A stretch of DNA of 64,000 bases, taken from NCBI GenBank assembly GCA_944390885.1, contig CALXRP010000003.1, positions 35,004 to 99,003 of the forward strand, given 5' to 3'. Source of the DNA: an uncultured Alphaproteobacteria bacterium (GTDB lineage: Bacteria > Pseudomonadota > Alphaproteobacteria > RF32 > CAG-239). Under the pieces are notes generated by a model. It ran no database searches. It was not told the DNA's origin and worked only from the letters and a program-made list of their open reading frames with translations. Both the position numbers and the translations under genes were made by a program. Shown piece after piece: positions 1 through 64,000 of this stretch (its first letter is position 1; every line of letters starts with the position of its first letter).

Positions 1-1714
1 TTCCTTTAAATCTCTTCTTGTCTTCGCGGGCAAAACGGTAAGTCGCACTTTCGGCCGGTGTGGCTTCCAGATTATACATATGCCCTGTTTCTTCCTGAAT
101 TTTTACCATTCTGTCGCGGATATGATTCAGGAATCTTTCGGCAAAATCTTGGCCCCATTCATCTGCAACATTGTGCTCGTCATTGGTAAAGTTGCGGATC
201 ATCTCGTTAATACCGTTAACGCCGAAAGTCGAGAAGTGGTTGCGCAAAGTGCCGAGATAACGTTTGGTATATGGGAACAAGCCGTTGTCAATGAGTCTTT
301 GGATAACTTTGCGTTTGATTTCCAGAGAAGTTTTGGCCAGTTCCAGCAACTCGTCAACGCGGTTCAACAAGGCATGTTCGTCACCCTTGTAAAGGTATCC
401 CAAACGGGCACAGTTAATGGTAACAACGCCGATTGAGCCCGTTTGTTCGGCAGAACCAAACAAGCCGTTTCCTTTGGCCAAAAGCTCGCGCAGGTCAAGC
501 TGCAGGCGGCAGCACATTGAGCGAATCTGTCCCGGTTTTAAGACGGAATTGATAAAGTTCTGGAAATAAGGCAGGCCGTATTTGGCTGTCATTTCAAACA
601 AGAGTTCGGTATTTTCATCTTCCCACGGAAAATCAGGAGTCATATTGTAAGTCGGAATCGGGAAGGTGAACGGACGGCCTTTGATATCGCCTTTCATCAT
701 AACCGAAATATATGCTTTGTTAATCATATGCATTTCTTCGGTCAGATCTCCGTAAGTGAAGTCTTGCTCAACACCGGCAATCATCGGATGTTTGTCGCGC
801 AGGTCTTCCGGGCATACCCAGTCGAACGTAAAGTTGGTAAACGGTGTTTGAGAACCCCAGCGGGACGGAACATTCAGGTTATAAATCAGTTCCTGGAAAG
901 ATTGCTCAACCTGCTCATAAGTCAAATGGTCTACGCGGACATACGGTGCAAGATATGTATCGACGGAAGAAAAAGCCTGAGCACCGGCCCATTCGTTTTG
1001 CAAAGTGCCCATAAAGTTAACCATCTGGCCGACTGCAGCAGACAGGTGTTTGGCCGGACCGGCTTCCGCTTTGCCCGGAACGCCGTTAAAGCCTTCATGC
1101 AACAGGTTTTTCAACGACCAACCGGCGCAATAAGCGGCCAACATATCCAAATCGTGAATATGGAAATCGCCGTTACGGTGTGCTTCGCCGACAGCCGCCG
1201 GATAAACATGGCTCAGCCAGTAGTTGGCCGTAACCTTGCCGGAAACGTTCAAAATCAATCCACCGTTAGAGTATCCCTGGTTGGCATTGGCATTAACGCG
1301 CCAGTCCAGTTTTTCCAGATATTCATTGATGGAGCTTTCAACATCGACCATGACTTTTTTATCAGAACGCATACGGTTGCGTTGGTCACGGTATAAAATA
1401 TAAGCTTTGGCCGTTGCAAAATAGTTGGCAGAGATCAGAACCTGCTCGACAATATCCTGAATTTGTTCAATGGAAGGAAGAGACTCCGTAAACTTATGCT
1501 TCATAACCTTTAAGACCTGAGCGGTCAAAAGCCAGCTTTCCTCTTCGCCGAACTCGCCCGTCGTCGTACCGGCCTTGTTAATAGCGTTAAAAATTCTGGT
1601 GTTGTCAAACGGGGCTAAGGTACCATCTCTTTTGGTGACACTGTCAAAAGGGATGTTCTCGGCAATCTTGCTCTGAGAAATTTCGTTATCGTTCACGGAC
1701 ATATCTTCGCTCAT
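1..1714 (-). CDS. nrdD: Anaerobic ribonucleoside-triphosphate reductase (class III RNR), 3' end truncated by window edge
   Basis: Minus-strand translation from ATG at 1712-1714 (RBS GAAGGA) gives MSEDMSVNDNEI... with an N-terminal ATP-cone (VTKRDGTLAPFDNTRI). Blocks align to E. coli NrdD: LAAYCAGWSLKNLLHEGFNG, SQTPFTNFTFDW, KGRPFTFPIPTYNM, IRSMCCRLQLD. The ORF runs off position 1, so the glycyl-radical C-terminus is missing. Plus-strand ORFs 80..436 and 728..1396 are antisense artefacts. Confidence 0.8.
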   Translation of the reverse strand, partial: MSEDMSVNDNEISQSKIAENIPFDSVTKRDGTLAPFDNTRIFNAINKAGTTTGEFGEEESWLLTAQVLKVMKHKFTESLPSIEQIQDIVEQVLISANYFATAKAYILYRDQRNRMRSDKKVMVDVESSINEYLEKLDWRVNANANQGYSNGGLILNVSGKVTANYWLSHVYPAAVGEAHRNGDFHIHDLDMLAAYCAGWSLKNLLHEGFNGVPGKAEAGPAKHLSAAVGQMVNFMGTLQNEWAGAQAFSSVDTYLAPYVRVDHLTYEQVEQSFQELIYNLNVPSRWGSQTPFTNFTFDWVCPEDLRDKHPMIAGVEQDFTYGDLTEEMHMINKAYISVMMKGDIKGRPFTFPIPTYNMTPDFPWEDENTELLFEMTAKYGLPYFQNFINSVLKPGQIRSMCCRLQLDLRELLAKGNGLFGSAEQTGSIGVVTINCARLGYLYKGDEHALLNRVDELLELAKTSLEIKRKVIQRLIDNGLFPYTKRYLGTLRNHFSTFGVNGINEMIRNFTNDEHNVADEWGQDFAERFLNHIRDRMVKIQEETGHMYNLEATPAESATYRFAREDKKRFKG

Positions 1715-2228
1715 TCCTTCGTTATTATTAGTTATAAAAAACAAAATTGTTTGTGTTATCACCTGATAACAAGCATACAATATATAGTATTAACAAAATG
1801 TAAATAAGACTAGATATAGTATGCACAGAAAAATTTTTTATTTCAAAACTCTTAACGCGTATCATCTTGAATATGCTGATATTCTGAGCGAAATATATGA
1901 TGCAAACAAGGGCAAAAAAATTCTTTTTCCGGCTTGACATTGCTATCTTGCTATAATTCCACTAAAAAAAATTTTTTTAATAGTGGATAAAAAGATTAAC
2001 CTTTCTTAACAAAAAAAATATCATTGTTTTTCAACGCCATAGATTCTTGACGTAATCAACATATTTGTACACAAGAGTCACAAAAAAAGCTTAAATTTAC
2101 AAAAACTATTTTCGGTTTCAGAATCTCATTCACAAGATATTGTGCTTTATGCGGATTCGAAATACAGAATCAGGAAAAAGACTCGGTCTTTTGGTAAAAG
2201 AAGCAAAATTTTTGAGAATCGATTGGTG

Positions 2229-2500
2229 TTTTTTCCTTATCTCTAAAATTCACTTTTTATTTATTATTCTTTTTCTTATTTCTTGTTTTTTATAATTTAT
2301 TTTTATTGTTACTTTTTGGGTGCAAAGAAGCTTTTTCTTACTTTTGCTTGACCAAAAGTAAGCAAAAGTCAATCCCAACCTCATTTTCTAAGCTTTCAGC
2401 CCAAAGTTAAAGTCGCTACGCTCCAATGCTCTGTACTTCACTATTACCCCTTTGGGCCAAAAGCTAAGAAATCATTCGGTAATCGGGCTGGTCAACTCCC
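2229..2500. repeat. MITE-like repeat, long copy, upstream of nrdD
   Basis: The ends (tttttccttatctctaaaattcacttttta ... aagaaatcattcggtaatcgggctggtcaactccc) recur almost exactly at 45249-45315. Here they are separated by an approximately 210-bp AT-rich core with a perfect hairpin (cttacttttg cttgac caaaagtaag). A GC hairpin cccctcaggcttgagggg lies at the right flank. Confidence 0.4.
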
Positions 2501-2613
2501 CCGCCCCTCAGGCTTGAGGGGAGAGGGGTTTCACTTTCGGTTTTTGCTCCAAAACCTAAGCTATTCGCAAAGGGCACCCAATCGTGCCGGATGAGGGATT
2601 GTGCATTAAAGTT

Positions 2614-3209
2614 TTGTCATTCTCGGGCTTGAAGTCGATAGTTGGTGAGAACGAGTGCAAATCTCTAGCTTCAGCTTAGATTTGTACGAAGTCTGAACCC
2701 TACGGGACGCAATTGCATTCGGCGTCGCGTGCCGCAGGCACTGGGACTGCCGGATAAAATCGCTGAGCTTGCGAAGTGCCAAGGGGCCCGCGTGCGGGAA
2801 TTTACACCCGAGAATCCACAGGCGACGGCCTGAGCGATCGGTTGTCGGAATTGTGCCCTGAGGATCGCGTTGCTCCATTGCTTTCCGCGGTTAAGATTGT
2901 GCTTTGAAGGGTGGATCCCCGGTATCTTTTTCTTACGTCATTGCCGGACTTGATCCGGCAATCCACGTTAATAAATTAGCTTTATTGTTGACCTGGATCC
3001 CCGGGTCACACCCTCAGGGTGACGCCAAATGGATCCCCGGGTCAAGCCCGGGGATGACATAATAAAAAACGCAGCCCGGGGATGACCTGCACGGCAGGCG
3101 CGCGGCAAGTTGACAGCACTGTACCACAGAGGCCGCGTTGCTATGGCGGGGTCTGTGAATGGCGTTGTGCTTTGAAGGGTGGATTGCCGGGTCGAAGCCC
3201 GGCAATGAC
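2614..3209. repeat. Cluster of GC-rich palindromic composite repeats (locus 1 of 3)
   Basis: Multiple copies of an approximately 29-nt palindrome, GTCATYSCCGGGCTTGACCCGGSRATSAC, are present in both orientations. Conserved modules also recur (ccacaggcgacggcctgagcgatcggttgtcggaattgtgccc; ctgcacggcaggcgcgcggc; ccgcgttgct..ggcgg..tgtgaatgg..ttgtgctttgaagggtggat). Near-identical modules occur at 19525-19855 and 59448-59872. Spurious ORFs 2606..2878, 2968..3234 and 3014..3247 lie inside. Confidence 0.6.
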
Positions 3210-3237
3210 ATAAAGAAAATAAGGCAGGATACAAAAG

Positions 3238-3285
3238 TTACTGCCAAGGATAGTCTTTAGCATCGATGAGTTTTCTTTCTACCAC
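3238..3285 (-). pseudogene. Duplicated 3'-terminal fragment of the 86-aa gene found intact at 59896..60156
   Basis: The minus-strand reading gives VVERKLIDAKDYPWQ-stop. About 41 of 45 nt match the 3' end of the intact gene (…MEIKLIDAKDYPWQ-stop). It sits immediately next to the GC-rich repeat cluster, as the intact gene does at locus 3. Confidence 0.5.
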
Positions 3286-3346
3286 CTAGACTATTTTCCT
3301 TAAAAATCAGCATAGAAAAAAGCACTCCGGAGAGTGCTTTTTTTGT

Positions 3347-5245
3347 TTAGTACCGCGGGCGGGTTTCTATTTCTTTGCCGATTTCACCGTTTGCAATGTA
3401 GTCATCAACACAATTTGCTCCGCGGCAGCGTTTCAGCACCGTGGCATTCCGGCCTTTGGTCAACCCTCTGACCTGCATTGACGGCACGTAGACTTCATCG
3501 ACAATAATCTTAAACGTAATGTAATTAACATTGCCGTACTCATCTATAATATAGACCTTCACATGATAGGTTCCGCCGTCTTTCGGCATCGGCGTTCCGT
3601 AGAACGTCATTGTTTTTTCATCGAAGGTCAGCCAATCCGGCAGCGGGCTGTCATCTATCAATCCGGCTTTAAATGTCAGGTTGCCGCGAGCATTGAGATC
3701 TTTCAGAGCATCTTCCGGAATGGTATAGAGATAATCCTGTCCGGTTTCCAGTTTTTGATCAGGAATGTCTTCCGTTGACAAATTAACCGGCGGACGTTTG
3801 GACGGCACATTCAACAGATACGGACGATTATCCGGCAGAAAATCGCCATCACGCCATTTTTCCAGCGTTGTATGCAGATAAACGGCAATTTTAGACGGTT
3901 TTTCACCCAACATATAATAAGGTAGTGCGTCAAGCCCCAGCGCAGCATAAAGGTTTCCGAGCGAGGCCTGTAGTTCGATATAGGCCTTAGAAGCTTTGAC
4001 CTCATCAGCAATGGCACGCGCGGCCTCCAACAAAGATTTCGAATCGCGGCTGCCCAGTTTTACCGTAATGTCTTCGGCAATGTCTTCCGATACGTTGGCG
4101 ATTTCAATATTAATCTGATAATCTTCCAGCGCCGACATATAAGCAGCCCAGCCGACATACAGCTGGCTTAAGACCAGGTTGGTCATCCGCTGGCGGCGCA
4201 AGGCTTCCAGCTCGCCTTCCCGCGGGTTTCTGACATCTTCAAAAACATGATAGCCGATTTCCTGAGCTTTGCGGCTCCAGACTTTGTTGTAATAGGAAGG
4301 GTTGCTTTGATAATCATTTTGAGTGGTGGATTTGAACTCCTGAATGGTAAACTCCAGGTTCTCGTCAATATTCACCATATCGCGCATTTTGAGTTCCGGG
4401 CGGTTGGTCAGAGCCAGCCATTCCATATCGGCCAGCGGCGTGCGAATATCCGGCAGGGCAAAATTGCCGTACAACTTGCCGACCAGTTTGTATTCCGTTG
4501 CCGGATGAAAACCCATTAAAGCGGCCAGTTTGGTCTCGGCCGTTTCCATTCCGCGTTTTAACTCGGACAAGTTTTTAACGGCTTCCATATATTCGCGCTT
4601 TAACACCAATTTATCTGTCGGCAGATACTGATTTAATTTTGCAAGGTCTTTGGCCTGAGCATTCAGCTCGTCAACCTCCAGCGTTAAGACCTCTATCATA
4701 TCATCAATCACCGGCAGCAGGCGCTGTGCCGTCAGAGCCTGCCAATAAAGCACGCGGGTTTCCTGCAGCAGGTTGTGAATAACTTTGCGGCTCTGCTCAA
4801 AAGCCAGATTTTTGCGGTATTCCTGATCGACGGTCTGATAATAAACCGTACTCATATCCAAAAGGTTCCAGGCCAGCCGGAGCTCGGAATTGGCATCGGA
4901 CAGAGAATCGGGGCTCAGGTATCCGGCCTGCCCCATAATCTCGGGGATTTGGTTGACCGGCGACTTTCCGGCCTTTATCAAACTTTCTTCATAACTGACA
5001 ACGCGGCGGGTAAAGTTATATTTCAAGGCCAGCGCCATTGTCATATACATATCTATCGGCTTTGAGATTTTGCGCGGCTGGTTTAAGTACATATTCTGCA
5101 TATCCACGTCGGCGCGGATTGCGCTGTCCCAATCGGAATAAGTCGCCGATGATACGGTTGTTTCACTAACGGAATATTCTTCGCGCGGGCCGCAAGAAAC
5201 AACAAAAAACATGCCAAAAACCAAACATGCCAATATTTTTTTCAT
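3347..5245 (-). CDS. TolC/NodT-family outer-membrane lipoprotein with C-terminal Ig-like (cadherin-like) domain
   Basis: Signal peptide with lipobox (FFVVSCG). Long coiled-coil-rich body with the two-repeat organisation typical of outer membrane efflux proteins. C-terminal approximately 90 aa (LPDWLTFDEKTMTFYGTPMPKDGGTYHVKVYIIDEYGNVN) resembles putative-Ig/dystroglycan-type domains. Terminator-like hairpin just downstream (about 3320-3345). Confidence 0.5.
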   Translation of the reverse strand: MKKILACLVFGMFFVVSCGPREEYSVSETTVSSATYSDWDSAIRADVDMQNMYLNQPRKISKPIDMYMTMALALKYNFTRRVVSYEESLIKAGKSPVNQIPEIMGQAGYLSPDSLSDANSELRLAWNLLDMSTVYYQTVDQEYRKNLAFEQSRKVIHNLLQETRVLYWQALTAQRLLPVIDDMIEVLTLEVDELNAQAKDLAKLNQYLPTDKLVLKREYMEAVKNLSELKRGMETAETKLAALMGFHPATEYKLVGKLYGNFALPDIRTPLADMEWLALTNRPELKMRDMVNIDENLEFTIQEFKSTTQNDYQSNPSYYNKVWSRKAQEIGYHVFEDVRNPREGELEALRRQRMTNLVLSQLYVGWAAYMSALEDYQINIEIANVSEDIAEDITVKLGSRDSKSLLEAARAIADEVKASKAYIELQASLGNLYAALGLDALPYYMLGEKPSKIAVYLHTTLEKWRDGDFLPDNRPYLLNVPSKRPPVNLSTEDIPDQKLETGQDYLYTIPEDALKDLNARGNLTFKAGLIDDSPLPDWLTFDEKTMTFYGTPMPKDGGTYHVKVYIIDEYGNVNYITFKIIVDEVYVPSMQVRGLTKGRNATVLKRCRGANCVDDYIANGEIGKEIETRPRY

Positions 5246-5386
5246 AATTTAAACCCTTTATAAAGATATGTACGGGTATAAATTATATCAATATTTCGGA
5301 GATTAACAGTATTTATTTGCTTTTATTCAACTCTGATGTATAAAATATTTGCATATTCTTGCGGCGCGAAAAGGTTTTGACAACTT

Positions 5387-6166
5387 ATGCTTGACATTTT
5401 TTATACCGTTTTTAAGTTCAAAGAAAAGGAAAGCCCTGACAAACTCGGGCTTTATCCCGAGCGCGCCCATACGCAGGCCATGCCGGAAAGACGGTATCTC
5501 TGGAGTTCCCGCATTTTGGTTATTTTAGCAGTAATCAGCATGAGCATAACAATGATGCTGGCGCTCACAATTTATCTGATGCTGCCGCAAAAAACCGTTT
5601 ATCCCCGTCTGTTGCAGATTAACAAATATTTTTCTCAGCTGGAGCTTGTGCAACCGGCCGAGCGCAGGATTTTGGTGACGGATCTGATTGCCGAGCAGCA
5701 TATTTCCGAATATATTACACTGCGCAATTCCATTACGTCTGATTATGATCAGCTGCTTTCCCGCTGGGGCGAAAGGCAGACGATATACTGGTATTCAGAA
5801 GCCAACGTATACAGCCGCTTTTACAATACCGACGTGAAATACAACCTGATACAATTTAAGAAAAACGCCCTGCAGCGCTATGTTAAAGTCGAATGGGTGC
5901 GGCCGTTGACGCTCGGCTTGTGGCAGGTGCAGTTTTTGACAATGGATATGACGCCGGATTCTGACAAGATTGATACCAAAATCTGGCGGGCAACACTGCG
6001 TATTACTTATATGAATCTGCCATTTAAGACCAAAGATGATGCAATGAAAAACCCGTTTGGATTTGTGGTAACCAATTATTCGCTCGGTTATGTCGGAACC
6101 CCGGAAACATCGCAACACTATCTGCAACGGGCAAGAGAACTGGCCGAAAGCGGACAAGGGGCATAA
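5387..6166 (+). CDS. VirB8-like bitopic inner-membrane protein (type IV secretion VirB8/DotI family candidate)
   Basis: About 45-aa cytoplasmic N-terminus, a single TM helix (ILVILAVISMSITMMLALTIYLML) and a periplasmic domain with a C-proximal NPFG motif (DDAMKNPFGFVVTNYSL) like the conserved NPxG of VirB8 homologues. The size of 259 aa is typical. Rho-independent terminator after it (ggggcataaaacagcccctttt). Confidence 0.4.
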   Translation: MLDIFYTVFKFKEKESPDKLGLYPERAHTQAMPERRYLWSSRILVILAVISMSITMMLALTIYLMLPQKTVYPRLLQINKYFSQLELVQPAERRILVTDLIAEQHISEYITLRNSITSDYDQLLSRWGERQTIYWYSEANVYSRFYNTDVKYNLIQFKKNALQRYVKVEWVRPLTLGLWQVQFLTMDMTPDSDKIDTKIWRATLRITYMNLPFKTKDDAMKNPFGFVVTNYSLGYVGTPETSQHYLQRARELAESGQGA

Positions 6167-6348
6167 AACAGCCCCTTTTGTTTTGGCGATTTCGCATAAA
6201 ATTACAACACCTGATGAAATTTACCCGGCAAGAAAGCATTGCTGATTTTTGTTAAAAAACTTTCCTCCTGTCTTGACTTTTGGAATATTATTCTTTATTT
6301 GAATGCATAAGGAATTTAATTTAACCGTTTTACGGAGAGAAGAATTCC

Positions 6349-7236
6349 TTGTTATGCATTAACTTAATAAAGGAGCGGAAAATGTTTGATAATCACAATT
6401 CCAATAACGGACAGCGGCCGACGCGCTGTAAATTCGGGTTAAAGTTTACGCCAAAGCCCGTAAATCCCGAACTTTCGGTTCAAGAGAACATAATGAATTT
6501 TATTAACGACTACCGCCAATGGGAAAAAGAAAATCAGCAACCGGATTATTCTCATCTGTCTACCAGAGAGGCGGTAAAGCAGATAGTTGATGATTTTCGC
6601 ACTCAGGAGCGGGAGGAAGAAGAGCAGAAGGCCAGACAGGCACAAATGCAGACGCCGTATGGTTCGGGGCAAACATCTTATGCGCCGGCGCAAAGCTCTT
6701 ACGGGACGCAACAGAATGCGAATATGTCATCGCAAGGAGCTTTCACTCCATCCGGTCAGGCAACATACGGTGCGACGGAACCAAACGGCGCGGCACAACA
6801 AGCTACAAGTTTTTGGGAAAGGTTTCGTACTCCTAAATCTTCTGTTTCAAAAGATTGGGGAAAATTGACAGAACAACATTTAAATGCCCATTTTCTTCAC
6901 GATCCCTATTATCCAGGCATAACTAACACCGGGCTAGTTGCTCCATTTAAAGATTTTATCAGAAACAAAACACAAATGGAGCAGGATGGATACATTGGAA
7001 ATGACAAATATTTTCATTGTAAGGGAAATTATCAGGCTGCTAAAAGAGGAGCTTGGGGAAAAGTTGTTGGCAGAACTTTAAGCTTCTTCAGAGAAGCTCC
7101 ATATGGGATTATAAAAGATGGTTTTCAAGCCAGTGCTGACGATTGGTATGCCAATCGCCAAGGTTGGGAAGGCGCAGCGAAAGGTCTTGACCTTGCTGAC
7201 GCTTGCTCAAGAAATCCTAGAGATTACTATAAATAA
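6349..7236 (+). CDS. Protein with C-terminal serum amyloid A (SAA)-like domain and Q/S/Y/T-rich low-complexity linker
   Basis: C-terminal block [39 protein letters not shown]...[33 protein letters not shown] aligns closely with vertebrate SAA ([23 protein letters not shown]...[20 protein letters not shown]). The central region is a Q/S/T/Y/G-rich linker. No signal peptide. RBS aaaggag 8 nt before the ATG. Confidence 0.65.
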   Translation: [295 protein letters not shown]

Positions 7237-7287
7237 GATTGACATTCAAGATAAAGCTTTTAATATAATCAAAGAAAAGGAGTATTT

Positions 7288-7617
7288 ATGAAAAAATTTT
7301 TATTAAAAGCTTTATCCTTTTTATTTTTTTTACTTGTGTTATCATATATTCTAAATGAAGGATATGATATTTACTCTTATACCCAAATGCCAACCTCGCT
7401 TATTGTACAGTTTACCTTAATTCTATTGTGCTTAATCATGCTGAATTTATTTTATATTATGTTTATAAAAATTACCTCTATTAACATAATCGGATTGGCT
7501 TTGCTCATTGGCGGATACATATTGTTAAGATTTTTTAATCCTGAAATTTCAACAGCTTTAGAATGTCAACAATGCTTGGAAACAACATATAACGCATGCT
7601 CAATATACTGTAAATGA
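7288..7617 (+). CDS. Small hydrophobic membrane protein (3 predicted TM), C-terminal Cys-rich tail
   Basis: Very AT-rich ORF with RBS aaaaggag. A near-consensus promoter lies upstream (ttgaca...tataat at about 7240-7275). Hydrophobic segments are visible. C-terminal CQQC...C...C. Confidence 0.4.
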   Translation: MKKFLLKALSFLFFLLVLSYILNEGYDIYSYTQMPTSLIVQFTLILLCLIMLNLFYIMFIKITSINIIGLALLIGGYILLRFFNPEISTALECQQCLETTYNACSIYCK

Positions 7618-7646
7618 GACAATCTTACTAAAAATTATTATAAAGG

Positions 7647-8210
7647 TTGTTCCTCTGGAGATTATCTTATGGCTGGTCTGATGAGCTTGAAGGTGTTCTC
7701 GGCGGGGTTGGATATGCCGTCGGCAGTCTTGTCCCCAGTTGGAATAAAAATAACGAAAGTATGTCTGAAGCATTTAAGCGGGGATATATAACCCACAGAG
7801 ATGAGGAAAGGCAAAAACTCGAACAAGCACGCCAAAATGCACCTGTTCTGACAGCTGTAGGTGAAATTGCCGGCGGAGCAGTCTCTCCATTTTCTAAATT
7901 GGTGCCAATGTCCGGCTCACCGTACATTAATACAACAAAAAAAATACCATTGAAAAATGTAGTAAAAGCAGGTACTATTTACGGAAGCGGAACCGCCGAA
8001 CACGAAAATACTGTTGACGAAACATTAGGAAACTATGCCGAGAATATTGGCAGTAGCATCGCTGCAAATAGAATTGCCAATCGCTTAGGTGAGAAAATTT
8101 TTGGCCGAGCTGCTTTTCCAATGACAAGAAATTTTGTTGAACAGGGCATCGGAACAGTTACTGAGAAAATCTATAATAACTTATACAAAAATAGGTATAA
8201 TAGCAAATAG
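7647..8210 (+). CDS. Hypothetical protein (TTG start in ORF track; first ATG gives about 150 aa starting MSEAFKRGY)
   Basis: Open frame with a Gly/Ala/Ser-rich middle. No recognisable domain. Start codon uncertain. Confidence 0.3.
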   Translation: MFLWRLSYGWSDELEGVLGGVGYAVGSLVPSWNKNNESMSEAFKRGYITHRDEERQKLEQARQNAPVLTAVGEIAGGAVSPFSKLVPMSGSPYINTTKKIPLKNVVKAGTIYGSGTAEHENTVDETLGNYAENIGSSIAANRIANRLGEKIFGRAAFPMTRNFVEQGIGTVTEKIYNNLYKNRYNSK

Positions 8211-8212
8211 TT

Positions 8213-8548
8213 ATGAAAGCGAAGGGGGGAATGGACAACAAAAGTACAATATTAACTAACAAAATAAAGGATGTAATAATTCTTATTCTAACATTGATAT
8301 ATTTTGTATTGACATGCCTTGTTATAATATTAAATGTTGTCGCCCCTCTCACTTTTTCTCTGATTATTTTTGATGTTTTATGGGCAACATATATTGTCAT
8401 TGAATATAATCTTTTTAATTTTCCTCGTGATCCAAGAAATGATACTTATCTTTTTTATATAGATATGATTTTGTTTTTTCTGTCTCTTATTATTTGTGCT
8501 CAGCATTGGGAGACTGTTAAGCTAATCTTACAGCGTTATTGGGGATAA
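8213..8548 (+). CDS. Small polytopic membrane protein, hypothetical
   Basis: Starts 3 nt after the previous ORF's stop (adjacent, possibly co-transcribed). Three hydrophobic helices. Extremely AT-rich. Confidence 0.35.
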   Translation: MKAKGGMDNKSTILTNKIKDVIILILTLIYFVLTCLVIILNVVAPLTFSLIIFDVLWATYIVIEYNLFNFPRDPRNDTYLFYIDMILFFLSLIICAQHWETVKLILQRYWG

Positions 8549-8673
8549 GGAAAATAATACAACCTCTTAAATACCCTAAAAAATGTTGGTGAAACAAGGC
8601 AACTAAAAGGCAAGATTTTTCTTGCCTTTTAGCTTATAGCAATGTACCCTTTCTAAGGAAGAAAGGCAAAGCA

Positions 8674-8877
8674 ATGGCAGAGGAACGGTTTAAAGAAACA
8701 TTTGAAAAGGTTATGCCTTATATCCGGGTTGGTTTTAAGCTGGCAGGATGGCTTTTATGTGCCATTATTCTTATCTATATGCTCATTGCCCCTTTTGCCG
8801 AAATGTTCGGATATGAGCCGCCGTTTGATTTCAGCAGGTTCGGCTTTATCCGTTGGCTTTATGACATTCCGAAATAA
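8674..8877 (+). CDS. Small membrane protein, hypothetical (67 aa)
   Basis: Single hydrophobic helix (WLLCAIILIYMLIAPF). RBS ggaag-aaagg upstream. Overlapping alternative ORF 8702..8914 is less plausible. Confidence 0.3.
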   Translation: MAEERFKETFEKVMPYIRVGFKLAGWLLCAIILIYMLIAPFAEMFGYEPPFDFSRFGFIRWLYDIPK

Positions 8878-8908
8878 AAAGGGAGAACTCTCGCCCTCCC
8901 CTTTTGTT

Positions 8909-10702
8909 TTATAGCTTTAATTTTTTATCAAGCCGTTCCAGCTCATCTATATAACCAGAAATCAGGCTCAGCCCTTTATTCCAAAATTCCGGACTCTTGG
9001 CATCCAGGCCGAAAGGTTTGAGCAGCTGGTCATATTTCTTGCTGCCGGTATGAGCCAGCATATCAAGATATTTGTCTTCAAAATTCTTAACCGAACCTTC
9101 CTGATAGACCTGATACAGAGAATTGACCAGGCAATCGGCAAAAGAATAGGCGTAGACATAAAATGGCAAAAAGAAGAAATGTCCGACCTGCGACCAGATA
9201 TGGGCAGAGTTCTCATCAACCACCACAGACGGGCCGAGGCAGGCTCTCATCTCCTCAACCCAGATTTGGCACAAGCGTTCATCGGAAAGTTCGCCGTTTT
9301 TGCGCTCATTATGGGCACGGGTTTCAAAAAAGTGAAAACTGATCTGGCGCAACGCGGTATTAATCATATCGTTTACTTTGCCGGCAATCAGACAGAGTTT
9401 GTCTTTGTCATCTTTGGTCTGGCGCAGCAGCGACTGGAAAGTGACCATTTCGCCAAAAACGGAAGCAACTTCCGCCAACGTCATCGGCATATCGTCGTTC
9501 AGAGCCCCCTGAGCCTTGCTCAGGCGCATATGGCAGCCGTGTCCGAGTTCGTGCGCCAAGGTCAGAACGTCGTTTTGTTTGCCGACAAAGTTCAAAAACA
9601 GGTACGGGTGCATTTCATTGGAGCAGGAATGCGCAAAGGCGCCGCTTCTTTTGCCGTCGCGCGGCGGAACGTCGATCCAGTCGTTTTTGAAAAAGTCAAC
9701 CGCCTGCGCATGGAGCTTGGGTGAAAATTCGTGATAAGCGTTCAGCACGGTATCAACAGCTTCTTTCCAGCTGTAATGCGTATCATGACAGAAAGGCAGC
9801 GGGGCGTTTCTGTCCCAGTACTGAATCTTTTTAACGCCGAGCCATTTGGCCTTGAGTTTGTAAAAGCGGTGCGAAATTTCGGCATATTTATTGCGCACGG
9901 ATTCAGCCAGTGCTTCAACCGCCGCGTCTTCCACATTCTCGGCCAGATTGCGTTCGGCTATCGGCGTTTTGAAACCGCGTTTGGCGTCTTCCGTTGCCTT
10001 ATCTTTAATGACCATATTGTAGATAAAGGAATACAGCGCAGAATTTTCTTTGCTGACGCGATTGAGCTCTTTTCCGGCTTTTTCCCTGACTTTCGGATCT
10101 TTATCCAGCAAAAGTTTGCTGATTTCGGCGTCGTTGTAATTTTTGCCGTCGACGGTATAAACCAGGCGCGACGAGCTTTCTTCATACAGCCGCACCCAGG
10201 CGCTGCCGGAGGTTAGTGATTTTTCCAGCAAAAGCTCTTCCAGTTCCTCAGAAAGCTCATATTTCTTAAAACGGCGGACGCGTTCCAGCCACGGTTTGTA
10301 AAAAGCAACGGCTTTGTCTTTCAACAGTTCTTTGACCTGAGTATCGGAAAGTTTGTTGATTTCCAGCGTAAAGAAAACAACCGGCTTGCCATAATCGGTA
10401 AGTTTTTCGCTGATGGTCTGATAAAAGGCCACGGCTTTGGCATTTTTCATCTGGGTATTCATATTCAGGCTGGCAAAGCTGGCCAGATTTTCCGCCCTGA
10501 TTACCATTTTTTCATAAGTTTGCAGCATTTTGGCAAATTCCGCTGCGCTTAATCCGGCGATTTTACCTTTGTATTTTTTGGCAAAAGACAAGTTGTCTTT
10601 TTGGTATTTTTCCAAGTCTTTTTCTATGGCCGGATCATCTATACCTTTATACAAATCGCTCAAGTCCCAGCCGGGTAATTTTTCTTTTTTCTCTGCCATC
10701 AA
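8909..10702 (-). CDS. pepF: Oligoendopeptidase F (M3B family zinc metallopeptidase)
   Basis: 597 aa with the HEXXH zinc motif (LAHELGHGCH) and overall M3 fold-length. Plus-strand ORFs across this span are antisense artefacts. Confidence 0.85.
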   Translation of the reverse strand: MMAEKKEKLPGWDLSDLYKGIDDPAIEKDLEKYQKDNLSFAKKYKGKIAGLSAAEFAKMLQTYEKMVIRAENLASFASLNMNTQMKNAKAVAFYQTISEKLTDYGKPVVFFTLEINKLSDTQVKELLKDKAVAFYKPWLERVRRFKKYELSEELEELLLEKSLTSGSAWVRLYEESSSRLVYTVDGKNYNDAEISKLLLDKDPKVREKAGKELNRVSKENSALYSFIYNMVIKDKATEDAKRGFKTPIAERNLAENVEDAAVEALAESVRNKYAEISHRFYKLKAKWLGVKKIQYWDRNAPLPFCHDTHYSWKEAVDTVLNAYHEFSPKLHAQAVDFFKNDWIDVPPRDGKRSGAFAHSCSNEMHPYLFLNFVGKQNDVLTLAHELGHGCHMRLSKAQGALNDDMPMTLAEVASVFGEMVTFQSLLRQTKDDKDKLCLIAGKVNDMINTALRQISFHFFETRAHNERKNGELSDERLCQIWVEEMRACLGPSVVVDENSAHIWSQVGHFFFLPFYVYAYSFADCLVNSLYQVYQEGSVKNFEDKYLDMLAHTGSKKYDQLLKPFGLDAKSPEFWNKGLSLISGYIDELERLDKKLKL

Positions 10703-11115
10703 ATATCCCCTTTCATTTCTTTTAAGCGGCGCATTGTTTCCCGCATATCGGGATGCGCCTGATAATATTCTTCCTGTCCGTCAAGATATTCGTCTTCTTC
10801 CGGAGCGGACAAATCGGGTGTAAAATAATAGTTGCTCCACGGGCGGGATTGTTCTCCCCGCAGCCACATGCCCAAACCATCGGCAATCACGTTTACATCA
10901 CAGCCGGCGCCGGAAAGGACAGCTCCCAATGTGCAAAAAAAACGATTTTGCGAACAATTTTGGATTTCATCAGCCATTTCTTCCGTACAACGACTAAAGC
11001 CCCTGCTCTGATTGTCGTGATGCGGTGCAAAAGCCACGATCATAAAGAAGACCAAGAACCAAAAGATTATCAGTCCGATGAATATTCCAAACCAGTATTG
11101 CTTCAAAAAATGCAT
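10699..11115 (-). CDS. Hypothetical membrane-anchored protein (start taken at internal ATG 11113-11115)
   Basis: The ORF track extends to 11202, but that would overlap the upstream gene by 88 nt. The ATG at 11115 overlaps the upstream stop (TAATG), giving MHFLKQYWFGIFIGLIIFWFLVFFMIVAF with one TM helix. A 4-nt overlap with pepF suggests an operon. Confidence 0.4.
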   Translation of the reverse strand: MHFLKQYWFGIFIGLIIFWFLVFFMIVAFAPHHDNQSRGFSRCTEEMADEIQNCSQNRFFCTLGAVLSGAGCDVNVIADGLGMWLRGEQSRPWSNYYFTPDLSAPEEDEYLDGQEEYYQAHPDMRETMRRLKEMKGDI

Positions 11116-11873
11116 TATTTTCCTTCTCGGGCATCTAAGTATTTTTCCAACAAAGCCAACTCTTCGCGGGTATTGGCCCCGGCAACTTCTTCCGCACTGC
11201 ATTCAACCACGCCGCATTTCATCCCGCGGCGGTTGGCAATGCTGACGACATCTGTTAAATAATACTCACCGGCAGCGTTTTCATTACTGACCGCCCCCAA
11301 AAGCTCAAACATTTCCGAACTGTCAAAACACATGCAGCCGGAATTGCAAAGGTTAATTTGACGCTGTTCTTCCGTTGCATCTTTATATTCGACAATTTCT
11401 TTCAGTTCATTACCGTGCATAATCAGCCGGCCATAGCGTGCCGGATCTTCGGGACGAAAGCCCAAAACAACAACGGCATAGCCTTCTCTGCGCTTTTTGA
11501 CCGCTTTTAAAAACGTTTCTTTGGTGATAATCGGATTATCCCCGAAGATAACCAGCACATCGCCTTCAAAACCGCAGAGATTTTTGCGGGCAGCCAATAC
11601 GGCATGACCGGTGCCGAGTTGTTTTTCCTGAACGGCCGTTTCATATGGCGCAACTTCTTTGGCAACCATTCGTCCGTCGGGAGAAACAACCGTAATAATT
11701 TTATCTACGCCCATACTTTCCAACGTATTTAAAATATGGCGAATCATCGGCTTGCCTTTTAACGGCATCATCACTTTCGGAAGATCCGACTTCATACGGG
11801 TTCCCTTGCCGGCACCCAGAATAATGGCGGCGATCTTTTTGCTGTTATTCATTATCTTTTGTCTCCAATTCAA
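11115..11873 (-). CDS. Sugar-1-phosphate nucleotidyltransferase resembling the N-terminal uridylyltransferase domain of GlmU, with no acetyltransferase domain
   Basis: AAIILGAGKGTRMKSDLPKVMMPL, EKQLGTGHAV, EYKDATEEQRQINL and GEYYLTDV match GlmU N-domain motifs (AAGKGTRMYSDLPKV, QLGTGHA, EHKDATDEQRQI, GEYYITD). At 252 aa it lacks the left-handed beta-helix domain. Confidence 0.65.
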   Translation of the reverse strand: MNWRQKIMNNSKKIAAIILGAGKGTRMKSDLPKVMMPLKGKPMIRHILNTLESMGVDKIITVVSPDGRMVAKEVAPYETAVQEKQLGTGHAVLAARKNLCGFEGDVLVIFGDNPIITKETFLKAVKKRREGYAVVVLGFRPEDPARYGRLIMHGNELKEIVEYKDATEEQRQINLCNSGCMCFDSSEMFELLGAVSNENAAGEYYLTDVVSIANRRGMKCGVVECSAEEVAGANTREELALLEKYLDAREGK

Positions 11874-11912
11874 AAATTATGATAATTTTAATAATTCATA
11901 CGATACAATAAC

Positions 11913-14030
11913 ATGTATATCTATTTGGTTAACATAAGGCATTATTTTATGAGAAAACTTTTTTTTGCAATATATTTCATTGCAGCAGCTTTGACTACGG
12001 TGCATAACTCTTATGCCGGCACGCAGGAAGTTATCTCTCTGGAAGAAGCAAACCGGGTTCGGCAAAGCAGTCTTTTGCCGGATAACAGCGGTGCGTCTTC
12101 CGAGGTTAGTTTTTCTTCACCCAAGCAAATGTTTAATTATATGAAAAACCGCTTGAAAGGTGCGATTGTAACCAAATATGATCCGGAAAGCGCTTCTAAC
12201 GGCAGTACGGCAACCAGCGTGGAAGAAGATCCTCTGCCCCAAGACATGGAAGCTGAGAAATCTACTTTTCAAAAAATTTATGAAGATGCCATCAAACGTA
12301 TTGAAAATGAGGACAAGGCTGCTGCCCGCTCTCCTGCACCAATTCCCCAAATTTCCGAGCCGACACAAAAATCTGCCTCTCAATCTTCCGCTGACACCAT
12401 TGACATTTTATTGCCACCGTTTAACCAGCGGGCACGGGTTCCTGCTTTTGAGCATATTCCTTATTTGTTCTCCCGGATTGAGGTCTTGCCCGACGGTCTG
12501 CTCAAAATTGAGGAAACAATCATTGTTATTGCTAACGGACAAAAGCTCAAATCGCCGGTTGTTCTTCCTGTGCCTGACAACATTGTTTCGCGGGACGGAA
12601 AAATCCGCCAAAATGATGTCAGCGTTATCAGCGTGACCATTAACGATATGCCGGTAGAATATAAAGTGGACAAACAGGGCGGCTCAACTCTTTTAATGCC
12701 GGTAAAGAATTTTCCGCTGGAAAACGGTGTTTATCGTTATGTTTTTACCTATGTTGTTGATCGACAGGTTTCTTATTATCCCGACTATGACGAGGTTTAT
12801 TGGAATGTCAGCGGCAGCGCTTGGAACTTGGTTATTGCCCGCGCGGGAGCCTCTATTGTTCTGCCCAAAGGAAGCGAGCCCATTACCCAGAGTTTGGCTA
12901 TCGGTTATCCGGGACGCTTAAATGTTGATGATGTTACCATTACAAAAGACGCTCCAAATGTTATCGGCTTTGTGGCGAAAGTTCCGCTCTTTTTGGCCGA
13001 AGGAATGCATGTGTCGGTACAAATTCCTAAAGGCGTAATTACCCCGCCGACGTTTTCCAACAAAATTGCCTGGGCAATTGCTGATTATGGCGACATTATT
13101 TTTGCATTTGTCTGTCTGCTAGTTGTTCTCGGGGCTTATCTTGCTTCATGGAGATATATTCAGAAAAATCCATCCAAGCCCTCATTTTCTCTCAGAAAGA
13201 CGCCGATGATGCTGCGTTACCTGGCTAAAGGGACTTATGATAAAATCAGTTTCGGCGCCTTTTTGCTTGACTTATTCAAGAAGAATATCATTGATATCCA
13301 AAATGCCGACGGAAATATTTTGTTGGTTAAAAAGACAGATAATCTGAGGGTTTTGAACAAAAACGAACAACGAGCCGTTAATGAATTGTTCGGGAAAAAA
13401 GATGCTGTTTTACAGGTTAAGGACAATATCCTCAAGCTTAAACGCGCTTCCCGCTATATTGCACAGGATATGAAGGGAAAATTTAATCTTTTTGCCCTCA
13501 AACTGAACGCAGGATATCTGTTCTTCAGCATCGGGATGTTGATTTTGACGGAATGGTTTATTGCTTTGCTGTCGCTTGATACGTCGGAAGTTTTTCTTTC
13601 TTTGCTGGCAACAACATTGTCTTTCGGCTTTTATCTGATCTTTTTCAATATTCGCTGGAAAAACAAAATCATTAATTTTTTATGTAAGGCCTTTGCCGTT
13701 TTGTTTATGCTGCTGAGTTTTGTGATCTTTTGCGCCAAAGTCAGTTTATGGTCGGCACTGCTGCTTTGTGCAACAATGATCATTATTCTGTTTTTCAGCA
13801 AAAAATATACGCAAAGAAGCGGGCTTTTGCAGGGTAATATTCAAGATGCACGCGGGTATGCCGATTATCTGGCGCAAAACAGCGAAAACATTATGCTCGG
13901 GAAAGACTTTTTGAATCAACAAGCTAATATTCTGGCGTTGGAAATTGACCGCCATTATGCAAAAAAGACGCCTAATATCAAAGATTTTTACAAGCTTGAT
14001 ATTGCAAAAGAAATTATCAGCAAAATGTAA
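11913..14030 (+). CDS. DUF2207-family membrane protein (signal peptide, extracytoplasmic domain, C-terminal TM helices)
   Basis: Probable true start is MRKLFFAIYFIAAALTTVHNSYA at about 11949. Segments RIEVLPDGLLKIEETIIVIANG, YRYVFTYVV and YDEVYWNVSGSAWNLVI fit the DUF2207 N-domain pattern. Several C-terminal TM helices. Confidence 0.5.
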   Translation: MYIYLVNIRHYFMRKLFFAIYFIAAALTTVHNSYAGTQEVISLEEANRVRQSSLLPDNSGASSEVSFSSPKQMFNYMKNRLKGAIVTKYDPESASNGSTATSVEEDPLPQDMEAEKSTFQKIYEDAIKRIENEDKAAARSPAPIPQISEPTQKSASQSSADTIDILLPPFNQRARVPAFEHIPYLFSRIEVLPDGLLKIEETIIVIANGQKLKSPVVLPVPDNIVSRDGKIRQNDVSVISVTINDMPVEYKVDKQGGSTLLMPVKNFPLENGVYRYVFTYVVDRQVSYYPDYDEVYWNVSGSAWNLVIARAGASIVLPKGSEPITQSLAIGYPGRLNVDDVTITKDAPNVIGFVAKVPLFLAEGMHVSVQIPKGVITPPTFSNKIAWAIADYGDIIFAFVCLLVVLGAYLASWRYIQKNPSKPSFSLRKTPMMLRYLAKGTYDKISFGAFLLDLFKKNIIDIQNADGNILLVKKTDNLRVLNKNEQRAVNELFGKKDAVLQVKDNILKLKRASRYIAQDMKGKFNLFALKLNAGYLFFSIGMLILTEWFIALLSLDTSEVFLSLLATTLSFGFYLIFFNIRWKNKIINFLCKAFAVLFMLLSFVIFCAKVSLWSALLLCATMIIILFFSKKYTQRSGLLQGNIQDARGYADYLAQNSENIMLGKDFLNQQANILALEIDRHYAKKTPNIKDFYKLDIAKEIISKM

Positions 14031-14161
14031 AAGGGAGGACAGAACCTCCCTCTTTGCACCAAATGTAGATGTTTCTCGGTGATAAGGCATCAGGCGGTTA
14101 TATCATCCTCTGGCTGTTAAAGAAAATCCCCAAACACCGGTTTGGGGACAAGAGCGCTAAC

Positions 14162-14983
14162 TTATTCATCCAAGGCGCGTGCTTCCGCATCTTCTGTTCG
14201 TTTGTTATCAAAGTAAACAAAGTACTGATACAAATGGGCATTGAATGACATTTTTACGGCCACATTCAAAAAAATAAGAATCAGGAATATGCCGGAAAAG
14301 ATCAGGCGCAAAACCAAACTGTCTGCCGCGATATTGCTGACAAACCCCAAAACCGTCATCAAAACGATTATCGGCAGGGTGATAACAATATTTCCCCAAA
14401 ATATCTTATTTGAATTTCCACGAGTGACTTCAAAAGATTTTTTTAGCGTCATATTTTCATTGTCCACCGCCGCGGCACTCAAAACCAGGCTTAAGCGTGA
14501 AAGCATTATCATTGCGATCAGAATTGCGACCAAAACCAACAAAAATATCTGTTTTGACATTACATCCTGATAAATATTGATATGCGCAGCCATGATCCCA
14601 ATAATCTGTCCGAAAATTACACCCGGGATCACATCTATCAATAACTGATACCCCAACACTTTGATTTCCCGTCCGCCAAAGCGCAAAGCAAACGGCCGCG
14701 GCGTATCTTTCAAAATTATAAACCGGGCAAATGCAACCATTACATAAACAGAAAAAAGCGTTGTCAAAGCCACGACGCCGATATAAGCCCCCTGCGTTGC
14801 CGTGCAGTTTTCCGTTTGTGTCAAAGAACAAAAAAGCGGCGTTCCAGCGACGGCTTCGTATCCGACAATCAAAACTCCCAGTATAATGATCGAAAATACG
14901 GTCTTTAAATTAACCAGAAAATATCCAAAACTCCGGCTCAGGCATTCCTGCCACGGCAAAATGATGATGTTTTCTTTATTCAT
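14162..14983 (-). CDS. Polytopic membrane protein, hypothetical
   Basis: 273-aa ORF with at least 6 hydrophobic helices. Overlaps the next ORF by 8 nt, suggesting an operon. Confidence 0.4.
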   Translation of the reverse strand: MNKENIIILPWQECLSRSFGYFLVNLKTVFSIIILGVLIVGYEAVAGTPLFCSLTQTENCTATQGAYIGVVALTTLFSVYVMVAFARFIILKDTPRPFALRFGGREIKVLGYQLLIDVIPGVIFGQIIGIMAAHINIYQDVMSKQIFLLVLVAILIAMIMLSRLSLVLSAAAVDNENMTLKKSFEVTRGNSNKIFWGNIVITLPIIVLMTVLGFVSNIAADSLVLRLIFSGIFLILIFLNVAVKMSFNAHLYQYFVYFDNKRTEDAEARALDE

Positions 14984-15845
14984 TGCATTTTTCTCCAGTT
15001 AAAAATAATTTCAGGCTATAGCTCAGTCCGGCCAGCCAGGCAGTTGCCATTAATATTAAAAAATCATAAATAAATTCTGACATAAAAGCAATATATAAAG
15101 GATGGGCTCCGGCTGTGCCGACATAACTTCCCGAAAGGCTGCCAGAAAGGTATACAAAAATCATCAGCATAAAAAACAATGAAATCAGAATTTTTAAATT
15201 ACTTCCGGAAGTCCGCCGCCAGATTTCCTTCCAACTCAAGCCGCTGCTTCCCAAAGCAGATTCTGCCAACAAAGACAACAGCCTGAGCCCAAAAAGCGGA
15301 ATAATAAACAGAACAAAGAAAAAAGCAAAAACCGTAACTTCTATCCGCCAATCCGGATTGGGCTGCCTTGATACCAGGTAGGAAAAAGAAATTATCGGGA
15401 AAATAAATAAACTCAAGAAACCGACAACCGTCAAAAATGTTTTGAAAAAACGACGTCCGGGTCTGAAGATAAGATTCAAGCTGAGCTTATCTCCGGAAAT
15501 CAGCCGCAGATAGCAGACCAAAAACCAAACACCTATGCCAAGTTTGAGTATAAAATCGGCAAGATAAAGACTGACAGAAGACGAACAATGAAAATCTCCC
15601 ACCTCGGATTGCAAAGTACAGATAAAATGGAAACCTGACAAGCAAGAAACAAGAGACATCAGACAACCAAATAAAAAAGCCAATCCGAGGAACCCGGAAA
15701 AAACATCTACAAAGAACCGATACGGATCCAGCAACAACGGCAAAAACTTTAACTTCGGCCAGCTTTTTTCGTTGGAATCTTTAGTTGATACAACCGGACA
15801 ACTTTGGCTGAACACAGAACAAAATTTGTTGAAAATATCTGCCAT
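14976..15845 (-). CDS. Polytopic membrane protein, hypothetical (possible paralogue of the previous)
   Basis: 289-aa ORF with multiple hydrophobic helices. Starts 2 nt after the dnaE stop. Confidence 0.4.
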   Translation of the reverse strand: MADIFNKFCSVFSQSCPVVSTKDSNEKSWPKLKFLPLLLDPYRFFVDVFSGFLGLAFLFGCLMSLVSCLSGFHFICTLQSEVGDFHCSSSVSLYLADFILKLGIGVWFLVCYLRLISGDKLSLNLIFRPGRRFFKTFLTVVGFLSLFIFPIISFSYLVSRQPNPDWRIEVTVFAFFFVLFIIPLFGLRLLSLLAESALGSSGLSWKEIWRRTSGSNLKILISLFFMLMIFVYLSGSLSGSYVGTAGAHPLYIAFMSEFIYDFLILMATAWLAGLSYSLKLFLTGEKCNE

Positions 15846-15846
15846 T

Positions 15847-18800
15847 TTACAGCTCCTTTACATAAGAAACACCCGGAAGCCCGCGGATTTTGCTCAAAAT
15901 ATCATTGGCAAAAGCGTAGCCTCCCGCCAGTTGGATACGGATATCCCAATCATTGTTTTCCGGTTTTAAATATATCTTATTAACGCCGTTTCTATCATGG
16001 CGCAGAATTTCTTTTAACGGCGCAACAGCCTCGACACTGTTCAGCCCGATGATCAGTCCGTTTACTCCGTCAGCAATTGCCTGATCCAGGGTTTCGACCG
16101 AATTAATCATAACCCGAGGGTTAGCGCCTTCTTCCTGCTTTTCAACCGTCACACCGACCAGAAGCGGCAGTCCTGAATTGATGGTGTCTTCATATTTTGC
16201 CAGCAAGTCAGAGAACAAAATTCCCTCAAAACCGCTGGATGCGTCCGACAAACCGAGAAAAGCATATTTGTTGCCGTTTTTGCTGATGCGCTTTTGAAAA
16301 GTAGTAACGCAGCCGGCCAGTTTGGCACGGACAGTGTCTCCGACCTTAACGCCGTTCATAACTTCCGCACAGCTTTTAACCCCCAAACGCTCCATGCCGG
16401 AACGATAGCTGTCTAACGGATGCGCCGAGAGGTAAAAGCCTACGGCCTCGGCCTCGAGTTTGAGTTTTTCCAATTCAGGCCAGTCGGGCTTTTCTGCCAG
16501 TTTGACTTTTGACTGGAGTTCTTCTGTCCCGAACAGAGAAGACTGCGAGCTGGTTTTCAGCTCATTGGCAGAAGAAATATGCTGCATAATCGTATCAACA
16601 TTGGCAAAAAGTTTGCCGCGGTTTTTCTCCAGGCAATCGAAAGCGCCGGCTTTAATCATATTTTCCAGCTGGCGGCGGTTGCTGTTGGCCAGCGGCATCC
16701 GGTGGATGAAATCAGAAATATCCTTAAACAGGCCGCCCTGTTTGCGGATCTCTTCAATTACTTTCATATTAGCCATACCCACGCCTTTAATCGCGGCCAG
16801 CGCATAACGAATATTACCGTCTTCCACCGTAAAGTCGGCGCCGGATTTATTGATGTCCGGCTGCAAAACCTTAATGCCCATTTTTTTACATTCTTCTTTG
16901 TAAAAAAGCAGCTTGTCGGTATTGGTGATATCAAACGCCATGATGGCGCACATAAACTCGACAGGATAATGCGCTTTCAGATAAGCGGTCTGGTATGAAA
17001 TCAGCGAATAGGCCGCGGCGTGAGATTTGTTAAAACCATAGGACGCAAATTTTTCCATCTGGTCAAAAATTTTGGTGGCGACGTCGGCGTCAATTCCTTT
17101 GGCAACGGCACCTTCGGTAAACATTTTGCGCTGTTTCGGAATCTCGTCGCGCATTTTTTTACCCATAACCTTACGCAGCTTATCCGCACCGCCCATCGTA
17201 TAGCCGCCCAGAGCCTGGGCAATTTTCATAACCTGTTCCTGATAAACCATAATGCCATAGGTTTCATCAAGAATCGGCGCAAGATCCGGGTGGAGATAAG
17301 TTATCTCTTCTTCGCCGTGCTTGCGGCGAATGTAGCTCGGAATATTGTCCATCGGCCCCGGGCGGTACAATGATACGATAGCGATCAAATCTTCAAAACG
17401 GTCCGGCTTGATTTGTTTGTGAACATCCTGCATACCGGCAGATTCAAACTGGAATACGCCGATTGTATCGCCCCGCTGCATCAGTTCATAAGTCGGCTTG
17501 TCATCAAGCGGAATATCACTCATAATCAGCTCGACGCCATAATCTTTTTTTACCCAATCGACGGCGCGCTGAATGACGGTGAGGGTTTTTAAGCCCAAGA
17601 AGTCAAACTTAATCAGGCCGGTTTCTTCAACAAATTTCATATCATACTGGGTAACCGGCATATCGGAGCGCGGATCTTTATACAGCGGTGTCAATTCTTC
17701 CAACGGACGGTCACCGATAACCACACCGGCGGCATGAACACCGGAGTGGCGGTATAAACCTTCCAATTTCATGGCGATGTCAAAAAGTTTGTTGACCTGC
17801 GGGTCGTTAACGCGCATTTCTTCCAATTCCGGCACCTGGTCGAGAGACTCCTGTAAGGTCGGATTTTTACCCTGAACGCCGGGAGGAATCATTTTACTGA
17901 TGCGGTCGGCCTGGGAATAAGGCATTTGCAAAACGCGGGCAACGTCGCGAATCACCGCCTTGGACTGTAGCTTACCGTAAGTAATAATCTGCGCGACATG
18001 ATCATAGCCGTATTTTTTTTGAACATATTCGATTGTTTTGCCGCGATTTTCCTGACAGAAGTCAACGTCAAAGTCCGGCATATTGACACGTTCCGGATTT
18101 AAGAAACGTTCAAACAGCAGGTTTAATTTTATCGGATCCAAGTCGGTAATCCGGAGCGACCAGGCAACAATTGAACCGGCACCGGAGCCACGTCCCGGCC
18201 CGACGGGAACGCCGTGGTCTTTTGACCATTGGATAAAGTCAGACACGATGAGAAAATATCCCGGGAAACCCATTTTTTTGATGACGCTTAACTCATATTC
18301 CAAGCGGGCGTAATATTCTTCATCAATTTTCTTGCGTTCTTCTTCCGTCATCTCCGGCGTATAAACCGTGGCTTCCATACGTTTCCGCAGTCCCAAATGC
18401 GCCTGTTCGTCAATATAGTCATCCTGGGTTTTGCCGTCCGGACATTCAAAAATCGGCAGCAGCGGGTTGACCTTTGAAGAAAGATAATTGCAGCGAATGG
18501 CAATGTTCACGGTATTTTGCACCGCTTCCGGCAGATCTTTGAACAGTTCAACCATTTCTTCCTGCGAGCGCAGGCGGTTGTTCGGCGAAAAACGTTTGCG
18601 GTTCGGGTTGGCAACAACTTCACCCGCGGCAATGCAAACCAGTGCGTCGTGCGCCTCGTACATGTCGGTATCAAAAAAGAAAGCCTCGTTGGTTGCCACC
18701 AGCGGAATATTGTATTTATAGGCCAAATCGATAAACGTATCTTCCGTCTTTTGTTCTTCTTCCAGGCCGATACGGGCTATTTCCATATATAAGCGGTCGC

Positions 18801-19317
18801 CGAAATATTTTTGCAATTCCAGCAGCGTGCTCTCCGCCTCCGGCGCGCGGTTTTCCAGCAGCAAACGGCCTATCGGGCCTTCGACGCCGCCGGTCAGCAT
18901 AATCAGCCCGGCATTGAATTTTTCCAGATCCGCCATGGTAATTTGCGGTTTTTCCTGCGGGTTCGGCAAATCAAGATAAGCCCGTTTCATCAGGTGCATA
19001 ATATTGCTATAGCCCTCGGCGTTCATAACCAGCAAAACAATCTTATCCGGTTCGACGATTTTTCCTTTGCATTTGAGCAAATCCTGCGAATCGGGATTGC
19101 GCAGATAGAACTGAGAACCGAGAATCGGTTTAACCCCTTCATCGGAAGCATATTTGGAAAAAGCTTTTCCGCCGAAAATATTGGCCGTATCGGTTACGGC
19201 AATTGCCGCCACGCCCTCATCATGAAGCCGGTGGATCAGTTTGGGCACAAGCATTGCGCCCTCAGACAAAGAATAAGCGGTATGCACCCGCAGATGTACA
19301 AATTTCGGTTCTGACAT
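15847..19317 (-). CDS. dnaE: DNA polymerase III alpha subunit
   Basis: 1156 aa. N-terminal PHP domain (KFVHLRVHTAYSLSEGA), the polymerase core and a C-terminal OB fold. Length and motifs are typical of DnaE. Confidence 0.95.
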   Translation of the reverse strand: MSEPKFVHLRVHTAYSLSEGAMLVPKLIHRLHDEGVAAIAVTDTANIFGGKAFSKYASDEGVKPILGSQFYLRNPDSQDLLKCKGKIVEPDKIVLLVMNAEGYSNIMHLMKRAYLDLPNPQEKPQITMADLEKFNAGLIMLTGGVEGPIGRLLLENRAPEAESTLLELQKYFGDRLYMEIARIGLEEEQKTEDTFIDLAYKYNIPLVATNEAFFFDTDMYEAHDALVCIAAGEVVANPNRKRFSPNNRLRSQEEMVELFKDLPEAVQNTVNIAIRCNYLSSKVNPLLPIFECPDGKTQDDYIDEQAHLGLRKRMEATVYTPEMTEEERKKIDEEYYARLEYELSVIKKMGFPGYFLIVSDFIQWSKDHGVPVGPGRGSGAGSIVAWSLRITDLDPIKLNLLFERFLNPERVNMPDFDVDFCQENRGKTIEYVQKKYGYDHVAQIITYGKLQSKAVIRDVARVLQMPYSQADRISKMIPPGVQGKNPTLQESLDQVPELEEMRVNDPQVNKLFDIAMKLEGLYRHSGVHAAGVVIGDRPLEELTPLYKDPRSDMPVTQYDMKFVEETGLIKFDFLGLKTLTVIQRAVDWVKKDYGVELIMSDIPLDDKPTYELMQRGDTIGVFQFESAGMQDVHKQIKPDRFEDLIAIVSLYRPGPMDNIPSYIRRKHGEEEITYLHPDLAPILDETYGIMVYQEQVMKIAQALGGYTMGGADKLRKVMGKKMRDEIPKQRKMFTEGAVAKGIDADVATKIFDQMEKFASYGFNKSHAAAYSLISYQTAYLKAHYPVEFMCAIMAFDITNTDKLLFYKEECKKMGIKVLQPDINKSGADFTVEDGNIRYALAAIKGVGMANMKVIEEIRKQGGLFKDISDFIHRMPLANSNRRQLENMIKAGAFDCLEKNRGKLFANVDTIMQHISSANELKTSSQSSLFGTEELQSKVKLAEKPDWPELEKLKLEAEAVGFYLSAHPLDSYRSGMERLGVKSCAEVMNGVKVGDTVRAKLAGCVTTFQKRISKNGNKYAFLGLSDASSGFEGILFSDLLAKYEDTINSGLPLLVGVTVEKQEEGANPRVMINSVETLDQAIADGVNGLIIGLNSVEAVAPLKEILRHDRNGVNKIYLKPENNDWDIRIQLAGGYAFANDILSKIRGLPGVSYVKEL

Positions 19318-19469
19318 TTATTATAAATTCCTTGCTCAGATAATAGCGATTTTAGCGAACGGACTCAATAAAAAAAAGCGCCGGTTTTGAAATATCAACA
19401 GGAGTGGTATTATTTTACTTTTATACCGTTTACTTTAGCCAAAATCCCCGCCCCATTTTTCAATATAGC

Positions 19470-19498
19470 TTGACACATACCTTTTGTTGTGCTATAGT
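19470..19498 (+). promoter_or_regulatory. Near-consensus sigma70 promoter (TTGACA-17-TATAGT) pointing into the repeat leader and the Cys-rich protein gene
   Basis: ttgaca at 19470-19475, a 17-nt spacer, then tatagt at 19493-19498. Confidence 0.45.
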
Positions 19499-19524
19499 AT
19501 CTTTATTGTCGTTCTTAAGCATCT

Positions 19525-19855
19525 GTCATCCCCGGGCTTTGACCCGGGGATCCACCTGCACGGCAGGCGCGCGGCGAATTGAATACACTGTGCTCAAGAG
19601 ACCGCGTTGCTATGACGGGGTTTGTGAATGACAAGGTGCTTTGAAATATTTGTCATTCTCGGGCTACTTGTTTTTCAAGTCATCCCCGGGCTTAACCCGG
19701 GGATCCAGAATGACAATAAAGCTAATTTATTTGACTTGGATTGCCGGGTCAAGCCCGGCAATGACAAGAAAGAAACAAGCCCGGGGATGACGAAAGAAAA
19801 AAAGAGCCCGGCAATGACTAAAAAAATAAAGCGCCCGGCAAAGACAAAGAAAAAA
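19525..19855. repeat. GC-rich palindromic composite repeat cluster (locus 2), forming the 5' leader of the Cys-rich protein gene
   Basis: Contains gtcatccccgggctttgacccggggatccac, gtcattctcggg, gtcatccccgggcttaacccggggatccag and ggattgccgggtcaagcccggcaatgac. It ends in 3-4 tandem half-sites, agcccggSRatgac plus an A-run. ORF 19628..19885 inside it is spurious. Confidence 0.6.
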
Positions 19856-19897
19856 GGACGACAATATAGAAAAGAATTTTTATAAGGGAGGAAGCCG

Positions 19898-21295
19898 ATG
19901 AAAAATTATAACACTATGCTACACATGAAACTTAACTCTGCGGTGTCGGTTCTTGCTGTTGCCGCTGCTTTTGCGGTCTTTCTCCCGCCTTCCAATGCTT
20001 CAGCTGGCATTTGTTTTCTGCCGGACTGTCAGGATGATGAGATTGTTCAGGGCGATATTAATATGAACATCAACTCCGATACCGAGTATTGCGAGGAGAA
20101 AGGCTATACCTATTATTCTTCCGGTGAATGTCCGCAATATCAAGCTGTTATCGGAACCTGTTCCCGTGATGATCATTACTTGAAATGTGATGCCGTTACC
20201 TGGTGTAAGAATAACGGGTATAATACACAAACCTGTTCTCTGCCGTCCTTTGTTAACGACCAATGTCCGAACGGCAAACCTTATTACAAAGGTTGTAAAG
20301 AAGACCGGCCGAGAGCCTGCCGTGAACAAGGCTATGTCAACTCTTGTTCTCCGGGACGGTTGTATAAATCGACAAACCGTTGTCCGTGGGATAGCTCTTA
20401 CGGCAAATGCTGTACTGCTTCGCCGTCGACAGGTTGTCCGTCTAATTATAAAGTAACTTGTGATTCTTCCCGCGGATCATCAGGAAGGGATACCTGCGGT
20501 TATACCTGTTACAGATGTTGTAATGATACCTGTCCGTCCGGGACTTCTAAAAACTATTCAGGTTCTATATCTTCTTATACAGAGTGCGGAACCGCTTGCC
20601 GGAGATGTAAAGACTGCACTACGGGAAGCCGCTCTTATACCGGTGCTTATGCCGGAACTTCAGAATGCGGTACTTGTTATAAATGTAATGACACATGTTC
20701 TTCCGGATCAAAAAGCTCTAGTTGCGGAAGCGGATATGAATCTTACCGCAGCGGTTCGACTGAATGCGGAAGTGCTTGCTACTCCTGCCGCAAACATACT
20801 CACTCTTACTCCTGCCCGAGCGGGTATCAATCCAGCTCTTGCGGATCAGGTTACACAACTTCCAGCACAAGATCTAAATCTTGTTCTTGTGGGGCAACTT
20901 ACGGTACCTGCTATAAATGCTCGAAAAATACTAATACCGGCAATAATAACAACAATAACTACACCGGTGGCGGAAATACCGGAAATAACAATAATAACAA
21001 CAATAACACCAATACAGGAACAACCACGCCTGCTGTTGATCCTGATGCTTGCAAATCAACTTATATTATTGGGGTAAGCTATGCAGGATGGTGTGACTGG
21101 TGTGATAAAGAAGGTGGACCTAAATGTATTTGGTGTAAAAGAGAACGGCGCTGTACAACCAACAGCGGTAAAGACAAATGGTTAAATGATGGATATTATA
21201 TTGCAAAAAGTGGTTATGATGGTGAAGTTAACTGCCAAGCAGCTCTTGCAGGTGGCGGCAAAAACTGCGATGAAGGTACAATTTATCCCGAATAA
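19898..21295 (+). CDS. Secreted cysteine-rich tandem-repeat protein with poly-Asn tract and PSI-like C-terminal domain
   Basis: RBS agggagg. Signal peptide MKLNSAVSVLAVAAAFAVFLPPSNASA. At least 4 tandem modules of about 30 aa (C.SG...S.S.Y.ECG.AC..C). A T/G/N-rich tract (NNNNNNYTGGGNTGNNNNNNNNTNTG). C-terminal CKSTYIIGVSYAGWCDWCDKEGGPKCIWCKRERRC. A terminator hairpin follows. Confidence 0.6.
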   Translation: MKNYNTMLHMKLNSAVSVLAVAAAFAVFLPPSNASAGICFLPDCQDDEIVQGDINMNINSDTEYCEEKGYTYYSSGECPQYQAVIGTCSRDDHYLKCDAVTWCKNNGYNTQTCSLPSFVNDQCPNGKPYYKGCKEDRPRACREQGYVNSCSPGRLYKSTNRCPWDSSYGKCCTASPSTGCPSNYKVTCDSSRGSSGRDTCGYTCYRCCNDTCPSGTSKNYSGSISSYTECGTACRRCKDCTTGSRSYTGAYAGTSECGTCYKCNDTCSSGSKSSSCGSGYESYRSGSTECGSACYSCRKHTHSYSCPSGYQSSSCGSGYTTSSTRSKSCSCGATYGTCYKCSKNTNTGNNNNNNYTGGGNTGNNNNNNNNTNTGTTTPAVDPDACKSTYIIGVSYAGWCDWCDKEGGPKCIWCKRERRCTTNSGKDKWLNDGYYIAKSGYDGEVNCQAALAGGGKNCDEGTIYPE

Positions 21296-21302
21296 ATTAA
21301 AT

Positions 21303-21342
21303 AAGATCTCTCTCCAGACTATGGAGAGAGATCTCTTTTTAA
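21303..21342. terminator. Bidirectional rho-independent terminator between the Cys-rich gene and prfA
   Basis: aagatctctctcc agactatgg agagagatctctt followed by ttttt; A/T runs on both sides. Confidence 0.5.
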
Positions 21343-21441
21343 GATAAGACGTTAGACTGATATTTTTTTGGAAGATTTTAAAAATATTACGCTTGTCCGG
21401 TGATTAATATTCTTCTTTACAAGCAACTGCCGGACTTTTTT

Positions 21442-22515
21442 CTAATCCAGTTCGGCCAGACGCTGTGCCTGATCTTCCATAACCAGCGCGTCAATAATCT
21501 CGTCCAGTGCATCGCCGGAAACGACCTCATCCAGCTTGTACAGCGTTAAGTTAATCCGGTGGTCGGTTACGCGTCCCTGCGGATAGTTATAGGTGCGAAT
21601 CCGTTCGCTGCGGTCGCCACTGCCGATTTGCAGTTTGCGTTTTTCCGAATAAGCGGAATCAATGCTTTCTTTTTGCATATCATATAATTTTGCCCGCAGG
21701 TGGTTCATGGCTTTTTCCTTATTTTTAAACTGCGAGCGGTCATCCTGGCACTGAACGACAACGCCGGTCGGAATATGAGTAATGCGTACTGCAGACTCCG
21801 TCCGGTTAACGTGTTGTCCGCCGGCGCCGGAGGCACGGTAAACATCAATCTTCAAATCGGCCGGATTGATATACATATCCACTTCTTCAATTTCCGGCAA
21901 AACGGCTACCGTGGCGGCGGAAGTATGGACGCGTCCCTGGGATTCCGTTACCGGAACGCGCTGAACACGGTGGGCGCCGGATTCAAATTTTAATTTTGCA
22001 AAAACATCTTTGCCGGTGATCTTAGCCGAGGCTTGCTTGTAACCGCCCAGACCGTTTTCATCGGCGTCAAGAATCTCAAATTTCCATCCTTGGGTTGCCG
22101 AATAACGCTGATACATTTCAAACAGCACGGCGGCAAACAAGGCGGCCTCATCACCACCGGTACCGGCGCGAACTTCAAGAATCGCATTTTTCTCGTCGTC
22201 CTCGTCTTTCGGCAACAGGGCAATTTTGATTTCTTTTTCCAATTCGGGAAGTTTTTCTTTCAGCTCATAAAACTCGGCTTCGGCCATTTCGCGCATTTCT
22301 TTGTCGAGCGACGAATCTTCCATCATCGCTTTGGCATCGTTCATATTGGCCTCGGCATGGTTATAATTGCGGATTTTTTCAACAACCGGCGCCAACTGTG
22401 AAATCTCTTTGTTCATTTTCACCAGCTCATCGGAACTTAATCCGGGACTGACGACCAGAGCCTCCAACTCATCGTAACGATTAACCACATTAGCGAGTTT
22501 TTCTGCAAAATTCAT
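21442..22515 (-). CDS. prfA: Peptide chain release factor 1
   Basis: 357 aa. Carries the GGQ motif (ASGAGGQHVNRTESAVRITH) and the PVT tripeptide (RVPVTESQGR) diagnostic of RF1 rather than the SPF of RF2. No frameshift site. Confidence 0.85.
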   Translation of the reverse strand: MNFAEKLANVVNRYDELEALVVSPGLSSDELVKMNKEISQLAPVVEKIRNYNHAEANMNDAKAMMEDSSLDKEMREMAEAEFYELKEKLPELEKEIKIALLPKDEDDEKNAILEVRAGTGGDEAALFAAVLFEMYQRYSATQGWKFEILDADENGLGGYKQASAKITGKDVFAKLKFESGAHRVQRVPVTESQGRVHTSAATVAVLPEIEEVDMYINPADLKIDVYRASGAGGQHVNRTESAVRITHIPTGVVVQCQDDRSQFKNKEKAMNHLRAKLYDMQKESIDSAYSEKRKLQIGSGDRSERIRTYNYPQGRVTDHRINLTLYKLDEVVSGDALDEIIDALVMEDQAQRLAELD

Positions 22516-22527
22516 ATTTTTCTTTTC

Positions 22528-23607
22528 CTAACTAACTTTACTTTCGACCAGACGAACCAATTCGTCGACAATGTTTTCACTTTTTACCTTATGAGAGGGC
22601 TTGCCGTCAACAAAAATCATATTATCGCCGCCTTTGCCTCCGCAAACGCCGAAATCGGCATGTCCGGCTTCGCCCGGGCCGTTGACCACACAGCCCATTA
22701 CGGCCAAAGTCAGAGGTTTGGCAATATGGGACAGGCGTTTTTCCAAAGTTTCGACCGTTTTTTGCACGTCATAGCCGCGACGGGCACAAGTCGGGCAAGA
22801 GATAATGCGAATGCCGCGGTGGCGCAAATCCAGCGCTTTCAGAATTTCGAAACCGGCTTTGACTTCTTCTTCCACGTCTGCCGTCAGCGAAACCCGCAAT
22901 GTATCGCCGATACCGGCCATCAGCAAAGCCCCGATCCCCATTGCCGACTTAATTGTGCCGGTTCGCAGGCCGCCGGCTTCGGTAACGCCCAAATGCAACG
23001 GATAATCACAGGCTGCTGCCAGCTTTTTGTAGGCATCAATCATCATCAACGTATCAGACGACTTGACGCTGATTTTGAACTCGCGAAAATCATTGTCCTC
23101 CAGCATTTTGGCCTGTTCCAAAGCGCTCTCTACCAAAGCGTCGGCACAGGGTTCGCCGTATTTTTCCAACAGTCGTTTGTCGAGCGAACCACCGTTAACG
23201 CCGATACGAATCGAGCAGCCGTAATCTTTGGCCGCTTTGACAACTGCTTTGACCCGATCCGCCCCGCCGATATTGCCGGGATTAATCCGCAGGCAGGCCG
23301 CACCGTTTTCCGCTGCCAAAATTCCCAGCCGGTAATCAAAATGGATATCAGCGACAACCGGAATGCTTACGGCTTTGGTGATTTCTTTTAACGCACGGGC
23401 GGAATCTTCATCCGGACAGGAACAACGAGTAATATCGCAGCCGACGGCTTCCTGACGCTGAATTTGCTCAATCGTGGCCTTAATATCCGAGGTCAGCGTA
23501 TTGGTCATTGATTGTACCGTTATCGGGGCATCACCGCCGACAGCAACGTTTCCGACCATAATTTTGCGCGATTTACGGCGGATAATTTGCGGAGTATGAT
23601 TTGTCAT
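22528..23607 (-). CDS. ispG: 4-hydroxy-3-methylbut-2-en-1-yl diphosphate synthase (flavodoxin)
   Basis: Start placed at the internal ATG ([36 protein letters not shown]), which aligns with the E. coli IspG N-terminus. The ORF track extends 15 codons upstream. Cys ligands CPTCAR and [21 protein letters not shown]. rodZ lies upstream, as in E. coli. Confidence 0.9.
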
Positions 23608-23687
23608 ATTTGTTCTTCCTTGTTGTAAAAACAAAAGAAAATAGCTTACCAAAGGCCAGCTATTTTCTTAATTAATTCTTTTACCGT

Positions 23688-24815
23688 CTAAAGTTTCCGG
23701 TTGACTTTTGCCAAAGCGGCTTCCAAGTCAATGTTCATTTTGCGGTCTTTCGGCAGAAAATCTACCGGTTTGCCGTCAATAAAGGTTTCTACCCCGTCAA
23801 AGCGCCCGACAGATACAATCAGACCTTTGGCTTTTGGCAACGTATAAGAATCGCCGGCATACAAAACCTTGCTCAAATAAAGCTTGTCTGCTGTCTTAAC
23901 CTCAATCCAGGTTTCTTTTTTTATCTCAAAAACAATGTTTGATTTTCCCGGAGCCGCGGGCTTGGCAGCTGCTTGGGGCTCTTGAACGGGCTCTGCAGCC
24001 GGAGTGATCTCTGCCGTCGGAGCAGCCGGTTCAGTAGCCGTTGTTTCCGGTTCTGGCTGCGGAGCGGCAGCAGGCTCTTCTTCAAAAGAGGCATCCGTCA
24101 CGTTGACCTGAGCACTTTCTTCAACCGGAGCTGGTTCAATAACCGGCAGATTTTCTTCTTGCGGAACCGGAGAAGAATCGCCTTCATTCATAGAAAAGTC
24201 TTCTACGACGAGCGGATATTGTGCCTCATCACCGGCAATTTCTTCGCTGATGCTTTCTTTTTCAGAATCTTCGGCATCAAGCGGCAGACTTTTATAACTG
24301 CTGTAAAAATGCCATGCCGCATATACGGCGATAATGGCCAGCAAGCTGATCATCAGATATTTTTTGCCCGGAACGGCGGCCTCAGACTGAGGCTCAGGAA
24401 CATAACCGGCATTCTCGTTTTCCGGTATTTCCGGTTCTGTTTCTTCTTTGTATTTTTGAATAATCAGCGAGCTGTTTAAACCTAAATACTCGGCATAAGA
24501 GCGGATAAAGCCTATACCGTACGGAAACTCGGGAATTTTATCATAATCATTGGCCTCAATTGCTTCCAGGTAGGCTTTGCGAATACATAAGACTTGTGCG
24601 ATATCCTGAATTTTTTTGCCCTTGCCAAGACGTGCCTGTTTTAAAATTCCGCCAATCTTATCTTCTGCGGGCTGGGCTGCTTCAGAAACGGTTTCGCCTT
24701 CAGCAGCTTTTTCTTCTTTTTTGATTTCTTCGGTCACAACTTTATCCTCTTGTTGGTGAATTTGGTTGATTGTTGCACATTTTTTAATAGATTTCAATAC
24801 CATGATCATAGGCAT
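23688..24815 (-). CDS. rodZ: Cytoskeleton protein RodZ (HTH-XRE, TM segment, acidic/Pro-rich linker, C-terminal DUF4115)
   Basis: HTH (KIQDIAQVLCIRKAYLEAIE), a TM helix (YLMISLLAIIAVYAAWHFY), a Pro/Ala/Glu-rich linker and a C-terminal beta domain (IVFEIKKETWIEVKTADKLYLSKVLYAGDSY...) aligning with the E. coli RodZ C-terminus. Conserved rodZ-ispG synteny. The start may be an internal Met. Confidence 0.75.
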   Translation of the reverse strand: MPMIMVLKSIKKCATINQIHQQEDKVVTEEIKKEEKAAEGETVSEAAQPAEDKIGGILKQARLGKGKKIQDIAQVLCIRKAYLEAIEANDYDKIPEFPYGIGFIRSYAEYLGLNSSLIIQKYKEETEPEIPENENAGYVPEPQSEAAVPGKKYLMISLLAIIAVYAAWHFYSSYKSLPLDAEDSEKESISEEIAGDEAQYPLVVEDFSMNEGDSSPVPQEENLPVIEPAPVEESAQVNVTDASFEEEPAAAPQPEPETTATEPAAPTAEITPAAEPVQEPQAAAKPAAPGKSNIVFEIKKETWIEVKTADKLYLSKVLYAGDSYTLPKAKGLIVSVGRFDGVETFIDGKPVDFLPKDRKMNIDLEAALAKVNRKL

Positions 24816-27048
24816 AGGAAATTAATTGCGGACGAACGCTCTTTTTGCCCGACTTCAGCAGCATCCGCACATAATCGGAAATCTCGGAAACGTTCAGGCT
24901 ACGAACCATGCTTTTGACACGCCCGAAAGATGAACCGGACATTGAGAGGTTTCGATATCCAAGCCCGATTAATGCCATAGCTTCGATCGGATTGCCCGCC
25001 ATTTCTCCGCAGACGGAACAGTAAACACCATATTTGGCAGCCTTGCTGACAATTAATTCCATCATGCTCAAAAACGGCCCGGACAGAACATCATAACGCT
25101 CTGTCAGGCGAGGATTGCCACGGTCACAGGCAAAAACAAACTGAGCCAGATCATTGGTTCCGATAGAAATGAAATCGGCTTTGGGAAGAATTTCATCCAA
25201 CTGGAAGACAATGGCCGGAACTTCTATCATCAGGCCGACATTTACCTTTTTTGGAACTTCATGTCCTTTGCGTTTTTCTTTTTCCAGTTCCAGCATAAGC
25301 GTTTCCCTGGCTTCTTCAAATTCGCTCAGGTTTGAGATCATCGGGAACATGACATTTAATTCTTTGCCGGCGGCCGCACGCAGAAAAGCTCTGACCTGTT
25401 TGCGCAGAATCGCCCGGCGGTCCAGCGTGATGCGAATCGATCGCCAGCCGATGGCCGGATTTTCTTCGCCCATATTGCTCCAGTAAGGAAGAAGTTTATC
25501 CGAGCCGACATCCAAACTGCGAAAGATGACCTTGCGCTCGCCGGCTTTGTCCATCAGCTCCCGATAATATCCTACCTGGCGCTCCACATTCGGCATATTC
25601 TCGGATGCCATAAAAGGAATCTCCGTCCGGTACAGCCCTATTCCATCGCAATTTGTCGACTCGATATAATCCAAGTCAAAAGATAAGCCGACGTTGATAT
25701 AAAGACTGATTTTTACGCCGTCCAGCGTTTCTGAAGGTTTGGCTTTCAGCTCCGATAGTTTTTGCTGAAGTTTTTGTTTTTCAAGAATTTTGGCCTTGAA
25801 TTTCTCCTGCACCTGCTGCGACGGATTGCGGTATACATATCCTTCGTTTCCGTCGACGGCAACCAGTTCTCCGGTTTTTATTTCCTCAAAAATGCCTTTT
25901 ATTTTGGCAACAACCGGGATTCCCAAAGCCTTGGCCACGATTGCCACATGCATGGTCGGTGTGCCGTCTTCAATTATCAAACCGCGGATTTTGGTATAAT
26001 CATAATCCATCAAATCGGCCGGACCCATTGTCTGAGCCACGACGATAATGTCATCGGAATCAACTTTTTCAACGGTTCCGAAATCACCGCTCAAATATGA
26101 CTGCAGGCGGTCGGACACATCTCTGAGATCATGCAGCCGCTCTTTCAGATAGGTATCGGTGGTGGCAGAAAGCCGGTTCCACATATCTTCATAAGCGCGT
26201 TCGATGGCTGCTTCGGCTGTTAAGCCCCCCTGAACATTGCCGGAGATTTTTTTATACCAGCCCTTATCCTGGGCAAACATTCGGTAAGCATCTAAAATTT
26301 CAACATGTTCCCCTATGCCGAGCTGGGTTGATGTGAATTTTTTCTCCAAATCATCATTCATCTGTCGGTAGGCAATTTCTAACCGGTGCAGTTCTTTGTC
26401 TTTGTCTTCGGCAAAAATTTTGGTAACAACGCGGCGGCGGCGATGGACAACGGCGGCCCCCATGCCATAGCCTTTACTCAGGCTCAAGCCTTTGCTCTTT
26501 TCTTTGTCAATAATCCCGCGCTCTTTTATCAGCATTTTTTTGTAATCTGACATTTCTTCAGAAGCAATCATCTCGCTTAAGACCATTGCGATTGTTTCCA
26601 TAATGTCAATTTCGAGCTGGGAATATTCATGGATTTCGCGGTTTTGAATCGTTAAAACGCCAATGGAACGGCTCCAACGGATCAGCGGAACGCCGAGGAA
26701 AGATTTGTAGTCTTCTTCCCCCATTTCTTGTTTATATGAAAATTTCGGATGTTTCCAGGCATCGGCTGCCGCAACATATCGGTTATTCTGTGCGACTTCG
26801 CCCACCAAACCTTCGCCAAAACGCATTGATATTTTGTGGGAAACCCCGCTATTGAAACCATATGATGCAAAAAGTTCTAACGTATAATCATCAACGGCAA
26901 CATAGCAGGCTGCAGCATCGGCACCCATTTTCTCGGCAATGATCTCTACAATTTTTTCAAGTTTTTCTGAAATTGAATCTTGTCCCTCGGTTACCTGTCT
27001 CAGTAACCTTAAGATATCCATTGCCTGGTTTACTACTGGTGATTGCAT
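24784..27048 (-). CDS. ptsP: Phosphoenolpyruvate-protein phosphotransferase PtsP (GAF domain plus Enzyme I; EI-Ntr)
   Basis: Start at ATG 27046-27048 (MQSPVVNQAMDILRLL...); the track's 44-aa N-terminal extension is unlikely. N-terminal GAF domain followed by the EI PEP-utilising, phospho-His and TIM-barrel domains (GGLTAEAAIERAYED..., TNDLAQF, CGEMAGNP). Confidence 0.85.
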   Translation of the reverse strand: MQSPVVNQAMDILRLLRQVTEGQDSISEKLEKIVEIIAEKMGADAAACYVAVDDYTLELFASYGFNSGVSHKISMRFGEGLVGEVAQNNRYVAAADAWKHPKFSYKQEMGEEDYKSFLGVPLIRWSRSIGVLTIQNREIHEYSQLEIDIMETIAMVLSEMIASEEMSDYKKMLIKERGIIDKEKSKGLSLSKGYGMGAAVVHRRRRVVTKIFAEDKDKELHRLEIAYRQMNDDLEKKFTSTQLGIGEHVEILDAYRMFAQDKGWYKKISGNVQGGLTAEAAIERAYEDMWNRLSATTDTYLKERLHDLRDVSDRLQSYLSGDFGTVEKVDSDDIIVVAQTMGPADLMDYDYTKIRGLIIEDGTPTMHVAIVAKALGIPVVAKIKGIFEEIKTGELVAVDGNEGYVYRNPSQQVQEKFKAKILEKQKLQQKLSELKAKPSETLDGVKISLYINVGLSFDLDYIESTNCDGIGLYRTEIPFMASENMPNVERQVGYYRELMDKAGERKVIFRSLDVGSDKLLPYWSNMGEENPAIGWRSIRITLDRRAILRKQVRAFLRAAAGKELNVMFPMISNLSEFEEARETLMLELEKEKRKGHEVPKKVNVGLMIEVPAIVFQLDEILPKADFISIGTNDLAQFVFACDRGNPRLTERYDVLSGPFLSMMELIVSKAAKYGVYCSVCGEMAGNPIEAMALIGLGYRNLSMSGSSFGRVKSMVRSLNVSEISDYVRMLLKSGKKSVRPQLISYAYDHGIEIY

Positions 27049-27145
27049 AATCTTCCGCCGCCAATATATTTTTATTCTTGCGCTTTTAGTTATATTGCCT
27101 ATATTGCTTTTCATCAAGTACAATTTTTTATCGGAGTATAAAATT

Positions 27146-27511
27146 ATGGCAAATTTATATAAACGCGGGCAAAAAGACACCCGCCCCTGGGGAACCTGGG
27201 AGGTTATTGAGGCCGGTGATGGCTTTTGCGTTAAGAGAATCCGCGTTACCCCGGGAAATATTCTTTCTTTGCAGCTTCATCATTATCGCGCAGAGCATTG
27301 GATTATTGTTAAAGGCGAGGCTTTAGTAACTTTGGGAGAAGACAAGATTCTTAAAAAAGCAAATGAATCGGTTTATATTCCTGCCGAAACCAAACACAGA
27401 ATCCAAAATAATACACAACAAGATATGGAGTTTATTGAGGTTCAGACCGGGGATAATTTGGATGAAAACGATATTGTCCGTTTTGAGGATTCTTACGGGA
27501 GGGTAAAATAG
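27146..27511 (+). CDS. Cupin-domain protein (mannose-6-phosphate isomerase type II C-terminal-like)
   Basis: 121 aa from the ATG at 27146. WGTWEVIEAGDGFCVKRIRVTPGNILSLQLHHYRAEHWIIVKGEALV is a cupin barrel motif. The ORF-track start at 26939 is an unlikely upstream extension. Divergent from ptsP. Confidence 0.6.
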   Translation: MANLYKRGQKDTRPWGTWEVIEAGDGFCVKRIRVTPGNILSLQLHHYRAEHWIIVKGEALVTLGEDKILKKANESVYIPAETKHRIQNNTQQDMEFIEVQTGDNLDENDIVRFEDSYGRVK

Positions 27512-27512
27512 A

Positions 27513-27536
27513 GGGAAACTCTTCCCTCCCTCTGAA
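27513..27536 (+). terminator. Hairpin terminator after the cupin gene
   Basis: gagggaaactcttccctccctc, a 6-7 bp GC stem, immediately after the stop. Confidence 0.4.
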
Positions 27537-27917
27537 TTCACTCTTTATTTATTATCCTCGGAAGTTTTTCTCTTTCCTTTTTTCCCTTTCTTTCTGTTTC
27601 TTACTTATGTTCTTTTCGCTACTTTTGTCATGCTACAAAAGGCCGGAGGCCGGCAGGCACAAAAGCAAAAAGCTAGCCCTGAACTCGTTTTCTAAGTCTT
27701 CGTGAAAAAGTTCAGGCCGTCTAAGCACAAGGCTAAGACGGCAAGAAGGCACATAGTGTTTTTAATTTTCTCTTTTTCACAAAGACTAAGAAGTACTCGT
27801 TAAAGGGCATTTCTAACGCCCCCTGTCCCCCTCTTAGCAAAGAGGGGGAATTGTTGTAATATGAAAATTCCCGGTTAAGGCCGGGAATTTTGAAACAAAA
27901 CCTCAGAAAAGACACTT

Positions 27918-27946
27918 TCTAGCTGTCGGCAGCTTTTTTAAATGGT
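27918..27946 (+). terminator. Hairpin plus T-run at the end of the hairpin-rich noncoding stretch
   Basis: ctagctgtcggcagctttttt on the plus strand. The upstream plus-strand gene already has its own terminator, so this may terminate an sRNA. Confidence 0.35.
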
Positions 27947-27959
27947 TCAACCGCTTTGT

Positions 27960-28508
27960 CTAGATGATATATTTACGGCTGATTTCTTTGTATACATCCG
28001 TGCCGGCTTTTTCCAGCCATTCAAAAAAGACCATTTCTGACGTTACGACATCCACCCCGTTACGCATCAGGCGCTGCAAAGCCATAATATTTTGCATAGG
28101 TTTGCGGGACGAACAAGCATTGGCCACAACAAAAACCTCGTATCCGAGCTCTTGTAAATGGAGTGCGGTTTGCAAAATGCAGATATGGGTTTCAATACCG
28201 GCGAGAATAATTTGTTTTTTGCCGTGTTTTTTTATCTCGTCATAAATTCCGCTGTTACAGGCGCAGGAAAACTCGAGTTTTTCATAATAACAAGCCTCAT
28301 CTCCCGCCTCTTTTCGTAAATCGACCATTGTCTGCCCCAGACCTTTGGGATATTGCTCGGTTATGATAAACGGGATTTTCAGCCGTTTGGCGACTCCGAT
28401 TAAATTTGCGCAGCCGTTAATGACTTCCCGCGGATTGTCCATGGCCGGCGCCAGGCGTTCCTGCACGTCAATAATCAGCAAAAGCGAAGCGTCTTTTTTG
28501 ATTAACAT
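27960..28508 (-). CDS. Isochorismatase-family cysteine hydrolase
   Basis: 182 aa. LLIIDVQERLAPAM, and a catalytic Cys in VVANACSSR. Fold-length typical of YcaC-like isochorismatase hydrolases. Confidence 0.8.
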   Translation of the reverse strand: MLIKKDASLLLIIDVQERLAPAMDNPREVINGCANLIGVAKRLKIPFIITEQYPKGLGQTMVDLRKEAGDEACYYEKLEFSCACNSGIYDEIKKHGKKQIILAGIETHICILQTALHLQELGYEVFVVANACSSRKPMQNIMALQRLMRNGVDVVTSEMVFFEWLEKAGTDVYKEISRKYII

Positions 28509-28599
28509 GTTTTTCTCCCATTTAGAAGTTGACTATCCGATATAAACTAAATAATATCTAAAAAATAAAAATTAACCAGAACTTTAAAGAAGAAATAAA

Positions 28600-29397
28600 A
28601 TGAATTTTCGTGATTTAGGATTAAGTGAAAAAACGCTTCAGGCTATTGATGAATTTGGTATTCAGGAGGCAACGACCGTTCAGAGCGACGTTATTCCTTC
28701 TATTTTGCAAGGAAAAGACGTGTTTACCATTGCTCCGCAGGGTTGCGGCAAAACAACTTCTTACGTTTTTCCGCTGATTGATATTATCAGCAACAAAAAA
28801 GCTGACAATATTTTAATTATTACGCCGGATTCCGAACAATCCGTCGTCGTTTCTGACCGGTTGGCCATTTTTAACAAATATCACGAAATCAACGAGGCTA
28901 CCATTAAAGACAAAGACGAAGACATTGACAACGAGGCCAATGTTATTATCGGTTCGCCTGACTTGCTGGTGGAGCTTGCCGATGACGGAAAAATCGATTT
29001 TAGCAAGATATCTATTCTGGTGGTGGATGACATTAATCTGATTAAGAAAAACAAACAGCTTGGAAATTTGGAAAAAATCCTTGAGATCCTGCCGGCGAAC
29101 AAGCAAAATATCGTCTATACCAACCGCCGGTCAAAAGAAACCCAATCTATTTTGGAAAAAATCTTAAAAGCACCGCAAGAGATTAAGGTCGATAAAGACA
29201 AAGAGCAGGAAGCTCAAATGAATGCCCAGGCTAAACCGGCGCAGAAGAAAAATGCATCGCAGCCGCGTTTTGCTCCGGCAAAAGAAGATCCGCAAGCGAT
29301 TGAACTGATGAAAAAATATAACAGTTTTCAAGGAAAAACACCGCAGTTTGTCTTGATTCAGGGTATTGTGGTTGAAACAGACAGTGCTGCAAATTAA
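28600..29397 (+). CDS. Degenerate DEAD-box helicase N-terminal (RecA-like domain 1) protein lacking the helicase C-domain
   Basis: Q-motif (FRDLGLSEKTLQAI...TVQ). Motif I degenerate (APQGCGKT). Motif II DEAD replaced by VVDD. No domain 2; instead a K/Q/A-rich C-terminal tail. Confidence 0.55.
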   Translation: MNFRDLGLSEKTLQAIDEFGIQEATTVQSDVIPSILQGKDVFTIAPQGCGKTTSYVFPLIDIISNKKADNILIITPDSEQSVVVSDRLAIFNKYHEINEATIKDKDEDIDNEANVIIGSPDLLVELADDGKIDFSKISILVVDDINLIKKNKQLGNLEKILEILPANKQNIVYTNRRSKETQSILEKILKAPQEIKVDKDKEQEAQMNAQAKPAQKKNASQPRFAPAKEDPQAIELMKKYNSFQGKTPQFVLIQGIVVETDSAAN

Positions 29398-29456
29398 AAA
29401 AAATAAAAAACCCGTTCTAAAAAATTAAGAGCGGATTTTTGTTTTTGGCCAGACGG

Positions 29457-29864
29457 CTATTTATCTTCCGGAACCGTGCCGATTTCATCAAAGACCAGCG
29501 TTTGGCCTTCCGTGGTTTCAATGGTCAGTTTTTTGCCGTCTAATTTATAAGATTTTACGGTGCCGAGGGCGCGAAGATATTTTTGCTCGGCTTCCATCAT
29601 TTCTTTCGGGCCAGCCATCATGGTTGAACCGGCCGGGCCGAACACCAGGTTACCACCGTCTAACGTATAATTTCCGAAATAACGGTTGACAGCAGATTTT
29701 CCGAAGTAGCGCGGTTTATCGGCAGCAAAACCCAATGTGATTTCGACACCAGGTTCCGTGCCCGTCAATTTGTATTCTTTGCCGGTGAAAGTTTCGGGTG
29801 TTGTTTTGCTGCAGGCTGCGGCCATAAAGATTGTGCCAAGCATCAGGCTTAACAGTTTTTTCAT
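29457..29864 (-). CDS. HslJ/META-domain lipoprotein
   Basis: Start at ATG 29862-29864 (RBS aaggag). MKKLLSLMLGTIFMAAACS lipobox. The body (KEYKLTG...YFGKSAVNRYFGNYTLDGGNLVFGPAGSTMMAGP...YLRAL...KSYKLDGKKLTI) matches the META/HslJ pattern. The ORF-track extension to 30053 is unlikely. Confidence 0.55.
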   Translation of the reverse strand: MKKLLSLMLGTIFMAAACSKTTPETFTGKEYKLTGTEPGVEITLGFAADKPRYFGKSAVNRYFGNYTLDGGNLVFGPAGSTMMAGPKEMMEAEQKYLRALGTVKSYKLDGKKLTIETTEGQTLVFDEIGTVPEDK

Positions 29865-30163
29865 TTTATTCTCCTTATTGTTTTTATTTGTGAAAGAATC
29901 GCAAAACGCTTTTGAAAATCTAAGATTTTTTGAGTTTTTCACGTTCTTCCTGCTGTTTTTTGCGTTTTTCAAGATTTTTCCGCAAAGCGGCGGCTTCTCG
30001 CTCAAAGCGTTGCTCTTTGCGGGTTTTGGAAAGTTTTTGGTCTTTATTTTCAAGTTTTTCAGACATATTTTTTTCTCTTTATAAAAAAAATTATGTATTT
30101 AGCATAATTCATACTTGATTTTATTTAAATGTTTATGTATGTTTCATTCACAGAATAACGAAC

Positions 30164-30238
30164 GCCGCTATAGCTCAGTGGTAGAGCACACCCTTGGTAA
30201 GGGTGGGGTCGTAAGTCCGATTCTTACTAGCGGCACCA
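30164..30238 (+). tRNA. tRNA-Thr (anticodon GGU)
   Basis: 75-nt cloverleaf. Acceptor gccgcta/tagcggc, D-arm gctc-agtggta-gagc, anticodon stem caccc/gggtg with loop ttGGTaa, T-arm gtaag-tccgatt-cttac, discriminator A, encoded CCA. Confidence 0.85.
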
Positions 30239-30961
30239 TTTATCAGTTTCTGGCGTTTTTAGTAGTTCATCGAATGGCTTAACTATTGAAAACGCTATAT
30301 TTTTTCCTTCAGTTTTGCAGTCCGATAATATTAATTTCAAAATGTCTCTTTTTTCAGAAATAATCGGACTTTTTAAGAATTTTCCTACATTTGCAGCTAT
30401 TTCCGCGATATTTGCTAGTATTTCATCAGTTTCAGCATCAATCTCAAGGTATTTATCCATATCTTTTTGTAGTTTTTCTTTTTCCATTTCAATTTCAGTT
30501 TTTAATTCATTATACATTTTTTCATCGCATTTGCCTCTCATATAGCCACGAAACAAGGTTTTGAGCTGTTCATCTAATTGATTTATCTTGAGAGTAATAT
30601 CACGTTTGAGAGTCGCTGTATTTACTCTTTCTTCTTTAAGCTGCTTTTTGACTTCGGCTTTAATATTTTTTAGCATATCGTCACTAACGGCAAGAGGTAA
30701 CGACAATTCTTTTTCAAGCTGGGCGAGGATTTTGGCTTCATTTAATGGTTTCTGACTGCATTTTGAACGTAATTTGTTGCATTTGAGATAATTATAAGAG
30801 TGTTTGTCATCTTTTACTTTGGTTTCACAAGTCATCAAGCTGCCGCAACAACCACATCTGACTAAACCGGTAACCTTCTTTCCGGCATAATCTTTCAACC
30901 CGTCCCATATAATCGGCAGAGGTGCTTGCGCTGTAATTATTTTCCAAAAGCCAGTTTTCAA
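30227..30961 (-). pseudogene. C-terminal remnant of a large serine recombinase (zinc-ribbon and coiled-coil region); no catalytic resolvase domain
   Basis: CGCCGSLMTCETKVKDDKHSYNYLKCNKLRSKCSQK resembles a recombinase zinc-beta-ribbon, followed by a long coiled coil (EQLKTLFRGYMRGKCDEKMYNELKTEIEMEKEKLQKDMDKYLE). There is no N-terminal catalytic Ser domain. Its 3' end overlaps the tRNA-Thr 3' end by 12 nt. Confidence 0.5.
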
Positions 30962-31404
30962 AATTCTTTAACATCTCAAATCTCCTTTATACCAAATTAG
31001 CCAATCAATACCGGTTCAGAAAACACAGCCACCATAACCCGCTGCAATCTTTTACACTCAGCCATGCAATCGCTAAAATATTGATAAGGTGTTGGAAGAA
31101 TTGTGTCATTAAGTTTTACATACCACATAGTTTTTTCCTTTCATAAATAGTGTTTTGCTCATTAACTATTTATATTATGCGGTATATTTTCCCATCCGCG
31201 AGCCCCTAAAACGCTAGTTGCCAACGACATTTTGCTACGATTTGGACGGGATTACTAAGGAACGGACAAAAATCCTTTAACTTTTCGGTAAATCAGAAAA
31301 GAAGTTTTGTATAAATGATGTTTTTGATGTGATATATTAATTTGTCCAAGCCTGAAATAAAAGTACTAAAACAAAAATTTCAATATTAAGGACTATGTAT
31401 TCCT

Positions 31405-32397
31405 CTATATTAAATCTGCATAAGGCAATGATTTGATATAGTCTTCCATATATTGCCAATCAGGATCACCCTTTTGCGTTATTGGCAAACGAATAGTCTC
31501 ATTACAAAATTTATTATAAAAAGCTTTTCTGCCAAATTGAAATTTATACTTATTTTTCTTCATAATTGTTGTTATAAACAATGCATTATATTTATTTAGT
31601 TTCTCGTTATGGAAACAGTATATTTCATCTGATGCTGTAAATTCATTTTCTACATAAAAAGCAGATGCAAATGTATTATATACTATGCAATTTTTTTCTA
31701 TAAAAAGAGGATTGCTAATCTGATCTGTTTGGCTATTGTTAAATTCGGAAGCTGAATAATAATCAATATCGCCACTAATTCGATCTTCAGCAATTAATCG
31801 TTGCCCATGTGTTATTCGTGTCCATAGTTTTTTATCTATAAAGGAAAATTCGCCCCATTTTTTTATATCTTTATAGCAAGTTGATATGTTTAAAGTTTCA
31901 ATAGGATTAAATTTTACATTTTTTGTTATATTATTTGTATAATTCTCCATATAATTCCAATCAGGAGCATTGTTTTTATCTACAGGAAGAAGGATATTTT
32001 CTCTTTCCAATCTACTATTACTTATCTCTCTTCCAAAATTATACTTATAACGTATTTTTTCAAAAACTGGCTTAAGATATAGAGCTATATTTTTTGTTAA
32101 CATTCTACCTTTAGGCCAAAAAACCGTAACATGATCGGATGCTATAAAATTATAATTATGATAAAAAAGATATCCGACACTACCACTATTGCTAATTGTT
32201 AAGCAATTATTATAGACAATTACTTTAGCTCCTTTTTTTGTTGTTAAAGGGGGTGCTACATAGTCATTAATGCCATTATTATCTTTAGAGGAAGAAACAT
32301 AAGGAATATCTCCTATAATATGCTCATCTTCTGTAAAGCGAACACCTCTTTTATAATCAAAAACCTCAGAAAAAGGAAAATATTTAAATTGCTTCAT
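31405..32397 (-). CDS. Restriction-modification specificity subunit with two tandem target-recognition domains (BcgIB-like)
   Basis: 330 aa. Two homologous halves each end ...FGR...LP....G.PDWxYMExY (NFGREISNSRLERENILLPVDKNNAPDWNYMENY and QFGRKAFYNKFCNETIRLPITQKGDPDWQYMEDY). 14-nt overlap with the upstream methylase-nuclease gene. Very AT-rich. Confidence 0.5.
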   Translation of the reverse strand: MKQFKYFPFSEVFDYKRGVRFTEDEHIIGDIPYVSSSKDNNGINDYVAPPLTTKKGAKVIVYNNCLTISNSGSVGYLFYHNYNFIASDHVTVFWPKGRMLTKNIALYLKPVFEKIRYKYNFGREISNSRLERENILLPVDKNNAPDWNYMENYTNNITKNVKFNPIETLNISTCYKDIKKWGEFSFIDKKLWTRITHGQRLIAEDRISGDIDYYSASEFNNSQTDQISNPLFIEKNCIVYNTFASAFYVENEFTASDEIYCFHNEKLNKYNALFITTIMKKNKYKFQFGRKAFYNKFCNETIRLPITQKGDPDWQYMEDYIKSLPYADLI

Positions 32398-34345
32398 TTT
32401 TATTTTCCTTATAATATGCGCTCAGAATATCAAGCATTTCGGCCTCTGACTTTTCTTCAAATAATATACCGATGTCTTTTTTAGCCTCAAATATCATATA
32501 TTCACGCACAGAATTAATAAAATCCTGTTCAGATAAATTAGAATAATCTGTTTTACTATGTGCATAAATAGTCCACTCATCTTTGGGTTTGATTTTTGTT
32601 TTTACATATATGATATCATCTGGTTTTTCACCATTATTTGTTCCTCTTATTATAGATAATAATTTTTTTTCAATGCTATTCCATTTATTGTAGATATCTG
32701 TTCTGCCTTTATTTTTAGCAAGAACAAAGCCATCGTCTCGCAAATCATAAAAAATTACTTCATCATTATTATAATCAAATGCCCTATTGGTTTCAAAAAT
32801 AGCTATAGCTGTATGAGTAGAAGCATTTGGTTGGAATAAATCCTTTGGCATATTTATTACTGCTTTTAATGTATGTTTTTTTAAGATGTTATCACGAATA
32901 GCTTCATCTTTAAAATACATACTTAGAGGAGCAATAACTATCCCATAACGAGAACAATTATCTAATAACTTTGTTAAAAATGTTATTTCCTTCGGTGTTG
33001 GATCTTCTTTATTTTCCTTGCCGCTGTAAGGAGGATTAATAAAACCAATAGTAGCTTTAAATTCATCTAGCTTTTCTTGTGCTCTACAATCTTTTATCGA
33101 ATCATAATTGTAAATAGATGATTTTCCATCGCCTCTAAACATCATACTTGATATAGCACATATATACATAGTAGGATTTATTTCAAAGCCAAGTAACTGT
33201 GTCTGTTTTACATTAGCAATGGCTTCTTGTTTATCTGTTCTATTGCTTTTTTCAATTTTATTTATAATAGCATTCATCCCAGCAATCAAAAAAGCTCCTG
33301 TTCCACAACATAAATCTACTATTTTATCATTTTCTTTCAAATCGATTAGTTTAGTGAAAAGGGTTGTAATATGGCGAGGAGTCAAAACAATACCTTTTTT
33401 TACATTAGAAACACCTGCATATTTTAAAAATTCTTCATAAAACCTTCCAATAATATCATAATTTGAAGATTTAGCAAAATTACCAGTAAGTAAAGGAATA
33501 ACATTATTTTTTAGTTCATCCAGAATCTGTTTTAAAATATCACTTGTTCTTAATGTAACATCCGTTTTCAAAAATGCTAATTCAGTATCTAATACTTCTA
33601 GCTTTTCAGCCGGAATTCCTTCGTTTTTTAAAACACGAGGAGCTTGAAGTAAGATATTATCCGCTAATGTGGTTGTATCCATAGTGCTATAAGTTGCGGA
33701 GAAAGATCCTGTATTTTTATTATGAAGACATATCATCAAAGCAGACAATAAAATTGGTCTTTTTTGCGAATCTATAGATCTAAGAAGATTATTTATTTTT
33801 TTACTTGAGGAACTTATTTTTGTAACAGCCTCTTCTTCATTCAAACTATTGAATAAAGCTAAAAAAGAGTCTTTATTTACAAAATTCGTAATCTGAGGAA
33901 CAGAAATAATCTTTTGCTCTCTATTGTCTAGCATAAAACAACTAAATTTATATTGATATTCTTTTAATAAATCCCCACTTACAGCAATACCTAAAATTCT
34001 CCATGATTTAAAAACATTTTTTTGAGAATTGTCTAAATTATTTTCTTGAAAACGACTTAAATACCATTTAATGCCACTTACAGCACCCTTTTCTATATCT
34101 TCTAAATCATGTTCTTTCATTGTGGGCTTTTCTTCAACAAGAATAAGCAGCTTATTCTTTCCATCGCAATAAATTCTATCCGGATAACCTTCACGCCCTG
34201 TTTGTCTCTTTGATGAGCAAGATAAAACTTTCTTAATATCATCAGTTAATTTGCTTTTAGAATCATCCCAATCCGCAACATTATATCCTAAATTCTGCAA
34301 AACAGTTGTAACAGATGGTGTTATATTCTTATCTTTCCTTGCCAT
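32384..34345 (-). CDS. Fused PD-ExK nuclease plus gamma-class N6-adenine DNA methyltransferase (BcgIA-like Type IIB R-M subunit)
   Basis: 653 aa. Putative PD-ExK near the N-terminus (YPDRIYCDGKNKLLILVEEKP). SAM motif I VDLCCGTGAFL precedes catalytic motif IV FINPPYSG, the gamma-class order. No hsdR in the vicinity. Size and gene order match BcgIA (637 aa)/BcgIB (341 aa). Confidence 0.6.
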   Translation of the reverse strand: MARKDKNITPSVTTVLQNLGYNVADWDDSKSKLTDDIKKVLSCSSKRQTGREGYPDRIYCDGKNKLLILVEEKPTMKEHDLEDIEKGAVSGIKWYLSRFQENNLDNSQKNVFKSWRILGIAVSGDLLKEYQYKFSCFMLDNREQKIISVPQITNFVNKDSFLALFNSLNEEEAVTKISSSSKKINNLLRSIDSQKRPILLSALMICLHNKNTGSFSATYSTMDTTTLADNILLQAPRVLKNEGIPAEKLEVLDTELAFLKTDVTLRTSDILKQILDELKNNVIPLLTGNFAKSSNYDIIGRFYEEFLKYAGVSNVKKGIVLTPRHITTLFTKLIDLKENDKIVDLCCGTGAFLIAGMNAIINKIEKSNRTDKQEAIANVKQTQLLGFEINPTMYICAISSMMFRGDGKSSIYNYDSIKDCRAQEKLDEFKATIGFINPPYSGKENKEDPTPKEITFLTKLLDNCSRYGIVIAPLSMYFKDEAIRDNILKKHTLKAVINMPKDLFQPNASTHTAIAIFETNRAFDYNNDEVIFYDLRDDGFVLAKNKGRTDIYNKWNSIEKKLLSIIRGTNNGEKPDDIIYVKTKIKPKDEWTIYAHSKTDYSNLSEQDFINSVREYMIFEAKKDIGILFEEKSEAEMLDILSAYYKENKNEAI

Positions 34346-34479
34346 AATATTTCCCCGTATAACTATATTTTTATAGTTATACTAATTTTTACACAATAAT
34401 ATAAAAATTTAGTTAATATTAACATTAATTTAATCTTTAGCCATTAACGACATCAAACAACGACTCGTTAAAAAGCTCA

Positions 34480-34590
34480 ACTTTTCTTATTAACCGCTTA
34501 AATTCATCATAATTTTCAGTCCGATAACTGCACAGTATCGCGCACCATTTATTGAAATTCCGCATCTATTGCGGATTTTTTGTTTTTAAA
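34480..34590. repeat. Cassette-flanking repeat, copy 1 (between the R-M genes and GNAT)
   Basis: cttttcttattaaccgcttaaattcatcataattttcagtccgataactgcacag...ttccgcatctattgcggatttttt. It ends in a hairpin plus T-run (ccgcatctattgcgg tttttt). Confidence 0.5.
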
Positions 34591-34764
34591 CAAAAGATTA
34601 TTTAGTCCGATTTTTGAGGTTTTGAAAAGAGCAATTTTGATAAATTGATATGAAATTTCAATTTTATTAGTAATTGATTATTAAGGGAAGGCTTGCAAAA
34701 TAGATCTTATTTGCTAGACTTAAATTATTCTGTTTTTTAATTAGGACTTATTGGGAAAATAGAC

Positions 34765-35301
34765 ATGGAATTAAATTCTGAATATTTAACAGAAAGATTA
34801 GAAATTAGGATTTTAGAAGCTCATTTTGATCTTGCTAAAAAATTGCTCAATTATGTTAAAAAGAATCAAGAGCATTTTTATTTTATGTATGGTTTTGTTG
34901 ATTATGATTCTGTGGAGGAAATGTATGATTTTCTAAAAAGAAGAAAGTTAACAAATAATCCTTTTTATGGTCTTTTTTTGAAAGGATCGGATGAATTAAT
35001 CGGTTCTATTTCAATGACCGGATATGATAAAAAAAACGGCAAAGCTGAAATTGGATATACATTGGATAAAAATTTTGTTCATCAAGGTTATATGACTGAA
35101 GCTGTTACTTTTTTTGCAGAAGAGGTGATGCGTCAGGGATGTCGCAAGTTGATTGCATATATTGATATTGAAAATGTAGATAGTCAAAAAGTTTGTGAAA
35201 GATGTGGATTTATTAAAGAGGCTAGGTTAATTAAAGAAAAATTTGATCGACATAAGAGTGAATTTGTTGATATTTGTCTTTATTGTAAGTTTGCCTCTTA
35301 A
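34765..35301 (+). CDS. GNAT-family N-acetyltransferase (RimJ/RimL-like)
   Basis: 178 aa. LEIRILEAHFDLAKKLLNYV..., motif A region IGSISMTGYDKKNGKAEIGYTLDKNFVHQGYMTEAVTFF, then RQGCRKLIAYIDIENVDSQKVCERCGF. Confidence 0.75.
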   Translation: MELNSEYLTERLEIRILEAHFDLAKKLLNYVKKNQEHFYFMYGFVDYDSVEEMYDFLKRRKLTNNPFYGLFLKGSDELIGSISMTGYDKKNGKAEIGYTLDKNFVHQGYMTEAVTFFAEEVMRQGCRKLIAYIDIENVDSQKVCERCGFIKEARLIKEKFDRHKSEFVDICLYCKFAS

Positions 35302-35329
35302 TAAACTCTCATAGCAAATTTTGCTTAAG

Positions 35330-35392
35330 AGGATTCATTTTCATATTCACCAGTCCCGATAACTGCACAGAAAAAGTGCAGCATTTAACACA
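35330..35392. repeat. Cassette-flanking repeat, copy 2 (short form)
   Basis: cagtcccgataactgcacagaaaaagtgcagcatttaacac shares the core with copies 1 and 3. Contains a perfect hairpin ctgcac-agaaaaa-gtgcag. Confidence 0.45.
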
Positions 35393-35427
35393 AAACCTTC
35401 TGATAGGGGGCTGATGTTGGAACGGAC

Positions 35428-36036
35428 TTATAATAGTTTGTGAATATCATATTCATCATAGCCTTCATAATAATAACTGACATTAATGCCTTTCATAAAG
35501 ATTTCTCGTTCATCAATTTTATCTGTCAGAGCATTTTTTAGGAGATGTTTTATTTCAATATCTTTAACAGGGCTTCTTTCCATTGCTGATAAATAATCTT
35601 CTTTATCAATTTTATTCCAATCAACAACTTTTTTAATTTCTTTCTTAAAGATTAAATCCAGCCAAATTCTTGTTGCGCGGCCGTTTCCTTCCCGGAAAGG
35701 ATGGGCAATATTCATTTCAACATATTTTTCAACAATTTCATCAAAAGTTGATTGAGGCATTTTATCTATATGTTTTAGGGCTTGCTCCAAATACATCACC
35801 GGAGCAAATCTGAAGTTGCCTTTTGATATGTTAACATCACGCATTTTTCCGGCAAAACCATAAATGTCTTCAAACAAATACTTATGAATCTGTTTTAATC
35901 CGGCAAATGTGCCTACTTTTATCTGATTGATTTTGCCACTATCAAAAAACTTTTTAGCCTTTTCTTTACTGAGTTTTTCTTCAATCTTATTCAATTCAAT
36001 TTGATTGGTAATATTCAATTTATTTTCTAAAACCAT
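35428..36036 (-). CDS. Class III Fic-family AMPylator (Fic motif plus C-terminal auto-inhibitory helix)
   Basis: Fic motif [12 protein letters not shown] (HxFx[DE]GNGRxxR). C-terminal [12 protein letters not shown] contains the [ST]xxxE[GN] inhibitory motif (S-YYY-E-G). About 200 aa, like the self-contained NmFic type. The start is likely an internal Met (MVLENK); the track starts at 36048. Confidence 0.75.
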
Positions 36037-36162
36037 TATAAAAATCATCTTTCATAAAAAATGCATTATATTTTGATAATAATATAAAATTGCTAAAATT
36101 TACATAATAAAATCAAATTGCCAACACTTCAGATTGTTGTTCCAAGCTATCTTCCAATGACT

Positions 36163-36270
36163 CCATTTTCTTGTTAATTGTTTAAGTTCATCATAAAATT
36201 CAGTCTGATAAACTACACAGCAAAAGCACAGCATTTTTTAAGATTTCCGCATTTATTACAGATTATTTGA
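36163..36270. repeat. Cassette-flanking repeat, copy 3
   Basis: ttttcttgttaattgtttaagttcatcataaaattcagtctgataaactacacagcaaaagcacagcattttttaagatttccgcatttattacagattatttg is about 80% identical to copy 1 over about 100 nt. ORF 36275..36514 next to it is probably spurious. Confidence 0.5.
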
Positions 36271-36516
36271 CTTTTTGATGTTTTTTAAGAACTCTGTAAA
36301 ATCTTTCGTTTGCTCAGGAGTAACATTTTTGTTTTCATATTTTTCCGGCGGGAAAAAGTATGTCCCTTGGGTCGGTTCCGGTCTAAATTACCTAAATAAA
36401 CGGACTTTTTATCATCCAACAGCAACATTTTGTGCTCAGTATTCTTTTTTTGCTTTTAATTTTTATATAATAAATTTATGCTGTGGGCATGGTCTTAACA
36501 ATTACGGAGGATAATT

Positions 36517-37341
36517 ATGACAAAAAGCGTGAAAAACAACGGCCTTTACACGGCCTCGCTTATTGACAGATTTTTTAGCTGGCTGAAAAAAACCGCTTAT
36601 AATAATTTTTTGGAAACAAACGAAAAATGGTTTACCAAAATTGGTTTGACATTGATGTATTTTATTGCCGTGATGTCTTTGCTGGTTGCTATTGTTTTTG
36701 TTTTGAAATATAATGCGTTAAGCACTTTTTATGTTTTGACTGCCGGAATCTGCGGCGTGTTTATTACAATTGTTTTTCAATATATTGCCGCCAAAACAAT
36801 TCCCTGCCTTAATACGTTGATCCATAATACGCCGGCAAAATTCTCTTCAACCGCCGTTTTAGAAGTTTTGGCCTTGGCTGCCGGGATTTGCGGTGTTATT
36901 GCCCTGATCGGCGGGCTGATCCTATCAATCAAAGCCAGCAGTCTTTACTTCTTTATTTCCGGTATTGCCATTTTTGTTATTTGTGAATACTGGATGGCCA
37001 TGGCTATGAAACCGGAGTTGCTCAATATTGAAATTGTAAAAAACATTTCTGCCGGAGAAGAATTTATCGGCTTATTGACATTTTTTGCCAAAGGTTCTTT
37101 GAAAATTATTCCGGTAATTTTCTGCGGCTGCATGATTTTTGCCGCTTATGACCTGATTGCCATGATGTTTGTTAAATATAATTATATCGGGGAAATTAAT
37201 CTGGAGGCCGGAATCGTTGCTTATGCAATGTGCGGTGCCCTGCTTCCGCTGTTTGGATATGTTTCATTCCTCGGTTATTATTTCACAATTGACATTGCAC
37301 GGGCAATTCTTTCAATCCCGGCAAAGCTGGATAAAAAATAA
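36517..37341 (+). CDS. Polytopic membrane protein, hypothetical
   Basis: 274 aa with RBS ggagg, 6-7 hydrophobic helices and a bidirectional terminator after it. Confidence 0.4.
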   Translation: MTKSVKNNGLYTASLIDRFFSWLKKTAYNNFLETNEKWFTKIGLTLMYFIAVMSLLVAIVFVLKYNALSTFYVLTAGICGVFITIVFQYIAAKTIPCLNTLIHNTPAKFSSTAVLEVLALAAGICGVIALIGGLILSIKASSLYFFISGIAIFVICEYWMAMAMKPELLNIEIVKNISAGEEFIGLLTFFAKGSLKIIPVIFCGCMIFAAYDLIAMMFVKYNYIGEINLEAGIVAYAMCGALLPLFGYVSFLGYYFTIDIARAILSIPAKLDKK

Positions 37342-37349
37342 TCATCCGG

Positions 37350-37387
37350 CACGAAATAAAAAAACTGTCCCGATTGTTTGGGACAGT
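37350..37387. terminator. Bidirectional rho-independent terminator
   Basis: aaaaaaactgtcccgattgtttgggacagtttttttt: an 8-bp stem flanked by A- and T-runs. Confidence 0.5.
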
Positions 37388-37392
37388 TTTTT

Positions 37393-37908
37393 TTATTTAT
37401 ACCCCGGCGCTTCCGCTTGAGCGATGGTTTCATAAATATTTTCCACATCCTTCAGGCTCATGCCCTTTTCACAACGGGCGGAAAAATATCCCGATTCAGC
37501 ACCAAAATACATTACATAAATCCAGTCATTGTCCTTTTTTAAGGTAACCGGTACACAATCGTGTAAGAGAATTTCCTCACACAACGGATAACTGCCATAG
37601 TCGCCGCTGATGTCTCCGCCATTGATCTCGCTTCCACATTTTCGAACAACAACTTCTCTGTTGCCGTCCAAGAAATAAGTAACTTCAATCATATTATTCA
37701 TTGCCCGGACGGAATATTCAGAAAGTTTTAACGGAAACGTAAAGCCTGCTTTTTGAGCCGCACAACCCAAATCTTTTCCACATTCAACCCACGGATTGGG
37801 AATGCCATACGGGGATTTGATGTTTTTTCCGGGACTACAACAGACACATGCCAAGCAAGCTGCTCCCAGCAACAAAAAATTTCCGGCTTTTACAATAATC
37901 TTTTTCAT
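37393..37908 (-). CDS. Secreted or lipoprotein, hypothetical
   Basis: Start at ATG 37906-37908 gives MKKIIVKAGNFLLLGAACLACVCCSPGK, a signal peptide with a possible lipobox. The track extension to 37995 is unlikely. Confidence 0.35.
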   Translation of the reverse strand: MKKIIVKAGNFLLLGAACLACVCCSPGKNIKSPYGIPNPWVECGKDLGCAAQKAGFTFPLKLSEYSVRAMNNMIEVTYFLDGNREVVVRKCGSEINGGDISGDYGSYPLCEEILLHDCVPVTLKKDNDWIYVMYFGAESGYFSARCEKGMSLKDVENIYETIAQAEAPGYK

Positions 37909-38022
37909 ATGAAGCTGTTTTATAATGTTAATAAAAAAATTACCATAATCATATTTTATCGTTTCTATCGATATCACCAAAAAATATTTTTTCAAGCAAA
38001 ATCCGGCGCAGCGGCTGAATTT

Positions 38023-39450
38023 TTACAGTTGATAATCATAAAATGACGGGTTTTTGTTAATGGTATAAATTTTTCCGGGGTTTGGATGATGATAATAAAT
38101 ATAGACAATATTATCCCGCGTGCCTTTTTTCCAGGCATTGAAGTGTCTTATTGTCTGAGCACGCAGATTGTCCCGGAAAACAGAACGCAGCGTATTATCC
38201 AAATTCATGGCAAAATCATCTCCGAAATTTGGTGAGGCAATTGCGTTCAACAGCAGAACGCCCCCTTCTTTTAAATTATTTTTAGCCCGTTCAAAATACT
38301 CTCTTGTTACAAGCTCCATCGGTATATATTGGCGGGAAGAATAAGTGTCGAGCACAATTACATCATATTTATCCCGGCTTTCTTTCAGAAACTGGTTGGC
38401 ATCTTGGACGACAAATTTTTTATTGGGCGTGAGCTTTTGTTTTAAAAAAGCTTCTTCCGTAATCCGCTTTAAATTTTTATCAACATCAACATAAACATAG
38501 TTATTGCGTGTATCATCAATTCCAACGGTAAAACCGCCTGCCCCGACGACCAGAATATCTTTTGTTTCAGTTTTCGGAATTGTCCGGATGAAATTGTCAT
38601 TGATAAAATTGATATAAGGAAAATTTAATTTATGTTCTTTTGATACTTTTGACGACATGGAGCCATTTACGACCAAAAGGCGTGATTTTCCGCCATCTGT
38701 TTTATGCACGCCAATTGTTGCCACGGCATTATTTTCAATAATCCCATAGGTATCTTTTAACAATTTATCCTGATTGAACAATACGGCGGCAAGCAAAATC
38801 GTCAACATTGCAACATAATTGCGCCGACGGGATAAAAAGAAAGACGCCGCCAAAGTGATTAACACAACAACCACAATCGTATGATTAACGCCAATAAACG
38901 GCATGATTATCAAGGTTGTAAACAATGAGCCGAGAACAGATCCTACCGTATCAACCGCCATGATTTTTCCGGTAAAGTTAGAATCCCGATAGTGCAGATA
39001 ACGGCTCAGCATGGCCGTTATTTTGCCAAAGAGATAAGGGCCGTAAGATAAAAACAGCAATGAATACAGGGCTGTTTGTATGATATTTGACGTAATGCCG
39101 ACCTCATTAAAAGCCATAAAATAAACATCTATCAAAATATATGAAGAGGCCAAAACAACCAGCACGGCAATAATCAGAAAATCGTTGGCAGCCTGATTGC
39201 GCAAGCTGAAACGACTTACGCTTTCAACGGAACCTTTATAATAGCCCCAAGACATAAATGCGAGAAATGATCCCATTACAATAGAAACGGTGATGGTGGT
39301 TGAGCCGACAAAACTGCTCAACTGGCGCAGAACGATCAGCTCCAGCGACAAACTGGAGTAACCGCCGACAAAAACCGCCAGCAATAACATCAATACAGCT
39401 TTTTGACCTATCAATTTGTACATTCTTTCCTCTTTAGCAAACTCTGGCAA
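38023..39450 (-). CDS. Spermidine-synthase-family aminopropyltransferase fused to an N-terminal polytopic membrane domain
   Basis: N-terminal approximately 220 aa with 6-7 TM helices. C-terminal SAM-dependent fold (ILVVGAGGFTVG, YDVIVLDTYS, GGVLLLNAI) typical of spermidine synthase-like proteins. Confidence 0.6.
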   Translation of the reverse strand: MPEFAKEERMYKLIGQKAVLMLLLAVFVGGYSSLSLELIVLRQLSSFVGSTTITVSIVMGSFLAFMSWGYYKGSVESVSRFSLRNQAANDFLIIAVLVVLASSYILIDVYFMAFNEVGITSNIIQTALYSLLFLSYGPYLFGKITAMLSRYLHYRDSNFTGKIMAVDTVGSVLGSLFTTLIIMPFIGVNHTIVVVVLITLAASFFLSRRRNYVAMLTILLAAVLFNQDKLLKDTYGIIENNAVATIGVHKTDGGKSRLLVVNGSMSSKVSKEHKLNFPYINFINDNFIRTIPKTETKDILVVGAGGFTVGIDDTRNNYVYVDVDKNLKRITEEAFLKQKLTPNKKFVVQDANQFLKESRDKYDVIVLDTYSSRQYIPMELVTREYFERAKNNLKEGGVLLLNAIASPNFGDDFAMNLDNTLRSVFRDNLRAQTIRHFNAWKKGTRDNIVYIYYHHPNPGKIYTINKNPSFYDYQL

Positions 39451-40150
39451 CGGTCAGCGCATCAACCGAGGCGGCTCCGGCTTTTTGCAAAACCAGCGCA
39501 CATTCTTTTAATGTTGAACCGGTTGTCATGACATCATCAATCAGGACAATCTTCTTATTGCGTATCTGTTCCGGATGCCTGACAAGAAATGCGCCTTTAA
39601 CATTTTTGATCCGCTCATGTCCGGAAAACTCAACCTGCGGGCGGGTCTTTTTGTGTCTGACGACGGAATTGTAATCAACCGGAATCAATACGAGCTTTTC
39701 CAGTTCTCCGGCCAACAGAGCCGATTGATTATAGCGGCGCTTGATCAGACGGGTATAGTGCAAAGGAACAGGCAACAGCAAATCTGCTCCCGCTGCCCAA
39801 ATATCGTGTCCGGCCTGAAATAAAAAACGTGCTAAAACACCGGCATTTTCCGTCTTATCCATAAACTTGAGCCCCAATATCAGATTCTTGGAAGCATCGT
39901 CATAATGGAAAGACGAACGGCACATTCTGAACGGCATTCCATCGCCTTTTATACAGGACGGGCAAAGCAGCTTTTCATCTGACGGCGCCTCGGCAAACGG
40001 ACGTCCGCACCTGGCGCAGTAAGGCCGGGAAATAAAGTTTATCTCGTTAAAACACTCCGGGCACAGACCCTCTTCTTCATTTAATATCTTTCCGCATAAG
40101 ATACAACGCGGCGGCAAAACGGAATTTAAAATTTTCTGCCAGACATTCAT
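39434..40150 (-). CDS. comF: ComF-family phosphoribosyltransferase-domain protein
   Basis: N-terminal Cys4 zinc finger (CILCGK...CPECF...CARCGRPF...CPSC) and a C-terminal PRTase motif (IVLIDDVMTTGSTL). Confidence 0.75.
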   Translation of the reverse strand: MNVWQKILNSVLPPRCILCGKILNEEEGLCPECFNEINFISRPYCARCGRPFAEAPSDEKLLCPSCIKGDGMPFRMCRSSFHYDDASKNLILGLKFMDKTENAGVLARFLFQAGHDIWAAGADLLLPVPLHYTRLIKRRYNQSALLAGELEKLVLIPVDYNSVVRHKKTRPQVEFSGHERIKNVKGAFLVRHPEQIRNKKIVLIDDVMTTGSTLKECALVLQKAGAASVDALTVARVC

Positions 40151-40152
40151 CT

Positions 40153-41034
40153 TTAGACCGCCGGAGATACCAGTTCCGATAATTTTTCGTGAATGGCATT
40201 AATATGGTTGACAACCGTAATCCCGGCGGCATTCATGGCATCTTTCTTATCCTGAACCGAGATACGGCCTTTGGTAATGATATCGCCGGCATATCCCATT
40301 TTATGCCCGAAAGGAACAGCTTCACCGGCCACAAAACCGATTATCGGCTTTTTATGTTTTAAAGACCGGTAATATTCCGCGGCATTTTCTTCAAATGTTC
40401 CGCCCAAGGCGCCAATCATCACCACGGCATCCGTTCCGTCATCTTCCATAAAACGTTTTAACACATCAACAAAATCTATGCCGAAAATCATATCATCGCC
40501 AAGACCGATAACCGTTGACTGTCCCATACCGGCACGTTTGGTTTCCACCACGGCCTCATAAGTCAGGGTTGATGAGCGTGAAACAATGCCGATACGGCCG
40601 GGACGATGAATATTTTCCGGAAAAATTCCCAACCTTGCGGCTCCGGGCGTGATGATTCCCGGCGTGTTCGGACCGATTAATTTTGTCCGGCTGCCTTTTA
40701 AAATATTTTTGATTTCTATCATATCATGAATCGGCACACCGTCGGCAATGCAGACCACCAGTTCCAATCCGGCTTCCGCAGCCTCCCGAACGGCTTCTTT
40801 GACCGAGCGGGCAGGAACGTACATGACGCTTGAGTTTACGCCTGTTTCGGCCACAGCCTCTTTGACCGTATTGAAAACCGGCAGTCCCAGATGAGTATTT
40901 CCGCCTTTTCCCGGGGTTACGCCGGCGACGACGTTTGTTCCGTAATCCAACGAACGCCGGATATGGAAAGTGGCCTGGGTACCGGTAATACCCTGACAAA
41001 GAACCCGGGAATTTTTATCAACCAGAATTGACAT
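40153..41034 (-). CDS. sucD: Succinyl-CoA synthetase alpha subunit
   Basis: CoA-binding N-terminus (VLCQGITGTQATFH), phospho-His loop region (GHAGA-like MGYAGDIITKG), 293 aa. Confidence 0.9.
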   Translation of the reverse strand: MSILVDKNSRVLCQGITGTQATFHIRRSLDYGTNVVAGVTPGKGGNTHLGLPVFNTVKEAVAETGVNSSVMYVPARSVKEAVREAAEAGLELVVCIADGVPIHDMIEIKNILKGSRTKLIGPNTPGIITPGAARLGIFPENIHRPGRIGIVSRSSTLTYEAVVETKRAGMGQSTVIGLGDDMIFGIDFVDVLKRFMEDDGTDAVVMIGALGGTFEENAAEYYRSLKHKKPIIGFVAGEAVPFGHKMGYAGDIITKGRISVQDKKDAMNAAGITVVNHINAIHEKLSELVSPAV

Positions 41035-42237
41035 TTAATCGCTCTCCTCTACGGCTTTTATCAGCGTATCTACTGCTTCCTGCATATCATTTGCAATTAC
41101 CAACGGCAATTTTGAATGTTCCAAAATCTCTTTGGCCTCGTCTTTGTTCGTTCCTTCAAAGCGGACAACCAACGGCACATTCAGCCCGACATCATGCGCG
41201 GCAGAAATAATGCCCTCAGCAATCAAGTTACACCGCAGAAAACCGCCGAGAATGTTAATCAATATTCCCTCGACGCGCGGATTGGTCATGATTATTTTTA
41301 TACCAGAGGCAATTTTTTCTTTATCGACACCACCTTTGACGTTCAAAAAACAAGCCGTTCCGACTCCTTTTGACCGCAGCAGATCCATTGCAGCCAGCGC
41401 AATACCGTCGCCGTTAACAATACAGCCGATATTGCCGTCAAATTCACTGTAATTAAAGCCGAATTTTTTGGCCTGGATTTCATAATCGTCTTCTTCATAC
41501 TCGTCTTCCAGGCGGCGAATTTCCGGATGGCGGTAGAGTGCATTTTCATCAAAAGACATTTTGGCATCCAGAGCAATTAATTCACCGTTGCGCATCACCC
41601 CGACCGGCGTTACCTCTATCATTGTGGCATCATAATCTTTAAAAGCTTTGTGCATTCCGTTGATAAATGTTTCCAAACTGCGGGCACTGCGCGGTTTTAA
41701 GCTCAGAAAAGACATTACCTCATGGATTTGAGACGGAGAAGCCCCTTTATTCAGATCAAGCCGGATTTTTAAGATCTTTTCAGGATGTTCCAGGGCCACT
41801 CCGGTTATATTTTCCGGGCTGACCTCGGCAATTAACAGCGTTACGGCCGGGATCATCCGATCTATGACCAAACCGGCATAAAAAATGCGGCTGACTTTGC
41901 AATAGGCTTCTACATACAGGCGACTGACCAATTTTCCTTTCGGGCCGGTCTGTTCGGTAACCAGCGTAGACCCCAGCATTTTTTCTGCTTCTCGAACAAT
42001 TTCGCGACGATGTTTTATCAGTCGTATTCCGCCGCCTTTGCCGGCTTTTTTCTCCAGAAAATGCCCTCTGTTGCGTGCTCCGGACTGAATTTGGGATTTG
42101 AGCATCCACGGGCCGCGAAACGAAACTCTGCCCGCTACGTTTTTGGCCTCTGTCGGCGTATAGGCAATGCCGCCTTTCGGAATATTGATTCCGTATTGGC
42201 TTAAGATTTTTTTGGCCTGATACTCGTGAATGTTCAT
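41035..42237 (-). CDS. sucC: Succinyl-CoA synthetase beta subunit (ATP-grasp), somewhat divergent
   Basis: MNIHEYQAKKILSQYGI..., ATP-grasp fold and CoA-ligase domain. 400 aa. Stop is adjacent to the sucD start. Confidence 0.8.
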   Translation of the reverse strand: MNIHEYQAKKILSQYGINIPKGGIAYTPTEAKNVAGRVSFRGPWMLKSQIQSGARNRGHFLEKKAGKGGGIRLIKHRREIVREAEKMLGSTLVTEQTGPKGKLVSRLYVEAYCKVSRIFYAGLVIDRMIPAVTLLIAEVSPENITGVALEHPEKILKIRLDLNKGASPSQIHEVMSFLSLKPRSARSLETFINGMHKAFKDYDATMIEVTPVGVMRNGELIALDAKMSFDENALYRHPEIRRLEDEYEEDDYEIQAKKFGFNYSEFDGNIGCIVNGDGIALAAMDLLRSKGVGTACFLNVKGGVDKEKIASGIKIIMTNPRVEGILINILGGFLRCNLIAEGIISAAHDVGLNVPLVVRFEGTNKDEAKEILEHSKLPLVIANDMQEAVDTLIKAVEESD

Positions 42238-42246
42238 TTTTAACCC

Positions 42247-42657
42247 TTATAATGTCGCGGCATACCAGCGGATTTTCTCAGCCATCGAAGCCAGACCGTT
42301 ACGGCGGCTGGGGCTTAAATGGTCTTGTAATCCCAGTTTAGCAAAAATATTTTCAACTGCAATTTCTTTAATTTCCTGCGGCGTTTTATGTGCAAAAATT
42401 ATCAGGATTATCGCCACAATTCCCCTTACAATCGCAGCATCACTGTCGCCCTGAAAATCCAGATACTTCTGTCCGTTTTCCATTGTGACCGACGGTACCA
42501 GCCAAACCTGCGACTGACAGCCGTGGACTTTCCAATCATCGGTTTTCAGATTTTCCGGCAGAGGATCCATCCGGGCGCCCAAGTCAATGATATAGCGATA
42601 TTTATCCTCCCAATCGTCCAACAAATCAAAATTTTCAATCAGCTCATCTATTGTCAT
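42247..42657 (-). CDS. sufE: Cysteine desulfuration protein SufE
   Basis: 136 aa. YRYIIDLG...HGCQSQVWL, with the conserved Cys in a loop. Typical SufE length. Confidence 0.8.
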   Translation of the reverse strand: MTIDELIENFDLLDDWEDKYRYIIDLGARMDPLPENLKTDDWKVHGCQSQVWLVPSVTMENGQKYLDFQGDSDAAIVRGIVAIILIIFAHKTPQEIKEIAVENIFAKLGLQDHLSPSRRNGLASMAEKIRWYAATL

Positions 42658-43507
42658 CTTTTTTCTCTTTATAACTTTTGGCCGCTTTTACAAATTCTTC
42701 AAATATTGCGGCGGCGGCTTTATCTTTTTGATACAAATATTCAGGGTGCCACTGGACACCGAGCACAAAACGTTCTCCCTGGTTTTCAACCGCTTCGGCC
42801 AAATTGTCGGAGGAAACAGCAACTATCCGCAAGCCCTCAAGCGCTGACGAATCATTTACAACACCTTCGCCGTGCACGGAATTGACGCTCAGTTTTTCCA
42901 TTCCCGTCCACTTATGCAGCCGGCTGTCCGAAACAACAGCAACATCGTGGGCTATTTTGTCTTTTGGTTCTTTATGCGGCAGTGCGCCCGGCAGTTCATC
43001 TTTCAGGCAGGCATACATTTTAGCACCGGCCATTCCGGCAAGCATCTGAAATCCGGCGCAAATTCCCAATACCGGCGTTTGGTTTTCATTTGCATAGTCA
43101 ATGGCATAAATATAAGCCAGCGAGCGCGGGCTGAGGCGGTGTTCCGGCGGCAGGCGTTCCGGTTCCAGATAAAATTCAGCAGGAGAATCGAAACATCCGC
43201 CCGGCAGCAGGAAAGCATCAGGCTTTAAATATTCCAATTGAGAATCGACATCTTCATAATGAATGAATGTCAGATCAGCACCGGCGGCAAGCAAGGCTTC
43301 AACGTAATTTTTATCAATCGCATAATCTTCTTTTTCCAGCCCGAGAATCACGGCGACCAAAGGCTTATCTTTATCTCTCCGGCTGTGCGGCAGGCGGATG
43401 CAAAAAGCCTCGTCTTCCGCCAATGCCCGGTCTACTTCTTGCGGCGAAAGGAGATAGTAAACGCTGCCGGGTTCAGGGTCTTTAAGATATAAAACCTTTT
43501 CTGCCAT
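42644..43507 (-). CDS. Class I glutamine amidotransferase (peptidase C26 / gamma-glutamyl-GABA hydrolase PuuD-like) embedded in the suf operon
   Basis: Catalytic Cys in GICAGFQML and His in VQWHPEY; 287 aa. Overlaps sufE by 14 nt. Confidence 0.65.
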   Translation of the reverse strand: MAEKVLYLKDPEPGSVYYLLSPQEVDRALAEDEAFCIRLPHSRRDKDKPLVAVILGLEKEDYAIDKNYVEALLAAGADLTFIHYEDVDSQLEYLKPDAFLLPGGCFDSPAEFYLEPERLPPEHRLSPRSLAYIYAIDYANENQTPVLGICAGFQMLAGMAGAKMYACLKDELPGALPHKEPKDKIAHDVAVVSDSRLHKWTGMEKLSVNSVHGEGVVNDSSALEGLRIVAVSSDNLAEAVENQGERFVLGVQWHPEYLYQKDKAAAAIFEEFVKAAKSYKEKKDDNR

Positions 43508-43516
43508 AGCCTTCTC

Positions 43517-43990
43517 CTAAAACATTTCAAACATCATTTTCGCTTCGTCGCTCATCCGCTCAAAAGTCCAAGCCGGCTCCCAAACTAACTTGACCTCAGC
43601 CTCTCCGACACCTTTGACTGCGGCAACGGCTTCCGCCGCCTGTCCGGGCAAAACGCCGGCAACCGGACAAGTCGGCGCGGTTACCGTCATTTCGATAAAA
43701 ACATTGCCGTTTTCTTTGATATCAATATTGTAAATCAGCCCCATGTCCCAGACGTTTATCATAATTTCCGGATCAGACACGGTTTTTAACGCTGCGATTA
43801 TATCTTCTCGAGAGGCAGGCTTTTCCCCTTCGGGCAGCGGTTTTCCGGCTTTTGCCACATAATCAAGAAGTTTCATCTGTTCCGCCATTGCGGCCAACAG
43901 CTGTTTTTCCGTATCTTCCGCCGTCAGGGCGCTTTCTTTTTCTTCAGACATACTTATCCCTTTACTAAACCTGCTTCTTTTATAAGACAA
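43517..43990 (-). CDS. sufT: SufT/DUF59 (MIP18-family) Fe-S assembly protein
   Basis: VSDPEIMINVWDMGLIYNIDI...TVTAPTCPVAG is the DUF59 signature. Start is probably the internal Met at about 43951. Confidence 0.6.
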   Translation of the reverse strand: MSYKRSRFSKGISMSEEKESALTAEDTEKQLLAAMAEQMKLLDYVAKAGKPLPEGEKPASREDIIAALKTVSDPEIMINVWDMGLIYNIDIKENGNVFIEMTVTAPTCPVAGVLPGQAAEAVAAVKGVGEAEVKLVWEPAWTFERMSDEAKMMFEMF

Positions 43991-44031
43991 GTTTATTAAT
44001 AAAACAAGCCGGAGCGCAATAATTATTCACG

Positions 44032-45273
44032 TTAAAAGAAAGTCTTTGCCTTTTGCAGGGCGTTGATGAAAATGTCAATGTCTTCCCGGGTGGAATAAAG
44101 CCCCAAAGAAGCACGAGCCAGCGACGTGTATCCCATTCTTTCCACCAGCGGCTGGGCGCAATGGTGCCCGGTGCGGACAGATACACCCTCTTTATCCAGA
44201 ATAAAGGCCACATCTTGCGGATGAATCCCTTCCAAAACAAAAGAAAAAACACCGCCTTTGCCTTCTGCCGTGCCGATTTCCTTAAATCCGCCGACTTCCG
44301 AAAAACGGCCGCGGGCATAAGCCGTCAGCTCCGTTTCATGCGCCGTAATGTTTTCCATTCCCAAATCTGCCATATATTGCAAGGCACGTCCCAGGCCGAT
44401 GGCTTGAACCATGGCCGGCGTTCCGGCTTCAAAACGGGCGGGAACTTCATCAAAAGTTGTTTTTTCATAAGTTACTTTTTCGACCATATCGCCGCCAAAC
44501 TGATAAGGCGGCATCGAATCGAGCAAGGCATATTTGCCGTACAAAACGCCAATGCCGCTCGGGCCGTAAGTTTTGTGTCCGGAAAAAGCAAGAAAATCGC
44601 AGTCTATGGCCTGAACATCCAATGCCTGATGAACAATAGCCTGGCAGGCATCAACCAGAATTACGGCACCGGCCTTATGCGCCTGCTCCGCCATTTTGCG
44701 CACCGGAAAGATCGTTCCCAGCACGTTGGACATTGCGGTTACGGCAACTATTTTGGTTTGCGGGCCAAGCAGCTTTAAATATTCTTCTTCCAGATAGCTG
44801 CCGTCATCGCCGATTTTAAAAATTTTCAAGACAGCGCCGGTTTCGGCCGCAATCATTTGCCACGGGATCAGATTGGCATGATGTTCGGCCTGGGAGATTA
44901 AGATTTCATCTCCCGGTTTTAAGAATTTTCGTCCCCAGCAGGCGGCAACCAGATTGATTGCTTCCGTAGCGTTACGGGTAAAAATAATTTCCCGGTTATC
45001 AGCGGCATTAATAAAATTTTGCACAATTTTACGGGCGTTTTCATATTCCAGCGTCATATGCTCGGACAGATAGTAAGCGCCGCGGTGGACATTGGCATAA
45101 CAAGTCGAGTAAAGGCGGGTTATGGTATCAATAACGCATTGGGGCTTTTGCGCCGAAGCGGCAGAATCGAGAAATGTATTCGGCTTGCCGTTTATTTTTT
45201 GCGCCAATACCGGAAAATCCTGACGAATTTTATATACATCGTACATAATTTTTTCCTTATCTCTAAAATTCAA
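44032..45273 (-). CDS. sufS: Cysteine desulfurase SufS (class V aminotransferase, group II)
   Basis: PLP-lysine region (AFSGHKTYGPSGIGVLYG), catalytic Cys loop (RTGHHCAQP), 413 aa. The track starts at TTG; the ATG is 9 codons in. Confidence 0.9.
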   Translation of the reverse strand: MNFRDKEKIMYDVYKIRQDFPVLAQKINGKPNTFLDSAASAQKPQCVIDTITRLYSTCYANVHRGAYYLSEHMTLEYENARKIVQNFINAADNREIIFTRNATEAINLVAACWGRKFLKPGDEILISQAEHHANLIPWQMIAAETGAVLKIFKIGDDGSYLEEEYLKLLGPQTKIVAVTAMSNVLGTIFPVRKMAEQAHKAGAVILVDACQAIVHQALDVQAIDCDFLAFSGHKTYGPSGIGVLYGKYALLDSMPPYQFGGDMVEKVTYEKTTFDEVPARFEAGTPAMVQAIGLGRALQYMADLGMENITAHETELTAYARGRFSEVGGFKEIGTAEGKGGVFSFVLEGIHPQDVAFILDKEGVSVRTGHHCAQPLVERMGYTSLARASLGLYSTREDIDIFINALQKAKTFF

Positions 45274-45315
45274 TTTTTAAGAAATCATTCGGTAATCTGC
45301 CTCATCAACCCTTCT
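45249..45315. repeat. MITE-like repeat, short copy, in the sufD-sufS spacer (overlaps the sufS start)
   Basis: tttttccttatctctaaaattcaattttta immediately joined to agaaatcattcggtaatctgcctcatcaaccc. These are the two ends of the 2229-2500 element with no internal core. Confidence 0.4.
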
Positions 45316-45368
45316 GGCCATTGCCCTTTTACCAAAGAGGAAACTTAAATTTTTCCTTACGCGTAAAA

Positions 45369-46652
45369 TCAGAGCATGGATTTCAGCCAGTTTCGGACGG
45401 GTTCCGAATCCACTTTCAGCAAAACGTCATCCAGAAAAGCCTCAACCAAAATCTGTCTGGCCTCATCTTCATCTATTCCGCGGGAGCGCATATAAAACAG
45501 CTGCTCTTCATCCAGTTCTCCGCTGGCCGCGCCATGCGAGCACTTCACATCATCGGCAAAAATTTCCAGCTCCGGCTTACAATCGATTTCTGCCGTATCC
45601 GACAGTAACAGCGCCTTATGCAGCTGTCTTCCTTCCGTATGAACGGCGTTCGGCGCAATATGGATTTTGCCCTGGAATACGCCTTTTGCCTCACCGTCCA
45701 CAACGCCTTTTACCAATTGTTCCGAATAAGTTTCCGGAGAAATGTGCTCAATCAGCGTTGTTGTATCGAGCGTTGCCCAGCCGGACATTTTGTAAGCGGC
45801 ATCGACGCGAGTTTCCGCTCCTCTATCCAACAATTTTACCCGGACTTCGTCCCGTCCCAAATCGGCTCCTTTTTGCAGGCAGAAATGATGATACTTTCCG
45901 CCGGCCTTGACCTGCACGGCAGACAAAGACACATGCGCGGCCTTAAACGCCTCATCCTGCAGCTTGTAATGCCGCAGCTGAGCGTTCTTCCCGACCATAA
46001 CTTCATTTACGATATTGGCAAAATAACGGGATTTTTCAATGCCGGAATAATGAAAATATTCAACAATTTCTGCCTCAGCACCGCTTTCCAAAACAATCAG
46101 ATTGCGCAGGTTATAAAACAAATTGCTCTCTCCGGCGCAGGTATGGCTGATTATGGCCAGAGGCTTGTCCAGCTTTACGCCGCGCTCAATGCAGACAAAA
46201 ACGCCGTTTTCCAAATAAGCCGTATTCAAAGCGGCAAAAGGCGCGTTTTCCATGTCGGCAATTTTGCCCATCCAGCGGCGGCAGATTTCATTATCGGCAA
46301 TTGCTTCATCCAGCGGCAAAACCGTAACGCCTTCCGGCAAATGATTATGTTCATGCTGCCAAAAGCCGTTTTCAAAACGAATCTGATAAGCCTCAAAAGG
46401 CAAGTTTTGTTTGCAGTAGCAGTCTTCTCCGTCATGATGCCGGCAACCGCAGGAACATTCGTGTGCAGCCGGCGTTTCAGGCCAAACAAAATCATCCGCG
46501 TTCAAAATCCGGGGCTTGGTATATTTCCAGTCCTCCACTTTTGCTCCCGGAACGCCCAAGCGCCGGAAAATATCAGCGCCTTTTTCACGCAGAGCGCAGA
46601 GCCAGGGGATATCTTCCCCGAAAAGTTTTTTATCTTGCAGCAATCCCGGCAT
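45369..46652 (-). CDS. sufD: Fe-S cluster assembly protein SufD with Cys-rich insertion
   Basis: 427 aa with the SufBD beta-helix C-terminus. Unusual N-proximal insert HECSCGCRHHDGEDCYCKQN. 1-nt overlap with sufC. Confidence 0.85.
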   Translation of the reverse strand: MPGLLQDKKLFGEDIPWLCALREKGADIFRRLGVPGAKVEDWKYTKPRILNADDFVWPETPAAHECSCGCRHHDGEDCYCKQNLPFEAYQIRFENGFWQHEHNHLPEGVTVLPLDEAIADNEICRRWMGKIADMENAPFAALNTAYLENGVFVCIERGVKLDKPLAIISHTCAGESNLFYNLRNLIVLESGAEAEIVEYFHYSGIEKSRYFANIVNEVMVGKNAQLRHYKLQDEAFKAAHVSLSAVQVKAGGKYHHFCLQKGADLGRDEVRVKLLDRGAETRVDAAYKMSGWATLDTTTLIEHISPETYSEQLVKGVVDGEAKGVFQGKIHIAPNAVHTEGRQLHKALLLSDTAEIDCKPELEIFADDVKCSHGAASGELDEEQLFYMRSRGIDEDEARQILVEAFLDDVLLKVDSEPVRNWLKSML

Positions 46653-47407
46653 TATTTTTCTCTCACAAAATCGGCATAGCCTTTTTCTTCCAGCTCCAGC
46701 GCCAGATTTTTATCACCGGATTTTACGATATGACCGTCGGCGAAAATATGAACATAGTCCGGAACAATATAGTTCAGCAGGCGCTGATAATGAGTAATGA
46801 CCAGCATTGAACGCTTGCCGTCACGCAAAGCGTTGACCCCACCGGCAACAACTTTTAACGCATCTATATCCAGTCCGGAATCGGCTTCATCAAGAATCGA
46901 CAAGTCGGGTTTCAAGATTGACATCTGGAGCGTTTCCAGCCTTTTCTTTTCTCCGCCGGAAAAACCGACATTGACCGGACGTTTTATCATCTCATTGCCA
47001 ATTCCGAGTTTTTGTCCTTCTTCCCGGACCAGTTTTAAAAATTCAAACGTATCCATTTCCGGCAGATTTTGGTGTTTGCGCACGGCATTGACGGCATGTT
47101 TCAGAAAAGTGGCGGTTGGCACGCCGGGAATCTCAACCGGATACTGCATACAGAGAAAGATACCTTCCCGGGCACGCTCTTCCGTTGACATAGCGGTTAA
47201 ATCTTTTCCCTTAAAACGTACGGAGCCGGAAGTGATTTCGTATCCGGGCTTGCCGGTCAAGACATAAGACAAGGTAGACTTTCCGGCACCGTTCGGCCCC
47301 ATAACGGCGTGAACCTCGCCTTCATTTATCGTCAGGTTAAAGCCTTTAATAATTTCCTTATCGCCAACGCGGGCATGTAAATCTTCAATTTCCAAAAGCG
47401 GCGTCAT
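46652..47407 (-). CDS. sufC: Fe-S cluster assembly ATPase SufC
   Basis: Walker A GPNGAGKST, ABC signature FSGGEKKR, Walker B ILDEADSGLD; 251 aa. Confidence 0.9.
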   Translation of the reverse strand: MTPLLEIEDLHARVGDKEIIKGFNLTINEGEVHAVMGPNGAGKSTLSYVLTGKPGYEITSGSVRFKGKDLTAMSTEERAREGIFLCMQYPVEIPGVPTATFLKHAVNAVRKHQNLPEMDTFEFLKLVREEGQKLGIGNEMIKRPVNVGFSGGEKKRLETLQMSILKPDLSILDEADSGLDIDALKVVAGGVNALRDGKRSMLVITHYQRLLNYIVPDYVHIFADGHIVKSGDKNLALELEEKGYADFVREK

Positions 47408-47462
47408 TTTCTTCTCTCAAATTTTGATTTTGTAACTTTAGTTTTATATATAGAGTATTTTT

Positions 47463-48194
47463 TTACATTTTCCAAGCAATCTTTACACGAGCCAGTTCAC
47501 GCCCGTCATTCAGGGAGCAAATGCGGTGCAGCGATATCTGTCCGTTTCGCTCGGTTTCTACAATAACCTTTTCTCCCAGGCGGCATTCTTTTTCAAACGC
47601 GACTTCAATTTCTTCCGGCGTGTGGGCGGTACGAAAATCTGCTCCGACGGCTTCTGCCGCCCATAACGGATAGACAGCATTGTTCACATGCTTGTTGAAA
47701 TCGATATCGTCAAAACGGACGTTGAACTCCATCCGGCAGTCAACGCGAGAAACATCGGCGATTTTCGGGAAATCAGTTTGCAGCGCGCGTTCGGGAATAA
47801 CCTGATATGCCGGCAATCCCTCTCGGGAAACAAGCGGACGTTTTTTGTGAAAATCTATCAGAATCCACTGGCTGGAAGCCGTTATGATATTTTCTCCGCA
47901 GCTGTCTGCCACAATAAAATCCCGGATTTTACCCAGTTTCTTTTCTGCCGACGGCCAGGTCTGAACCGTAATTTTTTCATGAAATTTCGGCAGGCGGTCA
48001 ATGTGAATATGATAATTCGTTCCGACCCAGGCAAGCCCCTGTTCCCGGCAAAAATCAAGCCCGAGTCCCATATCTGCGATATGGTTGTCCGCAATGTCCT
48101 GAAAAATATTCATTAACGTGATCAAGCGCAGTTCGCCGTTTTTATCACATTCATAACTGCGAATCAGATAGTCTTTTTTGAGCTTTTTCAGCAT
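47463..48194 (-). CDS. Acyl-ACP thioesterase-family protein
   Basis: 243 aa double hot-dog pattern (IRSYECDKNGELRLITLMNIFQDIA...; second half RMEFNVRFDDIDFNKHVNNAVY). Confidence 0.55.
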   Translation of the reverse strand: MLKKLKKDYLIRSYECDKNGELRLITLMNIFQDIADNHIADMGLGLDFCREQGLAWVGTNYHIHIDRLPKFHEKITVQTWPSAEKKLGKIRDFIVADSCGENIITASSQWILIDFHKKRPLVSREGLPAYQVIPERALQTDFPKIADVSRVDCRMEFNVRFDDIDFNKHVNNAVYPLWAAEAVGADFRTAHTPEEIEVAFEKECRLGEKVIVETERNGQISLHRICSLNDGRELARVKIAWKM

Positions 48195-49683
48195 TACAGA
48201 TTTCCTTCTCCAACCGATGCCGAATCATTTTGAACTTTCTCCGACACCGTTTTTTGCTGATGGTTCGCTTTAAGAACCCCAATCCAGACGTCGGTTTTTG
48301 TGCGACTTCGGTCAATTTTTGAGCGGGGTCATCATAACTAACGACCAGCCATTTCGCAACATTGTCGGTGATTTTTACACATTCCCGGTTTGAAATTTTG
48401 AAAATATTGCCGTTTAACGGCGTTTGAGCCGGCAGCTTTATTCCAAGCAGCGGCGCAAGCTCCCGGAAATAATCCGTTACATAGGCCGGACAATGGGTCG
48501 GAATCAGCAGCGGCGCCTGCAAAATCTTGTTCATTTTCACAATATCGCCGAGAAAACCGTGGCCATAACCCTGCAAAAGCGGCTCGTCCACGACGCTGGT
48601 AAATTTGATGCCGTGCAGATTCAGTTGTCCGCGCAGCGGGTTGAAAAACGTTCTGGCCGTGATGACGGCAAAACTGTCTTTCCGGCGGATGGAAAACTCA
48701 CGGCCGATATGGTTATATGTTCCGATAACAACATAATTATCTCCCAATTCTTCCAAACCGAAATCAGGGTGATAAATGACCTTTATCCGATTTTGAGCCA
48801 GCTTTCTGAAATCCAGACCGTATTCTATCATCAGATTGAGGTAGATATAAAAATCGCGCGTGCCGTAAAAGACAACATTTTTTTTGAGTTTTAGCGCCAC
48901 CAGAAATGCAATGACATACATTTCGGGATGGGTCGGATAAACCGGAATGAATATTTTAGGCTTGCCGCTTTTGCGCACAAGCTCCGCCATTTTTTTGAAA
49001 GTATCGCTTTCTTTCGGAGCAAAGCCATCATCCATCAGACGGCAGCAATCGGTAACCATACAATCAACTTTTCCGGACAACTCAGCCAGACGAGAAAAAT
49101 CCGTCGGTCGGCGGAAATAAATGCTGTCATCGGCTTTGAAATCTCCGGTATGATAAACCGTTCCGTTTGCCGATTTGATGATAAAGCCCAGAGAATCAAA
49201 ACAGGTATGCGAGGCTGCAACGGCCTCAACCGTCATGCTTCCGATTGTTATGACGTCACGCGGACAAATCTCTACAATTTGCGGGCAGGCTGAAGAAGGA
49301 ATCTCAAAATCTTTCAGCAGGTCTTCAAAGATCATCCGGGTATAACGGCTCATATAAACCGGCGGAAAGCGGTAGCCAAGCTTCAGATAATGCGCCAGGC
49401 CGTTTAAATGATCGGGATGGGAATGGGTGATAAAAACCGCGGAAATCGCCTGAGGAGAAGGCGGCAAAAATTCGCGAATGTCCGGAACTGCGGTATTGGC
49501 ACAGGGAACGCCGAGAGCTGAGTAGTTATCGTATTTTCCGACGTCAATAAGAATACTGCAGGTTCGGATTCCGGACGCAGAACGGGTGCAATCGATATAT
49601 CTGTAACAATGGCCGCTGATCTGGTCAACATTATTGCCGCCGAGAGGCTGCCAATACAGGCCTATATCTTTACACCCGTTCAC
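48151..49683 (-). CDS. Metallo-beta-lactamase-fold hydrolase, RNase J-like
   Basis: HSHPDH motif (FITHSHPDHLNGL), a downstream HTGDFK and a basic C-terminal tail. 510 aa. The 3' end overlaps the next ORF's start by 44 nt, so one of the boundaries is uncertain. Confidence 0.5.
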   Translation of the reverse strand: MNGCKDIGLYWQPLGGNNVDQISGHCYRYIDCTRSASGIRTCSILIDVGKYDNYSALGVPCANTAVPDIREFLPPSPQAISAVFITHSHPDHLNGLAHYLKLGYRFPPVYMSRYTRMIFEDLLKDFEIPSSACPQIVEICPRDVITIGSMTVEAVAASHTCFDSLGFIIKSANGTVYHTGDFKADDSIYFRRPTDFSRLAELSGKVDCMVTDCCRLMDDGFAPKESDTFKKMAELVRKSGKPKIFIPVYPTHPEMYVIAFLVALKLKKNVVFYGTRDFYIYLNLMIEYGLDFRKLAQNRIKVIYHPDFGLEELGDNYVVIGTYNHIGREFSIRRKDSFAVITARTFFNPLRGQLNLHGIKFTSVVDEPLLQGYGHGFLGDIVKMNKILQAPLLIPTHCPAYVTDYFRELAPLLGIKLPAQTPLNGNIFKISNRECVKITDNVAKWLVVSYDDPAQKLTEVAQKPTSGLGFLKRTISKKRCRRKFKMIRHRLEKEICNAEKAQKRLSDSQL

Positions 49684-49699
49684 AGTCCTTGTTTTCTAT

Positions 49700-50461
49700 C
49701 TAATATTGTTTGTTCTGACGGTACTCTTCCAATTTTGCTTCCCGCCATGCTTTGGAATCCGCAATCAAACGGGCTTCACGCTCGGCATTTGCCGGGATTG
49801 CCCGGAGAGTTTGCGGTCTTTTTCGAACGGCGGCCTTCAATTGTCTGTTTTCCGGAGCAGACATTGACGCCAGCTTTTTAAGTTCCATCGTATTATGTGC
49901 CTGTTTTACTTTTTCATAAGCAGACACCAGTTTGTTTTTGTAACGCAAAGCCTTTTTAGGAACACTGGAATGATAAGCCATTGCGGCCTTAATCCAGTCG
50001 TTATCGCGGCTCTCATACAGGTTTTTCAAAAATTTTGCGGCATATTCGGCATTTTTATACGGATCAAAAGCCTCATCAAGATTTTTGAAAGCATCCGGGT
50101 GATACGCCAGATTAATTTGCATACAGCCGACATCTATGCTTCTGACACCCTGCGCCTGAAGTTTTTTGACGGCGCGAATTGCCTCTGCTTTGGTTTTGTA
50201 ATAGGTTCCCTTTCCTTGGGAGTTTACAGTCCAGGGCCAAGCAAGGCTCTGCTGCATTTTTGCATTCCAACGCCCTGTTTCAACACTGGAGATTGTGGTC
50301 AGCAAATGTTCTTTGATCTGATATTTTTCTTCTAATTTCGTGGTGGCGTTCAGGCAGGCAAGAGCATCGTCAGCAACAGCTTTCTCAACGGCTTTTGCCT
50401 GTACGGGCTGAATCAACATCAGCACAATTAAAAAAAACATTAAAAATTTTGACACGCTCAA
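49700..50461 (-). CDS. Secreted lytic transglycosylase (SLT domain, VirB1/IagB-like)
   Basis: Signal peptide MFFLIVLMLIQPVQA. Catalytic Glu context SSVETGRWNA, then AWPWTVNSQGKG and VGCMQIN. Confidence 0.7.
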   Translation of the reverse strand: MSVSKFLMFFLIVLMLIQPVQAKAVEKAVADDALACLNATTKLEEKYQIKEHLLTTISSVETGRWNAKMQQSLAWPWTVNSQGKGTYYKTKAEAIRAVKKLQAQGVRSIDVGCMQINLAYHPDAFKNLDEAFDPYKNAEYAAKFLKNLYESRDNDWIKAAMAYHSSVPKKALRYKNKLVSAYEKVKQAHNTMELKKLASMSAPENRQLKAAVRKRPQTLRAIPANAEREARLIADSKAWREAKLEEYRQNKQY

Positions 50462-50723
50462 ACGTATCCCTCTTTTCCCTCAAAACGCCACAAATATCCC
50501 TCGCCTGCAGTAAAGCAGTCAATTTCAATCTGCTAACGGCATGATGTAAGTTTGATAACTATCTATTTTGAGGTTGGTTAAAAAACTTAAGTATAAACTC
50601 CTATTTGTTATCTATAACGCCGCAAACATATCAAACAAGCGGCATGCAATATACAAAATAAAGCAACTTAACGCTTACCATATAAACAAGATAAGCTCAA
50701 AAACAAGGGTGGTTATAGCATTA

Positions 50724-51629
50724 TTATTTCGGAGAGTCTAGCAAAAATTTTCCAAGGGATATCAAAGACTCGCAGACGTCGTCGCTAACTTTCTGAAAAT
50801 TCTTTGTTTTTTTATACACATTTTCATCCATGTAAAGACGTCTGTTTATCTCTAATTGCAATGTATAAATGTTTTTTCTTGGCTGGCAATAATTAAAAGT
50901 TATATATGCCCCGGCGTATGGACGGTTGTATTCTGCCCGGTACCCTTTTTGGGCAAATGCCTCATACAGTCTGGAAGATATGCGCGGCGGGCAGCTTTCA
51001 TCAAAAAGCGTACAAAGGCAAAATTCCACCGGCCGCTCCTCCGTCATAATCCGGCAGATTTTAGACGGCATGGAATGACAGTCTACCAAAAGGCAAAAAC
51101 CAAATTTTTTGGTACAGCGGTCTACCAGCTGCTTTAACTTTTTATGATAGACATCATATACATTCTTTATACGATCCTGCACTTCATCATAAGACAGCAA
51201 ACCGTCATAAATATTTTTGTTTTGGGCAACGATGCGATGAACAACGCCGAGCCCTACCCTGCAGCGACGACTGCCACCAATATTATTTTGCGGCTGCGGA
51301 TGGTTGAAATACATTGTATCGTCAATTTCAATCTTATCCCGATTGACATCAATAAATGTCCGGGGAATGTTCATGGCGATCATCGGCATGCCTGCTTCAG
51401 ACGCCCCGCGCACCAGTTCATCGACAAAACAGTCTTCCGACATGCGGAGTTCATCTTCGCTCAGGATACTGTGTGCCAAAAATTCCGGCGGGAAATCATG
51501 TCCGCTGTGCGGCGATGACAAAACAACCGGATACGTAAAATCTTTGGTATTGTATTCGGTAAAGATTTTTAGTTTGGAATAGTCTACTTTGAAATCCAGT
51601 TTTTTTACGGCCACAGTTTGTCCTTTCAT
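50724..51629 (-). CDS. N-formylglutamate amidohydrolase-family protein
   Basis: 301 aa with SSPHSGHDFP and CLLVDCHSMP. The pattern is consistent with the HutG/FGase zinc-hydrolase family. Confidence 0.5.
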   Translation of the reverse strand: MKGQTVAVKKLDFKVDYSKLKIFTEYNTKDFTYPVVLSSPHSGHDFPPEFLAHSILSEDELRMSEDCFVDELVRGASEAGMPMIAMNIPRTFIDVNRDKIEIDDTMYFNHPQPQNNIGGSRRCRVGLGVVHRIVAQNKNIYDGLLSYDEVQDRIKNVYDVYHKKLKQLVDRCTKKFGFCLLVDCHSMPSKICRIMTEERPVEFCLCTLFDESCPPRISSRLYEAFAQKGYRAEYNRPYAGAYITFNYCQPRKNIYTLQLEINRRLYMDENVYKKTKNFQKVSDDVCESLISLGKFLLDSPK

Positions 51630-51781
51630 TGTTTGAGTGTTTATTGTTGCAAAAAATCATTAAATTTTTGATAACATGTCTTAAAAAAGCTGAGGAAGGC
51701 CAAATTTTGAGAGATTTTAAATTTTATAAAAAAATTTCTTGCCTTTTTATTTTTCATCCTTTATATATCTTGGGTATTAAC

Positions 51782-51856
<75 letters not shown>

Positions 51857-51865
51857 ATTCTTAAA

Positions 51866-51897
51866 GAACAGCCTGTCCGGACAGGCTGTTTTTTTCT
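51866..51897 (+). terminator. Rho-independent terminator after tRNA-Val
   Basis: acagcctgtccggacaggctgt followed by ttttttt. Confidence 0.6.
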
Positions 51898-51956
51898 TGC
51901 CCGGGGAATCGCTTTGTGATATAGTGAAATGAACAGCAACCGGCAGGAGCCTATTT

Positions 51957-53909
51957 ATGATTTCGCGACAAGAAGCTTTACAAAACTGGCAGGAAAACGG
52001 AATGGACGAGATTGTCTGCCATATTGCGCAGGGCAGTTTTTATGCCGGCCGCAATCCGGCTTCTTTGAATTTTGAAGAAAAAACCGAGTGCAGAAACTTT
52101 TCTGAAAAAACAGCAAATATTTTATATAATTTGGGATTTGAAGACTTTTTCAGAAAAGAGCAAATTTCCAAAAGAGATATTCATACTTTTAGCGGCCGCA
52201 ATACTTATCTGACTTTGATTAATTTATATGATAAAGAGTTGACTGCCCGCTGTCTGAAATATTCAAAAGCTTACGGAAAGCTGCAGCAGAAATATCATTT
52301 TGACGACAGTTACAGAGATTTGGCCGGAGAAATTTTGCCCGGTGTTTCAAAATGTGCCGACTTTTTATGTCCTGAAAAGCCGGAGATGCTTTTTGAAAAT
52401 GCTTTATCGACATTGAACAAATTTGTCAATCGGGGGGATGATGCCGAAGAGATATCTTCTCTTATGGGTAATGTTTATAGTGTAGATTACGAAAACGGCC
52501 GTAATTTTAAGGCCATGCAGCTAAAATACCTGCAAGAAATGTTGAGGCGCAATATTAATACGGATCTCTTAAAGGTTCTTAACTCGGCCTTTTACACAAT
52601 CTATTCCGACCGGCCCCAGCGCCTGAGCGAAACAACTTATCCGGGGTTGTTGCAAAACGTGCTTTCCGAAGCTATTTCCAATCCTAACTCGTTGTTTTGT
52701 AAGCAGACCAATATGTACGGGACGCAAAATCATACTTACGGAATCGGGGATTATACATATCAGGCTTATACCAGCAGGGTTACTCCGGAAAATCTTCATG
52801 AGCTAAAAACCATCGCCAAAGAACTTCCGGCTACGGATTTTGACATTTTTCAAAGCAATCGACAGGACGGTATTGCCCTGAGCCGCACATACGGCGGACT
52901 GCGAGATTTGATTCACGATGAAATCCGCGGCGTTAATGAAGTTATTGACCAAATGGTTGCTTTTTATGACAGCCACGGCAATGCGCCGACAGATAAAATT
53001 ATTAAAGCCCTGGGAAAAAGCAATGCCGCACTTGAGCTTCAGAGTTATGATAAGGTTATTACTTATAAAAACAGAGAGAAAAAGGAAATTTCAGAGAGCA
53101 ATATTGCCATTTTACGACGGTTGCAAAAAAACATGCAGCAAAGCAGAGGAAAATGTCCGAAAGTTCAAGACGAAACGCAGCCGTTGATTGATGAGATTGA
53201 GAACAGCAAATATGTTCCGGGCGAGGCACTTCAGAAGCTGCTGACCGGATTTAACCAGAAAATTGAAAACAAAATGACGCGCAGAGAAATCGGCATTGCC
53301 CCGCAAGAAATTGACTTTATCAACTGGGCAGACAAGAAAGCCCAGCAGTATCTTAATGATATGAGCTTTGAAGAACAATGCGGCTTTTATAAGACCCCGT
53401 TATGTTATGAAATTTTAAAGTTTAATGAATTGACCAACAGTCCGGCGACAGAGTTCTCGGCGGCAGAATTTGATCATTTTTATCTTACACAAGTTTTTCA
53501 TGCCCCGACAATGCGCCAGGCCTACCAAAATATTGCCGGCAGACAAAACAGAAATATGTTCGGGCTGATGGAAAAATACGAAAAAATTGCCGAGAAGAAC
53601 CGCTTGCAGGCAAAGCTTATTTTCTCGGATCCGAATGTTTCTTACAGCGAAGATTTTAAATCTTCTTCTTTTGACGATATTGAGCAACAAAAGCGTGAAC
53701 GAATTGCCGGCATTGCTTCCGGAAACTGTATGAAAGCGCTGCAAAACCTGACTCAATATAAGGAGGCTTCCAGCGATATCGGCGCCCGTTACCGCAAAGA
53801 GCTGGAAGCTACCGATCCGCTGCGCCGCGATTTTGATATTTTGCTTACTGACATGAACAAAAAGGGGATTGATCTTTCCGTCCGTTTTAGAGGCAGAGAA
53901 AGAAACTAA
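51957..53909 (+). CDS. Large hypothetical protein (650 aa), no recognisable domain; possible effector or island cargo next to tRNA-Val
   Basis: Long open frame, hydrophilic, no TM segments or signal peptide visible. The promoter region is AT-rich. Confidence 0.45.
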   Translation: MISRQEALQNWQENGMDEIVCHIAQGSFYAGRNPASLNFEEKTECRNFSEKTANILYNLGFEDFFRKEQISKRDIHTFSGRNTYLTLINLYDKELTARCLKYSKAYGKLQQKYHFDDSYRDLAGEILPGVSKCADFLCPEKPEMLFENALSTLNKFVNRGDDAEEISSLMGNVYSVDYENGRNFKAMQLKYLQEMLRRNINTDLLKVLNSAFYTIYSDRPQRLSETTYPGLLQNVLSEAISNPNSLFCKQTNMYGTQNHTYGIGDYTYQAYTSRVTPENLHELKTIAKELPATDFDIFQSNRQDGIALSRTYGGLRDLIHDEIRGVNEVIDQMVAFYDSHGNAPTDKIIKALGKSNAALELQSYDKVITYKNREKKEISESNIAILRRLQKNMQQSRGKCPKVQDETQPLIDEIENSKYVPGEALQKLLTGFNQKIENKMTRREIGIAPQEIDFINWADKKAQQYLNDMSFEEQCGFYKTPLCYEILKFNELTNSPATEFSAAEFDHFYLTQVFHAPTMRQAYQNIAGRQNRNMFGLMEKYEKIAEKNRLQAKLIFSDPNVSYSEDFKSSSFDDIEQQKRERIAGIASGNCMKALQNLTQYKEASSDIGARYRKELEATDPLRRDFDILLTDMNKKGIDLSVRFRGRERN

Positions 53910-54085
53910 TTTCAGTATTTTTAATTAGTTTCGAGTGTTACAAATTTAATATGTGTGTATAAAAATTGTGTGTAAAAAAGTTTTGGTTCGGCAGATATTT
54001 TATATTGCATAAAACGCTTCTCTATTGATTCTCCGTAAAATTGGCTGTAAATTGAGGCCAAAACTTATTCAACGAAGGGAATGTC

Positions 54086-54769
54086 ATGACGGAAAATGCA
54101 GCGGGAAAAACAAGAAAAAACCAGAAAAAGACACGGCGAAAAAAAGAAAACATTTTCAAAAATTCTCGACAGACAGAATCGAAACCTAAAAGAATCTTAG
54201 AGACAGAAAGAAGAGCAAAAGCTCAACCGCGCGTATCGGCAGCATCTCTTTCTGAGCCTTGCTCTTCCTGCTTAAAGCCTTATGAAATTTATATTATTGT
54301 TGCCGTTTTGGCTCTTTTGGCTTTGATTGCTTATACAATCAGCCAAAGCTCTCTGCCTGAAAAAACAGATTTGCCCCCAAATGAAACAACGGAAACAGAA
54401 GAAAGCGAAATGCCGGCGGGACCAGTCAGTATTCTTGGTTTTACTGAACTGAAAGATCAGTACGCTCTTTGTGCCAATTTGTTGTTTCAAGCCCAATATG
54501 ATACAGGGAATATCGCCGGCAGTATGGAGATTTTACAAATTGCCAATCAGAAATATCAGCGTCTGACAGGGGAGCTGATTGAACAAAATCCGGCCATGCA
54601 GGCAGAAGAAATAGAAATTTTACGGCAAATTATTCATGATGCAGAACATCCGGAGGCCAAGCAGCACCTTATTGAGGACTGTACCGAAGCTATTACGATT
54701 TTTGAAGAAATGTATAATCGGCAAGAAATGATTGATTTTAACGCTGCCAAAGAAAATGCCGGAGATTAA
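54086..54769 (+). CDS. Hypothetical single-pass membrane protein with highly basic N-terminus
   Basis: K/R-rich N-terminus (KTRKNQKKTRRKKEN), one TM helix (IYIIVAVLALLALIAYTI), acidic C-terminal domain. Confidence 0.4.
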   Translation: MTENAAGKTRKNQKKTRRKKENIFKNSRQTESKPKRILETERRAKAQPRVSAASLSEPCSSCLKPYEIYIIVAVLALLALIAYTISQSSLPEKTDLPPNETTETEESEMPAGPVSILGFTELKDQYALCANLLFQAQYDTGNIAGSMEILQIANQKYQRLTGELIEQNPAMQAEEIEILRQIIHDAEHPEAKQHLIEDCTEAITIFEEMYNRQEMIDFNAAKENAGD

Positions 54770-54784
54770 CTTCGGCATTTATTG

Positions 54785-55762
54785 TCAGCAAATTACATCG
54801 AATTCGCTTTTCAGATCTCTTTCAAACATAGACTTCAAAACGCTTTTAATATCGGCTTTTTCATATACGGCTTTATAAAGCGCCTGACAGATCGGCATAT
54901 CTATTCCCTGTTCGTCAGCAATTAACTTTACCGCTTTTAATGTAGCCACACCTTCGGCCAGTTTGCCAAAGTTCTCTCCTCTTGCAAACATTTCGCCGAA
55001 TTTGCGATTATGGCTATGCGGAGAGAATAAGGTTGCCTCATAATCGCCCAAATGAGCCAAGCCATAGGCATTTTGCGGATTGCCGCCAAAATGTTTGATA
55101 AAACGTCCGACTTCTATCGGAGCGCGTGCCATTAATGCGCCTTTCAAACCGTACCATTCCAAACCATCTAAAATGCCGGCAGCAATACCGACGACATTTT
55201 TTAAGGCTGCGCCAATCTGATTGCCGATCATATCTGTTCCGTAATAAAAACGTATCAGATCACTTGACAGGAGTTTGATCAGACGGTCTTTGGTTTCCGG
55301 CTCGTAGCTGTCAATCACGGCGCAGGATGGAACACCTTTCATATAATCTTGTACATGACCCGGGCCGACAATAATTGCGACATGAATATCTTGCCGTATT
55401 TCTTCCTGAAATACCTGCTGTAAAGTTTTGGCACTCGGTTCTTCCAGCCCTTTCATTGCCAAAAGAAAGGTTTTTCCGGACAAATCATACCCATTCAGCT
55501 GACGTGCCAATGAACGCAGATGCTGGCAGCCGATAGAAACGATGATTATATCATTTTGTAAAACTTCCGCAACATCCTCGTGCAGTACCATATTGTCGGA
55601 AAGTTTAAGATAGGCATTTTTACGGGTATCACGGAGTTCGATAAAATTCGGCGAAGTCGGAATATCATACATATCGACTTGTTCAAAACCGGCATAGTTT
55701 CCGGCATACCAGCCCAGAAACGTTCCCCAGCGTCCGCATCCGATTAATGAAATTTTCTTCAT
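54785..55762 (-). CDS. gpsA: NAD(P)H-dependent glycerol-3-phosphate dehydrogenase
   Basis: Rossmann start (KISLIGCGRWGT), catalytic region and C-terminal helical domain; 325 aa. Confidence 0.85.
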   Translation of the reverse strand: MKKISLIGCGRWGTFLGWYAGNYAGFEQVDMYDIPTSPNFIELRDTRKNAYLKLSDNMVLHEDVAEVLQNDIIIVSIGCQHLRSLARQLNGYDLSGKTFLLAMKGLEEPSAKTLQQVFQEEIRQDIHVAIIVGPGHVQDYMKGVPSCAVIDSYEPETKDRLIKLLSSDLIRFYYGTDMIGNQIGAALKNVVGIAAGILDGLEWYGLKGALMARAPIEVGRFIKHFGGNPQNAYGLAHLGDYEATLFSPHSHNRKFGEMFARGENFGKLAEGVATLKAVKLIADEQGIDMPICQALYKAVYEKADIKSVLKSMFERDLKSEFDVIC

Positions 55763-55875
55763 GGCTTGTCCTTTGCAAAAGTTCGGGAATTGTAATAGTT
55801 ATTTTATAAGATATTCTGAAAAGATTGGCAAACGCTTTATTGACTTATTGTCAAAAAATGGAGAGATGAAGAATT

Positions 55876-56250
55876 TTAAGACAGGCTGCTTTTTTTGGCA
55901 AGCTGCCGGTTGATGATGGCGCCTACATAGTCAAACTCTTCAAAAGACCGGTAGGCAACATCATGACGTTTTTTATCATAATCATAAAAGACTTTGTTGG
56001 CCAGGCTGTCTATTGCCTCATCTATTTTCTGAAAAGCAGCATTATAGTCATTATTGTAGTGATTACGAGATTTTTTCTTGACGATTTCATGATAGGCGGA
56101 GATGACTTTTAAAGTTTCGTCGGCTGAGTTTGCATAGCCTTTTTGTTCAAAGTCATGCATAATTTTTGCGGTTGTCTGATAGAAACATTTATTGGTTAAT
56201 ATGCTTCTTTGTTTTTTATTGTTACCATCAATAATCATTACACCATCCAT
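55876..56250 (-). CDS. Hypothetical protein (124 aa)
   Basis: ORF only; no domain recognised. Confidence 0.3.
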   Translation of the reverse strand: MDGVMIIDGNNKKQRSILTNKCFYQTTAKIMHDFEQKGYANSADETLKVISAYHEIVKKKSRNHYNNDYNAAFQKIDEAIDSLANKVFYDYDKKRHDVAYRSFEEFDYVGAIINRQLAKKSSLS

Positions 56251-56368
56251 GGTTTCAAATTATAATAATGATGTAGCATAAACTTTCGGATTTTTCAACA
56301 GTAAAATAAAAAAAACGGCGGAACATAAGGGAAAACCTTATTTCCGCCGTGGGATAAATCAGGCCCGA

Positions 56369-57307
56369 CTATTCAACATTTCCAAAAGGATTAACGTTTT
56401 TAGCGGCTTCCTGAGTTTTGCGCAAATCAAACAAATTCAGGATAACGGCCGAAACATAAATAGAAGAATATGTTCCGACAACCACACCCCAAACGATTGT
56501 GAACGAGAAACTGCGCAAAGTGTCTCCGCCAAAAATCAGCAAAGACAATGCAGCAAAGATTGTGCTCAACCCTGTCAGCAAAGTTCTGGAAAAAATATCA
56601 TTGATACTTTTATTTAACAGAGCTTCTTGCGGCATTTTGGTAAATTTGTGCAGGTTTTCCCGAATACGATCATAGGTCACTACGGTATCATTTACCGAAT
56701 AACCGGCCAATGTCAGAATTGCGGCAATGGTTGTCAGGCTGAAATCCATTCCGAAGAGGGATAACAAGCCCAAAGTAATGATAATATCATGAAACAGACC
56801 GAGCAAAGCCCCTAATGCAAACTGCCATTCAAACCGTATCCAGATATAAGCAGAAATGGCAAGGATGGCTATCAGAGAAGCTACGGCACCGTCAATTTTC
56901 AACTCATTACCGACCTGGGGGCCTACGGTTTCAATCCGGCGATATTCAACATCACTGCCCAAAACTTCTTTGATGTTTTTGACTGCAATGCGCTGCGCTT
57001 CCTCGTCCAGATTATCGGCCTCGGCACGAATCATCAATTCGTCCCCTTTATCGCCGATTGTCTGCAAATTGACTTCGCCGATATTAACACTTTCCAGCTT
57101 GTTTCTGATCTCTGTTAAATCAAAAGGCTGCTCGCTTTTTATCTCCATCAAAATGCCGCCGGAAAAGTCAATGCCAAAATTAAAGCCCTTTACGGCAATC
57201 AAGGCAACAGACAAGACAAAGCTGACAATAGAGATGCCATAAGTCAGTTTTTTGGCGCCCATAAAATTGATGTTTGTGTCTTTGGTAATCCAACTAAAAA
57301 TTCTCAT
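56369..57307 (-). CDS. secF: Protein translocase subunit SecF
   Basis: 312 aa, 6-TM SecDF family. Immediately downstream of secD. Confidence 0.9.
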   Translation of the reverse strand: MRIFSWITKDTNINFMGAKKLTYGISIVSFVLSVALIAVKGFNFGIDFSGGILMEIKSEQPFDLTEIRNKLESVNIGEVNLQTIGDKGDELMIRAEADNLDEEAQRIAVKNIKEVLGSDVEYRRIETVGPQVGNELKIDGAVASLIAILAISAYIWIRFEWQFALGALLGLFHDIIITLGLLSLFGMDFSLTTIAAILTLAGYSVNDTVVTYDRIRENLHKFTKMPQEALLNKSINDIFSRTLLTGLSTIFAALSLLIFGGDTLRSFSFTIVWGVVVGTYSSIYVSAVILNLFDLRKTQEAAKNVNPFGNVE

Positions 57308-57319
57308 TTTTCTTATTCC

Positions 57320-58870
57320 TTACATAATCGGCAATTTGGTCGGCTTAGCCTTATTCAGCCAAGTAGAAATGATAACACGGGTAACGGTTACCGACGTAAA
57401 CATCGATGTTGCAATACCGATTGCCAGCGTTACAGCAAATCCACGCACAGGTCCGGTTCCAAAATAGAACAGAACTATCGCCGCGACCAAGGTCGTGAGG
57501 TTGGAATCCACAATTGTCGTCCAAGCTTCGGTAAACCCGGCATCGGCTGCATCACGCGGCGTGCGACCGGCCTTGACTTCTTCACGCATACGTTCAAAAA
57601 TCAAGACATTGGCATCTACCGCCATACCAATGGTCAGGATAATACCGGCAATTCCCGGCAATGTCAGGGTGGCACCGATCAGGCTCAAAACCCCAAGCAT
57701 TAAAAACAGGTTGGTAAAGACGGCAATTGTCGTAAATACACCAAACAATCCGTAAGCCGCAATCATAAAGGCAACTACCGCAATCAAACCAATAACGCAG
57801 GCAATTTCACCGGCACGAATAGAATCGGCGCCCAATCCGGCTCCTACGGTTCGCTCTTCCAAAACTTCCAGCGGCGCAGGCAAAGCACCGGAACGCAGCA
57901 ACAAAGCTAAATCATTGGCTGATTCTACCGAAAAGCTGCCGCTGATGATTCCGTTGCCGCCCAAAATGGCACTTTGAATTGTCGGCGCAGAAATGACTTC
58001 ATTATCCAAAACAATTGCCAAACGTTCACCAATATTGTTTTTGGTCACTTCACCAAACTTTTTGCCACCGGCCGTATCAAATCTGAAGCTGACAACCGGC
58101 TCGTTGTCTTGGTACGTTGCCTGAGCATCGACCAGATGTTCTCCCGTTACAATGGCTTTGCGCCCCAAAACATAGGTTTCACCTTCCGCGCCTTTTACCA
58201 GCTTAGAGGTGTTAGAGATCATTCCACGGCGGGCATCGGCGGCAGAGCTGCGGCTATCAACAAGATGAAAGCTCAATTTAGCCGTTTTGCCCAGCAAAGT
58301 TTTTACATATTCCGGATTTTGCAATCCTGGCAGCTGAACAACTATACGATCCATACCTTGGCGTTGAATAACCGGTTCTTTAGTTCCCAGCTCATCAATA
58401 CGACGGCGGACAATTTCAATAGACTGGTCAACCGTTTTGCTTTTTAAGGCGTTTAATGCCATTTCGTTATAAGCAATTGTTAAAGTACCGTCAGCTGTTT
58501 CCGTAACCTCATAATCCCGGTCTAATTTGCGAAACAAAGACGCGGCCTTATTGCGGGAGTTCAGATTTTCGATTTTAACCTGAACATTTTCCGGCGTGGC
58601 TTTTAAGCTCTGATAGCGGATTTTATTTTCGCGTAAAGTTTGGCGGACATTGTCCTCTATCATATCCATCCGCTCTTTTAACACATCGCTGATTTTGACT
58701 TCCAAAAGCAGGTTGGAACCGCCTTGCAAATCAAGTCCCAAGTTTACCGGCTGCCACCATTTTGGAAATGAGGCTGCTTTATCCGGCATCAGATTGGGAA
58801 TCGAAAAGAAAATTCCCAAAAGGCAGATGCCGATGATAATCATTATTCTGGTTCGTGACAATTTATACAT
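57320..58870 (-). CDS. secD: Protein translocase subunit SecD
   Basis: 516 aa. N-terminal TM helix, large periplasmic domain and a C-terminal 5-TM bundle. yajC-secD-secF order as in E. coli. Confidence 0.9.
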   Translation of the reverse strand: MYKLSRTRIMIIIGICLLGIFFSIPNLMPDKAASFPKWWQPVNLGLDLQGGSNLLLEVKISDVLKERMDMIEDNVRQTLRENKIRYQSLKATPENVQVKIENLNSRNKAASLFRKLDRDYEVTETADGTLTIAYNEMALNALKSKTVDQSIEIVRRRIDELGTKEPVIQRQGMDRIVVQLPGLQNPEYVKTLLGKTAKLSFHLVDSRSSAADARRGMISNTSKLVKGAEGETYVLGRKAIVTGEHLVDAQATYQDNEPVVSFRFDTAGGKKFGEVTKNNIGERLAIVLDNEVISAPTIQSAILGGNGIISGSFSVESANDLALLLRSGALPAPLEVLEERTVGAGLGADSIRAGEIACVIGLIAVVAFMIAAYGLFGVFTTIAVFTNLFLMLGVLSLIGATLTLPGIAGIILTIGMAVDANVLIFERMREEVKAGRTPRDAADAGFTEAWTTIVDSNLTTLVAAIVLFYFGTGPVRGFAVTLAIGIATSMFTSVTVTRVIISTWLNKAKPTKLPIM

Positions 58871-58882
58871 ATCGCTGCCTTC

Positions 58883-59275
58883 TTATTTTTTTACTTTTTT
58901 ATTAGAATTTGCTGCTTTATCAAGCATTTTTGATTTAGCCTCGAGAGCGGCCTTCAGCAGTTCTGCCGTCAAAACCTCGCGAACAGTAGCGCGATTGATA
59001 ACAACATTCACCCCTTCAGCAATTTCAACAGTCAAATCCATCGGATCATCAGCTTTAACAACTTTTGCATAGATTCCGCCGCCGGTGATGATGTGGTCGC
59101 CTTTCTTCAAAGCTCCGACCATCGCTTCATGCTGCTTAATCTTTTTTTGCTGCGGACGAATCAGCAGAAAATAAAAAATCAAAAAGATTAAACCAAGCTG
59201 GATAATTGTTCCGGCTATTGAGCCCGTTGGGGCAGCAGCTCCGGAAACCTGAGCAAAAGCTTCACTAATGAACAT
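58883..59275 (-). CDS. yajC: Preprotein translocase subunit YajC
   Basis: TM helix IIQLGLIFLIFYFLLIRPQQKK plus the conserved GDxVxTxGGixG motif (KGDHIITGGGIYAKVV). Confidence 0.85.
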   Translation of the reverse strand: MFISEAFAQVSGAAAPTGSIAGTIIQLGLIFLIFYFLLIRPQQKKIKQHEAMVGALKKGDHIITGGGIYAKVVKADDPMDLTVEIAEGVNVVINRATVREVLTAELLKAALEAKSKMLDKAANSNKKVKK

Positions 59276-59447
59276 TGTTTTCTCCTATTTATCAAAATTT
59301 TGCGTGCTTACTATACACCAAATAACACTTTTCTCAACCATAAAAATAGAGAAATTCAAAATTTTCAAGATTCTTCCTGTTTCTCATTTCTTGTTTTATA
59401 AATTTATTTATTGTTTGGGAAAACAAACAAGTTCTTTTCTTACTTTT

Positions 59448-59872
59448 CCCGGCGGGGGATGTGAAGGGTTTTGTGCTTTGAAGGGTGGATTGCCGGTATC
59501 TTTTTCTTACGTCATTGCTGGGCTTGACCCGGCAATCCACGTTAATAAAAATGCCTTATGATTGACTTGGATCCCCGGGTCAAGCCCGGGGATGACTTTA
59601 AAAAAATAAAAAGCCGGGGATGACCGGTACGACCGGTGGCGCTCAATCTGTAACATTATGCTGCAGAGACCGCGTTGCTCCGGCGGAGTTTGTGGAGGTT
59701 TTTGTGCTTTGAAGTTTATGTCATTCTCGGGCTTGACCCGAGAATCCACAGGCGACGGCCTGAACGGTCAGTTGTCGGAATTGTGCCCCGTACCCCGCGT
59801 TGCTCCGGCATTTTCTGTGAATGGCTTTGTGCTTTGAAGGGTGGATTGCCGGATCAAGTCCGGCAATGACAT
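59448..59872. repeat. GC-rich palindromic composite repeat cluster (locus 3), abutting the intact 86-aa gene
   Basis: Modules match locus 1 (ttgtgctttgaagggtggattgccgg; gtcattgctgggcttgacccggcaatccac; ttgacttggatccccgggtcaagcccggggatgac; ccacaggcgacggcctgaacggtcagttgtcggaattgtgcccc; ccgcgttgctccggc). ORFs 59268..59561, 59507..59749 and 59675..59869 inside it are spurious. Confidence 0.6.
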
Positions 59873-59895
59873 AAGGAAAATGATTGCAAAAAATA

Positions 59896-60156
59896 TTACT
59901 GCCAAGGATAGTCTTTGGCGTCGATGAGTTTTATTTCCATGACCTTATCCAGGAATGAAAACAGATATACATATTCTTCCATTCTCACATGGCAGGTGTT
60001 TCTTCTCAATTTTTCTATCCGCCCTTCCATGAAGCTTATATGGTTGGACAATTCGCTGCTGGTCAGCCCTCTTTCCGTTATTATCCGGTCTAACTCCGCA
60101 TTGCAATAACTTCGGAAAGTCTTAAACCATTCTTTTCTGTATTTTCTTGATAGCAT
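59896..60156 (-). CDS. Small hypothetical protein (86 aa); its 3' end is duplicated at 3238-3285
   Basis: Intact ORF MLSRKYRKEWFKTF...MEIKLIDAKDYPWQ with 4 Cys/His residues (C18, H39, C55, H56). Flanked by the repeat cluster. Confidence 0.45.
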   Translation of the reverse strand: MLSRKYRKEWFKTFRSYCNAELDRIITERGLTSSELSNHISFMEGRIEKLRRNTCHVRMEEYVYLFSFLDKVMEIKLIDAKDYPWQ

Positions 60157-60292
60157 TTCTTTCGCTCCTTAAATTTGTTAAAACAAAATCCGCCTAAAAA
60201 CAGGCGGATGGAACTCAAAAACTGCGATAAATCAGTCACCGTTATTCGTTACGCAAGCGCACTTATTTCCGGTACTCCGCCTAAGCGGATTT

Positions 60293-61243
60293 TTATCCTA
60301 AATAAGATTTCGGATTAACGGCTTTTTTGCCTTGGCGGATTTCAAAATGCAGCTGCGGCGAAGCAACGCCCCCGGTTGTTCCGACTGTTGATATTTTTTC
60401 TCCGCGAGCAACCCGTTGGCCTTTTTTAACCAATATTTTTTCATTATGGGCATAAGCCGTTACCCAGCCGTCATCATGCTTTATCAGGATCAGATTGCCA
60501 AAGCCTTTCAGCTCGTTTCCGGCATAAGCAACCGTTCCTTTATCTGCTGCGCGGACTGCCGTTCCTTTGGCGGCTTTGATATTAATACCGTCATTGTTCC
60601 GGCCTTTGGCAATCGGCCCGAAATTTGATATAACCGGCCCTTTAACCGGCCAGAGGAATTTGCTTTTGCGATTTTTAGAAGGCGGGGTATAAGTGTTTTT
60701 GGCCACTTTTGTTTTTGTTGTTGTGGTTTTCTTTTTGACCGTTTTAGAAGAAGAGGCTGCTTTTGATGTTGTTTTCTTTGATGTCTGTGCTTTGCGTGCC
60801 GAAGTCTGAGAAACGGAAGCAATCTGGGTTTCTCCGCCAACGATACTGTCCGGAAGCTGCAGGCGCTGTCCGACGGCTAAAGTATAGGGCGGGCGGAGGT
60901 CATTGGCCTTGCTCAGAGAATTGATGTTTACATTATAGCGTTTGGAAATATTGTATAATGTATCGCCTTTGGCAACAACATGGTAGCGGGCGCTTGGCAA
61001 ACGCACAACCTGTCCGATACGCAGACTGTAAGGAGGCTTTAAGCCGTTTAGTTCAATAATCTCGCGCAGCGGCAGATCATAGCGGCGGGAGATGCTGTAT
61101 AGCGTATCGCCCTTTTGAACAACAACCGAAGATGGCGCAGGGCCGCCCCAAAGATTGTAATTGAACAGCTGTATACGGCCGCTGTCATAAGAACAGCCGC
61201 TTAACATTGTCAACATTAATGTCAAAAGCACAAACTTTTTCAT
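60293..61243 (-). CDS. nlpD: LysM-domain M23 peptidase lipoprotein (NlpD/EnvC-like murein hydrolase activator)
   Basis: Lipobox LSGCS, two LysM repeats (VVQKGDTLYSISRRY; VVAKGDTLYNISKRY), a T/K/S-rich linker, and a C-terminal M23 domain (YAHNEKILVKKGQRVARGEKISTVGTTG). Confidence 0.8.
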   Translation of the reverse strand: MKKFVLLTLMLTMLSGCSYDSGRIQLFNYNLWGGPAPSSVVVQKGDTLYSISRRYDLPLREIIELNGLKPPYSLRIGQVVRLPSARYHVVAKGDTLYNISKRYNVNINSLSKANDLRPPYTLAVGQRLQLPDSIVGGETQIASVSQTSARKAQTSKKTTSKAASSSKTVKKKTTTTKTKVAKNTYTPPSKNRKSKFLWPVKGPVISNFGPIAKGRNNDGINIKAAKGTAVRAADKGTVAYAGNELKGFGNLILIKHDDGWVTAYAHNEKILVKKGQRVARGEKISTVGTTGGVASPQLHFEIRQGKKAVNPKSYLG

Positions 61244-61350
61244 ATCTTAACTCCTAGCATAAGATAGTTAATTTTTGTTTACATTCAGAAAAAGCTTGAT
61301 TTCCTGCATTCCGGGAGTATCTTTATGAGTCCCGGCTTAAGGAGAAAAAT

Positions 61351-63177
61351 GTGCCAAAGTTTAAAAATGACATTGAAAACAGCAATTTGCTCGGACAGGA
61401 CGCAAAATGTGTTATTTTTCATATTCTGGGATGGAGAGAATCGAAAAAAGCCCTGAATATTCTGAAAGATTTTCGTGCCGATATTGCCTTAAAAGATATT
61501 TTTGATTTTGCTGGAAACAAAAGCCTTTATGTGGCTGATAATTTTAGCGAATATAAAAAAATTTTTGATTTTATTGCGGCAGAATCTCCTGTTTTTTCTC
61601 GGTATACTCAAGAAGCCGTTGAGTGTGCCAACCGGGGAAAAGAACTTTCGCAGATTATTTTACCGCTGGTTTCCGAGCGGCATGACGCTTTTTCCTCCAC
61701 ACATATAGCGGCATTGGCAGACGGCTGGTGTTATGAGCCCGATATACGCTCCGAGCTGATCTGCGATTTTATTCGGCAAGATAAAAATCCGACAGAGAGC
61801 GCTAAAGTTATCGGAACGGCCCTTACAAATATCCGCCACAAAACAAGTAATCCTTTTGTTAAAACCGTTACCCGGGCTTTTATGGATAAAAATTCGCAGA
61901 ATGAAGCTTGTATAAATATTTTCAGTGATTGTCTGCTGGCCTCGCCGAGTTCTGATCTTTCCGAACAAATGCCTGACAAAAACGTTACGGACGATTTTAA
62001 GAAAGAAATCAGGAAAATTTCTGATGAAAAAGCGCGGGAAATGGCATTTTTAGCTTTGGAGGGAACGGGGTCTCCGAAAGCTGAAAAACTTTATCATAAT
62101 GACTATTTTTCCCACTCTGCCGAAAAGGTTATTGAATTTGTCAGCGCCCAGACCGATGTCCGTCCCGATTTTCTGCCGCAGGCGGCTCTAACATTGCAAA
62201 ACACGGCTCAAGAATCGCTTAATCAAAAACACCGCGGCGTTTTTATTCACTTATCGTCGGCCTTGTCCAAACGCCCGGCACTGGCCGAAAAACTTTTGCC
62301 TTTTTATGAAGATGCCGGGAAATTGCCTTTTGAATATGTCGGAATGCTTTTCTTTACGGCTCTGAAAACGCCGACATTGAAGCGTCGGATTATGAGGCTT
62401 TTGAAAAAATCCATCCGGTCATCTGCTTTTTCTTCCAAAGAGCCTCTTTTTAACCTTAATCCGGTTTGTCATATTCTGCAGCCGGATAATATTCAGACCC
62501 CGGAAGCTTTTGAGCTGATATATACTTATCTTAACGATGCGGTTTCTGATATGAATCAGATGCATGTTTTTTGCAAAGACTGTTTGGACAAGCTCGGCCC
62601 CAATGATACCGGCCGCCCGGAAATATTCAATATTATCAGGACAATGCACCGCAATAAAATGCTGCGTTCGAATCCAAAAGATTTCAGCCTTTTTATGGCT
62701 GATCTTGAAAGCTTTAGAATCGAAAATGCTTATCACGGCCCGCTTAACGATTATATTAACGGACTGAAAGAAAAAACACCGCTTAAACTCACGGTTTATA
62801 TCGGGCAGATTTTGAAAAACTCTTTGGATTATAAAAAAAGGTTCGGGCATTTTAAAAGAAAATTTTCTACCCTTACGGATATTGACGATGACTATGTCTG
62901 CCGACAGCCGGAAAAACACCAAAGAATGACATTGAATGAGGTGGGAAAACAATTGAACAATGCCCGGCTAACCCTGCTTGAAAAAACAAAAATTTTTTTG
63001 CAGCTGAAAAAATTTGAATATCTTGCTTTGCCGGAAAACCGGGAATACTGCAGAGAAGTGGCAAAAAGCTTGTCTTTGAATCCGTTTTATGCTAAAAGTG
63101 TGGCGTTTGCAAAATTTAATATTTTAGACGGCGGGAAGCAAACCCTAAGGAAAGTTTGGAATAAAAATGAACGATAA
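61351..63177 (+). CDS. Large hypothetical protein (608 aa) translationally coupled to sufB
   Basis: RBS aaggagaaaa before the ATG. No recognisable domain. Its stop overlaps the sufB ATG by 11 nt. Confidence 0.5.
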
Positions 63178-64000
63178 ACAGACACAAATCATTGATGAGA
63201 GCGGCGATAAATATAAATACGGCTTTGTAACCGATATTGCGGCCGATACGGCGCCAAAAGGATTAAACGCCGATATTATCCGGCTGATTTCCGCAAAGAA
63301 AGGCGAACCGGAATGGCTGCTCGACTGGCGGCTGAAAGCTTTTGAATTCTGGCAGACGATGACCGAACCGACCTGGGCAAAACTGGTTTATGACAAGATT
63401 GATTATCAGGATTTGTATTATTACTCCGCGCCGGTGCAAAAAGCCGCGCCGAAAAGCCTGGACGAAGTTGACCCCGAGCTGTTGGATACTTATGCCAAAC
63501 TCGGCATTCCGCTGAAAGAACAAGAGGCTTTGGCCGGCGTGGTGGCCGTGGACGCCGTGTTTGACAGCGTTTCGGTGGCAACAACTTATCGTGCCAAACT
63601 GGCCGAACAGGGGATTATTTTCTGCTCCATCTCCGAGGCCGTGAAAGAACATCCCGAGCTGGTGCAGAAATATCTCGGTTCCGTTGTTCCTTACACCGAC
63701 AATTTTTTTGCCTGCCTGAATTCGGCCGTATTTACCGACGGGTCGTTTGTTTATATTCCGAAAGGCGTGCGCTGTCCGATGGAACTTTCGACTTATTTTC
63801 GTATTAATGCCAAGAATACCGGGCAATTTGAGCGTACGTTGATTATTGCCGATGATGAGAGTTATGTGTCTTATCTGGAAGGCTGTACAGCGCCGCAGCG
63901 CGATGAGAATCAGCTGCATGCCGCTATTGTGGAGATTGTTGTCAATAAAGACGCCGAAGTTAAATATTCCACCGTTCAGAACTGGTATCCCGGCGATAAG
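63167..64000 (+). CDS. sufB: Fe-S cluster assembly protein SufB, 5' portion (continues beyond window)
   Basis: ATG at 63167; [20 protein letters not shown]... Block [127 protein letters not shown] is nearly collinear with E. coli SufB. Not in the ORF track because it has no stop inside the window. Confidence 0.85.

What the first reader, a model, noticed from the sequence alone, without database searches (positions are those of the whole stretch)
2614..3209. Composite GC-rich palindromic repeat family with compensatory stem variants at three loci
Three loci (2614-3209, 19525-19855, 59448-59872) in an otherwise AT-rich sequence share modules. The basic palindrome occurs as gtcatCCCcgggcttgacccgGGGatgac, gtcatTGCcgggcttgacccgGCAatgac and gtcatTCTcgggcttgacccgAGAatgac. 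The inner triplets covary so base-pairing is kept, which suggests selection on a DNA or RNA hairpin. It occurs in both orientations. A second conserved module (ccgcgttgct-N-ggcgg-N-tgtgaatgg-N-ttgtgctttgaagggtggat) and a ccacaggcgacggcctga..ggttgtcggaattgtgccc module accompany it. This pattern looks like a REP/BIME- or RPE-like mobile palindromic element family, or an sRNA family.
Basis: seen in the sequence. Interest (0 to 1): 0.6.

Follow-up and report, generated by a model that had tools for sequence, protein, structure and literature searches.

The report
CGTC-type REP hairpin repeat clusters
The three GC-rich patches are clusters of a known kind of small hairpin-forming bacterial repeat (CGTC-tagged REPs, common in Alphaproteobacteria), arranged here as mosaic arrays in a gut alphaproteobacterium; the finding is real but largely ordinary.

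Summary
The window holds 10 complete copies, one split copy and 9 half copies of a 29-30 nt hairpin unit, against 0 expected by chance. They lie in three intergenic clusters. The compensatory stem changes are genuine. In this lineage 99% of stem positions pair and 4 of 9 pairs change on both sides. In 149 copies from other genomes, 136 have perfectly complementary triplets of at least 14 kinds.

Every defining feature matches the published CGTC-tagged REP superfamily (Di Nocera et al. 2013), most like family CGTC-3. Neisseria dRS3/NIME and Rickettsia RPE-4/-6 belong to the same superfamily.

The clusters are missing from the same sites in relatives whose neighbouring proteins are 83-99% identical, so they are gained or lost quickly. 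Two of the three clusters travel with a small conserved 86-aa gene. No transposase is encoded in the window, and the mobilising enzyme remains unknown. Verdict: a new member of a known kind, of modest interest.

The parts
2616..2632 (+). 5' part of a split REP (TCT variant): tag GTC, arm ATTCTCGGG and loop CTTGA
   Evidence: Sequence.
2633..2806 (.). 174-nt insertion sitting in the loop of the split REP; identity unknown
   Evidence: No Rfam match. Fold z-score only -1.5.
2807..2818 (+). 3' arm CCCGAGAAT plus CCA tail of the same split REP
2819..2911 (+). M module copy 1 (variant B).
2912..2922 (-). Orphan tail-side half REP (CCGGGGATCCA), followed by a T-rich tract
   Evidence: sequence.
2937..2965 (+). 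Complete REP with CGTC tag, stem ATTGCCGGA/TCCGGCAAT (compensatory GGA/TCC) and CCA tail
2994..3004 (-). Orphan tail-side half REP, next to an unrelated small hairpin (3005-3023)
   Evidence: sequence.
3030..3058 (-). Complete REP, CCC/GGG variant; convergent partner of the REP at 2937
3075..3086 (-). Orphan tag-side half REP (GTCATCCCCGGG)
3087..3179 (+). M module copy 2 (variant A)
   Evidence: (D1).
3180..3209 (-). Complete REP, TGC/GCA variant, with a 6-nt loop
3233..3287 (-). Remnant of the 3' end of the 86-aa gene (…KLIDAKDYPWQ*), 85% identical to 59891-59945
   Evidence: (D15).
19525..19554 (+). Complete REP, CCC/GGG variant, with a 6-nt loop
19555..19649 (+). M module copy 3 (variant A)
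19652..19665 (+). Orphan tag-side half REP (TCT variant), followed by a T-rich tract
19679..19765 (.). Convergent heterodimer: REP(+) CCC at 19679-19707, a 29-nt AT-rich spacer, and REP(-) TGC at 19737-19765
   Evidence: DNA fold -27.6 kcal/mol, z -6.9.
19776..19845 (-). Tandem array of three orphan tag-side half REPs (19780-19791, 19807-19818, 19834-19845), each with a 10-13 nt T-rich tract; period about 27 nt
   Evidence: (D4).
59448..59485 (+). Truncated M module (3' part only)
   Evidence: (D6).
59486..59496 (-). Orphan tail-side half REP (CCGGCAATCCA)
59511..59596 (.). Convergent heterodimer: REP(+) TGC at 59511-59539 (one T·G pair), a 28-nt AT-rich spacer, and REP(-) CCC at 59568-59596
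   Evidence: DNA fold -27.2 kcal/mol, z -7.2. Sub-threshold WsnRNA46 match.
59613..59624 (-). Orphan tag-side half REP (GTCATCCCCGGC)
59625..59717 (+). M module copy 4 (variant A')
59720..59870 (.). Convergent heterodimer with a long spacer: REP(+) TCT at 59720-59748, M module copy 5 at 59749-59841, and REP(-) TGC (GGA/TCC) at 59842-59870
59896..60156 (-). Conserved 86-aa gene (ORF86). It is followed by REP and/or M-module arrays in five genomic contexts across related genomes; complete hairpins of this stem type lie next to it in four of them.
60157..60296 (-). Conserved leader of ORF86, with an intrinsic-terminator-like hairpin (60188-60209) just before the ribosome-binding site

Best explanation
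The three loci are clusters of CGTC-tagged repetitive extragenic palindromes (REPs), most like family CGTC-3. They lie in the chromosome of an uncultured gut alphaproteobacterium related to 'Proteobacteria bacterium CAG:495'.

Each unit has an unpaired (C/T)GTC tag, a 9-bp stem that starts with AT, a 5-nt loop (CTTGA) and an unpaired CCA tail. Units pair up as convergent heterodimers around a conserved spacer. The spacer is either a 28-nt AT-rich sequence or a ~93-nt 'M' module. Dimers, half units and M modules are stacked into mosaic arrays, as in the Neisseria dRS3/NIME arrays, which belong to the same superfamily.

What is shown: the structure, the compensatory evolution, the wide distribution, the absence of the clusters at orthologous sites in close relatives, and co-travel with an 86-aa gene.

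What is inferred: the hairpin, formed in single-stranded DNA (or RNA), is the feature under selection because a trans-acting enzyme recognises it. That enzyme copies or recombines the units and is not encoded here; no enzyme is known for this class. The arrays then grow and shuffle by breakage and joining at or next to the hairpin loop. Once inserted, the units are co-transcribed with neighbouring genes and may secondarily alter mRNA stability.
For: Structure: 10 complete units, all with a 9-bp stem, an AT start and a CCA tail. Eight have a 5-nt loop and two a 6-nt loop. Tags are TGTC x6, CGTC x2 and AGTC x2. Single units fold at -9 to -11 kcal/mol as DNA, z -4 to -5.7.

Covariation: on 18 units of this lineage, 99.2% of stem cells pair and 4 of 9 pairs change on both sides. 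No shuffle out of 500 reaches the observed score, and slid controls fall to 17-55% paired. In other genomes 136 of 149 pattern matches have complementary free triplets of at least 14 kinds.

Family features in 224 units from 119 genome loci: tag CGTC 158 and TGTC 53; tail CCA 221; 9-bp stem with 5-nt loop 195; convergent dimers 73 against 6 and 1; heterodimers 72 against 1; median spacer 28. These match the published description.

Distribution: mostly Alphaproteobacteria, including Bradyrhizobium, Rhodopseudomonas and Agrobacterium, where CGTC-3 was described.

Turnover: 868 bp in the window stand against 68 bp in a relative with 95% identical SecD. The dnaE-upstream spacer is 581 bp here, against about 218 bp in a strain with 99% identical DnaE and 158 bp at 83%, both without REPs. 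Contigs of relatives often end at these sites.

Loop as a break or insertion point: there is one REP split by 174 nt in its loop, half units end at the loop, and large-loop REPs are common in other genomes.

Not terminators: none is scored as a terminator, and the T-rich tract lies 5' of the hairpin.
Against: No mobilising enzyme was identified. None of the 48 ORFs scanned in the window has a transposase domain, and the only recombinase trace is a truncated serine-recombinase zinc ribbon in an unrelated island. A search for genes recurrently flanked by REPs in 1.8 Mb of fetched loci found only phage capsid-region genes.

No target-site duplication is visible at dimer ends, and no clean empty-versus-filled site with exact junctions was obtained. 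Both polymorphic sites also differ in other sequence.

Loci 1 and 3 are related by segmental duplication, so they do not count as independent insertions. Only a 64-kb window of this genome was seen, so the copy number is unknown.

G·T mismatches outnumber A·C (14 to 4). This hints at a strand-specific, possibly RNA-level, constraint that the DNA model does not need.
Confidence: 0.75

Rival explanations
1. The arrays are substrates of a site-specific recombinase, as proposed for Neisseria NIME arrays. They are the means by which a small gene cassette moves between chromosomal sites. The cassette is a promoter-leader, the 86-aa gene ORF86 and a REP/M array. On this view individual REPs do not transpose; whole cassettes recombine at the hairpins.
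For: ORF86 is followed by REP dimers and/or M modules in five unrelated contexts: M23/yajC here, RNase J (L131), virB11 (L136, L139), an ABC transporter (L144) and adhE (L145). Complete hairpins of this stem type lie next to it in four of them; L136 has hairpins of another stem type and L145 has only M-like modules. In those loci REPs are found almost only next to ORF86. Locus 1 keeps the last 16 codons of ORF86 next to its array. Half units end at the loop. The NIME hypothesis and the phage recombinase that targets dRS3 are in the literature.
Against: Locus 2 has an array and no trace of ORF86. The left edge of the cassette carries no REP. No recombinase gene lies nearby. ORF86 is only a weak HTH candidate (Pfam HTH_26, E = 0.066), and its predicted structure has low confidence (pLDDT 61).
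Confidence: 0.25
2. The units function mainly as RNA, as co-transcribed hairpins that stabilise or process mRNAs or as an sRNA family. The covariation then reflects selection on RNA structure.
For: A strong promoter-like site (TTGACA-17-TATAGT, 11 of 12 positions) at 19470-19498 would transcribe cluster 2 as the 5' UTR of the gene at 19898. Cluster 3 lies in the 3' UTR of ORF86. G·T mismatches exceed A·C, 14 to 4. REPs sit next to major-capsid genes in prophage contigs. There is a sub-threshold match to the expressed Wolbachia WsnRNA46. The literature favours transcription of many REPs.
Against: Units occur in both orientations relative to transcription, so a single RNA sees half of them as the complement. 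No Rfam family reaches threshold. The M module has only a weak consensus fold, -9.9 kcal/mol. The clusters are absent from very close relatives, so they cannot be essential regulators. No expression data are available.
Confidence: 0.25
3. The loci are decayed fragments of a larger mobile element, such as an IS, a group II intron or a prophage end, and not a repeat family in their own right.
For: There is a 174-nt unidentified insertion inside one REP. A further unrelated repeat lies next to cluster 1 at 2360-2509. The pattern also occurs in 104 viral or prophage contigs.
Against: No intron or IS RNA or protein signature is present. The unit is 29 nt and recurs as the same structure, with varying stems, across hundreds of unrelated genomes.
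Confidence: 0.03

Closest known systems
CGTC-tagged REPs, family CGTC-3 (Di Nocera, De Gregorio & Rocco 2013, BMC Genomics 14:522; described in Bradyrhizobium, Rhodopseudomonas palustris, Agrobacterium tumefaciens)
   Same: It shares the (C/T)GTC tag, the 9-bp stem starting with AT, the 5-nt loop and the CCA tail. It also shares the convergent heterodimers with 20-100 nt conserved spacers, the intergenic location, the alphaproteobacterial host and the lack of an adjacent transposase. Identical 29-mers occur in those genera.
   Different: Here the units are clustered in mosaic arrays; the paper calls clusters rare for CGTC REPs. They come with tandem half units, T-rich 5' flanks and a lineage-specific 93-nt spacer module. 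The host is a 43% G+C gut bacterium. The family number (3 or 4) is assigned from the text criteria and shared hosts, because the paper's consensus figure could not be read.
Neisseria dRS3 repeats and NIME arrays (CGTC-1 in the same classification)
   Same: Both are arrays of hairpin repeats that separate families of 19-214 bp repeat modules. Both lie in intergenic regions and vary in length and content between strains. Both belong to the same superfamily according to the 2013 paper.
   Different: dRS3 is ATTCCC-N8-GGGAAT, an 8-bp stem with a 4-nt loop. The modules differ. The window's arrays are short, with 3-8 units. NIMEs were said not to occur outside Neisseria.
Rickettsia RPE-4/RPE-6 and Wolbachia CGTC-4 clusters (including the repeat behind Rfam WsnRNA46)
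   Same: They belong to the same superfamily and occur in alphaproteobacteria. The Wolbachia units are also clustered, and the dimer gives a weak WsnRNA46 match.
   Different: The Rickettsia elements are often inside genes. The Wolbachia dimers have 1-2 bp spacers. The Rfam score is far below threshold, 32 bits against 65.
GTAG REPs / BIMEs / REPINs with RAYT transposases (Escherichia coli, Pseudomonas)
   Same: Both are short tagged hairpins that occur as inverted dimers with compensatory stem variants, and both are presumed non-autonomous elements.
   Different: The tag is CGTC/TGTC and not GTAG. No RAYT is known for this class, and none is in the window.

Membership tests
CGTC-tagged REP superfamily | Unpaired terminal tag CGTC (often TGTC or CCTC) | tested here: met
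   Window: TGTC x6, CGTC x2, AGTC x2. Other genomes: CGTC 158 and TGTC 53 of 224. Criterion taken.
CGTC-tagged REP superfamily | Stem of 8-9 bp whose first two pairs are A-T and T-A | tested here: met
   9-bp stem in 10 of 10 units. The AT columns are invariant in 18 of 18 lineage copies.
CGTC-tagged REP superfamily | Loop of 4-5 nt | tested here: met
   5-nt loop (CTTGA or CTTAA) in 8 of 10 units. The other two have 6 nt from a one-base insertion.
CGTC-tagged REP superfamily | Short unpaired 3' tail fitting CCA | tested here: met
   CCA in 10 of 10 window units and in 221 of 224 elsewhere.
CGTC-tagged REP superfamily | Mostly inverted (HH) dimers; heterodimers in CGTC-2 and CGTC-3 | tested here: met
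   Four convergent pairs in the window, all with different stems. Elsewhere 73 convergent against 6 and 1, and 72 hetero against 1 homo. That my 'convergent' orientation equals the paper's 'HH' is assumed.
CGTC-tagged REP superfamily | Multi-copy family dispersed in the genome | not testable with these tools
   Only 64 kb of this genome is available, holding three clusters.
Neisseria NIME array | dRS3 unit ATTCCCNNNNNNNNGGGAAT | tested here: not met
   The unit here is AT-NNN-CGGG/CCCG-NNN-AT, with a 9-bp stem and a 5-nt loop. Definition.
Neisseria NIME array | Hairpin repeats flanking families of ~50-150 bp repeat modules, stacked in arrays that vary between strains | tested here: met
   The 93-nt M module (5 full copies and 1 truncated) and the 28-nt spacer lie between REPs. 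The arrays are absent or different in relatives.
GTAG REP / REPIN-RAYT system | GTAG tag next to the hairpin | tested here: not met
   The tag is (C/T/A)GTC in all units.
GTAG REP / REPIN-RAYT system | A RAYT (Y1 HUH transposase) gene flanked by the repeats | tested here: inconclusive
   No transposase domain in the 48 window ORFs scanned. The rest of the genome was not seen. The literature reports none for CGTC REPs.
Rfam WsnRNA46 (RF02625) | Score at or above the gathering threshold (65.3 bits) | tested here: not met
   32.1 bits at 59497-59614 and 25.2 bits at 2923-3075.
Intrinsic terminator | GC-rich hairpin followed by a T run | tested here: not met
   No REP is scored as a terminator. 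The T-rich tract precedes the hairpin.
MITE | Terminal inverted repeats plus a target-site duplication, with a parent IS | tested here: inconclusive
   The dimers have hairpin inverted ends. No direct repeat is visible at dimer ends (sequences), and no parent IS was seen.

The most novel reading that the evidence does not exclude
The REP/M arrays may be the recombination ends of a small mobile cassette that carries the conserved 86-aa gene, together with its structured leader. This would be an integron- or NIME-like gene-shuffling system built on CGTC REPs, and ORF86 would possibly be the hairpin-binding factor. It would give the first handle on how CGTC REPs, which have no known transposase, are moved, and it would extend NIME-type arrays beyond Neisseria.
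Probability: 0.1. Interest if true: 0.65.

Novelty: new member of a known kind. Interest (0 to 1): 0.3.

Why it matters
This class of repeat has been catalogued since 2013, so the finding mainly adds a host (a gut alphaproteobacterium) and a clustered, mosaic layout that was previously noted only for Neisseria and Wolbachia.

Its modest value lies in an open question. No enzyme is known to move CGTC REPs, and it was unclear whether new copies still form. Three observations here are concrete material for testing how these repeats spread:
- the clusters differ between strains whose DnaE is 99% identical;
- half units break at the hairpin loop;
- the arrays travel with one small gene.

In practice, the clusters also explain why metagenomic contigs of this lineage break at these sites, and why spurious ORFs such as 'VIPGLDPGIH' or 'WIPGSSPGMT' get called.

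Tried and rejected
- Rfam at gathering score on the window and on 18 related loci found only tRNAs, rRNA, a group I intron and the ffh sRNA. Permissive scans gave only sub-threshold palindrome-driven hits to WsnRNA46 and plant or animal miRNA precursors.
- A metagenome scan with the M-module word TGTGCTTTGAAGGGTGGAT returned 3 chance matches in unrelated coding DNA. M therefore looks lineage-specific, but that collection holds few gut samples.
- BLAST of the window against the 119 genome loci gave no hits, so the source genome was not captured.
- A full-text search for the sequence and for the spurious-peptide strings found nothing. The RIME and WsnRNA46 literature searches added nothing decisive.
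- Consensus folding of the M module on both strands gave only weak structures, about -10 and -7 kcal/mol.
- The 174-nt loop insert has no family match and an unremarkable fold.
- ORF86 has no significant Pfam or PHROG match. Its AlphaFold model has pLDDT 61, too poor for a fold search.
- The hunt for a REP-flanked transposase in 1.8 Mb of fetched loci found that the only recurrent REP-flanked genes look like HK97-type capsid, protease and connector genes of related prophages. That identification is from the sequences only, not from a family search.
- The promoter-leader module of ORF86 has no other copy in the window.

Full report
**What is in the sequence**

- Locus 1 (about 2616-3209) lies 3' of a 632-aa gene on the minus strand (3347-5245).
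- Locus 2 (19525-19845) lies between the divergent dnaE gene (15847-19317, minus strand) and a 465-aa gene (19898-21295, plus strand).
- Locus 3 (59448-59870) lies between yajC (58883-59275, minus strand) and an M23 peptidase gene (60293-61243, minus strand).

A pattern search for GTCATNNNCGGGCTTGACCCGNNNATCCA with up to three mismatches finds 8 copies, where 100 shuffles give none. A structure-aware scan finds 10 complete units, all inside the three loci. The half-unit word gives 16 hits against 0.18 expected.

That form has no match even with one mismatch allowed. The real unit is an unpaired tag xGTC, a 9-bp stem AT-NNN-CGGG, a loop CTTGA, the complementary arm and an unpaired tail CCA. The window is 42.8% G+C and the loci are 49-56%, so 'GC-rich in an AT-rich sequence' is an overstatement.

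**Is the covariation real?**

Yes. I aligned 18 units from the window and from related contigs. In that alignment 99.2% of stem cells pair, and four of nine pairs show changes on both sides (U-A/C-G, C-G/G-C, C-G/U-A, G-C/A-U). None of 500 shuffles reaches the observed score, and sliding the partner by 1-3 columns drops pairing to 17-55%.

An independent test uses the public genome collection. The search pattern left the two triplets free, yet 136 of 149 matches had perfectly complementary triplets of at least 14 different kinds. Single units fold at -9 to -11 kcal/mol as DNA (z -4 to -5.7), and dimers at about -27 kcal/mol (z about -7).

**What it is**

These are overwhelmingly Alphaproteobacteria (Bradyrhizobium, Rhodopseudomonas, Agrobacterium, Shinella, Martelella and many MAGs), with a few Patescibacteria, Chloroflexi and a Treponema.

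Across those loci I collected 224 units:

| Feature | Count |
|---|---|
| Tag CGTC / TGTC | 158 / 53 |
| Tail CCA | 221 |
| 9-bp stem with 5-nt loop | 195 |
| Pairs: convergent / tag-to-tag / head-to-tail | 73 / 6 / 1 |
| Convergent pairs with different stems / same stem | 72 / 1 |
| Median spacer between convergent partners | 28 nt |

This is, feature for feature, the 'CGTC-tagged REP' superfamily described by Di Nocera, De Gregorio and Rocco (BMC Genomics 2013; PMC3733652):
- a tag CGTC, often TGTC;
- stems of 8-9 bp beginning with complementary AT;
- loops of 4-5 nt;
- a CCA tail;
- predominantly HH dimers, which are heterodimers in CGTC-2 and CGTC-3;
- a predominance in Alphaproteobacteria;
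- no associated transposase.

The 9-bp stem and 5-nt loop fit CGTC-3 or CGTC-4. Identical 29-mers occur in Bradyrhizobium, R. palustris and Agrobacterium, the hosts named for CGTC-3, so I favour CGTC-3. I could not see the paper's consensus figure.

The same paper places Neisseria dRS3 (the hairpins of NIME arrays) in CGTC-1. It places Rickettsia RPE-6 and RPE-4 in CGTC-1 and CGTC-4, and it notes clustered CGTC-4 units in Wolbachia. Consistent with that, the only Rfam signal is a sub-threshold match of the dimers to Wolbachia WsnRNA46, 32 bits against a gathering score of 65. No Rfam family covers these units in the window or in 18 related loci.

**The composite architecture**

- M begins with a small hairpin whose stem also varies with compensation: CCTGC...GCAGG, CCGGT...ACCGG and CAGGC...GCCTG.
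- M contains two conserved words, CGCGTTGCT and GTGCTTTGAA.
- Its consensus fold is weak.
- M serves as a long spacer between REPs. For example, 59720-59870 is REP, M and inverted REP.
- A conserved 28-29-nt AT-rich spacer is used in the short dimers at 19679-19765 and 59511-59596.

Around these units lie orphan half REPs. Six are tag-side halves and three are tail-side halves. Each ends at or next to the loop, and a 10-16-nt T-rich tract separates it from the next unit. Three tag-side halves form a ~27-nt-period tandem array at 19776-19845.

One REP (2616-2632 plus 2807-2818) is split in its loop by 174 nt of unidentified sequence. REPs with large loop inserts are also common in the other genomes.

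This mosaic of hairpins and repeat modules is organised like Neisseria NIME arrays, in which dRS3 units flank ~50-150-bp RS elements. Those arrays were stated not to occur outside Neisseria. The 2013 paper calls clusters rare for CGTC REPs, except in Neisseria and Wolbachia.

**Host and turnover**

SecD and DnaE are 79-81% identical to those of 'Proteobacteria bacterium CAG:495' and of many gut alphaproteobacterial MAGs.

*Locus 3.* A contig with 95% identical SecD has a 232-bp spacer and no REP in 18 kb. One at 87% identity has 105 bp and none in 21 kb. The window has 868 bp where the 95% relative has 68 bp.

*Locus 2.* A strain with 99% identical DnaE has about 218 bp upstream of dnaE and no REP. 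However, the divergent gene there starts differently, so the site is also a rearrangement point. A relative at 83% identity has 158 bp and no REP.

*Contig ends.* Several contigs of relatives end exactly at these places, as expected for repeats.

The clusters are therefore gained or lost on a strain-level time scale. This bears on the open question in the 2013 paper of whether CGTC REPs still form. I did not obtain a clean empty-versus-filled pair with exact junctions, and I see no target-site duplication.

**Association with a small gene**

The 868-bp segment at locus 3 also holds an 86-aa ORF (59896-60156, minus strand). A conserved leader precedes it and ends in a terminator-like hairpin just before the ribosome-binding site.

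The protein is conserved: 12 clusters at 69-95% identity, with no significant Pfam or PHROG match. It occurs in five different genomic contexts in related genomes:
- after the M23 peptidase gene (this window);
- after RNase J;
- after virB11;
- after an ABC transporter gene;
- next to adhE.

In each context REP dimers and/or M modules follow it, sometimes built on a different hairpin stem but with the same AT-rich spacer. Complete hairpins of this stem type lie next to it in four of the five. Locus 1 retains the last 16 codons of this ORF next to its array. It also shares a further piece of yajC-upstream sequence with locus 3, so loci 1 and 3 are paralogous segments and not independent REP insertions. 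Locus 2 has no trace of the ORF.

**How it most likely works**

*Shown.* The units form a conserved, compensated hairpin with unpaired tag and tail. They have a dimeric and mosaic organisation, a very wide distribution and rapid turnover. No REP is followed by a T run, so they are not intrinsic terminators.

*Inferred.* The hairpin is maintained because it is what a trans-acting enzyme recognises, most plausibly on single-stranded DNA as for GTAG REPs and their RAYT transposases. The arrays grow by breakage and joining at the loop.

*Caveats.* The enzyme is unknown. None of the 48 window ORFs scanned has a transposase domain. A search for genes recurrently flanked by REPs in 1.8 Mb of fetched loci found only genes that look like phage capsid-region genes.

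An RNA-level role is not excluded and may coexist:
- A strong promoter-like site at 19470-19498 would transcribe cluster 2 as a 5' UTR.
- Cluster 3 lies in the 3' UTR of the small ORF.
- G·T mismatches outnumber A·C by 14 to 4.

**Verdict**

The element is a new member of a known kind, CGTC-type REPs. Its less common clustered, NIME-like layout and its linkage to a small conserved gene deserve a note, but they do not change the classification.

Noticed in passing
window 59896-60296 (minus strand); L131 9780-10261; L136 9770-10261; L144 5780-6261: A conserved 86-aa gene of unknown function sits in five different genomic contexts in related genomes. A ~200-nt leader precedes it: a TTGCAA-17-TATAAT promoter, hairpins, and an intrinsic-terminator-like hairpin just before the ribosome-binding site. 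This looks like an attenuator or riboswitch-type leader. No Rfam match.
   Followed up: partly
window 2360-2509; L122 730-867 and 968-1091; L124 17-102: A second repeat family, unrelated to the REPs (89% identical between the window and L122), lies next to REP cluster 1. It also lies upstream of yajC in relatives.
   Followed up: no
window 2633-2806: A 174-nt sequence of unknown identity is inserted exactly in the loop of a REP. It has no family match and no notable fold.
   Followed up: partly
window 1400-2600: About 1.2 kb has no ORF of 100 aa or more. It is AT-rich and contains repeat fragments, including a paralogue (2269-2345) of the yajC-upstream segment 59377-59447.
   Followed up: no
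window 30164-37400: A low-GC island (28-33% G+C) lies directly after tRNA-Thr. It carries a truncated serine-recombinase zinc-ribbon ORF, type I restriction-modification S and M subunits, a GNAT acetyltransferase and a Fic protein. It is probably an integrated island.
   Followed up: partly
window 6349-7236 (+), next to 5387-6166 (VirB8): A 295-aa ORF has a significant match to the Pfam serum amyloid A domain (E = 1.6e-13, above the cut-off), which is unusual for a bacterium. It lies beside a VirB8-like gene.
   Followed up: no
window 19470-19498 (+): A near-consensus extended -10 promoter (TTGACA-17-TG-TATAGT) points into REP cluster 2. The whole cluster would therefore be a ~390-nt 5' UTR of the gene at 19898.
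   Followed up: no
window, all six M modules (2819-2911, 3087-3179, 19555-19649, 59448-59485, 59625-59717, 59749-59841): All M modules are on the + strand although the neighbouring genes differ in orientation. Five of the six tag-side half REPs are on the - strand. This may reflect a replication-strand bias, but there are too few copies to test.
   Followed up: no
L154, L163, L185, L247 (viral contigs): CGTC REPs flank what look like HK97-type major capsid, protease and connector genes in related prophage contigs. The gene identities are judged from the sequences only. The pattern occurs in 104 viral contigs in all.
   Followed up: partly
L122 1200-1480; L125 240-350: Long purine-rich tandem repeats (GGAGAGGGAA-like) lie upstream of yajC in relatives with 91% identical SecD. 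They are absent from the window.
   Followed up: no
L013 (Treponema MAG) about 130-830 and 7150: Dense tandem arrays of REP-like half units (GTCATTGCCGGG..., CCCGACAATGAC) occur in a spirochaete contig. This suggests array formation from half units in a distant phylum.
   Followed up: no

Follow-up and report, generated by a model that had tools for sequence, protein, structure and literature searches.

A 50-nt gene end with a palindromic repeat tail is probably the deletion relic of a multi-copy cassette in uncultured gut Alphaproteobacteria

The window, by which we mean the whole 64-kb stretch of DNA that was analysed, has the context of an ordinary anaerobe chromosome, with nrdD, dnaE, ptsP, a prfA-type release factor gene and yajC-secD. 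It carries one intact copy of a small gene, an 86-aa ORF at 59896..60156 on the minus strand (locus 3), and at 3238..3287, also on the minus strand (locus 1), a stump holding the last 15 codons and the stop of that gene. The match is ungapped, window 3238-3287 (plus strand) aligning with 59896-59945 (plus strand), the reverse complement of the final 15 codons and stop of the ORF, and the identity to the locus-3 gene end is 40/45, 42/48 or 44/50 according to the length taken. The 45-nt copy announced by the original prediction is real, at an identity of 40/45 and not 41/45, and its similarity proves well above chance in alignment. Translated on the minus strand, the stump reads VVERKLIDAKDYPWQ between two stops where the intact gene has KVMEIKLIDAKDYPWQ and its stop; the upstream stop lies in frame directly before the copy, the start codon is absent, and of the six codons that differ, three encode the same residue. 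Homology runs on past the spacer and takes in the first repeat units (3133-3287 against 59795-59945, 82.7% over 156 nt, blastn E 4e-37), and in the whole window an nhmmer profile made from 44 family members recognises just two places, at 60295-59894 (E 2e-110) and at 3287-3237 (E 5.8e-8).

On its 3' side, the stump is followed by a mosaic tail (2614..3237, minus strand), which is built from two kinds of unit: REP-like hairpins, each consisting of GTCAT, a 9-bp stem, a 5-6-nt loop, the stem again and ATCCA (2937-2965, 3030-3058 and 3180-3209), and type A units of about 100 nt, which occur in either orientation and here read, in reverse complement, TTCAAAGCAC...GCCATAGCAACGCGG... A type C repeat, of a kind about 250 nt long, lies further out (2334..2607, minus strand; 85-92% identical to units at cassette copies L043 and L033), and an AT-rich distal end (2229..2333, minus strand) closes the tail; at 76%, 2269-2345 is similar to the far end of the tail at locus 3 (59377-59447). 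At about 2617-2818, an insertion of about 100-165 nt interrupts the loop of a hairpin unit (GTCATTCTCGGGCTTGAA...CCCGAGAATCCAC). The insert recurs in L023 and, in a shorter inverted form, in L050, and it may be a small element for which the hairpin loop is the target. A 31-nt piece of the distal tail (2229-2259) also matches, at 97%, the start region of a class-V aminotransferase gene (45249-45279).

The tail of the locus-3 copy (59377..59895, minus strand), with hairpins at 59514-59536, 59571-59593, 59723-59745 and 59845-59867 and with type A units, adjoins the intact gene as the original prediction had it, and carries no terminator after the stop. A third cluster of hairpin and type A repeats (19524..19818, plus strand) lies between dnaE and a 465-aa gene, and the family profile (nhmmer) detects no trace of a cassette in it; it ends in a run of half-hairpins (CCCGGGGATGAC, CCCGGCAATGAC, CCCGGCAAAGAC) with A-rich spacers. 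All ten REP-like hairpins of the window sit in these three clusters (2940-3206, 19528-19762 and 59514-59867), all of them intergenic. As in REP/BIME-like elements, they are short, imperfect, extragenic palindromes with conserved flanks, repeated in both orientations and interleaved with other motifs, and many more are present in related tails. Elsewhere in the window, type C fragments occur at 27610-27833, in the interval from an isochorismatase-family gene to ptsP, where neither a cassette nor a stump is close by. Two intergenic segments of about 110 nt (34482-34587 and 36166-36276), 77% identical to each other and unrelated to the cassette repeats, adjoin Fic/DOC, GNAT acetyltransferase and N6 DNA methylase genes.

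The intact ORF belongs to a family that we observe only in metagenome-assembled genomes (MAGs) of gut Alphaproteobacteria. A first protein search returned 12 clusters, nearly all of 86 aa, with identities of 69-95% and every one from uncultured gut Alphaproteobacteria, and a scan of one genome per species located 52 loci in only five gut MAGs: 19 in MGBC133411 (mouse gut), 12 in a Hadza human-gut MAG, 11 in RGIG9125 (water-deer), nine in MGYG-HGUT-04444 and one in RGIG4730. Four of these genomes hold 9-19 copies each. Among 1.84 billion representative proteins, a profile search found no relatives outside the family, its only two representative clusters both belonging to it, and an exact look-up gave no record of the protein of the window. 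The ORF is under purifying selection: none of 48 distinct copies has an internal stop, 56.5% of their differences fall at third codon positions, and single-nucleotide codon changes are synonymous to non-synonymous in the proportion 17110:7453.

As to what the protein does, HTH_26 (Cro/C1-type) matches 48 of 49 members, at best with E 0.0014 and in every case below the gathering score, and an hhalign comparison with XRE domains places the match in the helix–turn–helix register at a probability of 6.8%. AlphaFold2, run on a 13-sequence alignment, gives three helices at a pLDDT of 63, too poor for a fold search; the family profile drew only coiled-coil noise from the PDB, and searches of NCBIfam and PHROGs gave no match and weak matches only, respectively. 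A DNA-binding regulator would fit these matches, and the small regulator proposed in the original prediction is plausible to the extent of a sub-threshold Cro/C1-type HTH similarity. The same proposal had pointed to four Cys/His residues and to a toxin. C18 is the same in all of 49 members and H39 in at least 90% of them, but positions 55 and 56 vary, and with no conserved set of four ligands, a zinc-binding or Cys-His small protein finds no support; nor did any of the searches return a match in support of a toxin.

An alignment of about 50 copies sets the boundaries of the unit in which the ORF is found. This cassette, which appears to be undescribed so far, has four parts: a sigma-70-like promoter, a leader of about 155 nt with a terminator, the 86-aa ORF and a repeat tail. 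Homology starts sharply, some 8 nt before the promoter (AAAATCCGCTTGCAAAA, 17 nt, TAATAT or TATGAT), and the leader closes with an intrinsic terminator about 25 nt before the ribosome-binding site (RBS); full examples are L033 5775-5985, L001 5810-5985 and L043 5784-5985. We assessed covariation on a sequence-based alignment of 46 distinct leaders, with slid pairing partners as controls. The 50-pair structure is paired in 92.6% of cases against 37-49% in the slid controls, 27 of its pairs show compensatory changes against 5-12, and the covariation score, no higher than 0.09 in those controls, reaches 0.384. The leader is a true structured RNA. Within it, a segment B (GGCGGAG) has two alternative pairing partners: segment A (UCCGC), which lies upstream, and segment C (CUCCGCC), which lies downstream and overlaps the terminator at its base. 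Of the terminator stem, the B:C helix covers no more than the basal 3 bp. The three segments covary together in three flavours, and the B:C helix is paired in 100% of 368 cells, as compared with 40-61% when slid. Such an arrangement suggests that the leader would act as a terminator/antiterminator switch.

At gathering thresholds, Rfam has no match for the window, L001, L007 or L012. Permissive E-values brought up sRNA-Xcc1 (20.8 bits, L007) and SgrS (21.9 bits, L012), both terminator-driven and inconsistent and dismissed as noise, together with the Wolbachia sRNA WsnRNA46 on hairpin repeats of the window (2923-3075, minus strand), likewise noise at 25.2 bits against a gathering score of 65.3; this last weak match may mean that similar palindromic repeats are widespread in Alphaproteobacteria. 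The leader is a candidate for a new class of cis-regulatory RNA or sRNA. It is not tied to a single ORF family, since in L031 (MGBC133411, 10670-11176) a second promoter and leader precede a different ORF of 90 aa. That ORF has sub-threshold similarity to HTH_25 and HTH_3, belongs to a family of only two clusters, and is followed by the same type of terminator and a type A tail; hhalign finds no significant match between it and the 86-aa family. In L018 (MGBC133411, 5673-5938), an insertion of about 266 nt breaks the leader between profile positions 152 and 155.

The repeats are bound to the cassette to a striking degree. Comparing loci within each of four genomes, with positions relative to the ATG, we find repeat coverage of 0-4% from -6000 to -300, about 100% from -200 to the stop, a fall from 90% to 6% between +300 and +1200, and 0 past +1500, so that within-genome repeats occur almost only in the 3' tail of the cassettes. 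In most copies, a second terminator, AAAAAAGCGGGA-N6-TCCCGCTTTTTT, follows the stop and is itself followed by a variable repeat mosaic; a type C repeat is present downstream of many copies, among them L033 and L043. The original prediction offered, as one of two possibilities, that the repeats target the 3' end of this gene, and took the lack of a genome-wide association of the two as grounds for refutation. At the level of the family the proposal holds, the repeats being almost confined to the 3' tail, and the association is strong across the four genomes. The junction between stop and repeats differs among copies, with a terminator followed by type A, by type C or by a hairpin, or an inverted type A unit directly at the stop, and repeats have therefore built up there more than once. 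In L044, a hairpin lies inside the ORF and invades its last codons. No consistent terminal inverted repeats or target-site duplications, as expected of MITEs, were seen in the tails by eye. Of the 52 MAG contigs, 14 end within 500 nt after the gene.

Grouping the copies by their upstream flank yields 16 groups common to different genomes, and because these groups recur, occupancy of the sites must be old. Nevertheless, the flank-ortholog is the closest gene match at only 4 of 39 loci: copies within a genome reach up to 97-99% identity, as against 73-95% for flank-orthologs. We infer that the copies are homogenised by gene conversion or ectopic recombination. This has a bearing on the junction type without a terminator, in which a hairpin unit and then type A come soon after the stop, and which is confined to the stump, the locus-3 copy and L001, the last being the closest relative (95% at the amino acid level) in a different flank context. 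The stump and locus 3 look co-duplicated and share a junction type because copies are homogenised within genomes. Other members of the family have decayed each in a different way, as seen in the 5'-truncated leader of locus 3, the leader insertion of L018 and the hairpin invasion of L044.

The locus-3 copy is itself damaged at its 5' side. What precedes the ORF (60157..60296, minus strand) is the 3' two-thirds of the leader, comprising P3, the inner hairpins, the 3' strand of P2, the terminator (60188-60209) and the RBS; nothing is left of the promoter, of P1 or of the 5' strand of P2, and the stop codon of an M23 peptidase gene abuts. Its positional ortholog L043, in the Hadza MAG, has the full promoter and leader behind an M23/LysM peptidase flank that is 74% identical to that of the window. 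The 72 nt at L043 5784-5855 are missing from the window, and the M23 stop codon therefore abuts the P3 hairpin. The motif AAAATCCGCTT stands at the -35 region of most cassette copies and at the P3 hairpin in the window (60266-60296 compared with L043 5784-5870), and a direct-repeat deletion between these two occurrences of the motif would yield exactly the leader of the window, which has no promoter. Alternatively or in addition, the motif might be a binding site. The remaining leader combines a GGCGGAG segment B with a segment C of the CUCCAUC type, a combination found in none of the 46 intact leaders, and the intact ORF would be expressible only by read-through from the M23 gene.

The surroundings of locus 3 are likewise rearranged between genomes. 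Comparing window stretches 14162-19379, 54431-59366 and 60283-63999 with L043 and with L050, another copy of the same Hadza MAG, we find that the upstream flank of locus 3 matches L043 and its downstream flank, on the yajC-secD side, matches that of L050 (81%), the upstream flank of L050 itself matching window 19379-14162. Because the flanks of L043 and L050 are mixed in this manner, cassettes appear to coincide with synteny breakpoints or recombinant joints, although misjoins of MAG contigs at repeats could produce the same picture. A further copy, L060, occupies the ortholog of window position ~21296-21441, where the window has none.

For the stump, the most informative comparison is with L033, in the mouse-gut MAG MGBC133411, where the orthologous site has an intact promoter, leader and gene. 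L033 2881-5747 corresponds to window 6156-3299 at 85% identity and takes in the hairpin terminator (3316..3345) of the upstream 632-aa Ig-domain gene (3347-5245, minus strand), which is kept in both and marks the flank as orthologous. The next stretch, L033 5748-6211, with the promoter, the leader and codons 1-70, is missing from the window, where 11 unmatched nucleotides (3288-3298) remain. The stump (window 3287-3238) then corresponds to L033 6212-6261 at 86% identity, and L033 6318-6453 and 6870-7046 correspond to window 2593-2458 and 2509-2334, respectively, as type C repeats. Comparison with L033 thus puts a deletion junction at 3288..3298 (minus strand), with about 460 nt lost. An ATAAGG motif lies near both deletion endpoints in L033 and is a possible microhomology. 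The stump shows significant homology to part of a functional gene, has neither a start codon nor a remaining ORF, and has an intact counterpart at the orthologous position of a related genome; it is an ordinary pseudogene relic and not a functional element, and as such an annotation detail. Ordinary relics in families under concerted evolution likewise combine a truncated copy, an intact ortholog elsewhere and homogenised paralogs, and the relic by itself is unremarkable.

We therefore read the stump as what a deletion has left of one copy in a multi-copy cassette family, a reading to which we assign a probability of roughly 0.85, the sole orthologous comparator being L033 from another species and MAG contigs being liable to misjoins at repeats. 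The history would be as follows. A cassette with its promoter, structured leader of about 155 nt with a terminator, 86-aa ORF and palindromic, mosaic repeat tail would have stood between the Ig-domain gene and nrdD; a deletion of about 460 nt would have run from just upstream of the promoter through codon 70, leaving only the last 15 codons and the tail. Family members would meanwhile have kept to conserved chromosomal sites while swapping sequence by gene conversion or ectopic recombination, and REP/BIME-like repeats would have piled up specifically downstream of cassette copies. We infer deletion as the direction of change, as the simpler history, because the L033 site holds a full cassette in the same orientation and the same distal type C repeat. 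The 50-nt stump cannot single out its nearest copy (44/50 to locus 3, 43/50 to L033 and 43/50 to L001), and the tail beside it differs from that of L033 in having no post-gene terminator and about 640 nt more of hairpin and type A repeats, so that further events must be assumed. The original prediction had offered, as its other possibility, that a unit of gene and repeats had been duplicated and then decayed. This is essentially right, except that no simple local duplication took place: with L033 intact at the same site, the stump is the remnant of an old member of a multi-copy family.

Other origins for the 50-nt piece can be weighed against this history. A conversion or ectopic-recombination tract, entering from another cassette through repeats already present at locus 1 and stopping 50 nt inside the donor gene, would require no cassette ever to have stood there. 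Copies clearly exchange sequence, the junction of the stump is of the type found in the locus-3 copy and L001 and unlike that of the positional ortholog L033, and the cluster at 19524-19818 demonstrates that repeats can exist without a cassette. Against this, a complete cassette in the same orientation, with the same type C repeat at its distal side, is found at the orthologous L033 site, and conversion after the deletion may still have reshaped stump and tail; we regard the tract as an unlikely origin, if the least unlikely of those considered here. Chance similarity between low-complexity intergenic DNA and a gene end has only the short length of the piece in its favour and is refuted by the blastn and nhmmer matches (E 4e-37 over 156 nt and E 5.8e-8) and by the preserved reading frame and stop; what probability we leave to it is negligible.

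Two further possibilities make the piece mobile. If a mobile repeat element (a MITE or a REP mosaic) included the 3' end of the gene, that end would spread with the repeats, as might be read from the uninterrupted homology between repeat unit and gene end and from the tight linkage of the repeats to the 3' side of the gene. The window, however, has a single stump, and about 530 kb of related loci contain no further 3' stump, which argues against the piece belonging to such an element; a metagenome scan with the 3' end of the gene recovered one more intact cassette and no stumps, and another such scan, for the exact deletion junction, gave no match. The orphan cluster at 19524-19818 has no gene piece, the junction from stop to repeat differs widely among copies, and neither terminal inverted repeats nor target duplications were seen, so we hold this origin to be improbable. 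Slightly more improbable still is that the cassette as a whole is actively mobile and that the stump came from an insertion that was aborted or truncated. Many copies per genome, a sharp upstream boundary of homology at the promoter and flanks that differ between genomes could all be explained in this way, but selection on the promoter would leave an equally sharp boundary, and the 16 copy groups that share flanks across genomes speak for old occupancy. Nor do the copies have a transposase or integrase beside them, and none was found on plasmids, phages or viral contigs: tblastn and blastn searches against plasmids and phages, including blastn against PLSDB, gave no cassette match, and three viral-contig matches to the leader pattern were rejected, as they covered the first hairpin only (E 0.08).

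Several known systems resemble parts of the cassette. REP/BIME elements are known from enterobacteria and pseudomonads, and Neisseria has intergenic mosaic elements flanked by dRS3 palindromes. Like these, the tails consist of short GC-rich palindromes (here a 9-bp stem, a 5-6-nt loop and GTCAT...ATCCA flanks) in both orientations, interleaved with other short repeats in extragenic clusters downstream of genes; unlike these, which are spread over many intergenic regions, the tails keep almost entirely to the 3' side of one gene family. With attenuation leaders and riboswitches, the cassette has in common a promoter, a structured leader, an intrinsic terminator some 25 nt ahead of the RBS and alternative pairings, A:B or B:C, that all covary. 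It differs from them in having no Rfam match and in a B:C helix whose overlap with the terminator stem is limited to the basal 3 bp.

By its layout, the closest analogue of the cassette is the Brt/Trp system of Bartonella (Tu et al. 2016, PMC5387305). Brt RNAs are structured RNAs of 194-203 nt, each lying immediately upstream of a small XRE-type HTH gene (Trp) whose product of 108-152 aa has a clear XRE domain; 2-34 copies occur per Bartonella genome in repeat-rich plastic regions, the system is reported to be genus-specific, and a riboswitch-like cis role has been proposed for the RNA (PMC5387305). Shared with the cassette are a structured RNA with a terminator right before a small HTH-type gene, many copies per genome (2-34 in Bartonella, 9-19 for the cassette), and an occurrence in repeat-rich plastic regions of host-associated Alphaproteobacteria. 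The proteins show no detectable homology, the search of 1.84 billion representatives having returned only the cassette family and no Trp, and the 86-aa protein with its sub-threshold HTH stands against a Trp protein that is longer and clearly XRE. Brt RNAs are also longer than the leader of about 155 nt, to which they are likened by layout and not by RNA sequence, and they cluster in one 277-kb region, whereas cassettes are scattered among housekeeping genes.

Taken together, we see somewhat better than even odds for a broader account, in which the stump would be the scar left by a hitherto undescribed regulatory cassette that uncultured gut Alphaproteobacteria carry in many copies. Its new class of leader, about 155 nt long with mutually exclusive covarying pairings, would control orphan mini-HTH proteins (of 86 aa and once of 90 aa). 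Present in 9-19 copies at conserved sites and homogenised by gene conversion, the cassette would nucleate assembly-breaking repeat tails at synteny breakpoints, and the Brt/Trp circuit of Bartonella might be its convergent counterpart. The leader supplies a covariation-supported structured RNA without an Rfam entry, and the 86-aa proteins an orphan family without a Pfam entry. That one gene family is tied almost exclusively to REP-like repeats gives a handle on how such repeats are seeded and spread, and the tails explain why, in this lineage, MAG contigs frequently end just after the gene and why synteny breaks there. The layout of a structured leader and a mini HTH gene in many copies per genome is, on this evidence, not confined to Bartonella.

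Follow-up and report, generated by a model that had tools for sequence, protein, structure and literature searches.

The 465-aa open reading frame at 19898..21295 (+) belongs, as a functional gene, to a multigene family specific to its lineage, the products of which are Sec-exported, disulfide-rich modular proteins of uncultured gut Alphaproteobacteria. This Cys-rich secreted protein family is previously undescribed, and our literature search found no description of it. The family genes have a promoter cassette in common, in which two boxes precede a -35 hexamer and an extended -10 element. In the window (the whole 64,000-nt stretch of DNA that was analysed), the promoter lies upstream of a cluster of repeats and very probably drives the Cys-rich gene. 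The explanation that we favor, with moderate confidence, joins these points. It describes a secreted and variable Cys-rich family that is expressed from a common promoter cassette through transcribed, repeat-laden leaders and that forms a repertoire of the adhesin or lectin type.

Table 1. Features of the Cys-rich gene and its upstream region, in window coordinates.
Feature	Position	Strand	Description
Upstream box TAGCCAAAAT	19436..19445	+	One of the best-conserved blocks in an alignment of 59 paralogue promoters
Second box TTTTCA	19457..19462	+	Conserved in the aligned promoters; 7 nt before the -35 hexamer
Sigma-70-type promoter	19470..19498	+	TTGACA, 17-nt spacer, extended -10 TGcTATAGT
Predicted 5' leader, ~390 nt	19505..19897	+	Mosaic of dispersed repeat modules; predicted transcription start
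Palindromic unit P1	19525..19553	+	GTCAT, 9-bp stem, 6-nt loop, stem, CCA
Module Y, ~92 nt	19554..19645	+	CCTGCACGGCAGG...GACCGCGTTGCT...GTGCTTTGAA
P unit and inverted P unit around a spacer (MITE-like long hairpin)	19679..19766	+	Inverted repeat I3
Tandem half-P units (four, 26-27 nt), with an A-rich run after each	19750..19855	+	Direct-repeat family D1
Proximal junction AAAAGAATTTTTATAA, then Shine-Dalgarno GGGAGG	19870..19891	+	Directly before the start codon in many paralogues
Signal peptide	19898..20005	+	Residues 1-36; predicted SPase I cleavage A34-S-A36/G37
Constant N-terminal domain	20006..20434	+	GICFLPDC motif and three 38-aa 4-Cys modules, helix and beta-hairpin
Five 'CPSG...ECG..C..C' modules	20435..20926	+	Residues 180-343; beta-hairpins in the AlphaFold2 model
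Asn/Thr/Gly low-complexity linker	20927..21031	+	Residues 344-378
C-terminal 'head' domain and stop codon	21032..21295	+	Residues 379-465, 8 Cys
Intrinsic terminator hairpin, bidirectional	21304..21334	.	Between the Cys-rich gene and convergent prfA

The protein contains 48 Cys residues (10.3%), and its Shine-Dalgarno sequence at 19886-19891 is separated from the ATG by 6 nt. Members of the family follow one plan. They open with a near-invariant signal peptide and N-terminal domain and continue with 4-Cys beta-hairpin modules, the number of which varies. The distal part sometimes includes a low-complexity linker and ends in a C-terminal head that is highly polymorphic. AlphaFold2 models residues 60-345 with confidence, and pLDDT values are mostly 82-96 for residues 61-180. 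The original prediction, a signal peptide followed by at least four tandem Cys modules and an N/T/G tract, described a real gene with a secreted, modular, Cys-rich product. The tandem modules amount to five, and the tally now also includes three N-terminal 'C-x3-GY' units (starting at residues 65, 103, and 141) that had been missed. The tract is present and predicted to be disordered (pLDDT < 50 at residues 346-377). The number of 'CPSG...ECG..C..C' modules differs among paralogues, and the length of the linker varies across strains and paralogues.

The signal peptide has Sec-type features by inspection. There are basic residues in the n-region (K2 and K11), a hydrophobic h-region AVSVLAVAAAFAVFL, and a small-x-small cleavage motif for SPase I; a twin-arginine motif is absent. 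The peptide is near-invariant across the family, and A34 and G37 are invariant or nearly so. A bacterial lipoprotein was considered and rejected. There is no canonical lipobox, the residues before C39 are A-G-I/V with a bulky residue at -1, and C39 sits 9 residues beyond the h-region. Apart from the Sec signal, no outer-membrane, anchor, or secretion-system signal is recognisable.

There are 368 homologues of the protein, all of them unnamed. A set of 1.84 billion proteins yielded only 174 clusters at 50% identity. An exact look-up of P0001 gave no match. An alignment-based genome scan located 119 genomic relatives where patterns built from the single protein had found nothing. The best 80 of these 119 come from six gut alphaproteobacterial MAG species, with at least 5-21 copies per MAG; among the copies listed, the family is restricted to its lineage. 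No paralogue was found within the 64-kb window by tblastn. The N-terminus is constant across the family and the C-terminal heads are highly variable, with 41 head types among 113 relatives; the type seen here is common to 12 of the 113.

Strains with identical PrfA were compared at the locus. The Cys-rich gene shows 23-43 substitutions between strains, compared with 0 in PrfA, and the five 'CPSG...ECG..C..C' modules are its most variable folded part. Modules are inserted or deleted in the leader, and the flanks are unchanged. The block 19679..19766 is missing in strain L083, and the half-P unit is present in 2, 4, or 5 copies per strain. Insertion, deletion, and recombination give the leader modules a rapid turnover, and the borders of the modules are nested and overlapping. 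In some strains, a different Cys-rich gene of ~200 aa occupies this slot behind the same cassette. Homology between this alternative gene and the family was rejected (hhalign probability of 0.9%).

No known domain was recognised in the protein. A Pfam-A hmmscan gave 0 families at E <= 10, and the precomputed Pfam field was '-' in 120/120 homologues listed (of 368). Sequence searches of Pfam, NCBIfam, and the PDB with the protein and the family profile gave no match, and no fold similarity to solved structures was found. The proposed resemblance to PSI/EGF/TNFR-type domains is therefore unsupported. The domain Lcl_C is Pfam family PF07603, earlier named DUF1566. Within the family, it exceeds the Pfam cut-off only in distantly related proteins (P0163, P0164, P0167, and P0171), and neither Lcl_C nor another recognisable binding domain was found by Pfam in the 465-aa protein. 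Lcl is an extracellular adhesin that binds glycosaminoglycans (PMC11162425). We infer an adhesin-like function for the protein.

The recurring Cx2-3Cx2Cx2-3C spacings in the modules could also belong to a periplasmic metal or redox protein of the zinc or Fe-S-like CxxCxxC kind. The combination of a constant N-terminus and a variable C-terminus resembles polymorphic toxins, and the protein could on that reading be a secreted antimicrobial toxin with polymorphic C-terminal heads. We consider a non-adhesin protein of either kind very unlikely. An Fe-S or zinc protein was rejected on account of the Sec rather than Tat signal and the lack of Pfam domain matches, Fer4 and zinc-ribbon included. A polymorphic toxin was likewise rejected, as Pfam finds no toxin domain and the gene is followed by the terminator and convergent prfA, with no candidate immunity gene. 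Cys counts are mostly even (77/113 relatives), which together with the beta-hairpin model favors structural disulfides, and the distant members carry the adhesin-type Lcl_C. On the adhesin or lectin reading, the proteins would be a repertoire of extracellular or surface binders, in which a rigid disulfide-bonded stalk presents interchangeable heads. Pressure from the host, phage, or partner cells may diversify the repertoire.

The promoter scores 11/12 with an additional TG extension, and no other site in 19200-21500 exceeds 9/12, in agreement with the original view of it as the only obvious one. The assignment is well supported because the shared cassette TAGCCAAAAT-N11-TTTTCA-N7-TTGACA-N17-TATAGT precedes 57/72 family genes in other species; the strict form is missing at the other 15/72. 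It lies 46-535 nt before a conserved internal Met codon (residue 7). This distance differs between paralogues. Conservation is block-wise, and over 59 paralogue promoters the hexamers are invariant and the spacers vary. The cassette pattern occurs once in the window, and exact matches in 33 loci are on the gene strand every time. In a metagenome scan, all full cassettes with enough downstream DNA (5/5) precede family genes.

Transcription could instead start beyond the repeats, at a weak promoter around 19835-19870 (AAGACA-18-TATAGA) or at one made by the modules, with the cassette serving otherwise. The weak hexamer pair does lie just before the conserved junction, and promoters can arise from MITEs, Correia elements among them. 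However, the key T that should end the -10 hexamer is missing from the weak site, and a scan of the + strand in 19499-19897 found no site of >=9/12. In the repeat-free paralogues, the cassette is 23 nt from the Shine-Dalgarno sequence, which leaves no space for a second promoter, and the cassette is unique to family genes. We regard a downstream start as highly improbable. From the upstream promoter, transcription would start near 19505 and read through the structured leader of ~390 nt.

The leader is strongly structured, as had been expected of its hairpins. The folding energy of 19505-19915 is -164.3 kcal/mol, compared with -106.8 +/- 5.9 kcal/mol for shuffled sequences (z = -9.7). The leader contains no predicted sigma-70-like site and no predicted intrinsic terminator. 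In the window, the core repeat motif has 16 occurrences, where 1.07 would be expected. The window and the loci together hold 65 full P palindromes, with a 9-bp stem and a 5-6-nt loop. At least four compensatory stem variants are common, but these changes cannot separate RNA-level from DNA-level selection because the palindromes are symmetrical. Module Y is present in 62 copies (window and loci). It shows some compensatory changes in two small hairpins, which amount to modest covariation on a hand-specified structure, and RNAalifold gave no consensus structure for 36 copies. The arms of I3 (19673-19707 and 19737-19771) each span 35 nt, with 80% complementarity between them. In copy number and clustering, the many, mostly extragenic palindromes in mosaic clusters correspond to REP/BIME elements, which are imperfect palindromes of 20-40 nt; the arms of I3, together with the presence or absence of this unit between strains, correspond to the terminal inverted repeats that flank MITE units of 100-400 nt. 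Small ORFs in the leader, such as that of 85 aa at 19628..19885, were dismissed as repeat artefacts broken by strain indels.

The distance from the cassette to the ribosome-binding site varies because these dispersed palindromic REP/MITE-like modules sit there. Leader length is bimodal, with 12 copies at 46-67 nt and the remainder at 134-535 nt. The short leaders have no repeats, and the long ones are module mosaics. Leader-type modules are also found at 2580-3215 and 59450-59870 of the window, 3' of genes, and in-frame within coding sequence. The earlier idea of repeats dedicated to the leader was not borne out: the modules are dispersed, and the short-leader paralogues do without them.

Because they also occur outside leaders, the repeats may be neutral passengers. 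The family and its promoter would then be as described, and the leader repeats would be selfish or recombination debris with no effect on expression. The promoter-to-RBS gap would be a tolerated insertion site that gene conversion spreads among paralogues. The modules in non-family intergenic regions, 3' of genes, and inside a coding region fit such neutrality, as do the short-leader paralogues and the free gain and loss of modules among strains. Against it, P units are strongly enriched over the 500 nt that precede family genes, where they reach 0.3-0.6 per 250 nt per locus (elsewhere <= 0.08). Module Y is strictly sense in the family leaders (33 sense, 0 antisense), and a ~390-nt leader of this stability is unlikely to be neutral for the fate of an mRNA. 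We judge neutral repeats to be unlikely, while giving them serious weight.

The bimodal leader lengths could also mean that a long leader cuts the gene off from its promoter, either through Rho-dependent termination within this untranslated stretch or through cleavage by RNase. Copies with long leaders would be a silent reserve, short-leader copies would be expressed, and module gain or loss would switch paralogues on as phase or antigenic variation. The rapid module indels and 27-nt copy-number changes between strains are in line with such switching, and the variable heads fit an antigenic repertoire. Yet the leader has no predicted intrinsic terminator, all 18/18 complete ORFs behind leaders of > 250 nt are intact (335-629 aa), and no invertase or recombinase adjoins the gene. 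A silent reserve is decidedly unlikely in our estimate.

The joint explanation has the leaders transcribed, and a regulatory role for them is what we infer. Correia and ERIC elements modulate mRNA stability or translation in other systems; by analogy, a repeat-laden leader may set a copy-specific level of mRNA stability or translation. MITEs inside transcripts change RNA processing (PMC10969869). A bolder proposal, which we hold to be rather unlikely, is that the cassette and the fast-recombining leader form a dedicated expression system for the Cys-rich surface repertoire, where the gain, loss, and shuffling of modules would set or switch the output of each paralogue. If true, this would mean that a commensal alphaproteobacterium of the gut varies its antigens or its adhesion, with the same repeat modules also recruitable in-frame into proteins.

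Uncultured gut Alphaproteobacteria are almost unstudied, and here an unannotated family with no Pfam, NCBIfam, or PDB relative takes a visible share of the genome. Its rate of evolution far exceeds that of housekeeping genes, and it is swapped from strain to strain at one locus. All of these traits are hallmarks of molecules that face the host, phage, or neighbouring cells. The family-specific cassette is a direct handle on the regulator and the regulon. The natural series of leaders of 46-535 nt, assembled from a small set of modules, offers a ready test of how REP/MITE-like repeats act on expression when they lie in 5' UTRs. New folds may be represented among the disulfide-rich modules, which are predicted with confidence.

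Comparable variable surface proteins are found in bacterial multigene families that conserve the 5' region and the signal peptide, such as the Vlp/Vsa lipoproteins of Mycoplasma, and in the Cys-rich VSPs of the eukaryote Giardia. The present family resembles both in its many paralogues per genome, its near-identical promoter, 5' end, and signal peptide, and its variable repeat number and distal parts. It also shares with the VSPs CxxC motifs and a Cys content of ~10-13%. It is related to neither in sequence or fold. In the present family, it is the N-terminus that is constant and the C-terminus that varies; the proteins have neither a lipobox nor a C-terminal transmembrane tail, and the promoter has no homopolymeric phase-variation tract. 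As in Legionella Lcl and the Lcl_C adhesins, a secreted repeat stalk presents a C-terminal binding domain, and the distant members end in Lcl_C. Unlike Lcl, the window protein has no Lcl_C, and its stalk is made of disulfide-rich modules instead of collagen-like repeats.

Among RNAs, an Rfam search of the window at the gathering threshold returned two tRNAs only. The long hairpin resembles Wolbachia WsnRNA46 (RF02625), also alphaproteobacterial, in its architecture and in the ends of 19679-19765, GUCAU...GGAUCCAGAA ... UGGAU...AUGAC. Membership is not established because the score for 19679-19766 (37.4 bits, E ~1e-6) falls well short of the 65.3 bits set for gathering and the stem interior and loop differ. 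The modules are closest in kind to REP/BIME elements and to transcript-embedded MITEs such as Correia, ERIC, and the Rickettsia palindromic elements. All are short GC-rich palindromes with compensatory stem variants and mosaic clusters, scattered through intergenic DNA and found in untranslated regions at the 5' or 3' side. A single module lies in-frame in a coding region, as is the case for Rickettsia palindromic elements (PMC10969869). The sequences are unrelated to those of the named elements, and the present modules differ from all of them in strongly favoring one place, the promoter-to-RBS gap of a single gene family.

The reading frame of the original prediction is present as described: it encodes 465 aa, 48 of them Cys (10.3%), and a Shine-Dalgarno sequence, GGGAGG, lies 6 nt ahead of its ATG (see the table). 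This focal gene is genuine and evolves fast, and it belongs to a novel multigene family of secreted Cys-rich proteins. The AlphaFold2 model of the protein, made from a 109-sequence family alignment, has a mean pLDDT of 75.9, with most values between 78 and 96 over residues 61-345. The modules are predicted to fold as a helix with a beta-hairpin or as beta-hairpins only, and the linker is predicted to be disordered. AAT and AAC codons are intermixed in this poly-Asn linker, which has a different length in each strain and paralogue compared and is missing from some. The Asn/Thr/Gly tract had been called Dictyostelium-style; the tract exists, but the likeness is one of composition alone.

Features of the window and of the family modules (window positions unless residues are stated)
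Feature	Position	Description
AT-rich segment	1740-2580	about 800 nt, promoter-like hexamers, upstream of repeat cluster 1
Repeat cluster 1	2580-3215	intergenic
He_PIG protein (-)	3347-5245	632 aa, putative Ig domain, adjoins repeat cluster 1
dnaE (-)	15847..19317	divergent from focal gene
Promoter cassette	19436-19498	only one in the window
Sigma-70-like site	19470-19498	TTGACA-17-TATAGT
27-nt half-palindrome units	19750-19855	in focal leader
Focal ORF (+)	19898..21295	
Predicted terminator hairpin	21304-21334	past focal stop codon
prfA (-)	21442..22515	convergent with focal gene; then ispG, rodZ, ptsP
tRNA gene	30164-30235	adjoins low-GC island
Low-GC island	30164-36100	29-32% GC vs about 44%
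Second repeat cluster	59450-59870	intergenic
Signal peptide	residues 1-36	Sec-type; A34-x-A36/G37 cleavage site conserved in family (inspection and family conservation)
Mature N-terminus		G-I-C-F-L-P-D-C
Three 38-aa modules	starts at residues 65, 103, 141	4 Cys each, C-x3-GY...
Five CPSG modules	residues 180-343	CPSG...ECG..C..C
Asn/Thr/Gly linker	about residues 344-378	window 20927-21031
C-terminal domain		87 residues, 8 Cys
P		palindrome: GTCAT, 9-bp stem, 5-6-nt loop, stem, CCA
Half-P		26-27-nt tandem arrays, each unit followed by an A-rich run
Y		~92-nt module
X		~110-nt module
Junction motif		AAAAGAATTTTTAT, ahead of ribosome-binding site

The focal protein had no match in Pfam at E <= 10, in NCBIfam (searched with five relatives as well) or in a profile search of PDB sequences. 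The proposed resemblance to PSI, EGF or TNFR domains is therefore unsupported. A word-indexed search gave 368 homologues, an exhaustive profile search of 1.84 billion proteins gave no more than 174 clusters at 50% identity, and a collection of species-representative genomes held 119 genomic relatives. The 80 listed of these 119 belong to six MAG species (human, Hadza, mouse, water deer, others). Copies per MAG, among the matches listed, number 18, 12, 15, 21, 9 and 5, and many of the listed copies sit at contig ends. The family is large and, as the check on its confinement indicates, lineage-restricted: homologues among the matches listed are unnamed or 'hypothetical' proteins of gut 'Alphaproteobacteria bacterium' MAGs.

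Family members hardly differ in the signal peptide or over the first ~210 residues. Module number does differ between them, and clustering 113 relatives by BLAST of the last 90 residues gave 41 groups. The Cys count is even in 77/113 relatives, as expected with structural disulfides. Distant, longer members join the family N-terminus to Lcl_C (PF07603) with scores above Pfam's cut-off. This is the sole functional lead, and such domain content points to a family of binding proteins with interchangeable heads. Lcl is an extracellular adhesin that binds glycosaminoglycan (PMC11162425). The family proteins may have an adhesin- or lectin-like function at the surface; a function other than adhesin is the rival reading, and Lcl_C is found in the distant members.

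The site originally singled out as the only obvious promoter scores 11/12 with a TG extension, and all remaining sigma-70-like sites in 19200-21500 score 9/12. BLAST of the upstream region showed window 19433-19517 to be kept ahead of about 50 paralogues (75-83% identity). The strict pattern TTGAC(A/T)-N14-16-TGnTATAGT precedes 57 of the 72 gene starts that have sufficient upstream DNA. In 59 aligned non-identical promoters the blocks TAGCCAAAAT, TTTTCA, TTGAC and TGnTATAGT are near-invariant, and the spacers and all sequence farther upstream are variable, as expected under selection on function. The cassette lies on the gene strand in all cases (33 loci), and in a metagenome-wide scan 5/5 full cassettes with sufficient downstream DNA precede family genes. 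It is a family-specific promoter cassette.

Among paralogues the conserved Met codon lies 46 to 535 nt past the -10 hexamer, and in the window it lies 417 nt past it; the twelve shortest leaders (46-67 nt) are free of repeats. Transcription probably starts at about 19505 and continues through the leader, because paralogues free of repeats have the cassette directly next to the Shine-Dalgarno sequence, because the leader lacks any predicted internal promoter or terminator, and because all long-leader ORFs are intact. One alternative places the promoter downstream; from the sigma-70-like site to the focal ATG, neither a + strand promoter-like site nor a terminator-like site is predicted. Another holds that long-leader copies are silenced as part of a switching system, and it has to be set beside those same intact ORFs.

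Long leaders are combinations of a few modules, namely P, half-P arrays, Y, X and the junction motif. P occurs 65 times as a full palindrome, and at least four compensatory variants of its stem are common; covariation in two small Y hairpins is modest. The block 19679-19765 scores 37.4 bits against the Wolbachia Rfam family WsnRNA46, below its gathering score of 65.3. As the proposed hairpin leader implied, RNA 19505-19915 folds at -164.3 kcal/mol vs -106.8 +/- 5.9 in shuffles (z = -9.7). Such a leader may alter mRNA stability, processing or translation; the analogy is to Correia and ERIC elements, cut inside transcripts by RNase III or E (PMC10969869). The rival is that repeats pile up neutrally. 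P density is 0.3-0.6 per 250 nt per locus within 500 nt upstream of family genes and at most 0.08 elsewhere, and Y in leaders is sense in 33 cases vs 0 antisense.

The repeats are not confined to the focal gene: modules also occur in two clusters not adjoining any family gene, on the 3' side of a gene in other strains, and in coding sequence. Two paralogues, L038 4126-4197 and L076 4132-4202 (MAG BRZ_ER bin57), have an in-frame antisense Y copy within the region encoding the signal peptide. The insertion lengthens the protein by 33 aa (FTSSALAAQPLLQIPPEQRGLL.IELP.DASAARL), placed after the hydrophobic core and ahead of the conserved AGICFLPDC. Insertion in coding sequence is likewise seen for Rickettsia palindromic elements (PMC10969869).

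Each of the two clusters is followed by a common sequence, TTACTGCCAAGGATAGTCTTT..., which resembles the last part of a small ORF on the minus strand. A ~190-nt element lies within a P hairpin loop (GTCATTCTCGGGCTTGA / insert / ACCCGAGAATCC) at three places in two species (window 2616-2830, L003 3683-3895, L079 7278-7482; 89-94% identity), and an Rfam match to it was not found. The AT-rich segment has no ORF of at least 150 aa and no Rfam match, and the He_PIG protein is possibly another surface protein. The low-GC region, probably an island acquired by integration, encodes a zinc-ribbon fragment of a recombinase, HsdS and HsdM of a type I restriction-modification system, a GNAT acetyltransferase and a Fic protein.

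Contigs whose PrfA is 100% identical to that of the window (L082-L089, equivalent to window 19318-21441) vary in the content of the dnaE-prfA slot. Two carry the focal gene (467 and 453 aa), and their dnaE-side flank is essentially identical to the window, with one substitution, in L083. Compared with the window, their leaders show a 31-nt duplication, a ~125-nt Y/P insertion and a module X insertion, together with deletion of a ~100-nt P-spacer-P block and loss of one 27-nt unit. The proteins differ from that of the window at 23 and 43 positions, clustered in the CPSG modules and the linker. In six other contigs, a ~200-aa Cys-rich, lipoprotein-like gene (MKQYILGSVLCCTALTSGYAIAAC...) takes the place of the focal gene. 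Homology of this gene to the focal family was not detected (hhalign probability 0.9%). It has the same cassette upstream, with a leader of ~32 nt, and P and half-P repeats downstream. There the 27-nt half-palindrome unit (GAAAGAAAAAAGAGCCCGGGGATGAC) is present in 2, 4 or 5 tandem copies by strain (L086, L084, L088), a VNTR-like variation. The leader is built of palindromic modules that are mobile or recombining.

A literature search did not find a paper on this Cys-rich family. Variable secreted-protein families with REP/MITE-laden UTRs are a known kind of system; new within it are this protein family, its cassette and the tight link of the repeats to the gap between promoter and RBS.

Follow-up and report, generated by a model that had tools for sequence, protein, structure and literature searches.

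Small serine-recombinase elements as the probable builders of an AT-rich island at tRNA-Thr in an uncultured gut alphaproteobacterium

The locus lies in a 64,000-nt stretch of DNA from an uncultured alphaproteobacterium (GCA_944390885.1, CALXRP010000003.1:35004–99003), which is referred to here as the window. A tRNA-Thr(GGU) gene occupies positions 30164–30238 on the plus strand, and an AT-rich, strain-variable island of ~6.2 kb (30239–36427) is anchored at its 3′ end. The GC content in the window is 0.276–0.342 over 30–37 kb compared with 0.40–0.50 (about 0.45) on both sides. In 10 conspecific assemblies the flanks are ~99% identical, while the gene sets between the tRNA gene and a conserved 274-aa gene differ: Fic with or without GNAT, plus an S51 peptidase, Ank, DUF4379, NERD/HNH or other genes. 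A preliminary description of this DNA had proposed an AT-rich island beside the tRNA gene, and both the compositional break and the absence or replacement of its genes in conspecific strains confirmed it. The extent given there (30164–36270) was essentially correct, but the variable region reaches slightly further, to about 36427; strain comparison places its distal edge in filler at 36360–36427. Next to this filler, the 3′ end of an otherwise deleted ankyrin-repeat gene remains (36262–36359, minus strand); the gene is intact (556–557 aa) in strains L009, L010, and L014. All comparators are short-read metagenome assemblies, in which repeats can seed chimeric joins; this concern is countered by the recurrence of the window arrangement in L004, an independent sample, and of the L001-type arrangement in five samples. 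The alternative arrangements likewise recur across several samples and assemblers. A ComF/GntX competence gene is located 3 kb from the island.

The tRNA-proximal and newest unit (30239–34552) is a deletion derivative of a ~7.8-kb element that encodes a large serine recombinase (LSR) and carries a BcgI-like restriction-modification (R-M) pair. A 244-aa ORF (30227–30961, minus strand) has its stop codon 12 nt inside the tRNA gene, exactly the overlap that had been noted before. The sole Pfam match of this ORF is Zn_ribbon_recom (PF13408, E = 1.1e-08), accompanied by weak CcrB/XisF C-terminal matches; the best NCBIfam match is CcrB, a weak one with E = 2e-4 and 20 bits against a cutoff of 900. 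The C-terminal ~214 codons (30230–30871, minus strand) comprise a zinc ribbon, a coiled coil and the tail of an LSR, ending in ...KWCR and the stop inside the tRNA gene, and are 79–93% identical to intact 514–548-aa LSRs adjoining the same tRNA gene, including the zinc-ribbon and coiled-coil regions. The catalytic (resolvase) and recombinase domains are deleted, so that the gene is a remnant and not a functional member of the family. The 244-aa ORF opens with ~30 codons that run out of frame across the beginning of a different backbone gene; the earlier reading as a 244-aa recombinase remnant with zinc ribbon and coiled coil and no catalytic domain stands, except that only ~214 codons are recombinase-derived. 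The deletion junction (30871/30880) and the opening ~32 codons of the 85-aa gene of the element backbone (MLKNFENWLLE...) occupy 30872–30974 on the minus strand. A 43-aa ORF (30997–31128, minus strand), which travels with the R-M module, sits where a backbone 47-aa ORF belongs.

An intact progenitor-type element is found in L140, where the order is tRNA-Thr, LSR (514 aa), 60 aa, 264 aa, 85 aa, R-M S, R-M A, P arm, and core. Alignment of the window with this element gives three blocks (30164–30871, 30880–31465, and 31916–34646), and 3,448 bp (~3.4 kb) of the element are missing from the newest unit of the window; this loss gives substance to the earlier proposal of a decayed integrative defence island. 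Relative to strain L012, the difference is exactly 30244–34541, flanked by an 11-nt duplication, and the L012 junction is uninterrupted. The left end of the R-M module coincides with no core in either context, which counts against the explanation favoured below. Because both att ends are intact and the recombinase and backbone have lost 3,448 bp, the newest unit is non-autonomous but possibly mobilisable in trans.

The specificity subunit of the R-M pair (330 aa; 31405–32397, minus strand) has two target-recognition domains (TRDs), with Methylase_S matched in two stretches and the PADLOC profile “Type II specificity subunit” at E = 6.7e-31. One TRD differs from that of L140, since 31466–31915 fails to align. 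The A subunit (653 aa; 32384–34345, minus strand) joins an N-terminal PD..EEK nuclease motif to an N6-adenine methyltransferase (NPPY). It consists of an N6_Mtase domain plus an N-terminal extension; the PADLOC REase_MTase profile spans residues 37–630, the methyltransferase half matches HsdM structures, and 25 homologues all retain P55-D56...E71-E72-K73 and N437-P-P-Y without variation. A Pfam scan (E ≤ 10) gave no nuclease family match to the N-terminal 290 aa, and the R-M unit contains no helicase or HsdR ORF. BcgI likewise has two subunits, an A subunit with an N-terminal PD-(D/E)XK nuclease fused to an NPPY N6-adenine methyltransferase and a B subunit with two TRDs, and no separate HsdR; its A subunit is ~640–650 aa and its B subunit ~330–340 aa in length. 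Type IIB enzymes cut on both sides of a bipartite site. The pair is thus a predicted Type IIB system of BcgI-like architecture, as the preliminary description had it, although no source names the window enzyme BcgI. The A subunit is 95% identical between the window and L140, and the module is 99.2% identical in another species with a tRNA gene of only 89% identity. Outside the clade, the nearest relatives of the A subunit are from Bacteroidales and Endomicrobium.

Two older units follow, neither of which has a recombinase; each is closed by the same ~110-nt att scar, and their tRNA-proximal arms are damaged. The first carries a RimL/RimJ-like GNAT acetyltransferase (34765–35301, plus strand), best matched by Acetyltransf_3 and by the RimL equivalog (below cutoff). 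It had no match in the PADLOC search and has no antitoxin partner, the adjacent small ORFs being att-scar read-throughs. GNAT as a type II toxin (TacT/AtaT-like) was rejected in view of the RimL-type matches and the lack of an adjacent antitoxin gene; both “toxin-type” enzyme genes reported earlier are present, but the label is unsupported for GNAT. Similarly, 42- and 44-aa minus-strand ORFs in the repeats, considered as antitoxins or leader peptides, turned out to be read-throughs of the recombinase-tail P arm. The second older unit carries a class III (NmFic-like) Fic AMP-transferase (35428–36048, minus strand; NCBIfam equivalog NF046029, 318 bits against a cutoff of 230). Its translation contains the motif HxFx(D/E)GNGRxxR and a C-terminal SYYYEG that fits the inhibitory (S/T)xxxE(G/N) helix, as in NmFic of Neisseria meningitidis with its Fic motif and C-terminal auto-inhibitory SxxxEG motif. 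Unlike NmFic, the window protein is encoded by an old cassette within a mobile-element array; in PADLOC its family has no more than candidate status among defence genes (PDC-S04), and a defence function of the island cargo is a prediction. Fic is the oldest unit, present in all strains and in arrays of 6 other species. In other species it adjoins a truncated P box without a core, so deletion also shapes the arrays. Since the recombinase is absent and the tRNA-proximal arms are damaged, the GNAT and Fic units are probably fixed fossils.

The newest unit is bounded by an 11-nt direct repeat. Its left copy, the attL core GCACCATTTAT (30233–30243, plus strand), is the tRNA 3′ end plus 5 nt. The attR of the unit (34480–34590, plus strand) consists of a P arm (34480–34541) with a P-box AGTCCGAT (34518–34525), the core GCACCATTTAT (34542–34552), and a displaced tRNA terminator hairpin (34559–34575) with its T-run. 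This repeat was found by the comparison of the window with L012; a second copy of the 18-nt tRNA end does not occur in the window, even with 3 mismatches. A second copy of the tRNA end, predicted earlier for 36–38 kb, thus exists as 11 nt at 34542–34552, inside the island. Scar 2 (35321–35412, plus strand) has a P arm and a degenerate core GTGCAGCATTT (35376–35386) without a hairpin, and scar 3 (36165–36274, plus strand) has a P arm, a degenerate core CACAGCATTT (36227–36236), and a decayed hairpin. A profile search recovered the three repeats (34480–34590, 35321–35412, and 36165–36274) with E values of 1.6e-26, 1.7e-14, and 1.4e-19, respectively. The repeats said to flank the GNAT and Fic cassettes are therefore real but not generic: they are att scars, composed of an arm from the recombinase side, a core from the tRNA end, and the tRNA terminator in a displaced position. 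The family numbers 69 copies in the window and L001–L014, all co-oriented with the tRNA gene and with at least one at each unit boundary. A partial copy is also scored in the 3′ half of the tRNA gene together with its terminator, and the P arm is coding sequence for the LSR tail when the element is circular or in tandem (...KWC-AILCSYRTxxYxxFK.., the hyphen marking the junction).

The tRNA gene is the integration target and supplies the left half of attB, with the 8-mer AGTCCGAT in its T-loop (30214–30221), 11 nt before the core. The spacer between this 8-mer and the core measures 11 nt in 20/20 tRNA genes and 16 nt in 21/22 P arms. In serine integrases, the motif bound by the zinc-ribbon domain sits 5 bp further inward in attB than in attP (positions 11–19 and 16–24, respectively) (PMC3783163), and the two spacers equal this shift in the left half-sites only. 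In the right half-sites (P′ and hairpins) there is no convincing inverted 8-mer at the distance where one is expected, so that a canonical symmetric 40–50-bp LSR site is not demonstrated. The 8-mer was also considered as a DNA-uptake sequence or REP-like element and rejected as such, with 6 copies in 64 kb, 5 of them within the island. Breakpoints are precise: those of window/L012, L001/L002, and L011/L064 all fall at the core, and segments with at least 95% identity between species, such as the R-M module, stop +1 to +11 nt from it. A recombinase-less HNH unit of 1,785 nt is 99.8% identical between species and has both ends in GCACCATT.

Dozens of intact LSRs of 514–548 aa, with Resolvase, Recombinase, and Zn_ribbon domains, share 80–94% identity. 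Those of L140 (514 aa), L137 (545 aa), and L015 (503 aa) retain the resolvase domain with the sequence ..FARVSSEEQ.., and L015 has two LSR elements in tandem at the tRNA gene. With the 244-aa query the matches among those listed were truncated or mosaic proteins 134–418 aa long, as if the lineage survived only as fragments; this reading was rejected, as a near-full-length query found many intact 514–548-aa proteins. In every case the core lies directly next to the LSR gene, whose ORF continues through attP. The two ends of the L137 contig (8,570 nt) overlap by 20 nt, and a 335-aa ORF runs uninterrupted through the join; the contig's P arm, core, and P′ are contiguous, with the 545-aa LSR reading across all three. 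This contig probably represents a circular form of ~8.5 kb. Arrays at tRNA-Thr(GGU) were found in at least 49 species-level gut alphaproteobacterial assemblies (49 true arrays among the first 120 genome matches). All 49 assemblies are from uncultured Alphaproteobacteria of the gut or rumen, Azospirillum-like or under the loose label “proteobacterium” or “bacterium”, and the array adjoins tRNA-Thr(GGU) wherever the 8-kb locus holds a tRNA-Thr gene (23/49). L001–L006, considered as a second array (“Array B”) of the same genome, belong to one related species with the tRNA-Thr(GGU) gene in a different neighbourhood. The IMG/VR viral contigs held no relatives of the recombinase, and a plasmid collection matched the island over the tRNA gene only. 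No recombination directionality factor was identified, which also counts against the favoured explanation.

We consider it highly probable that small mobile DNA units are stacked in the island and that a broken serine-recombinase element with an R-M pair is the most recent of them, and the preliminary reading was in this respect essentially right. With equally good confidence, we regard the locus as an accretion island that small LSR integrative elements have built at the tRNA-Thr(GGU) 3′ end. The canonical element measures ~7.8–8.5 kb and comprises, outward from the tRNA gene, the LSR, small backbone ORFs (54/60 aa, a rolling-circle-Rep-like gene, 85 aa, and 47 aa), cargo that is usually an R-M system, and the ~60-nt P arm. 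Integration and excision would depend on the LSR, which would act on the element attP (P arm, core, and P′ arm) and recombine it at the tRNA end. Crossover would take place inside the core GCACCATT(T), most likely at its first GC, as judged from the left-arm geometry. As the LSR frame crosses attP, integration would exchange the last ~30 codons for the stop inside the tRNA gene, giving a length of 545 aa in the circular or tandem state and 514 or 526 aa when integrated. New units would enter at the tRNA gene and displace older ones outward, each entry leaving a scar of P arm, core, and former downstream sequence, often the tRNA terminator hairpin. Three units (R-M, GNAT, and Fic) are present in the window, with the deleted ankyrin gene beyond them.

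A conserved companion of the units is a strongly constrained 52-bp dyad, S (AGTCCGAT-N36-ATCGGACT). It is found at 30319–30370, within recombinase codons LSDC..KSPI and 86 nt from the core, and its left 37 nt recur without the right half at 34604–34640, the tRNA-proximal end of the GNAT unit. S is as long as a serine-integrase attP, but it was rejected as the crossover site: breakpoints are at the core, the dyad centre is not conserved, and no N26 “attB-type” version exists. More tentatively, and with somewhat less than even confidence, we suggest that the accretion island serves as a gene-cassette platform, in which the tRNA-Thr 3′ end is a permanent entry site, units of hairpin, S dyad, cargo, and P arm are moved in trans, and S is an accessory recombinase-binding site. 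Recombinase-less units would be excised, circularised, and re-inserted by the LSR of a co-resident or incoming element, and S would let an occupied site be re-used and non-autonomous units move. If so, the platform would be a functional analogue of the integron with different chemistry and a tRNA anchor, and S may point to a new accessory-site requirement in serine recombination.

An alternative is a hypervariable locus maintained by homologous recombination alone (a “minimal mobile element”), in which DNA of foreign strains enters via the flanks or the ~110–190-nt repeats and the recombinase remnants are incidental fossils. The nearby competence gene (3 kb) fits this, the repeats are adequate substrates (75–98% identical), and many junctions are plain deletions. 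In the window species, moreover, the GNAT, 200-aa, and 126-aa units share the hairpin and the left half of S and diverge only at S position ~37, inside S and not at the core, a pattern that homologous recombination or a second crossover point fits better than core exchange. Against this, interspecies breakpoints fall within the 11-nt core window and not across the conserved 60-nt P arm, the ends of the window/L012 indel share just 11 nt of identity, and there are intact recombinases, elements in tandem, and a probable circle. The 11- and 16-nt offsets are, in addition, a signature of serine-integrase sites and not of homologous recombination. We regard homologous recombination as the sole agent as improbable.

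Still less credible is a classical tyrosine-integrase island, with a copy of the tRNA 3′ end in attP and the serine recombinase as a passenger. Tyrosine integrases usually target tRNA 3′ ends (PMC4383910), a 579-aa Phage_integrase gene is present inside the array in L002/L006, and a small GC-rich insert in L001/L064 is flanked by a 16-nt duplication of the tRNA end. However, the window and most arrays have no tyrosine integrase, the serine recombinase gene is always at the core with its ORF across attP, and the identity block is only 9–11 nt with a fixed 5-nt offset between P arm and tRNA. An integron-like cassette array (CALIN), with the repeats as attC sites folded as single strands for an IntI-type integrase, would account for single-gene cassettes between co-oriented ~110-nt repeats and for a hairpin conserved in structure and variable in sequence; it is very hard to reconcile with the lack of IntI, of the R″/L″-L′/R′ organisation and of the GTTRRRY core, with a hairpin that has a T-run and is the tRNA's own terminator, with cassettes in both orientations, and with a repeat 5′ box that is a serine recombinase coding tail. 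Equally implausible is the absence of any island, with native low-GC genes and assembly artefacts in the metagenomic, repeat-bearing comparison contigs, given the independent recurrences described above, the Bacteroidales and Endomicrobium relatives of R-M A, and the 99.2% identity of the module beside a tRNA gene of 89%.

Among known systems, the accretion island most resembles the composite SCC/SCCmec islands, in which LSRs insert at the 3′ end of one housekeeping gene, leaving tandem units with short direct repeats of the target's end between them, many of them recombinase-less and rich in restriction and defence cargo (PMC11470126). SCC differs in its rlmH (orfX) target and ccr genes; here the target is tRNA-Thr and there is one recombinase, with no CcrA/B pair or CcrC and only remote Ccr relatedness (E = 2e-4). 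The present units are also far smaller (1–8 kb, frequently with a single gene), the recombinase ORF extends across attP, and a 52-bp dyad and an uncultured gut alphaproteobacterial host are additional. By analogy the array works like SCC, and it is not a member. Prochlorococcus tycheposons are likewise small cargo elements that stack at tRNA genes with older ones pushed outward, leave partial tRNAs and degraded integrases in the island, and in some cases have replication genes; 910 of 937 use tyrosine recombinases (bioRxiv 10.1101/2020.12.28.424599). In contrast, the array described here has a serine recombinase, scars with a 5-nt offset and a recombinase-tail coding arm in place of simple partial tRNAs, and mostly restriction and defence cargo instead of nutrient-uptake genes. 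The phage-type serine integrases A118/LI, Bxb1, and phiC31 share the resolvase, recombinase, zinc-ribbon, and coiled-coil regions and the 7–9-bp outer motif placed 5 bp inward in attB relative to attP (PMC3783163). Their sites are quasi-symmetric and 40–50 bp long, whereas here the motif is in left half-sites only and the conserved att region is ~190 bp; tandem re-use of an occupied site is not predicted by strictly unidirectional attP × attB chemistry.

An array of this type at tRNA-Thr in gut Alphaproteobacteria seems to be previously undescribed. Defence genes are known to cluster in hotspots, and their movement is understood for few systems; the locus would be a compact serine-recombinase vehicle bringing R-M and accessory genes into a single tRNA gene. 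The practical message for the window itself is modest, namely that its R-M unit inserted recently and is non-autonomous and that GNAT and Fic have long been resident. The arrays span dozens of uncultured gut Alphaproteobacteria, a clade without genetics, and their unit boundaries are readable to the nucleotide. The core-exact interspecies exchange of recombinase-less single-gene units takes the “tandem cassette” idea of SCC beyond staphylococci. A natural recombinase with predicted attP and attB is also a candidate genome-engineering tool, its predicted attB overlapping the T-arm and acceptor end of the tRNA.

The AT-rich island at the 3′ end of tRNA-Thr(GGU) (30164–30238, + strand) is a decayed representative of a family of serine-recombinase cassette elements that appears to be undescribed and still active. 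Across the seven 1-kb bins spanning 30–37 kb the GC content is 0.342, 0.299, 0.285, 0.290, 0.276, 0.320, and 0.333, while both flanks have 0.40–0.50, as the preliminary description had indicated. The ORFs listed in that description were all found in place. The 244-aa ORF (30227–30961, − strand) overlaps the tRNA gene by 12 nt; Zn_ribbon_recom is its sole Pfam match, accompanied by weak C-terminal-half matches to CcrB and XisF. It is followed by the restriction-modification (R-M) specificity subunit (330 aa, 31405–32397, −, Methylase_S) and A subunit (653 aa, 32384–34345, −, N6_Mtase), a GNAT gene (34765–35301, +, Acetyltransf_3/RimL type), and a Fic gene (35428–36048, −, NmFic equivalog, 318 bits with a cutoff of 230). 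An ankyrin-repeat gene that is intact in three strains (L009, L010, and L014) survives here only as its 3′ end, at 36262–36359. Directly past the island (36517–37995), a 274-aa membrane protein and a 200-aa putative lipoprotein are encoded in a stretch of lowish GC content (0.33–0.39); they matched nothing in Pfam or NCBIfam and are conserved in 10 of 10 strains.

The window contains three copies of a ~110-nt repeat, at 34480–34590, 35321–35412, and 36165–36274 (E = 1.6e-26, 1.7e-14, and 1.4e-19, respectively, with a profile built from this repeat). On the + strand, the repeat runs from a ~60-nt conserved arm ending in CAGTCCGATAACTGCACAG through the core GCACCATT(T) to a hairpin, whose structure is kept while its sequence varies from copy to copy, and a T-run. 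The 3′ half of tRNA-Thr with its terminator is a partial copy (profile model positions 36–113, E ~1e-10). In the window and the loci of strains and related species, the profile identified 69 copies, all in the same orientation as the tRNA and at least one per unit boundary. Relative to strain L012, the window carries an insertion of exactly 30244–34541. The ends of this insertion have only GCACCATTTAT in common (30233–30243 and 34542–34552), and the tRNA terminator of L012 corresponds to the window sequence past 34552, where the hairpin at 34559–34575 is the sole terminator-like site in the island. On this comparison, 30233–30243 and 34542–34552 are assigned as attL and attR of an integrated element. 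The direct repeat of the tRNA end that had been predicted at 36–38 kb is thus real, although it is located at 34.5 kb and has a length of only 11 nt, and for this reason a search of the window with the 18-mer of the tRNA end found no second copy. In a related species (L001, reverse complement ~14830–14630; L064, ~3830–4127 as oriented), a GC-rich non-coding insert of ~190–230 nt lies behind the tRNA terminator, and the last 16 nt of the tRNA, CTTGCCAGCGGCACCA, are repeated at its end. This insert resembles a miniature unit whose arm is of the tRNA type instead of the P type.

Comparator contigs from other samples were retrieved via exact-protein look-ups. Nine of them (L004 and L007–L014) belong to the window's species, with flank identities of 96–99%, and differ in the genes that separate the tRNA from the conserved 274-aa gene; the locus is hypervariable. 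L012 has Fic and GNAT only, L008 has an additional S51 peptidase, and L007, L009–L011, L013, and L014 have additional ankyrin-repeat, DUF4379, NERD, HNH, or other genes; the window's arrangement is repeated in L004. In L001–L006, from a related species, R-M genes with 99.2% nucleotide identity to those of the window lie in a different neighbourhood, in an array anchored at that species' own tRNA-Thr(GGU) (89% identical to the window's). All comparators are short-read metagenome assemblies; recurrence of the arrangements across samples argues against chimeric assembly, short of excluding it fully. Two arrays of the related species (L002, 14671–21504; L006, 6274–13107) contain a block with a 579-aa tyrosine integrase (DUF6538 and Phage_integrase), Mrr, a small resolvase, and a KAP NTPase, and thus other element types use or invade the tRNA-Thr island.

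Among 120 loci listed from a pattern scan of species-representative genomes, at least 49 had true repeats by profile, and the remaining listed loci were chance matches. The repeats have the same orientation as tRNA-Thr(GGU) wherever a tRNA-Thr gene falls within the 8-kb locus (23 of the 49 loci listed). The records are labelled as uncultured Alphaproteobacteria, Azospirillum-like, or loosely as "proteobacterium" or "bacterium"; their sources are the human gut, the rumen, and the termite gut. No recombinase relatives were found in a viral collection, and matches of the island to a plasmid collection covered the tRNA only.

A search with the 244-aa remnant found truncated or mosaic relatives. 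In several of them the ORF runs beyond ...TDKWC into AILCSYRTxxYxxFKRLIRK, the peptide for which the 60-nt repeat arm codes on its minus strand, and therefore the recombinase gene reads across attP. The KWC codons are AAATGGTGC, the reverse complement of GCACCATTT. When a near-full-length relative was used as the query, many intact proteins with Resolvase, Recombinase, and Zn_ribbon domains were found at 80–94% identity. They fall into length classes of 514 aa (stop within the tRNA, as in L140), 526 aa (reading deeper into the tRNA, as in L138 and L139), and 540–548 aa (reading into a P arm). The assignment of the 244-aa ORF as a serine-recombinase remnant holds for 214 codons, and the rest is an out-of-frame upstream extension. 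A precedent for an ORF that spans attP and has its C-terminus changed by integration is, to our knowledge, found only in myxophage Mx8, in its tyrosine integrase. Chimeric ORFs were also observed (P0129, P0131, P0135, P0136, P0138, and P0143), in which a C-terminal recombinase remnant is fused to fragments of Fic, DpnII, N6_N4 methylase, NERD, or C5 methylase genes; deletions from cargo into the recombinase are therefore common, and the ~200 codons closest to the tRNA are usually retained.

Intact elements provided a reference for the decay. L015 has two large serine recombinase elements in tandem at the tRNA. In the 8,570-nt contig L137, the first 20 nt recur directly ahead of a terminal G-run, and when the contig is closed to a circle of 8,545 bp, a 335-aa ORF runs uninterrupted over the join; its arm, core, and recombinase 3′ end are contiguous, with no tRNA. 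L137 is most simply read as an excised circle. L015, L137, and the intact progenitor-type element L140 have a common backbone of a 47-aa ORF, an 85-aa ORF with weak, sub-threshold likeness to integrase SAM-like DNA-binding domains, a ~200-aa protein, and a 54/60-aa ORF. The ~200-aa protein (L137, 2879–3487, −; L015, 8208–8558, −) matched REP_ORF2-G2P with 28.1 bits (cutoff 27.8). REP_ORF2-G2P is a family of rolling-circle replication initiators, and the excised circle may replicate. Behind its intact backbone, L140 carries the same R-M system as the window (A subunit 95% identical). The window aligns to L140 at 30164–30871, 30880–31465, and 31916–34646, and the alignment gap indicates a loss of 3,448 bp, which begins at codon ~300 of the recombinase gene and extends to codon ~32 of the gene for the 85-aa protein. 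This loss supports the description as a decayed integrative defence island. The finding is real, and the preliminary interpretation was correct overall, apart from the position and length of attR and the label given to GNAT.

In several comparisons, breakpoints were located at the core. Where L001 and L002 carry different cassettes, both ends of the replaced segment lie at the core, and an all-against-all search identified segments of ≥95% identity across species that end within +1 to +11 nt of a core (the R-M module, L020/L048, L093/L115, and L016/L020). A recombinase-less 1,785-nt HNH unit common to L011 and L064 (99.8% identity) has both ends in GCACCATT. These breakpoints indicate that exchange in the arrays is site-specific, also for units without a recombinase. 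Three units of the window's species have one hairpin in common and diverge only further downstream; the Fic gene in other species adjoins a truncated arm, and the tRNA-proximal end of the R-M module is a deletion junction in both contexts. Homologous recombination and deletion clearly contribute to the arrays as well.

Six copies of the octamer AGTCCGAT are present in the 64-kb window, and all but one fall in the tRNA and island. Over ~50 loci, it is 11 nt ahead of the core in the tRNA T-loop (20/20) and 16 nt ahead in the element arm (21/22). In serine integrases, the zinc-ribbon domain reads a 7–9-bp motif at positions 16–24 in attP and 11–19 in attB, a 5-bp shift (PMC3783163). If this spacing rule applies, the central dinucleotide would be the GC opening the core, a suggestive call since matching right half-sites were looked for and not found.

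The octamer is also part of a 52-bp dyad, S (AGTCCGAT-N36-ATCGGACT), at the tRNA-proximal end of units (30319–30370 in the window). Exactly 36 nt separate the two octamers in 127 of 143 pattern matches (both strands counted, ~50 related loci). S starts 62 or 64 nt past the core in hairpin-type units, and 86 nt past it, within the recombinase codons LSDC...KSPI, in recombinase-bearing units. Across 44 distinct non-coding copies, conservation is confined to the octamers and some internal T/A runs, with divergence elsewhere, and S is therefore under selection as DNA. A role as the crossover site was ruled out by breakpoints elsewhere (window/L012, L001/L002, and L011/L064); our best guess is that S serves as an accessory site to which the recombinase or one of the backbone proteins binds. 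The GNAT unit retains only the left 37 nt of S (34604–34640), the window's Fic unit has none, and both have degenerate cores (GTGCAGCATTT and CACAGCATTT), which suggests that these units are immobile fossils.

Regarding the cargo, P55-D56...E71-E72-K73 and NPPY of the R-M A subunit are invariant in 25 homologues. Its residues 37–630 match PADLOC profiles of fused nuclease-methyltransferases, its methyltransferase half resembles HsdM structures, and the partner matches the PADLOC "Type II specificity subunit". As had been proposed, the pair has a BcgI-type architecture and is a putative Type IIB system. The nearest relatives beyond the clade are 64–70% identical and are found in Bacteroidales, Prevotellaceae, and Endomicrobium records. 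The specificity-gene region 31466–31915 does not align with L140, while the element is otherwise 77–88% identical, which suggests a different target-recognition domain, swapped inside the same mobile unit. The Fic protein has the Fic motif and the C-terminal inhibitory motif SYYYEG, as in class III enzymes, and its family is a candidate defence gene in PADLOC. It is an old resident, since it occurs in all strains and in the arrays of six other species at 84–91% nucleotide identity. Both genes described as toxin-type enzymes, GNAT and Fic, are present, but the label was rejected for GNAT, which is RimL/RimJ-like and has no partner gene.

In staphylococcal SCC composite islands, cassettes rich in defence genes lie in tandem, often lack ccr, and are mobilised by Ccr serine recombinases (PMC11470126), and the tRNA-Thr arrays follow the same logic. 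Tycheposons likewise stack at tRNA genes, mostly via tyrosine recombinases. Unlike both, the tRNA-Thr arrays have a serine recombinase whose target is a tRNA gene, an ORF of this recombinase that spans attP so that integration alters the C-terminus, a conserved att region of ~190 bp including S, and single-gene units exchanged at the core. Literature searches found no description of this element family. Elsewhere in the window, two ORFs in a low-GC stretch at 7–9 kb (GC ~0.35) had no Pfam match. Adjoining this stretch in the gut alphaproteobacterium is a 295-aa ORF (6349–7236, +), in which residues 201–277 form an SAA-like domain (Pfam PF00277, Serum amyloid A; 51 bits with a cutoff of 30.8, E = 1.6e-13).
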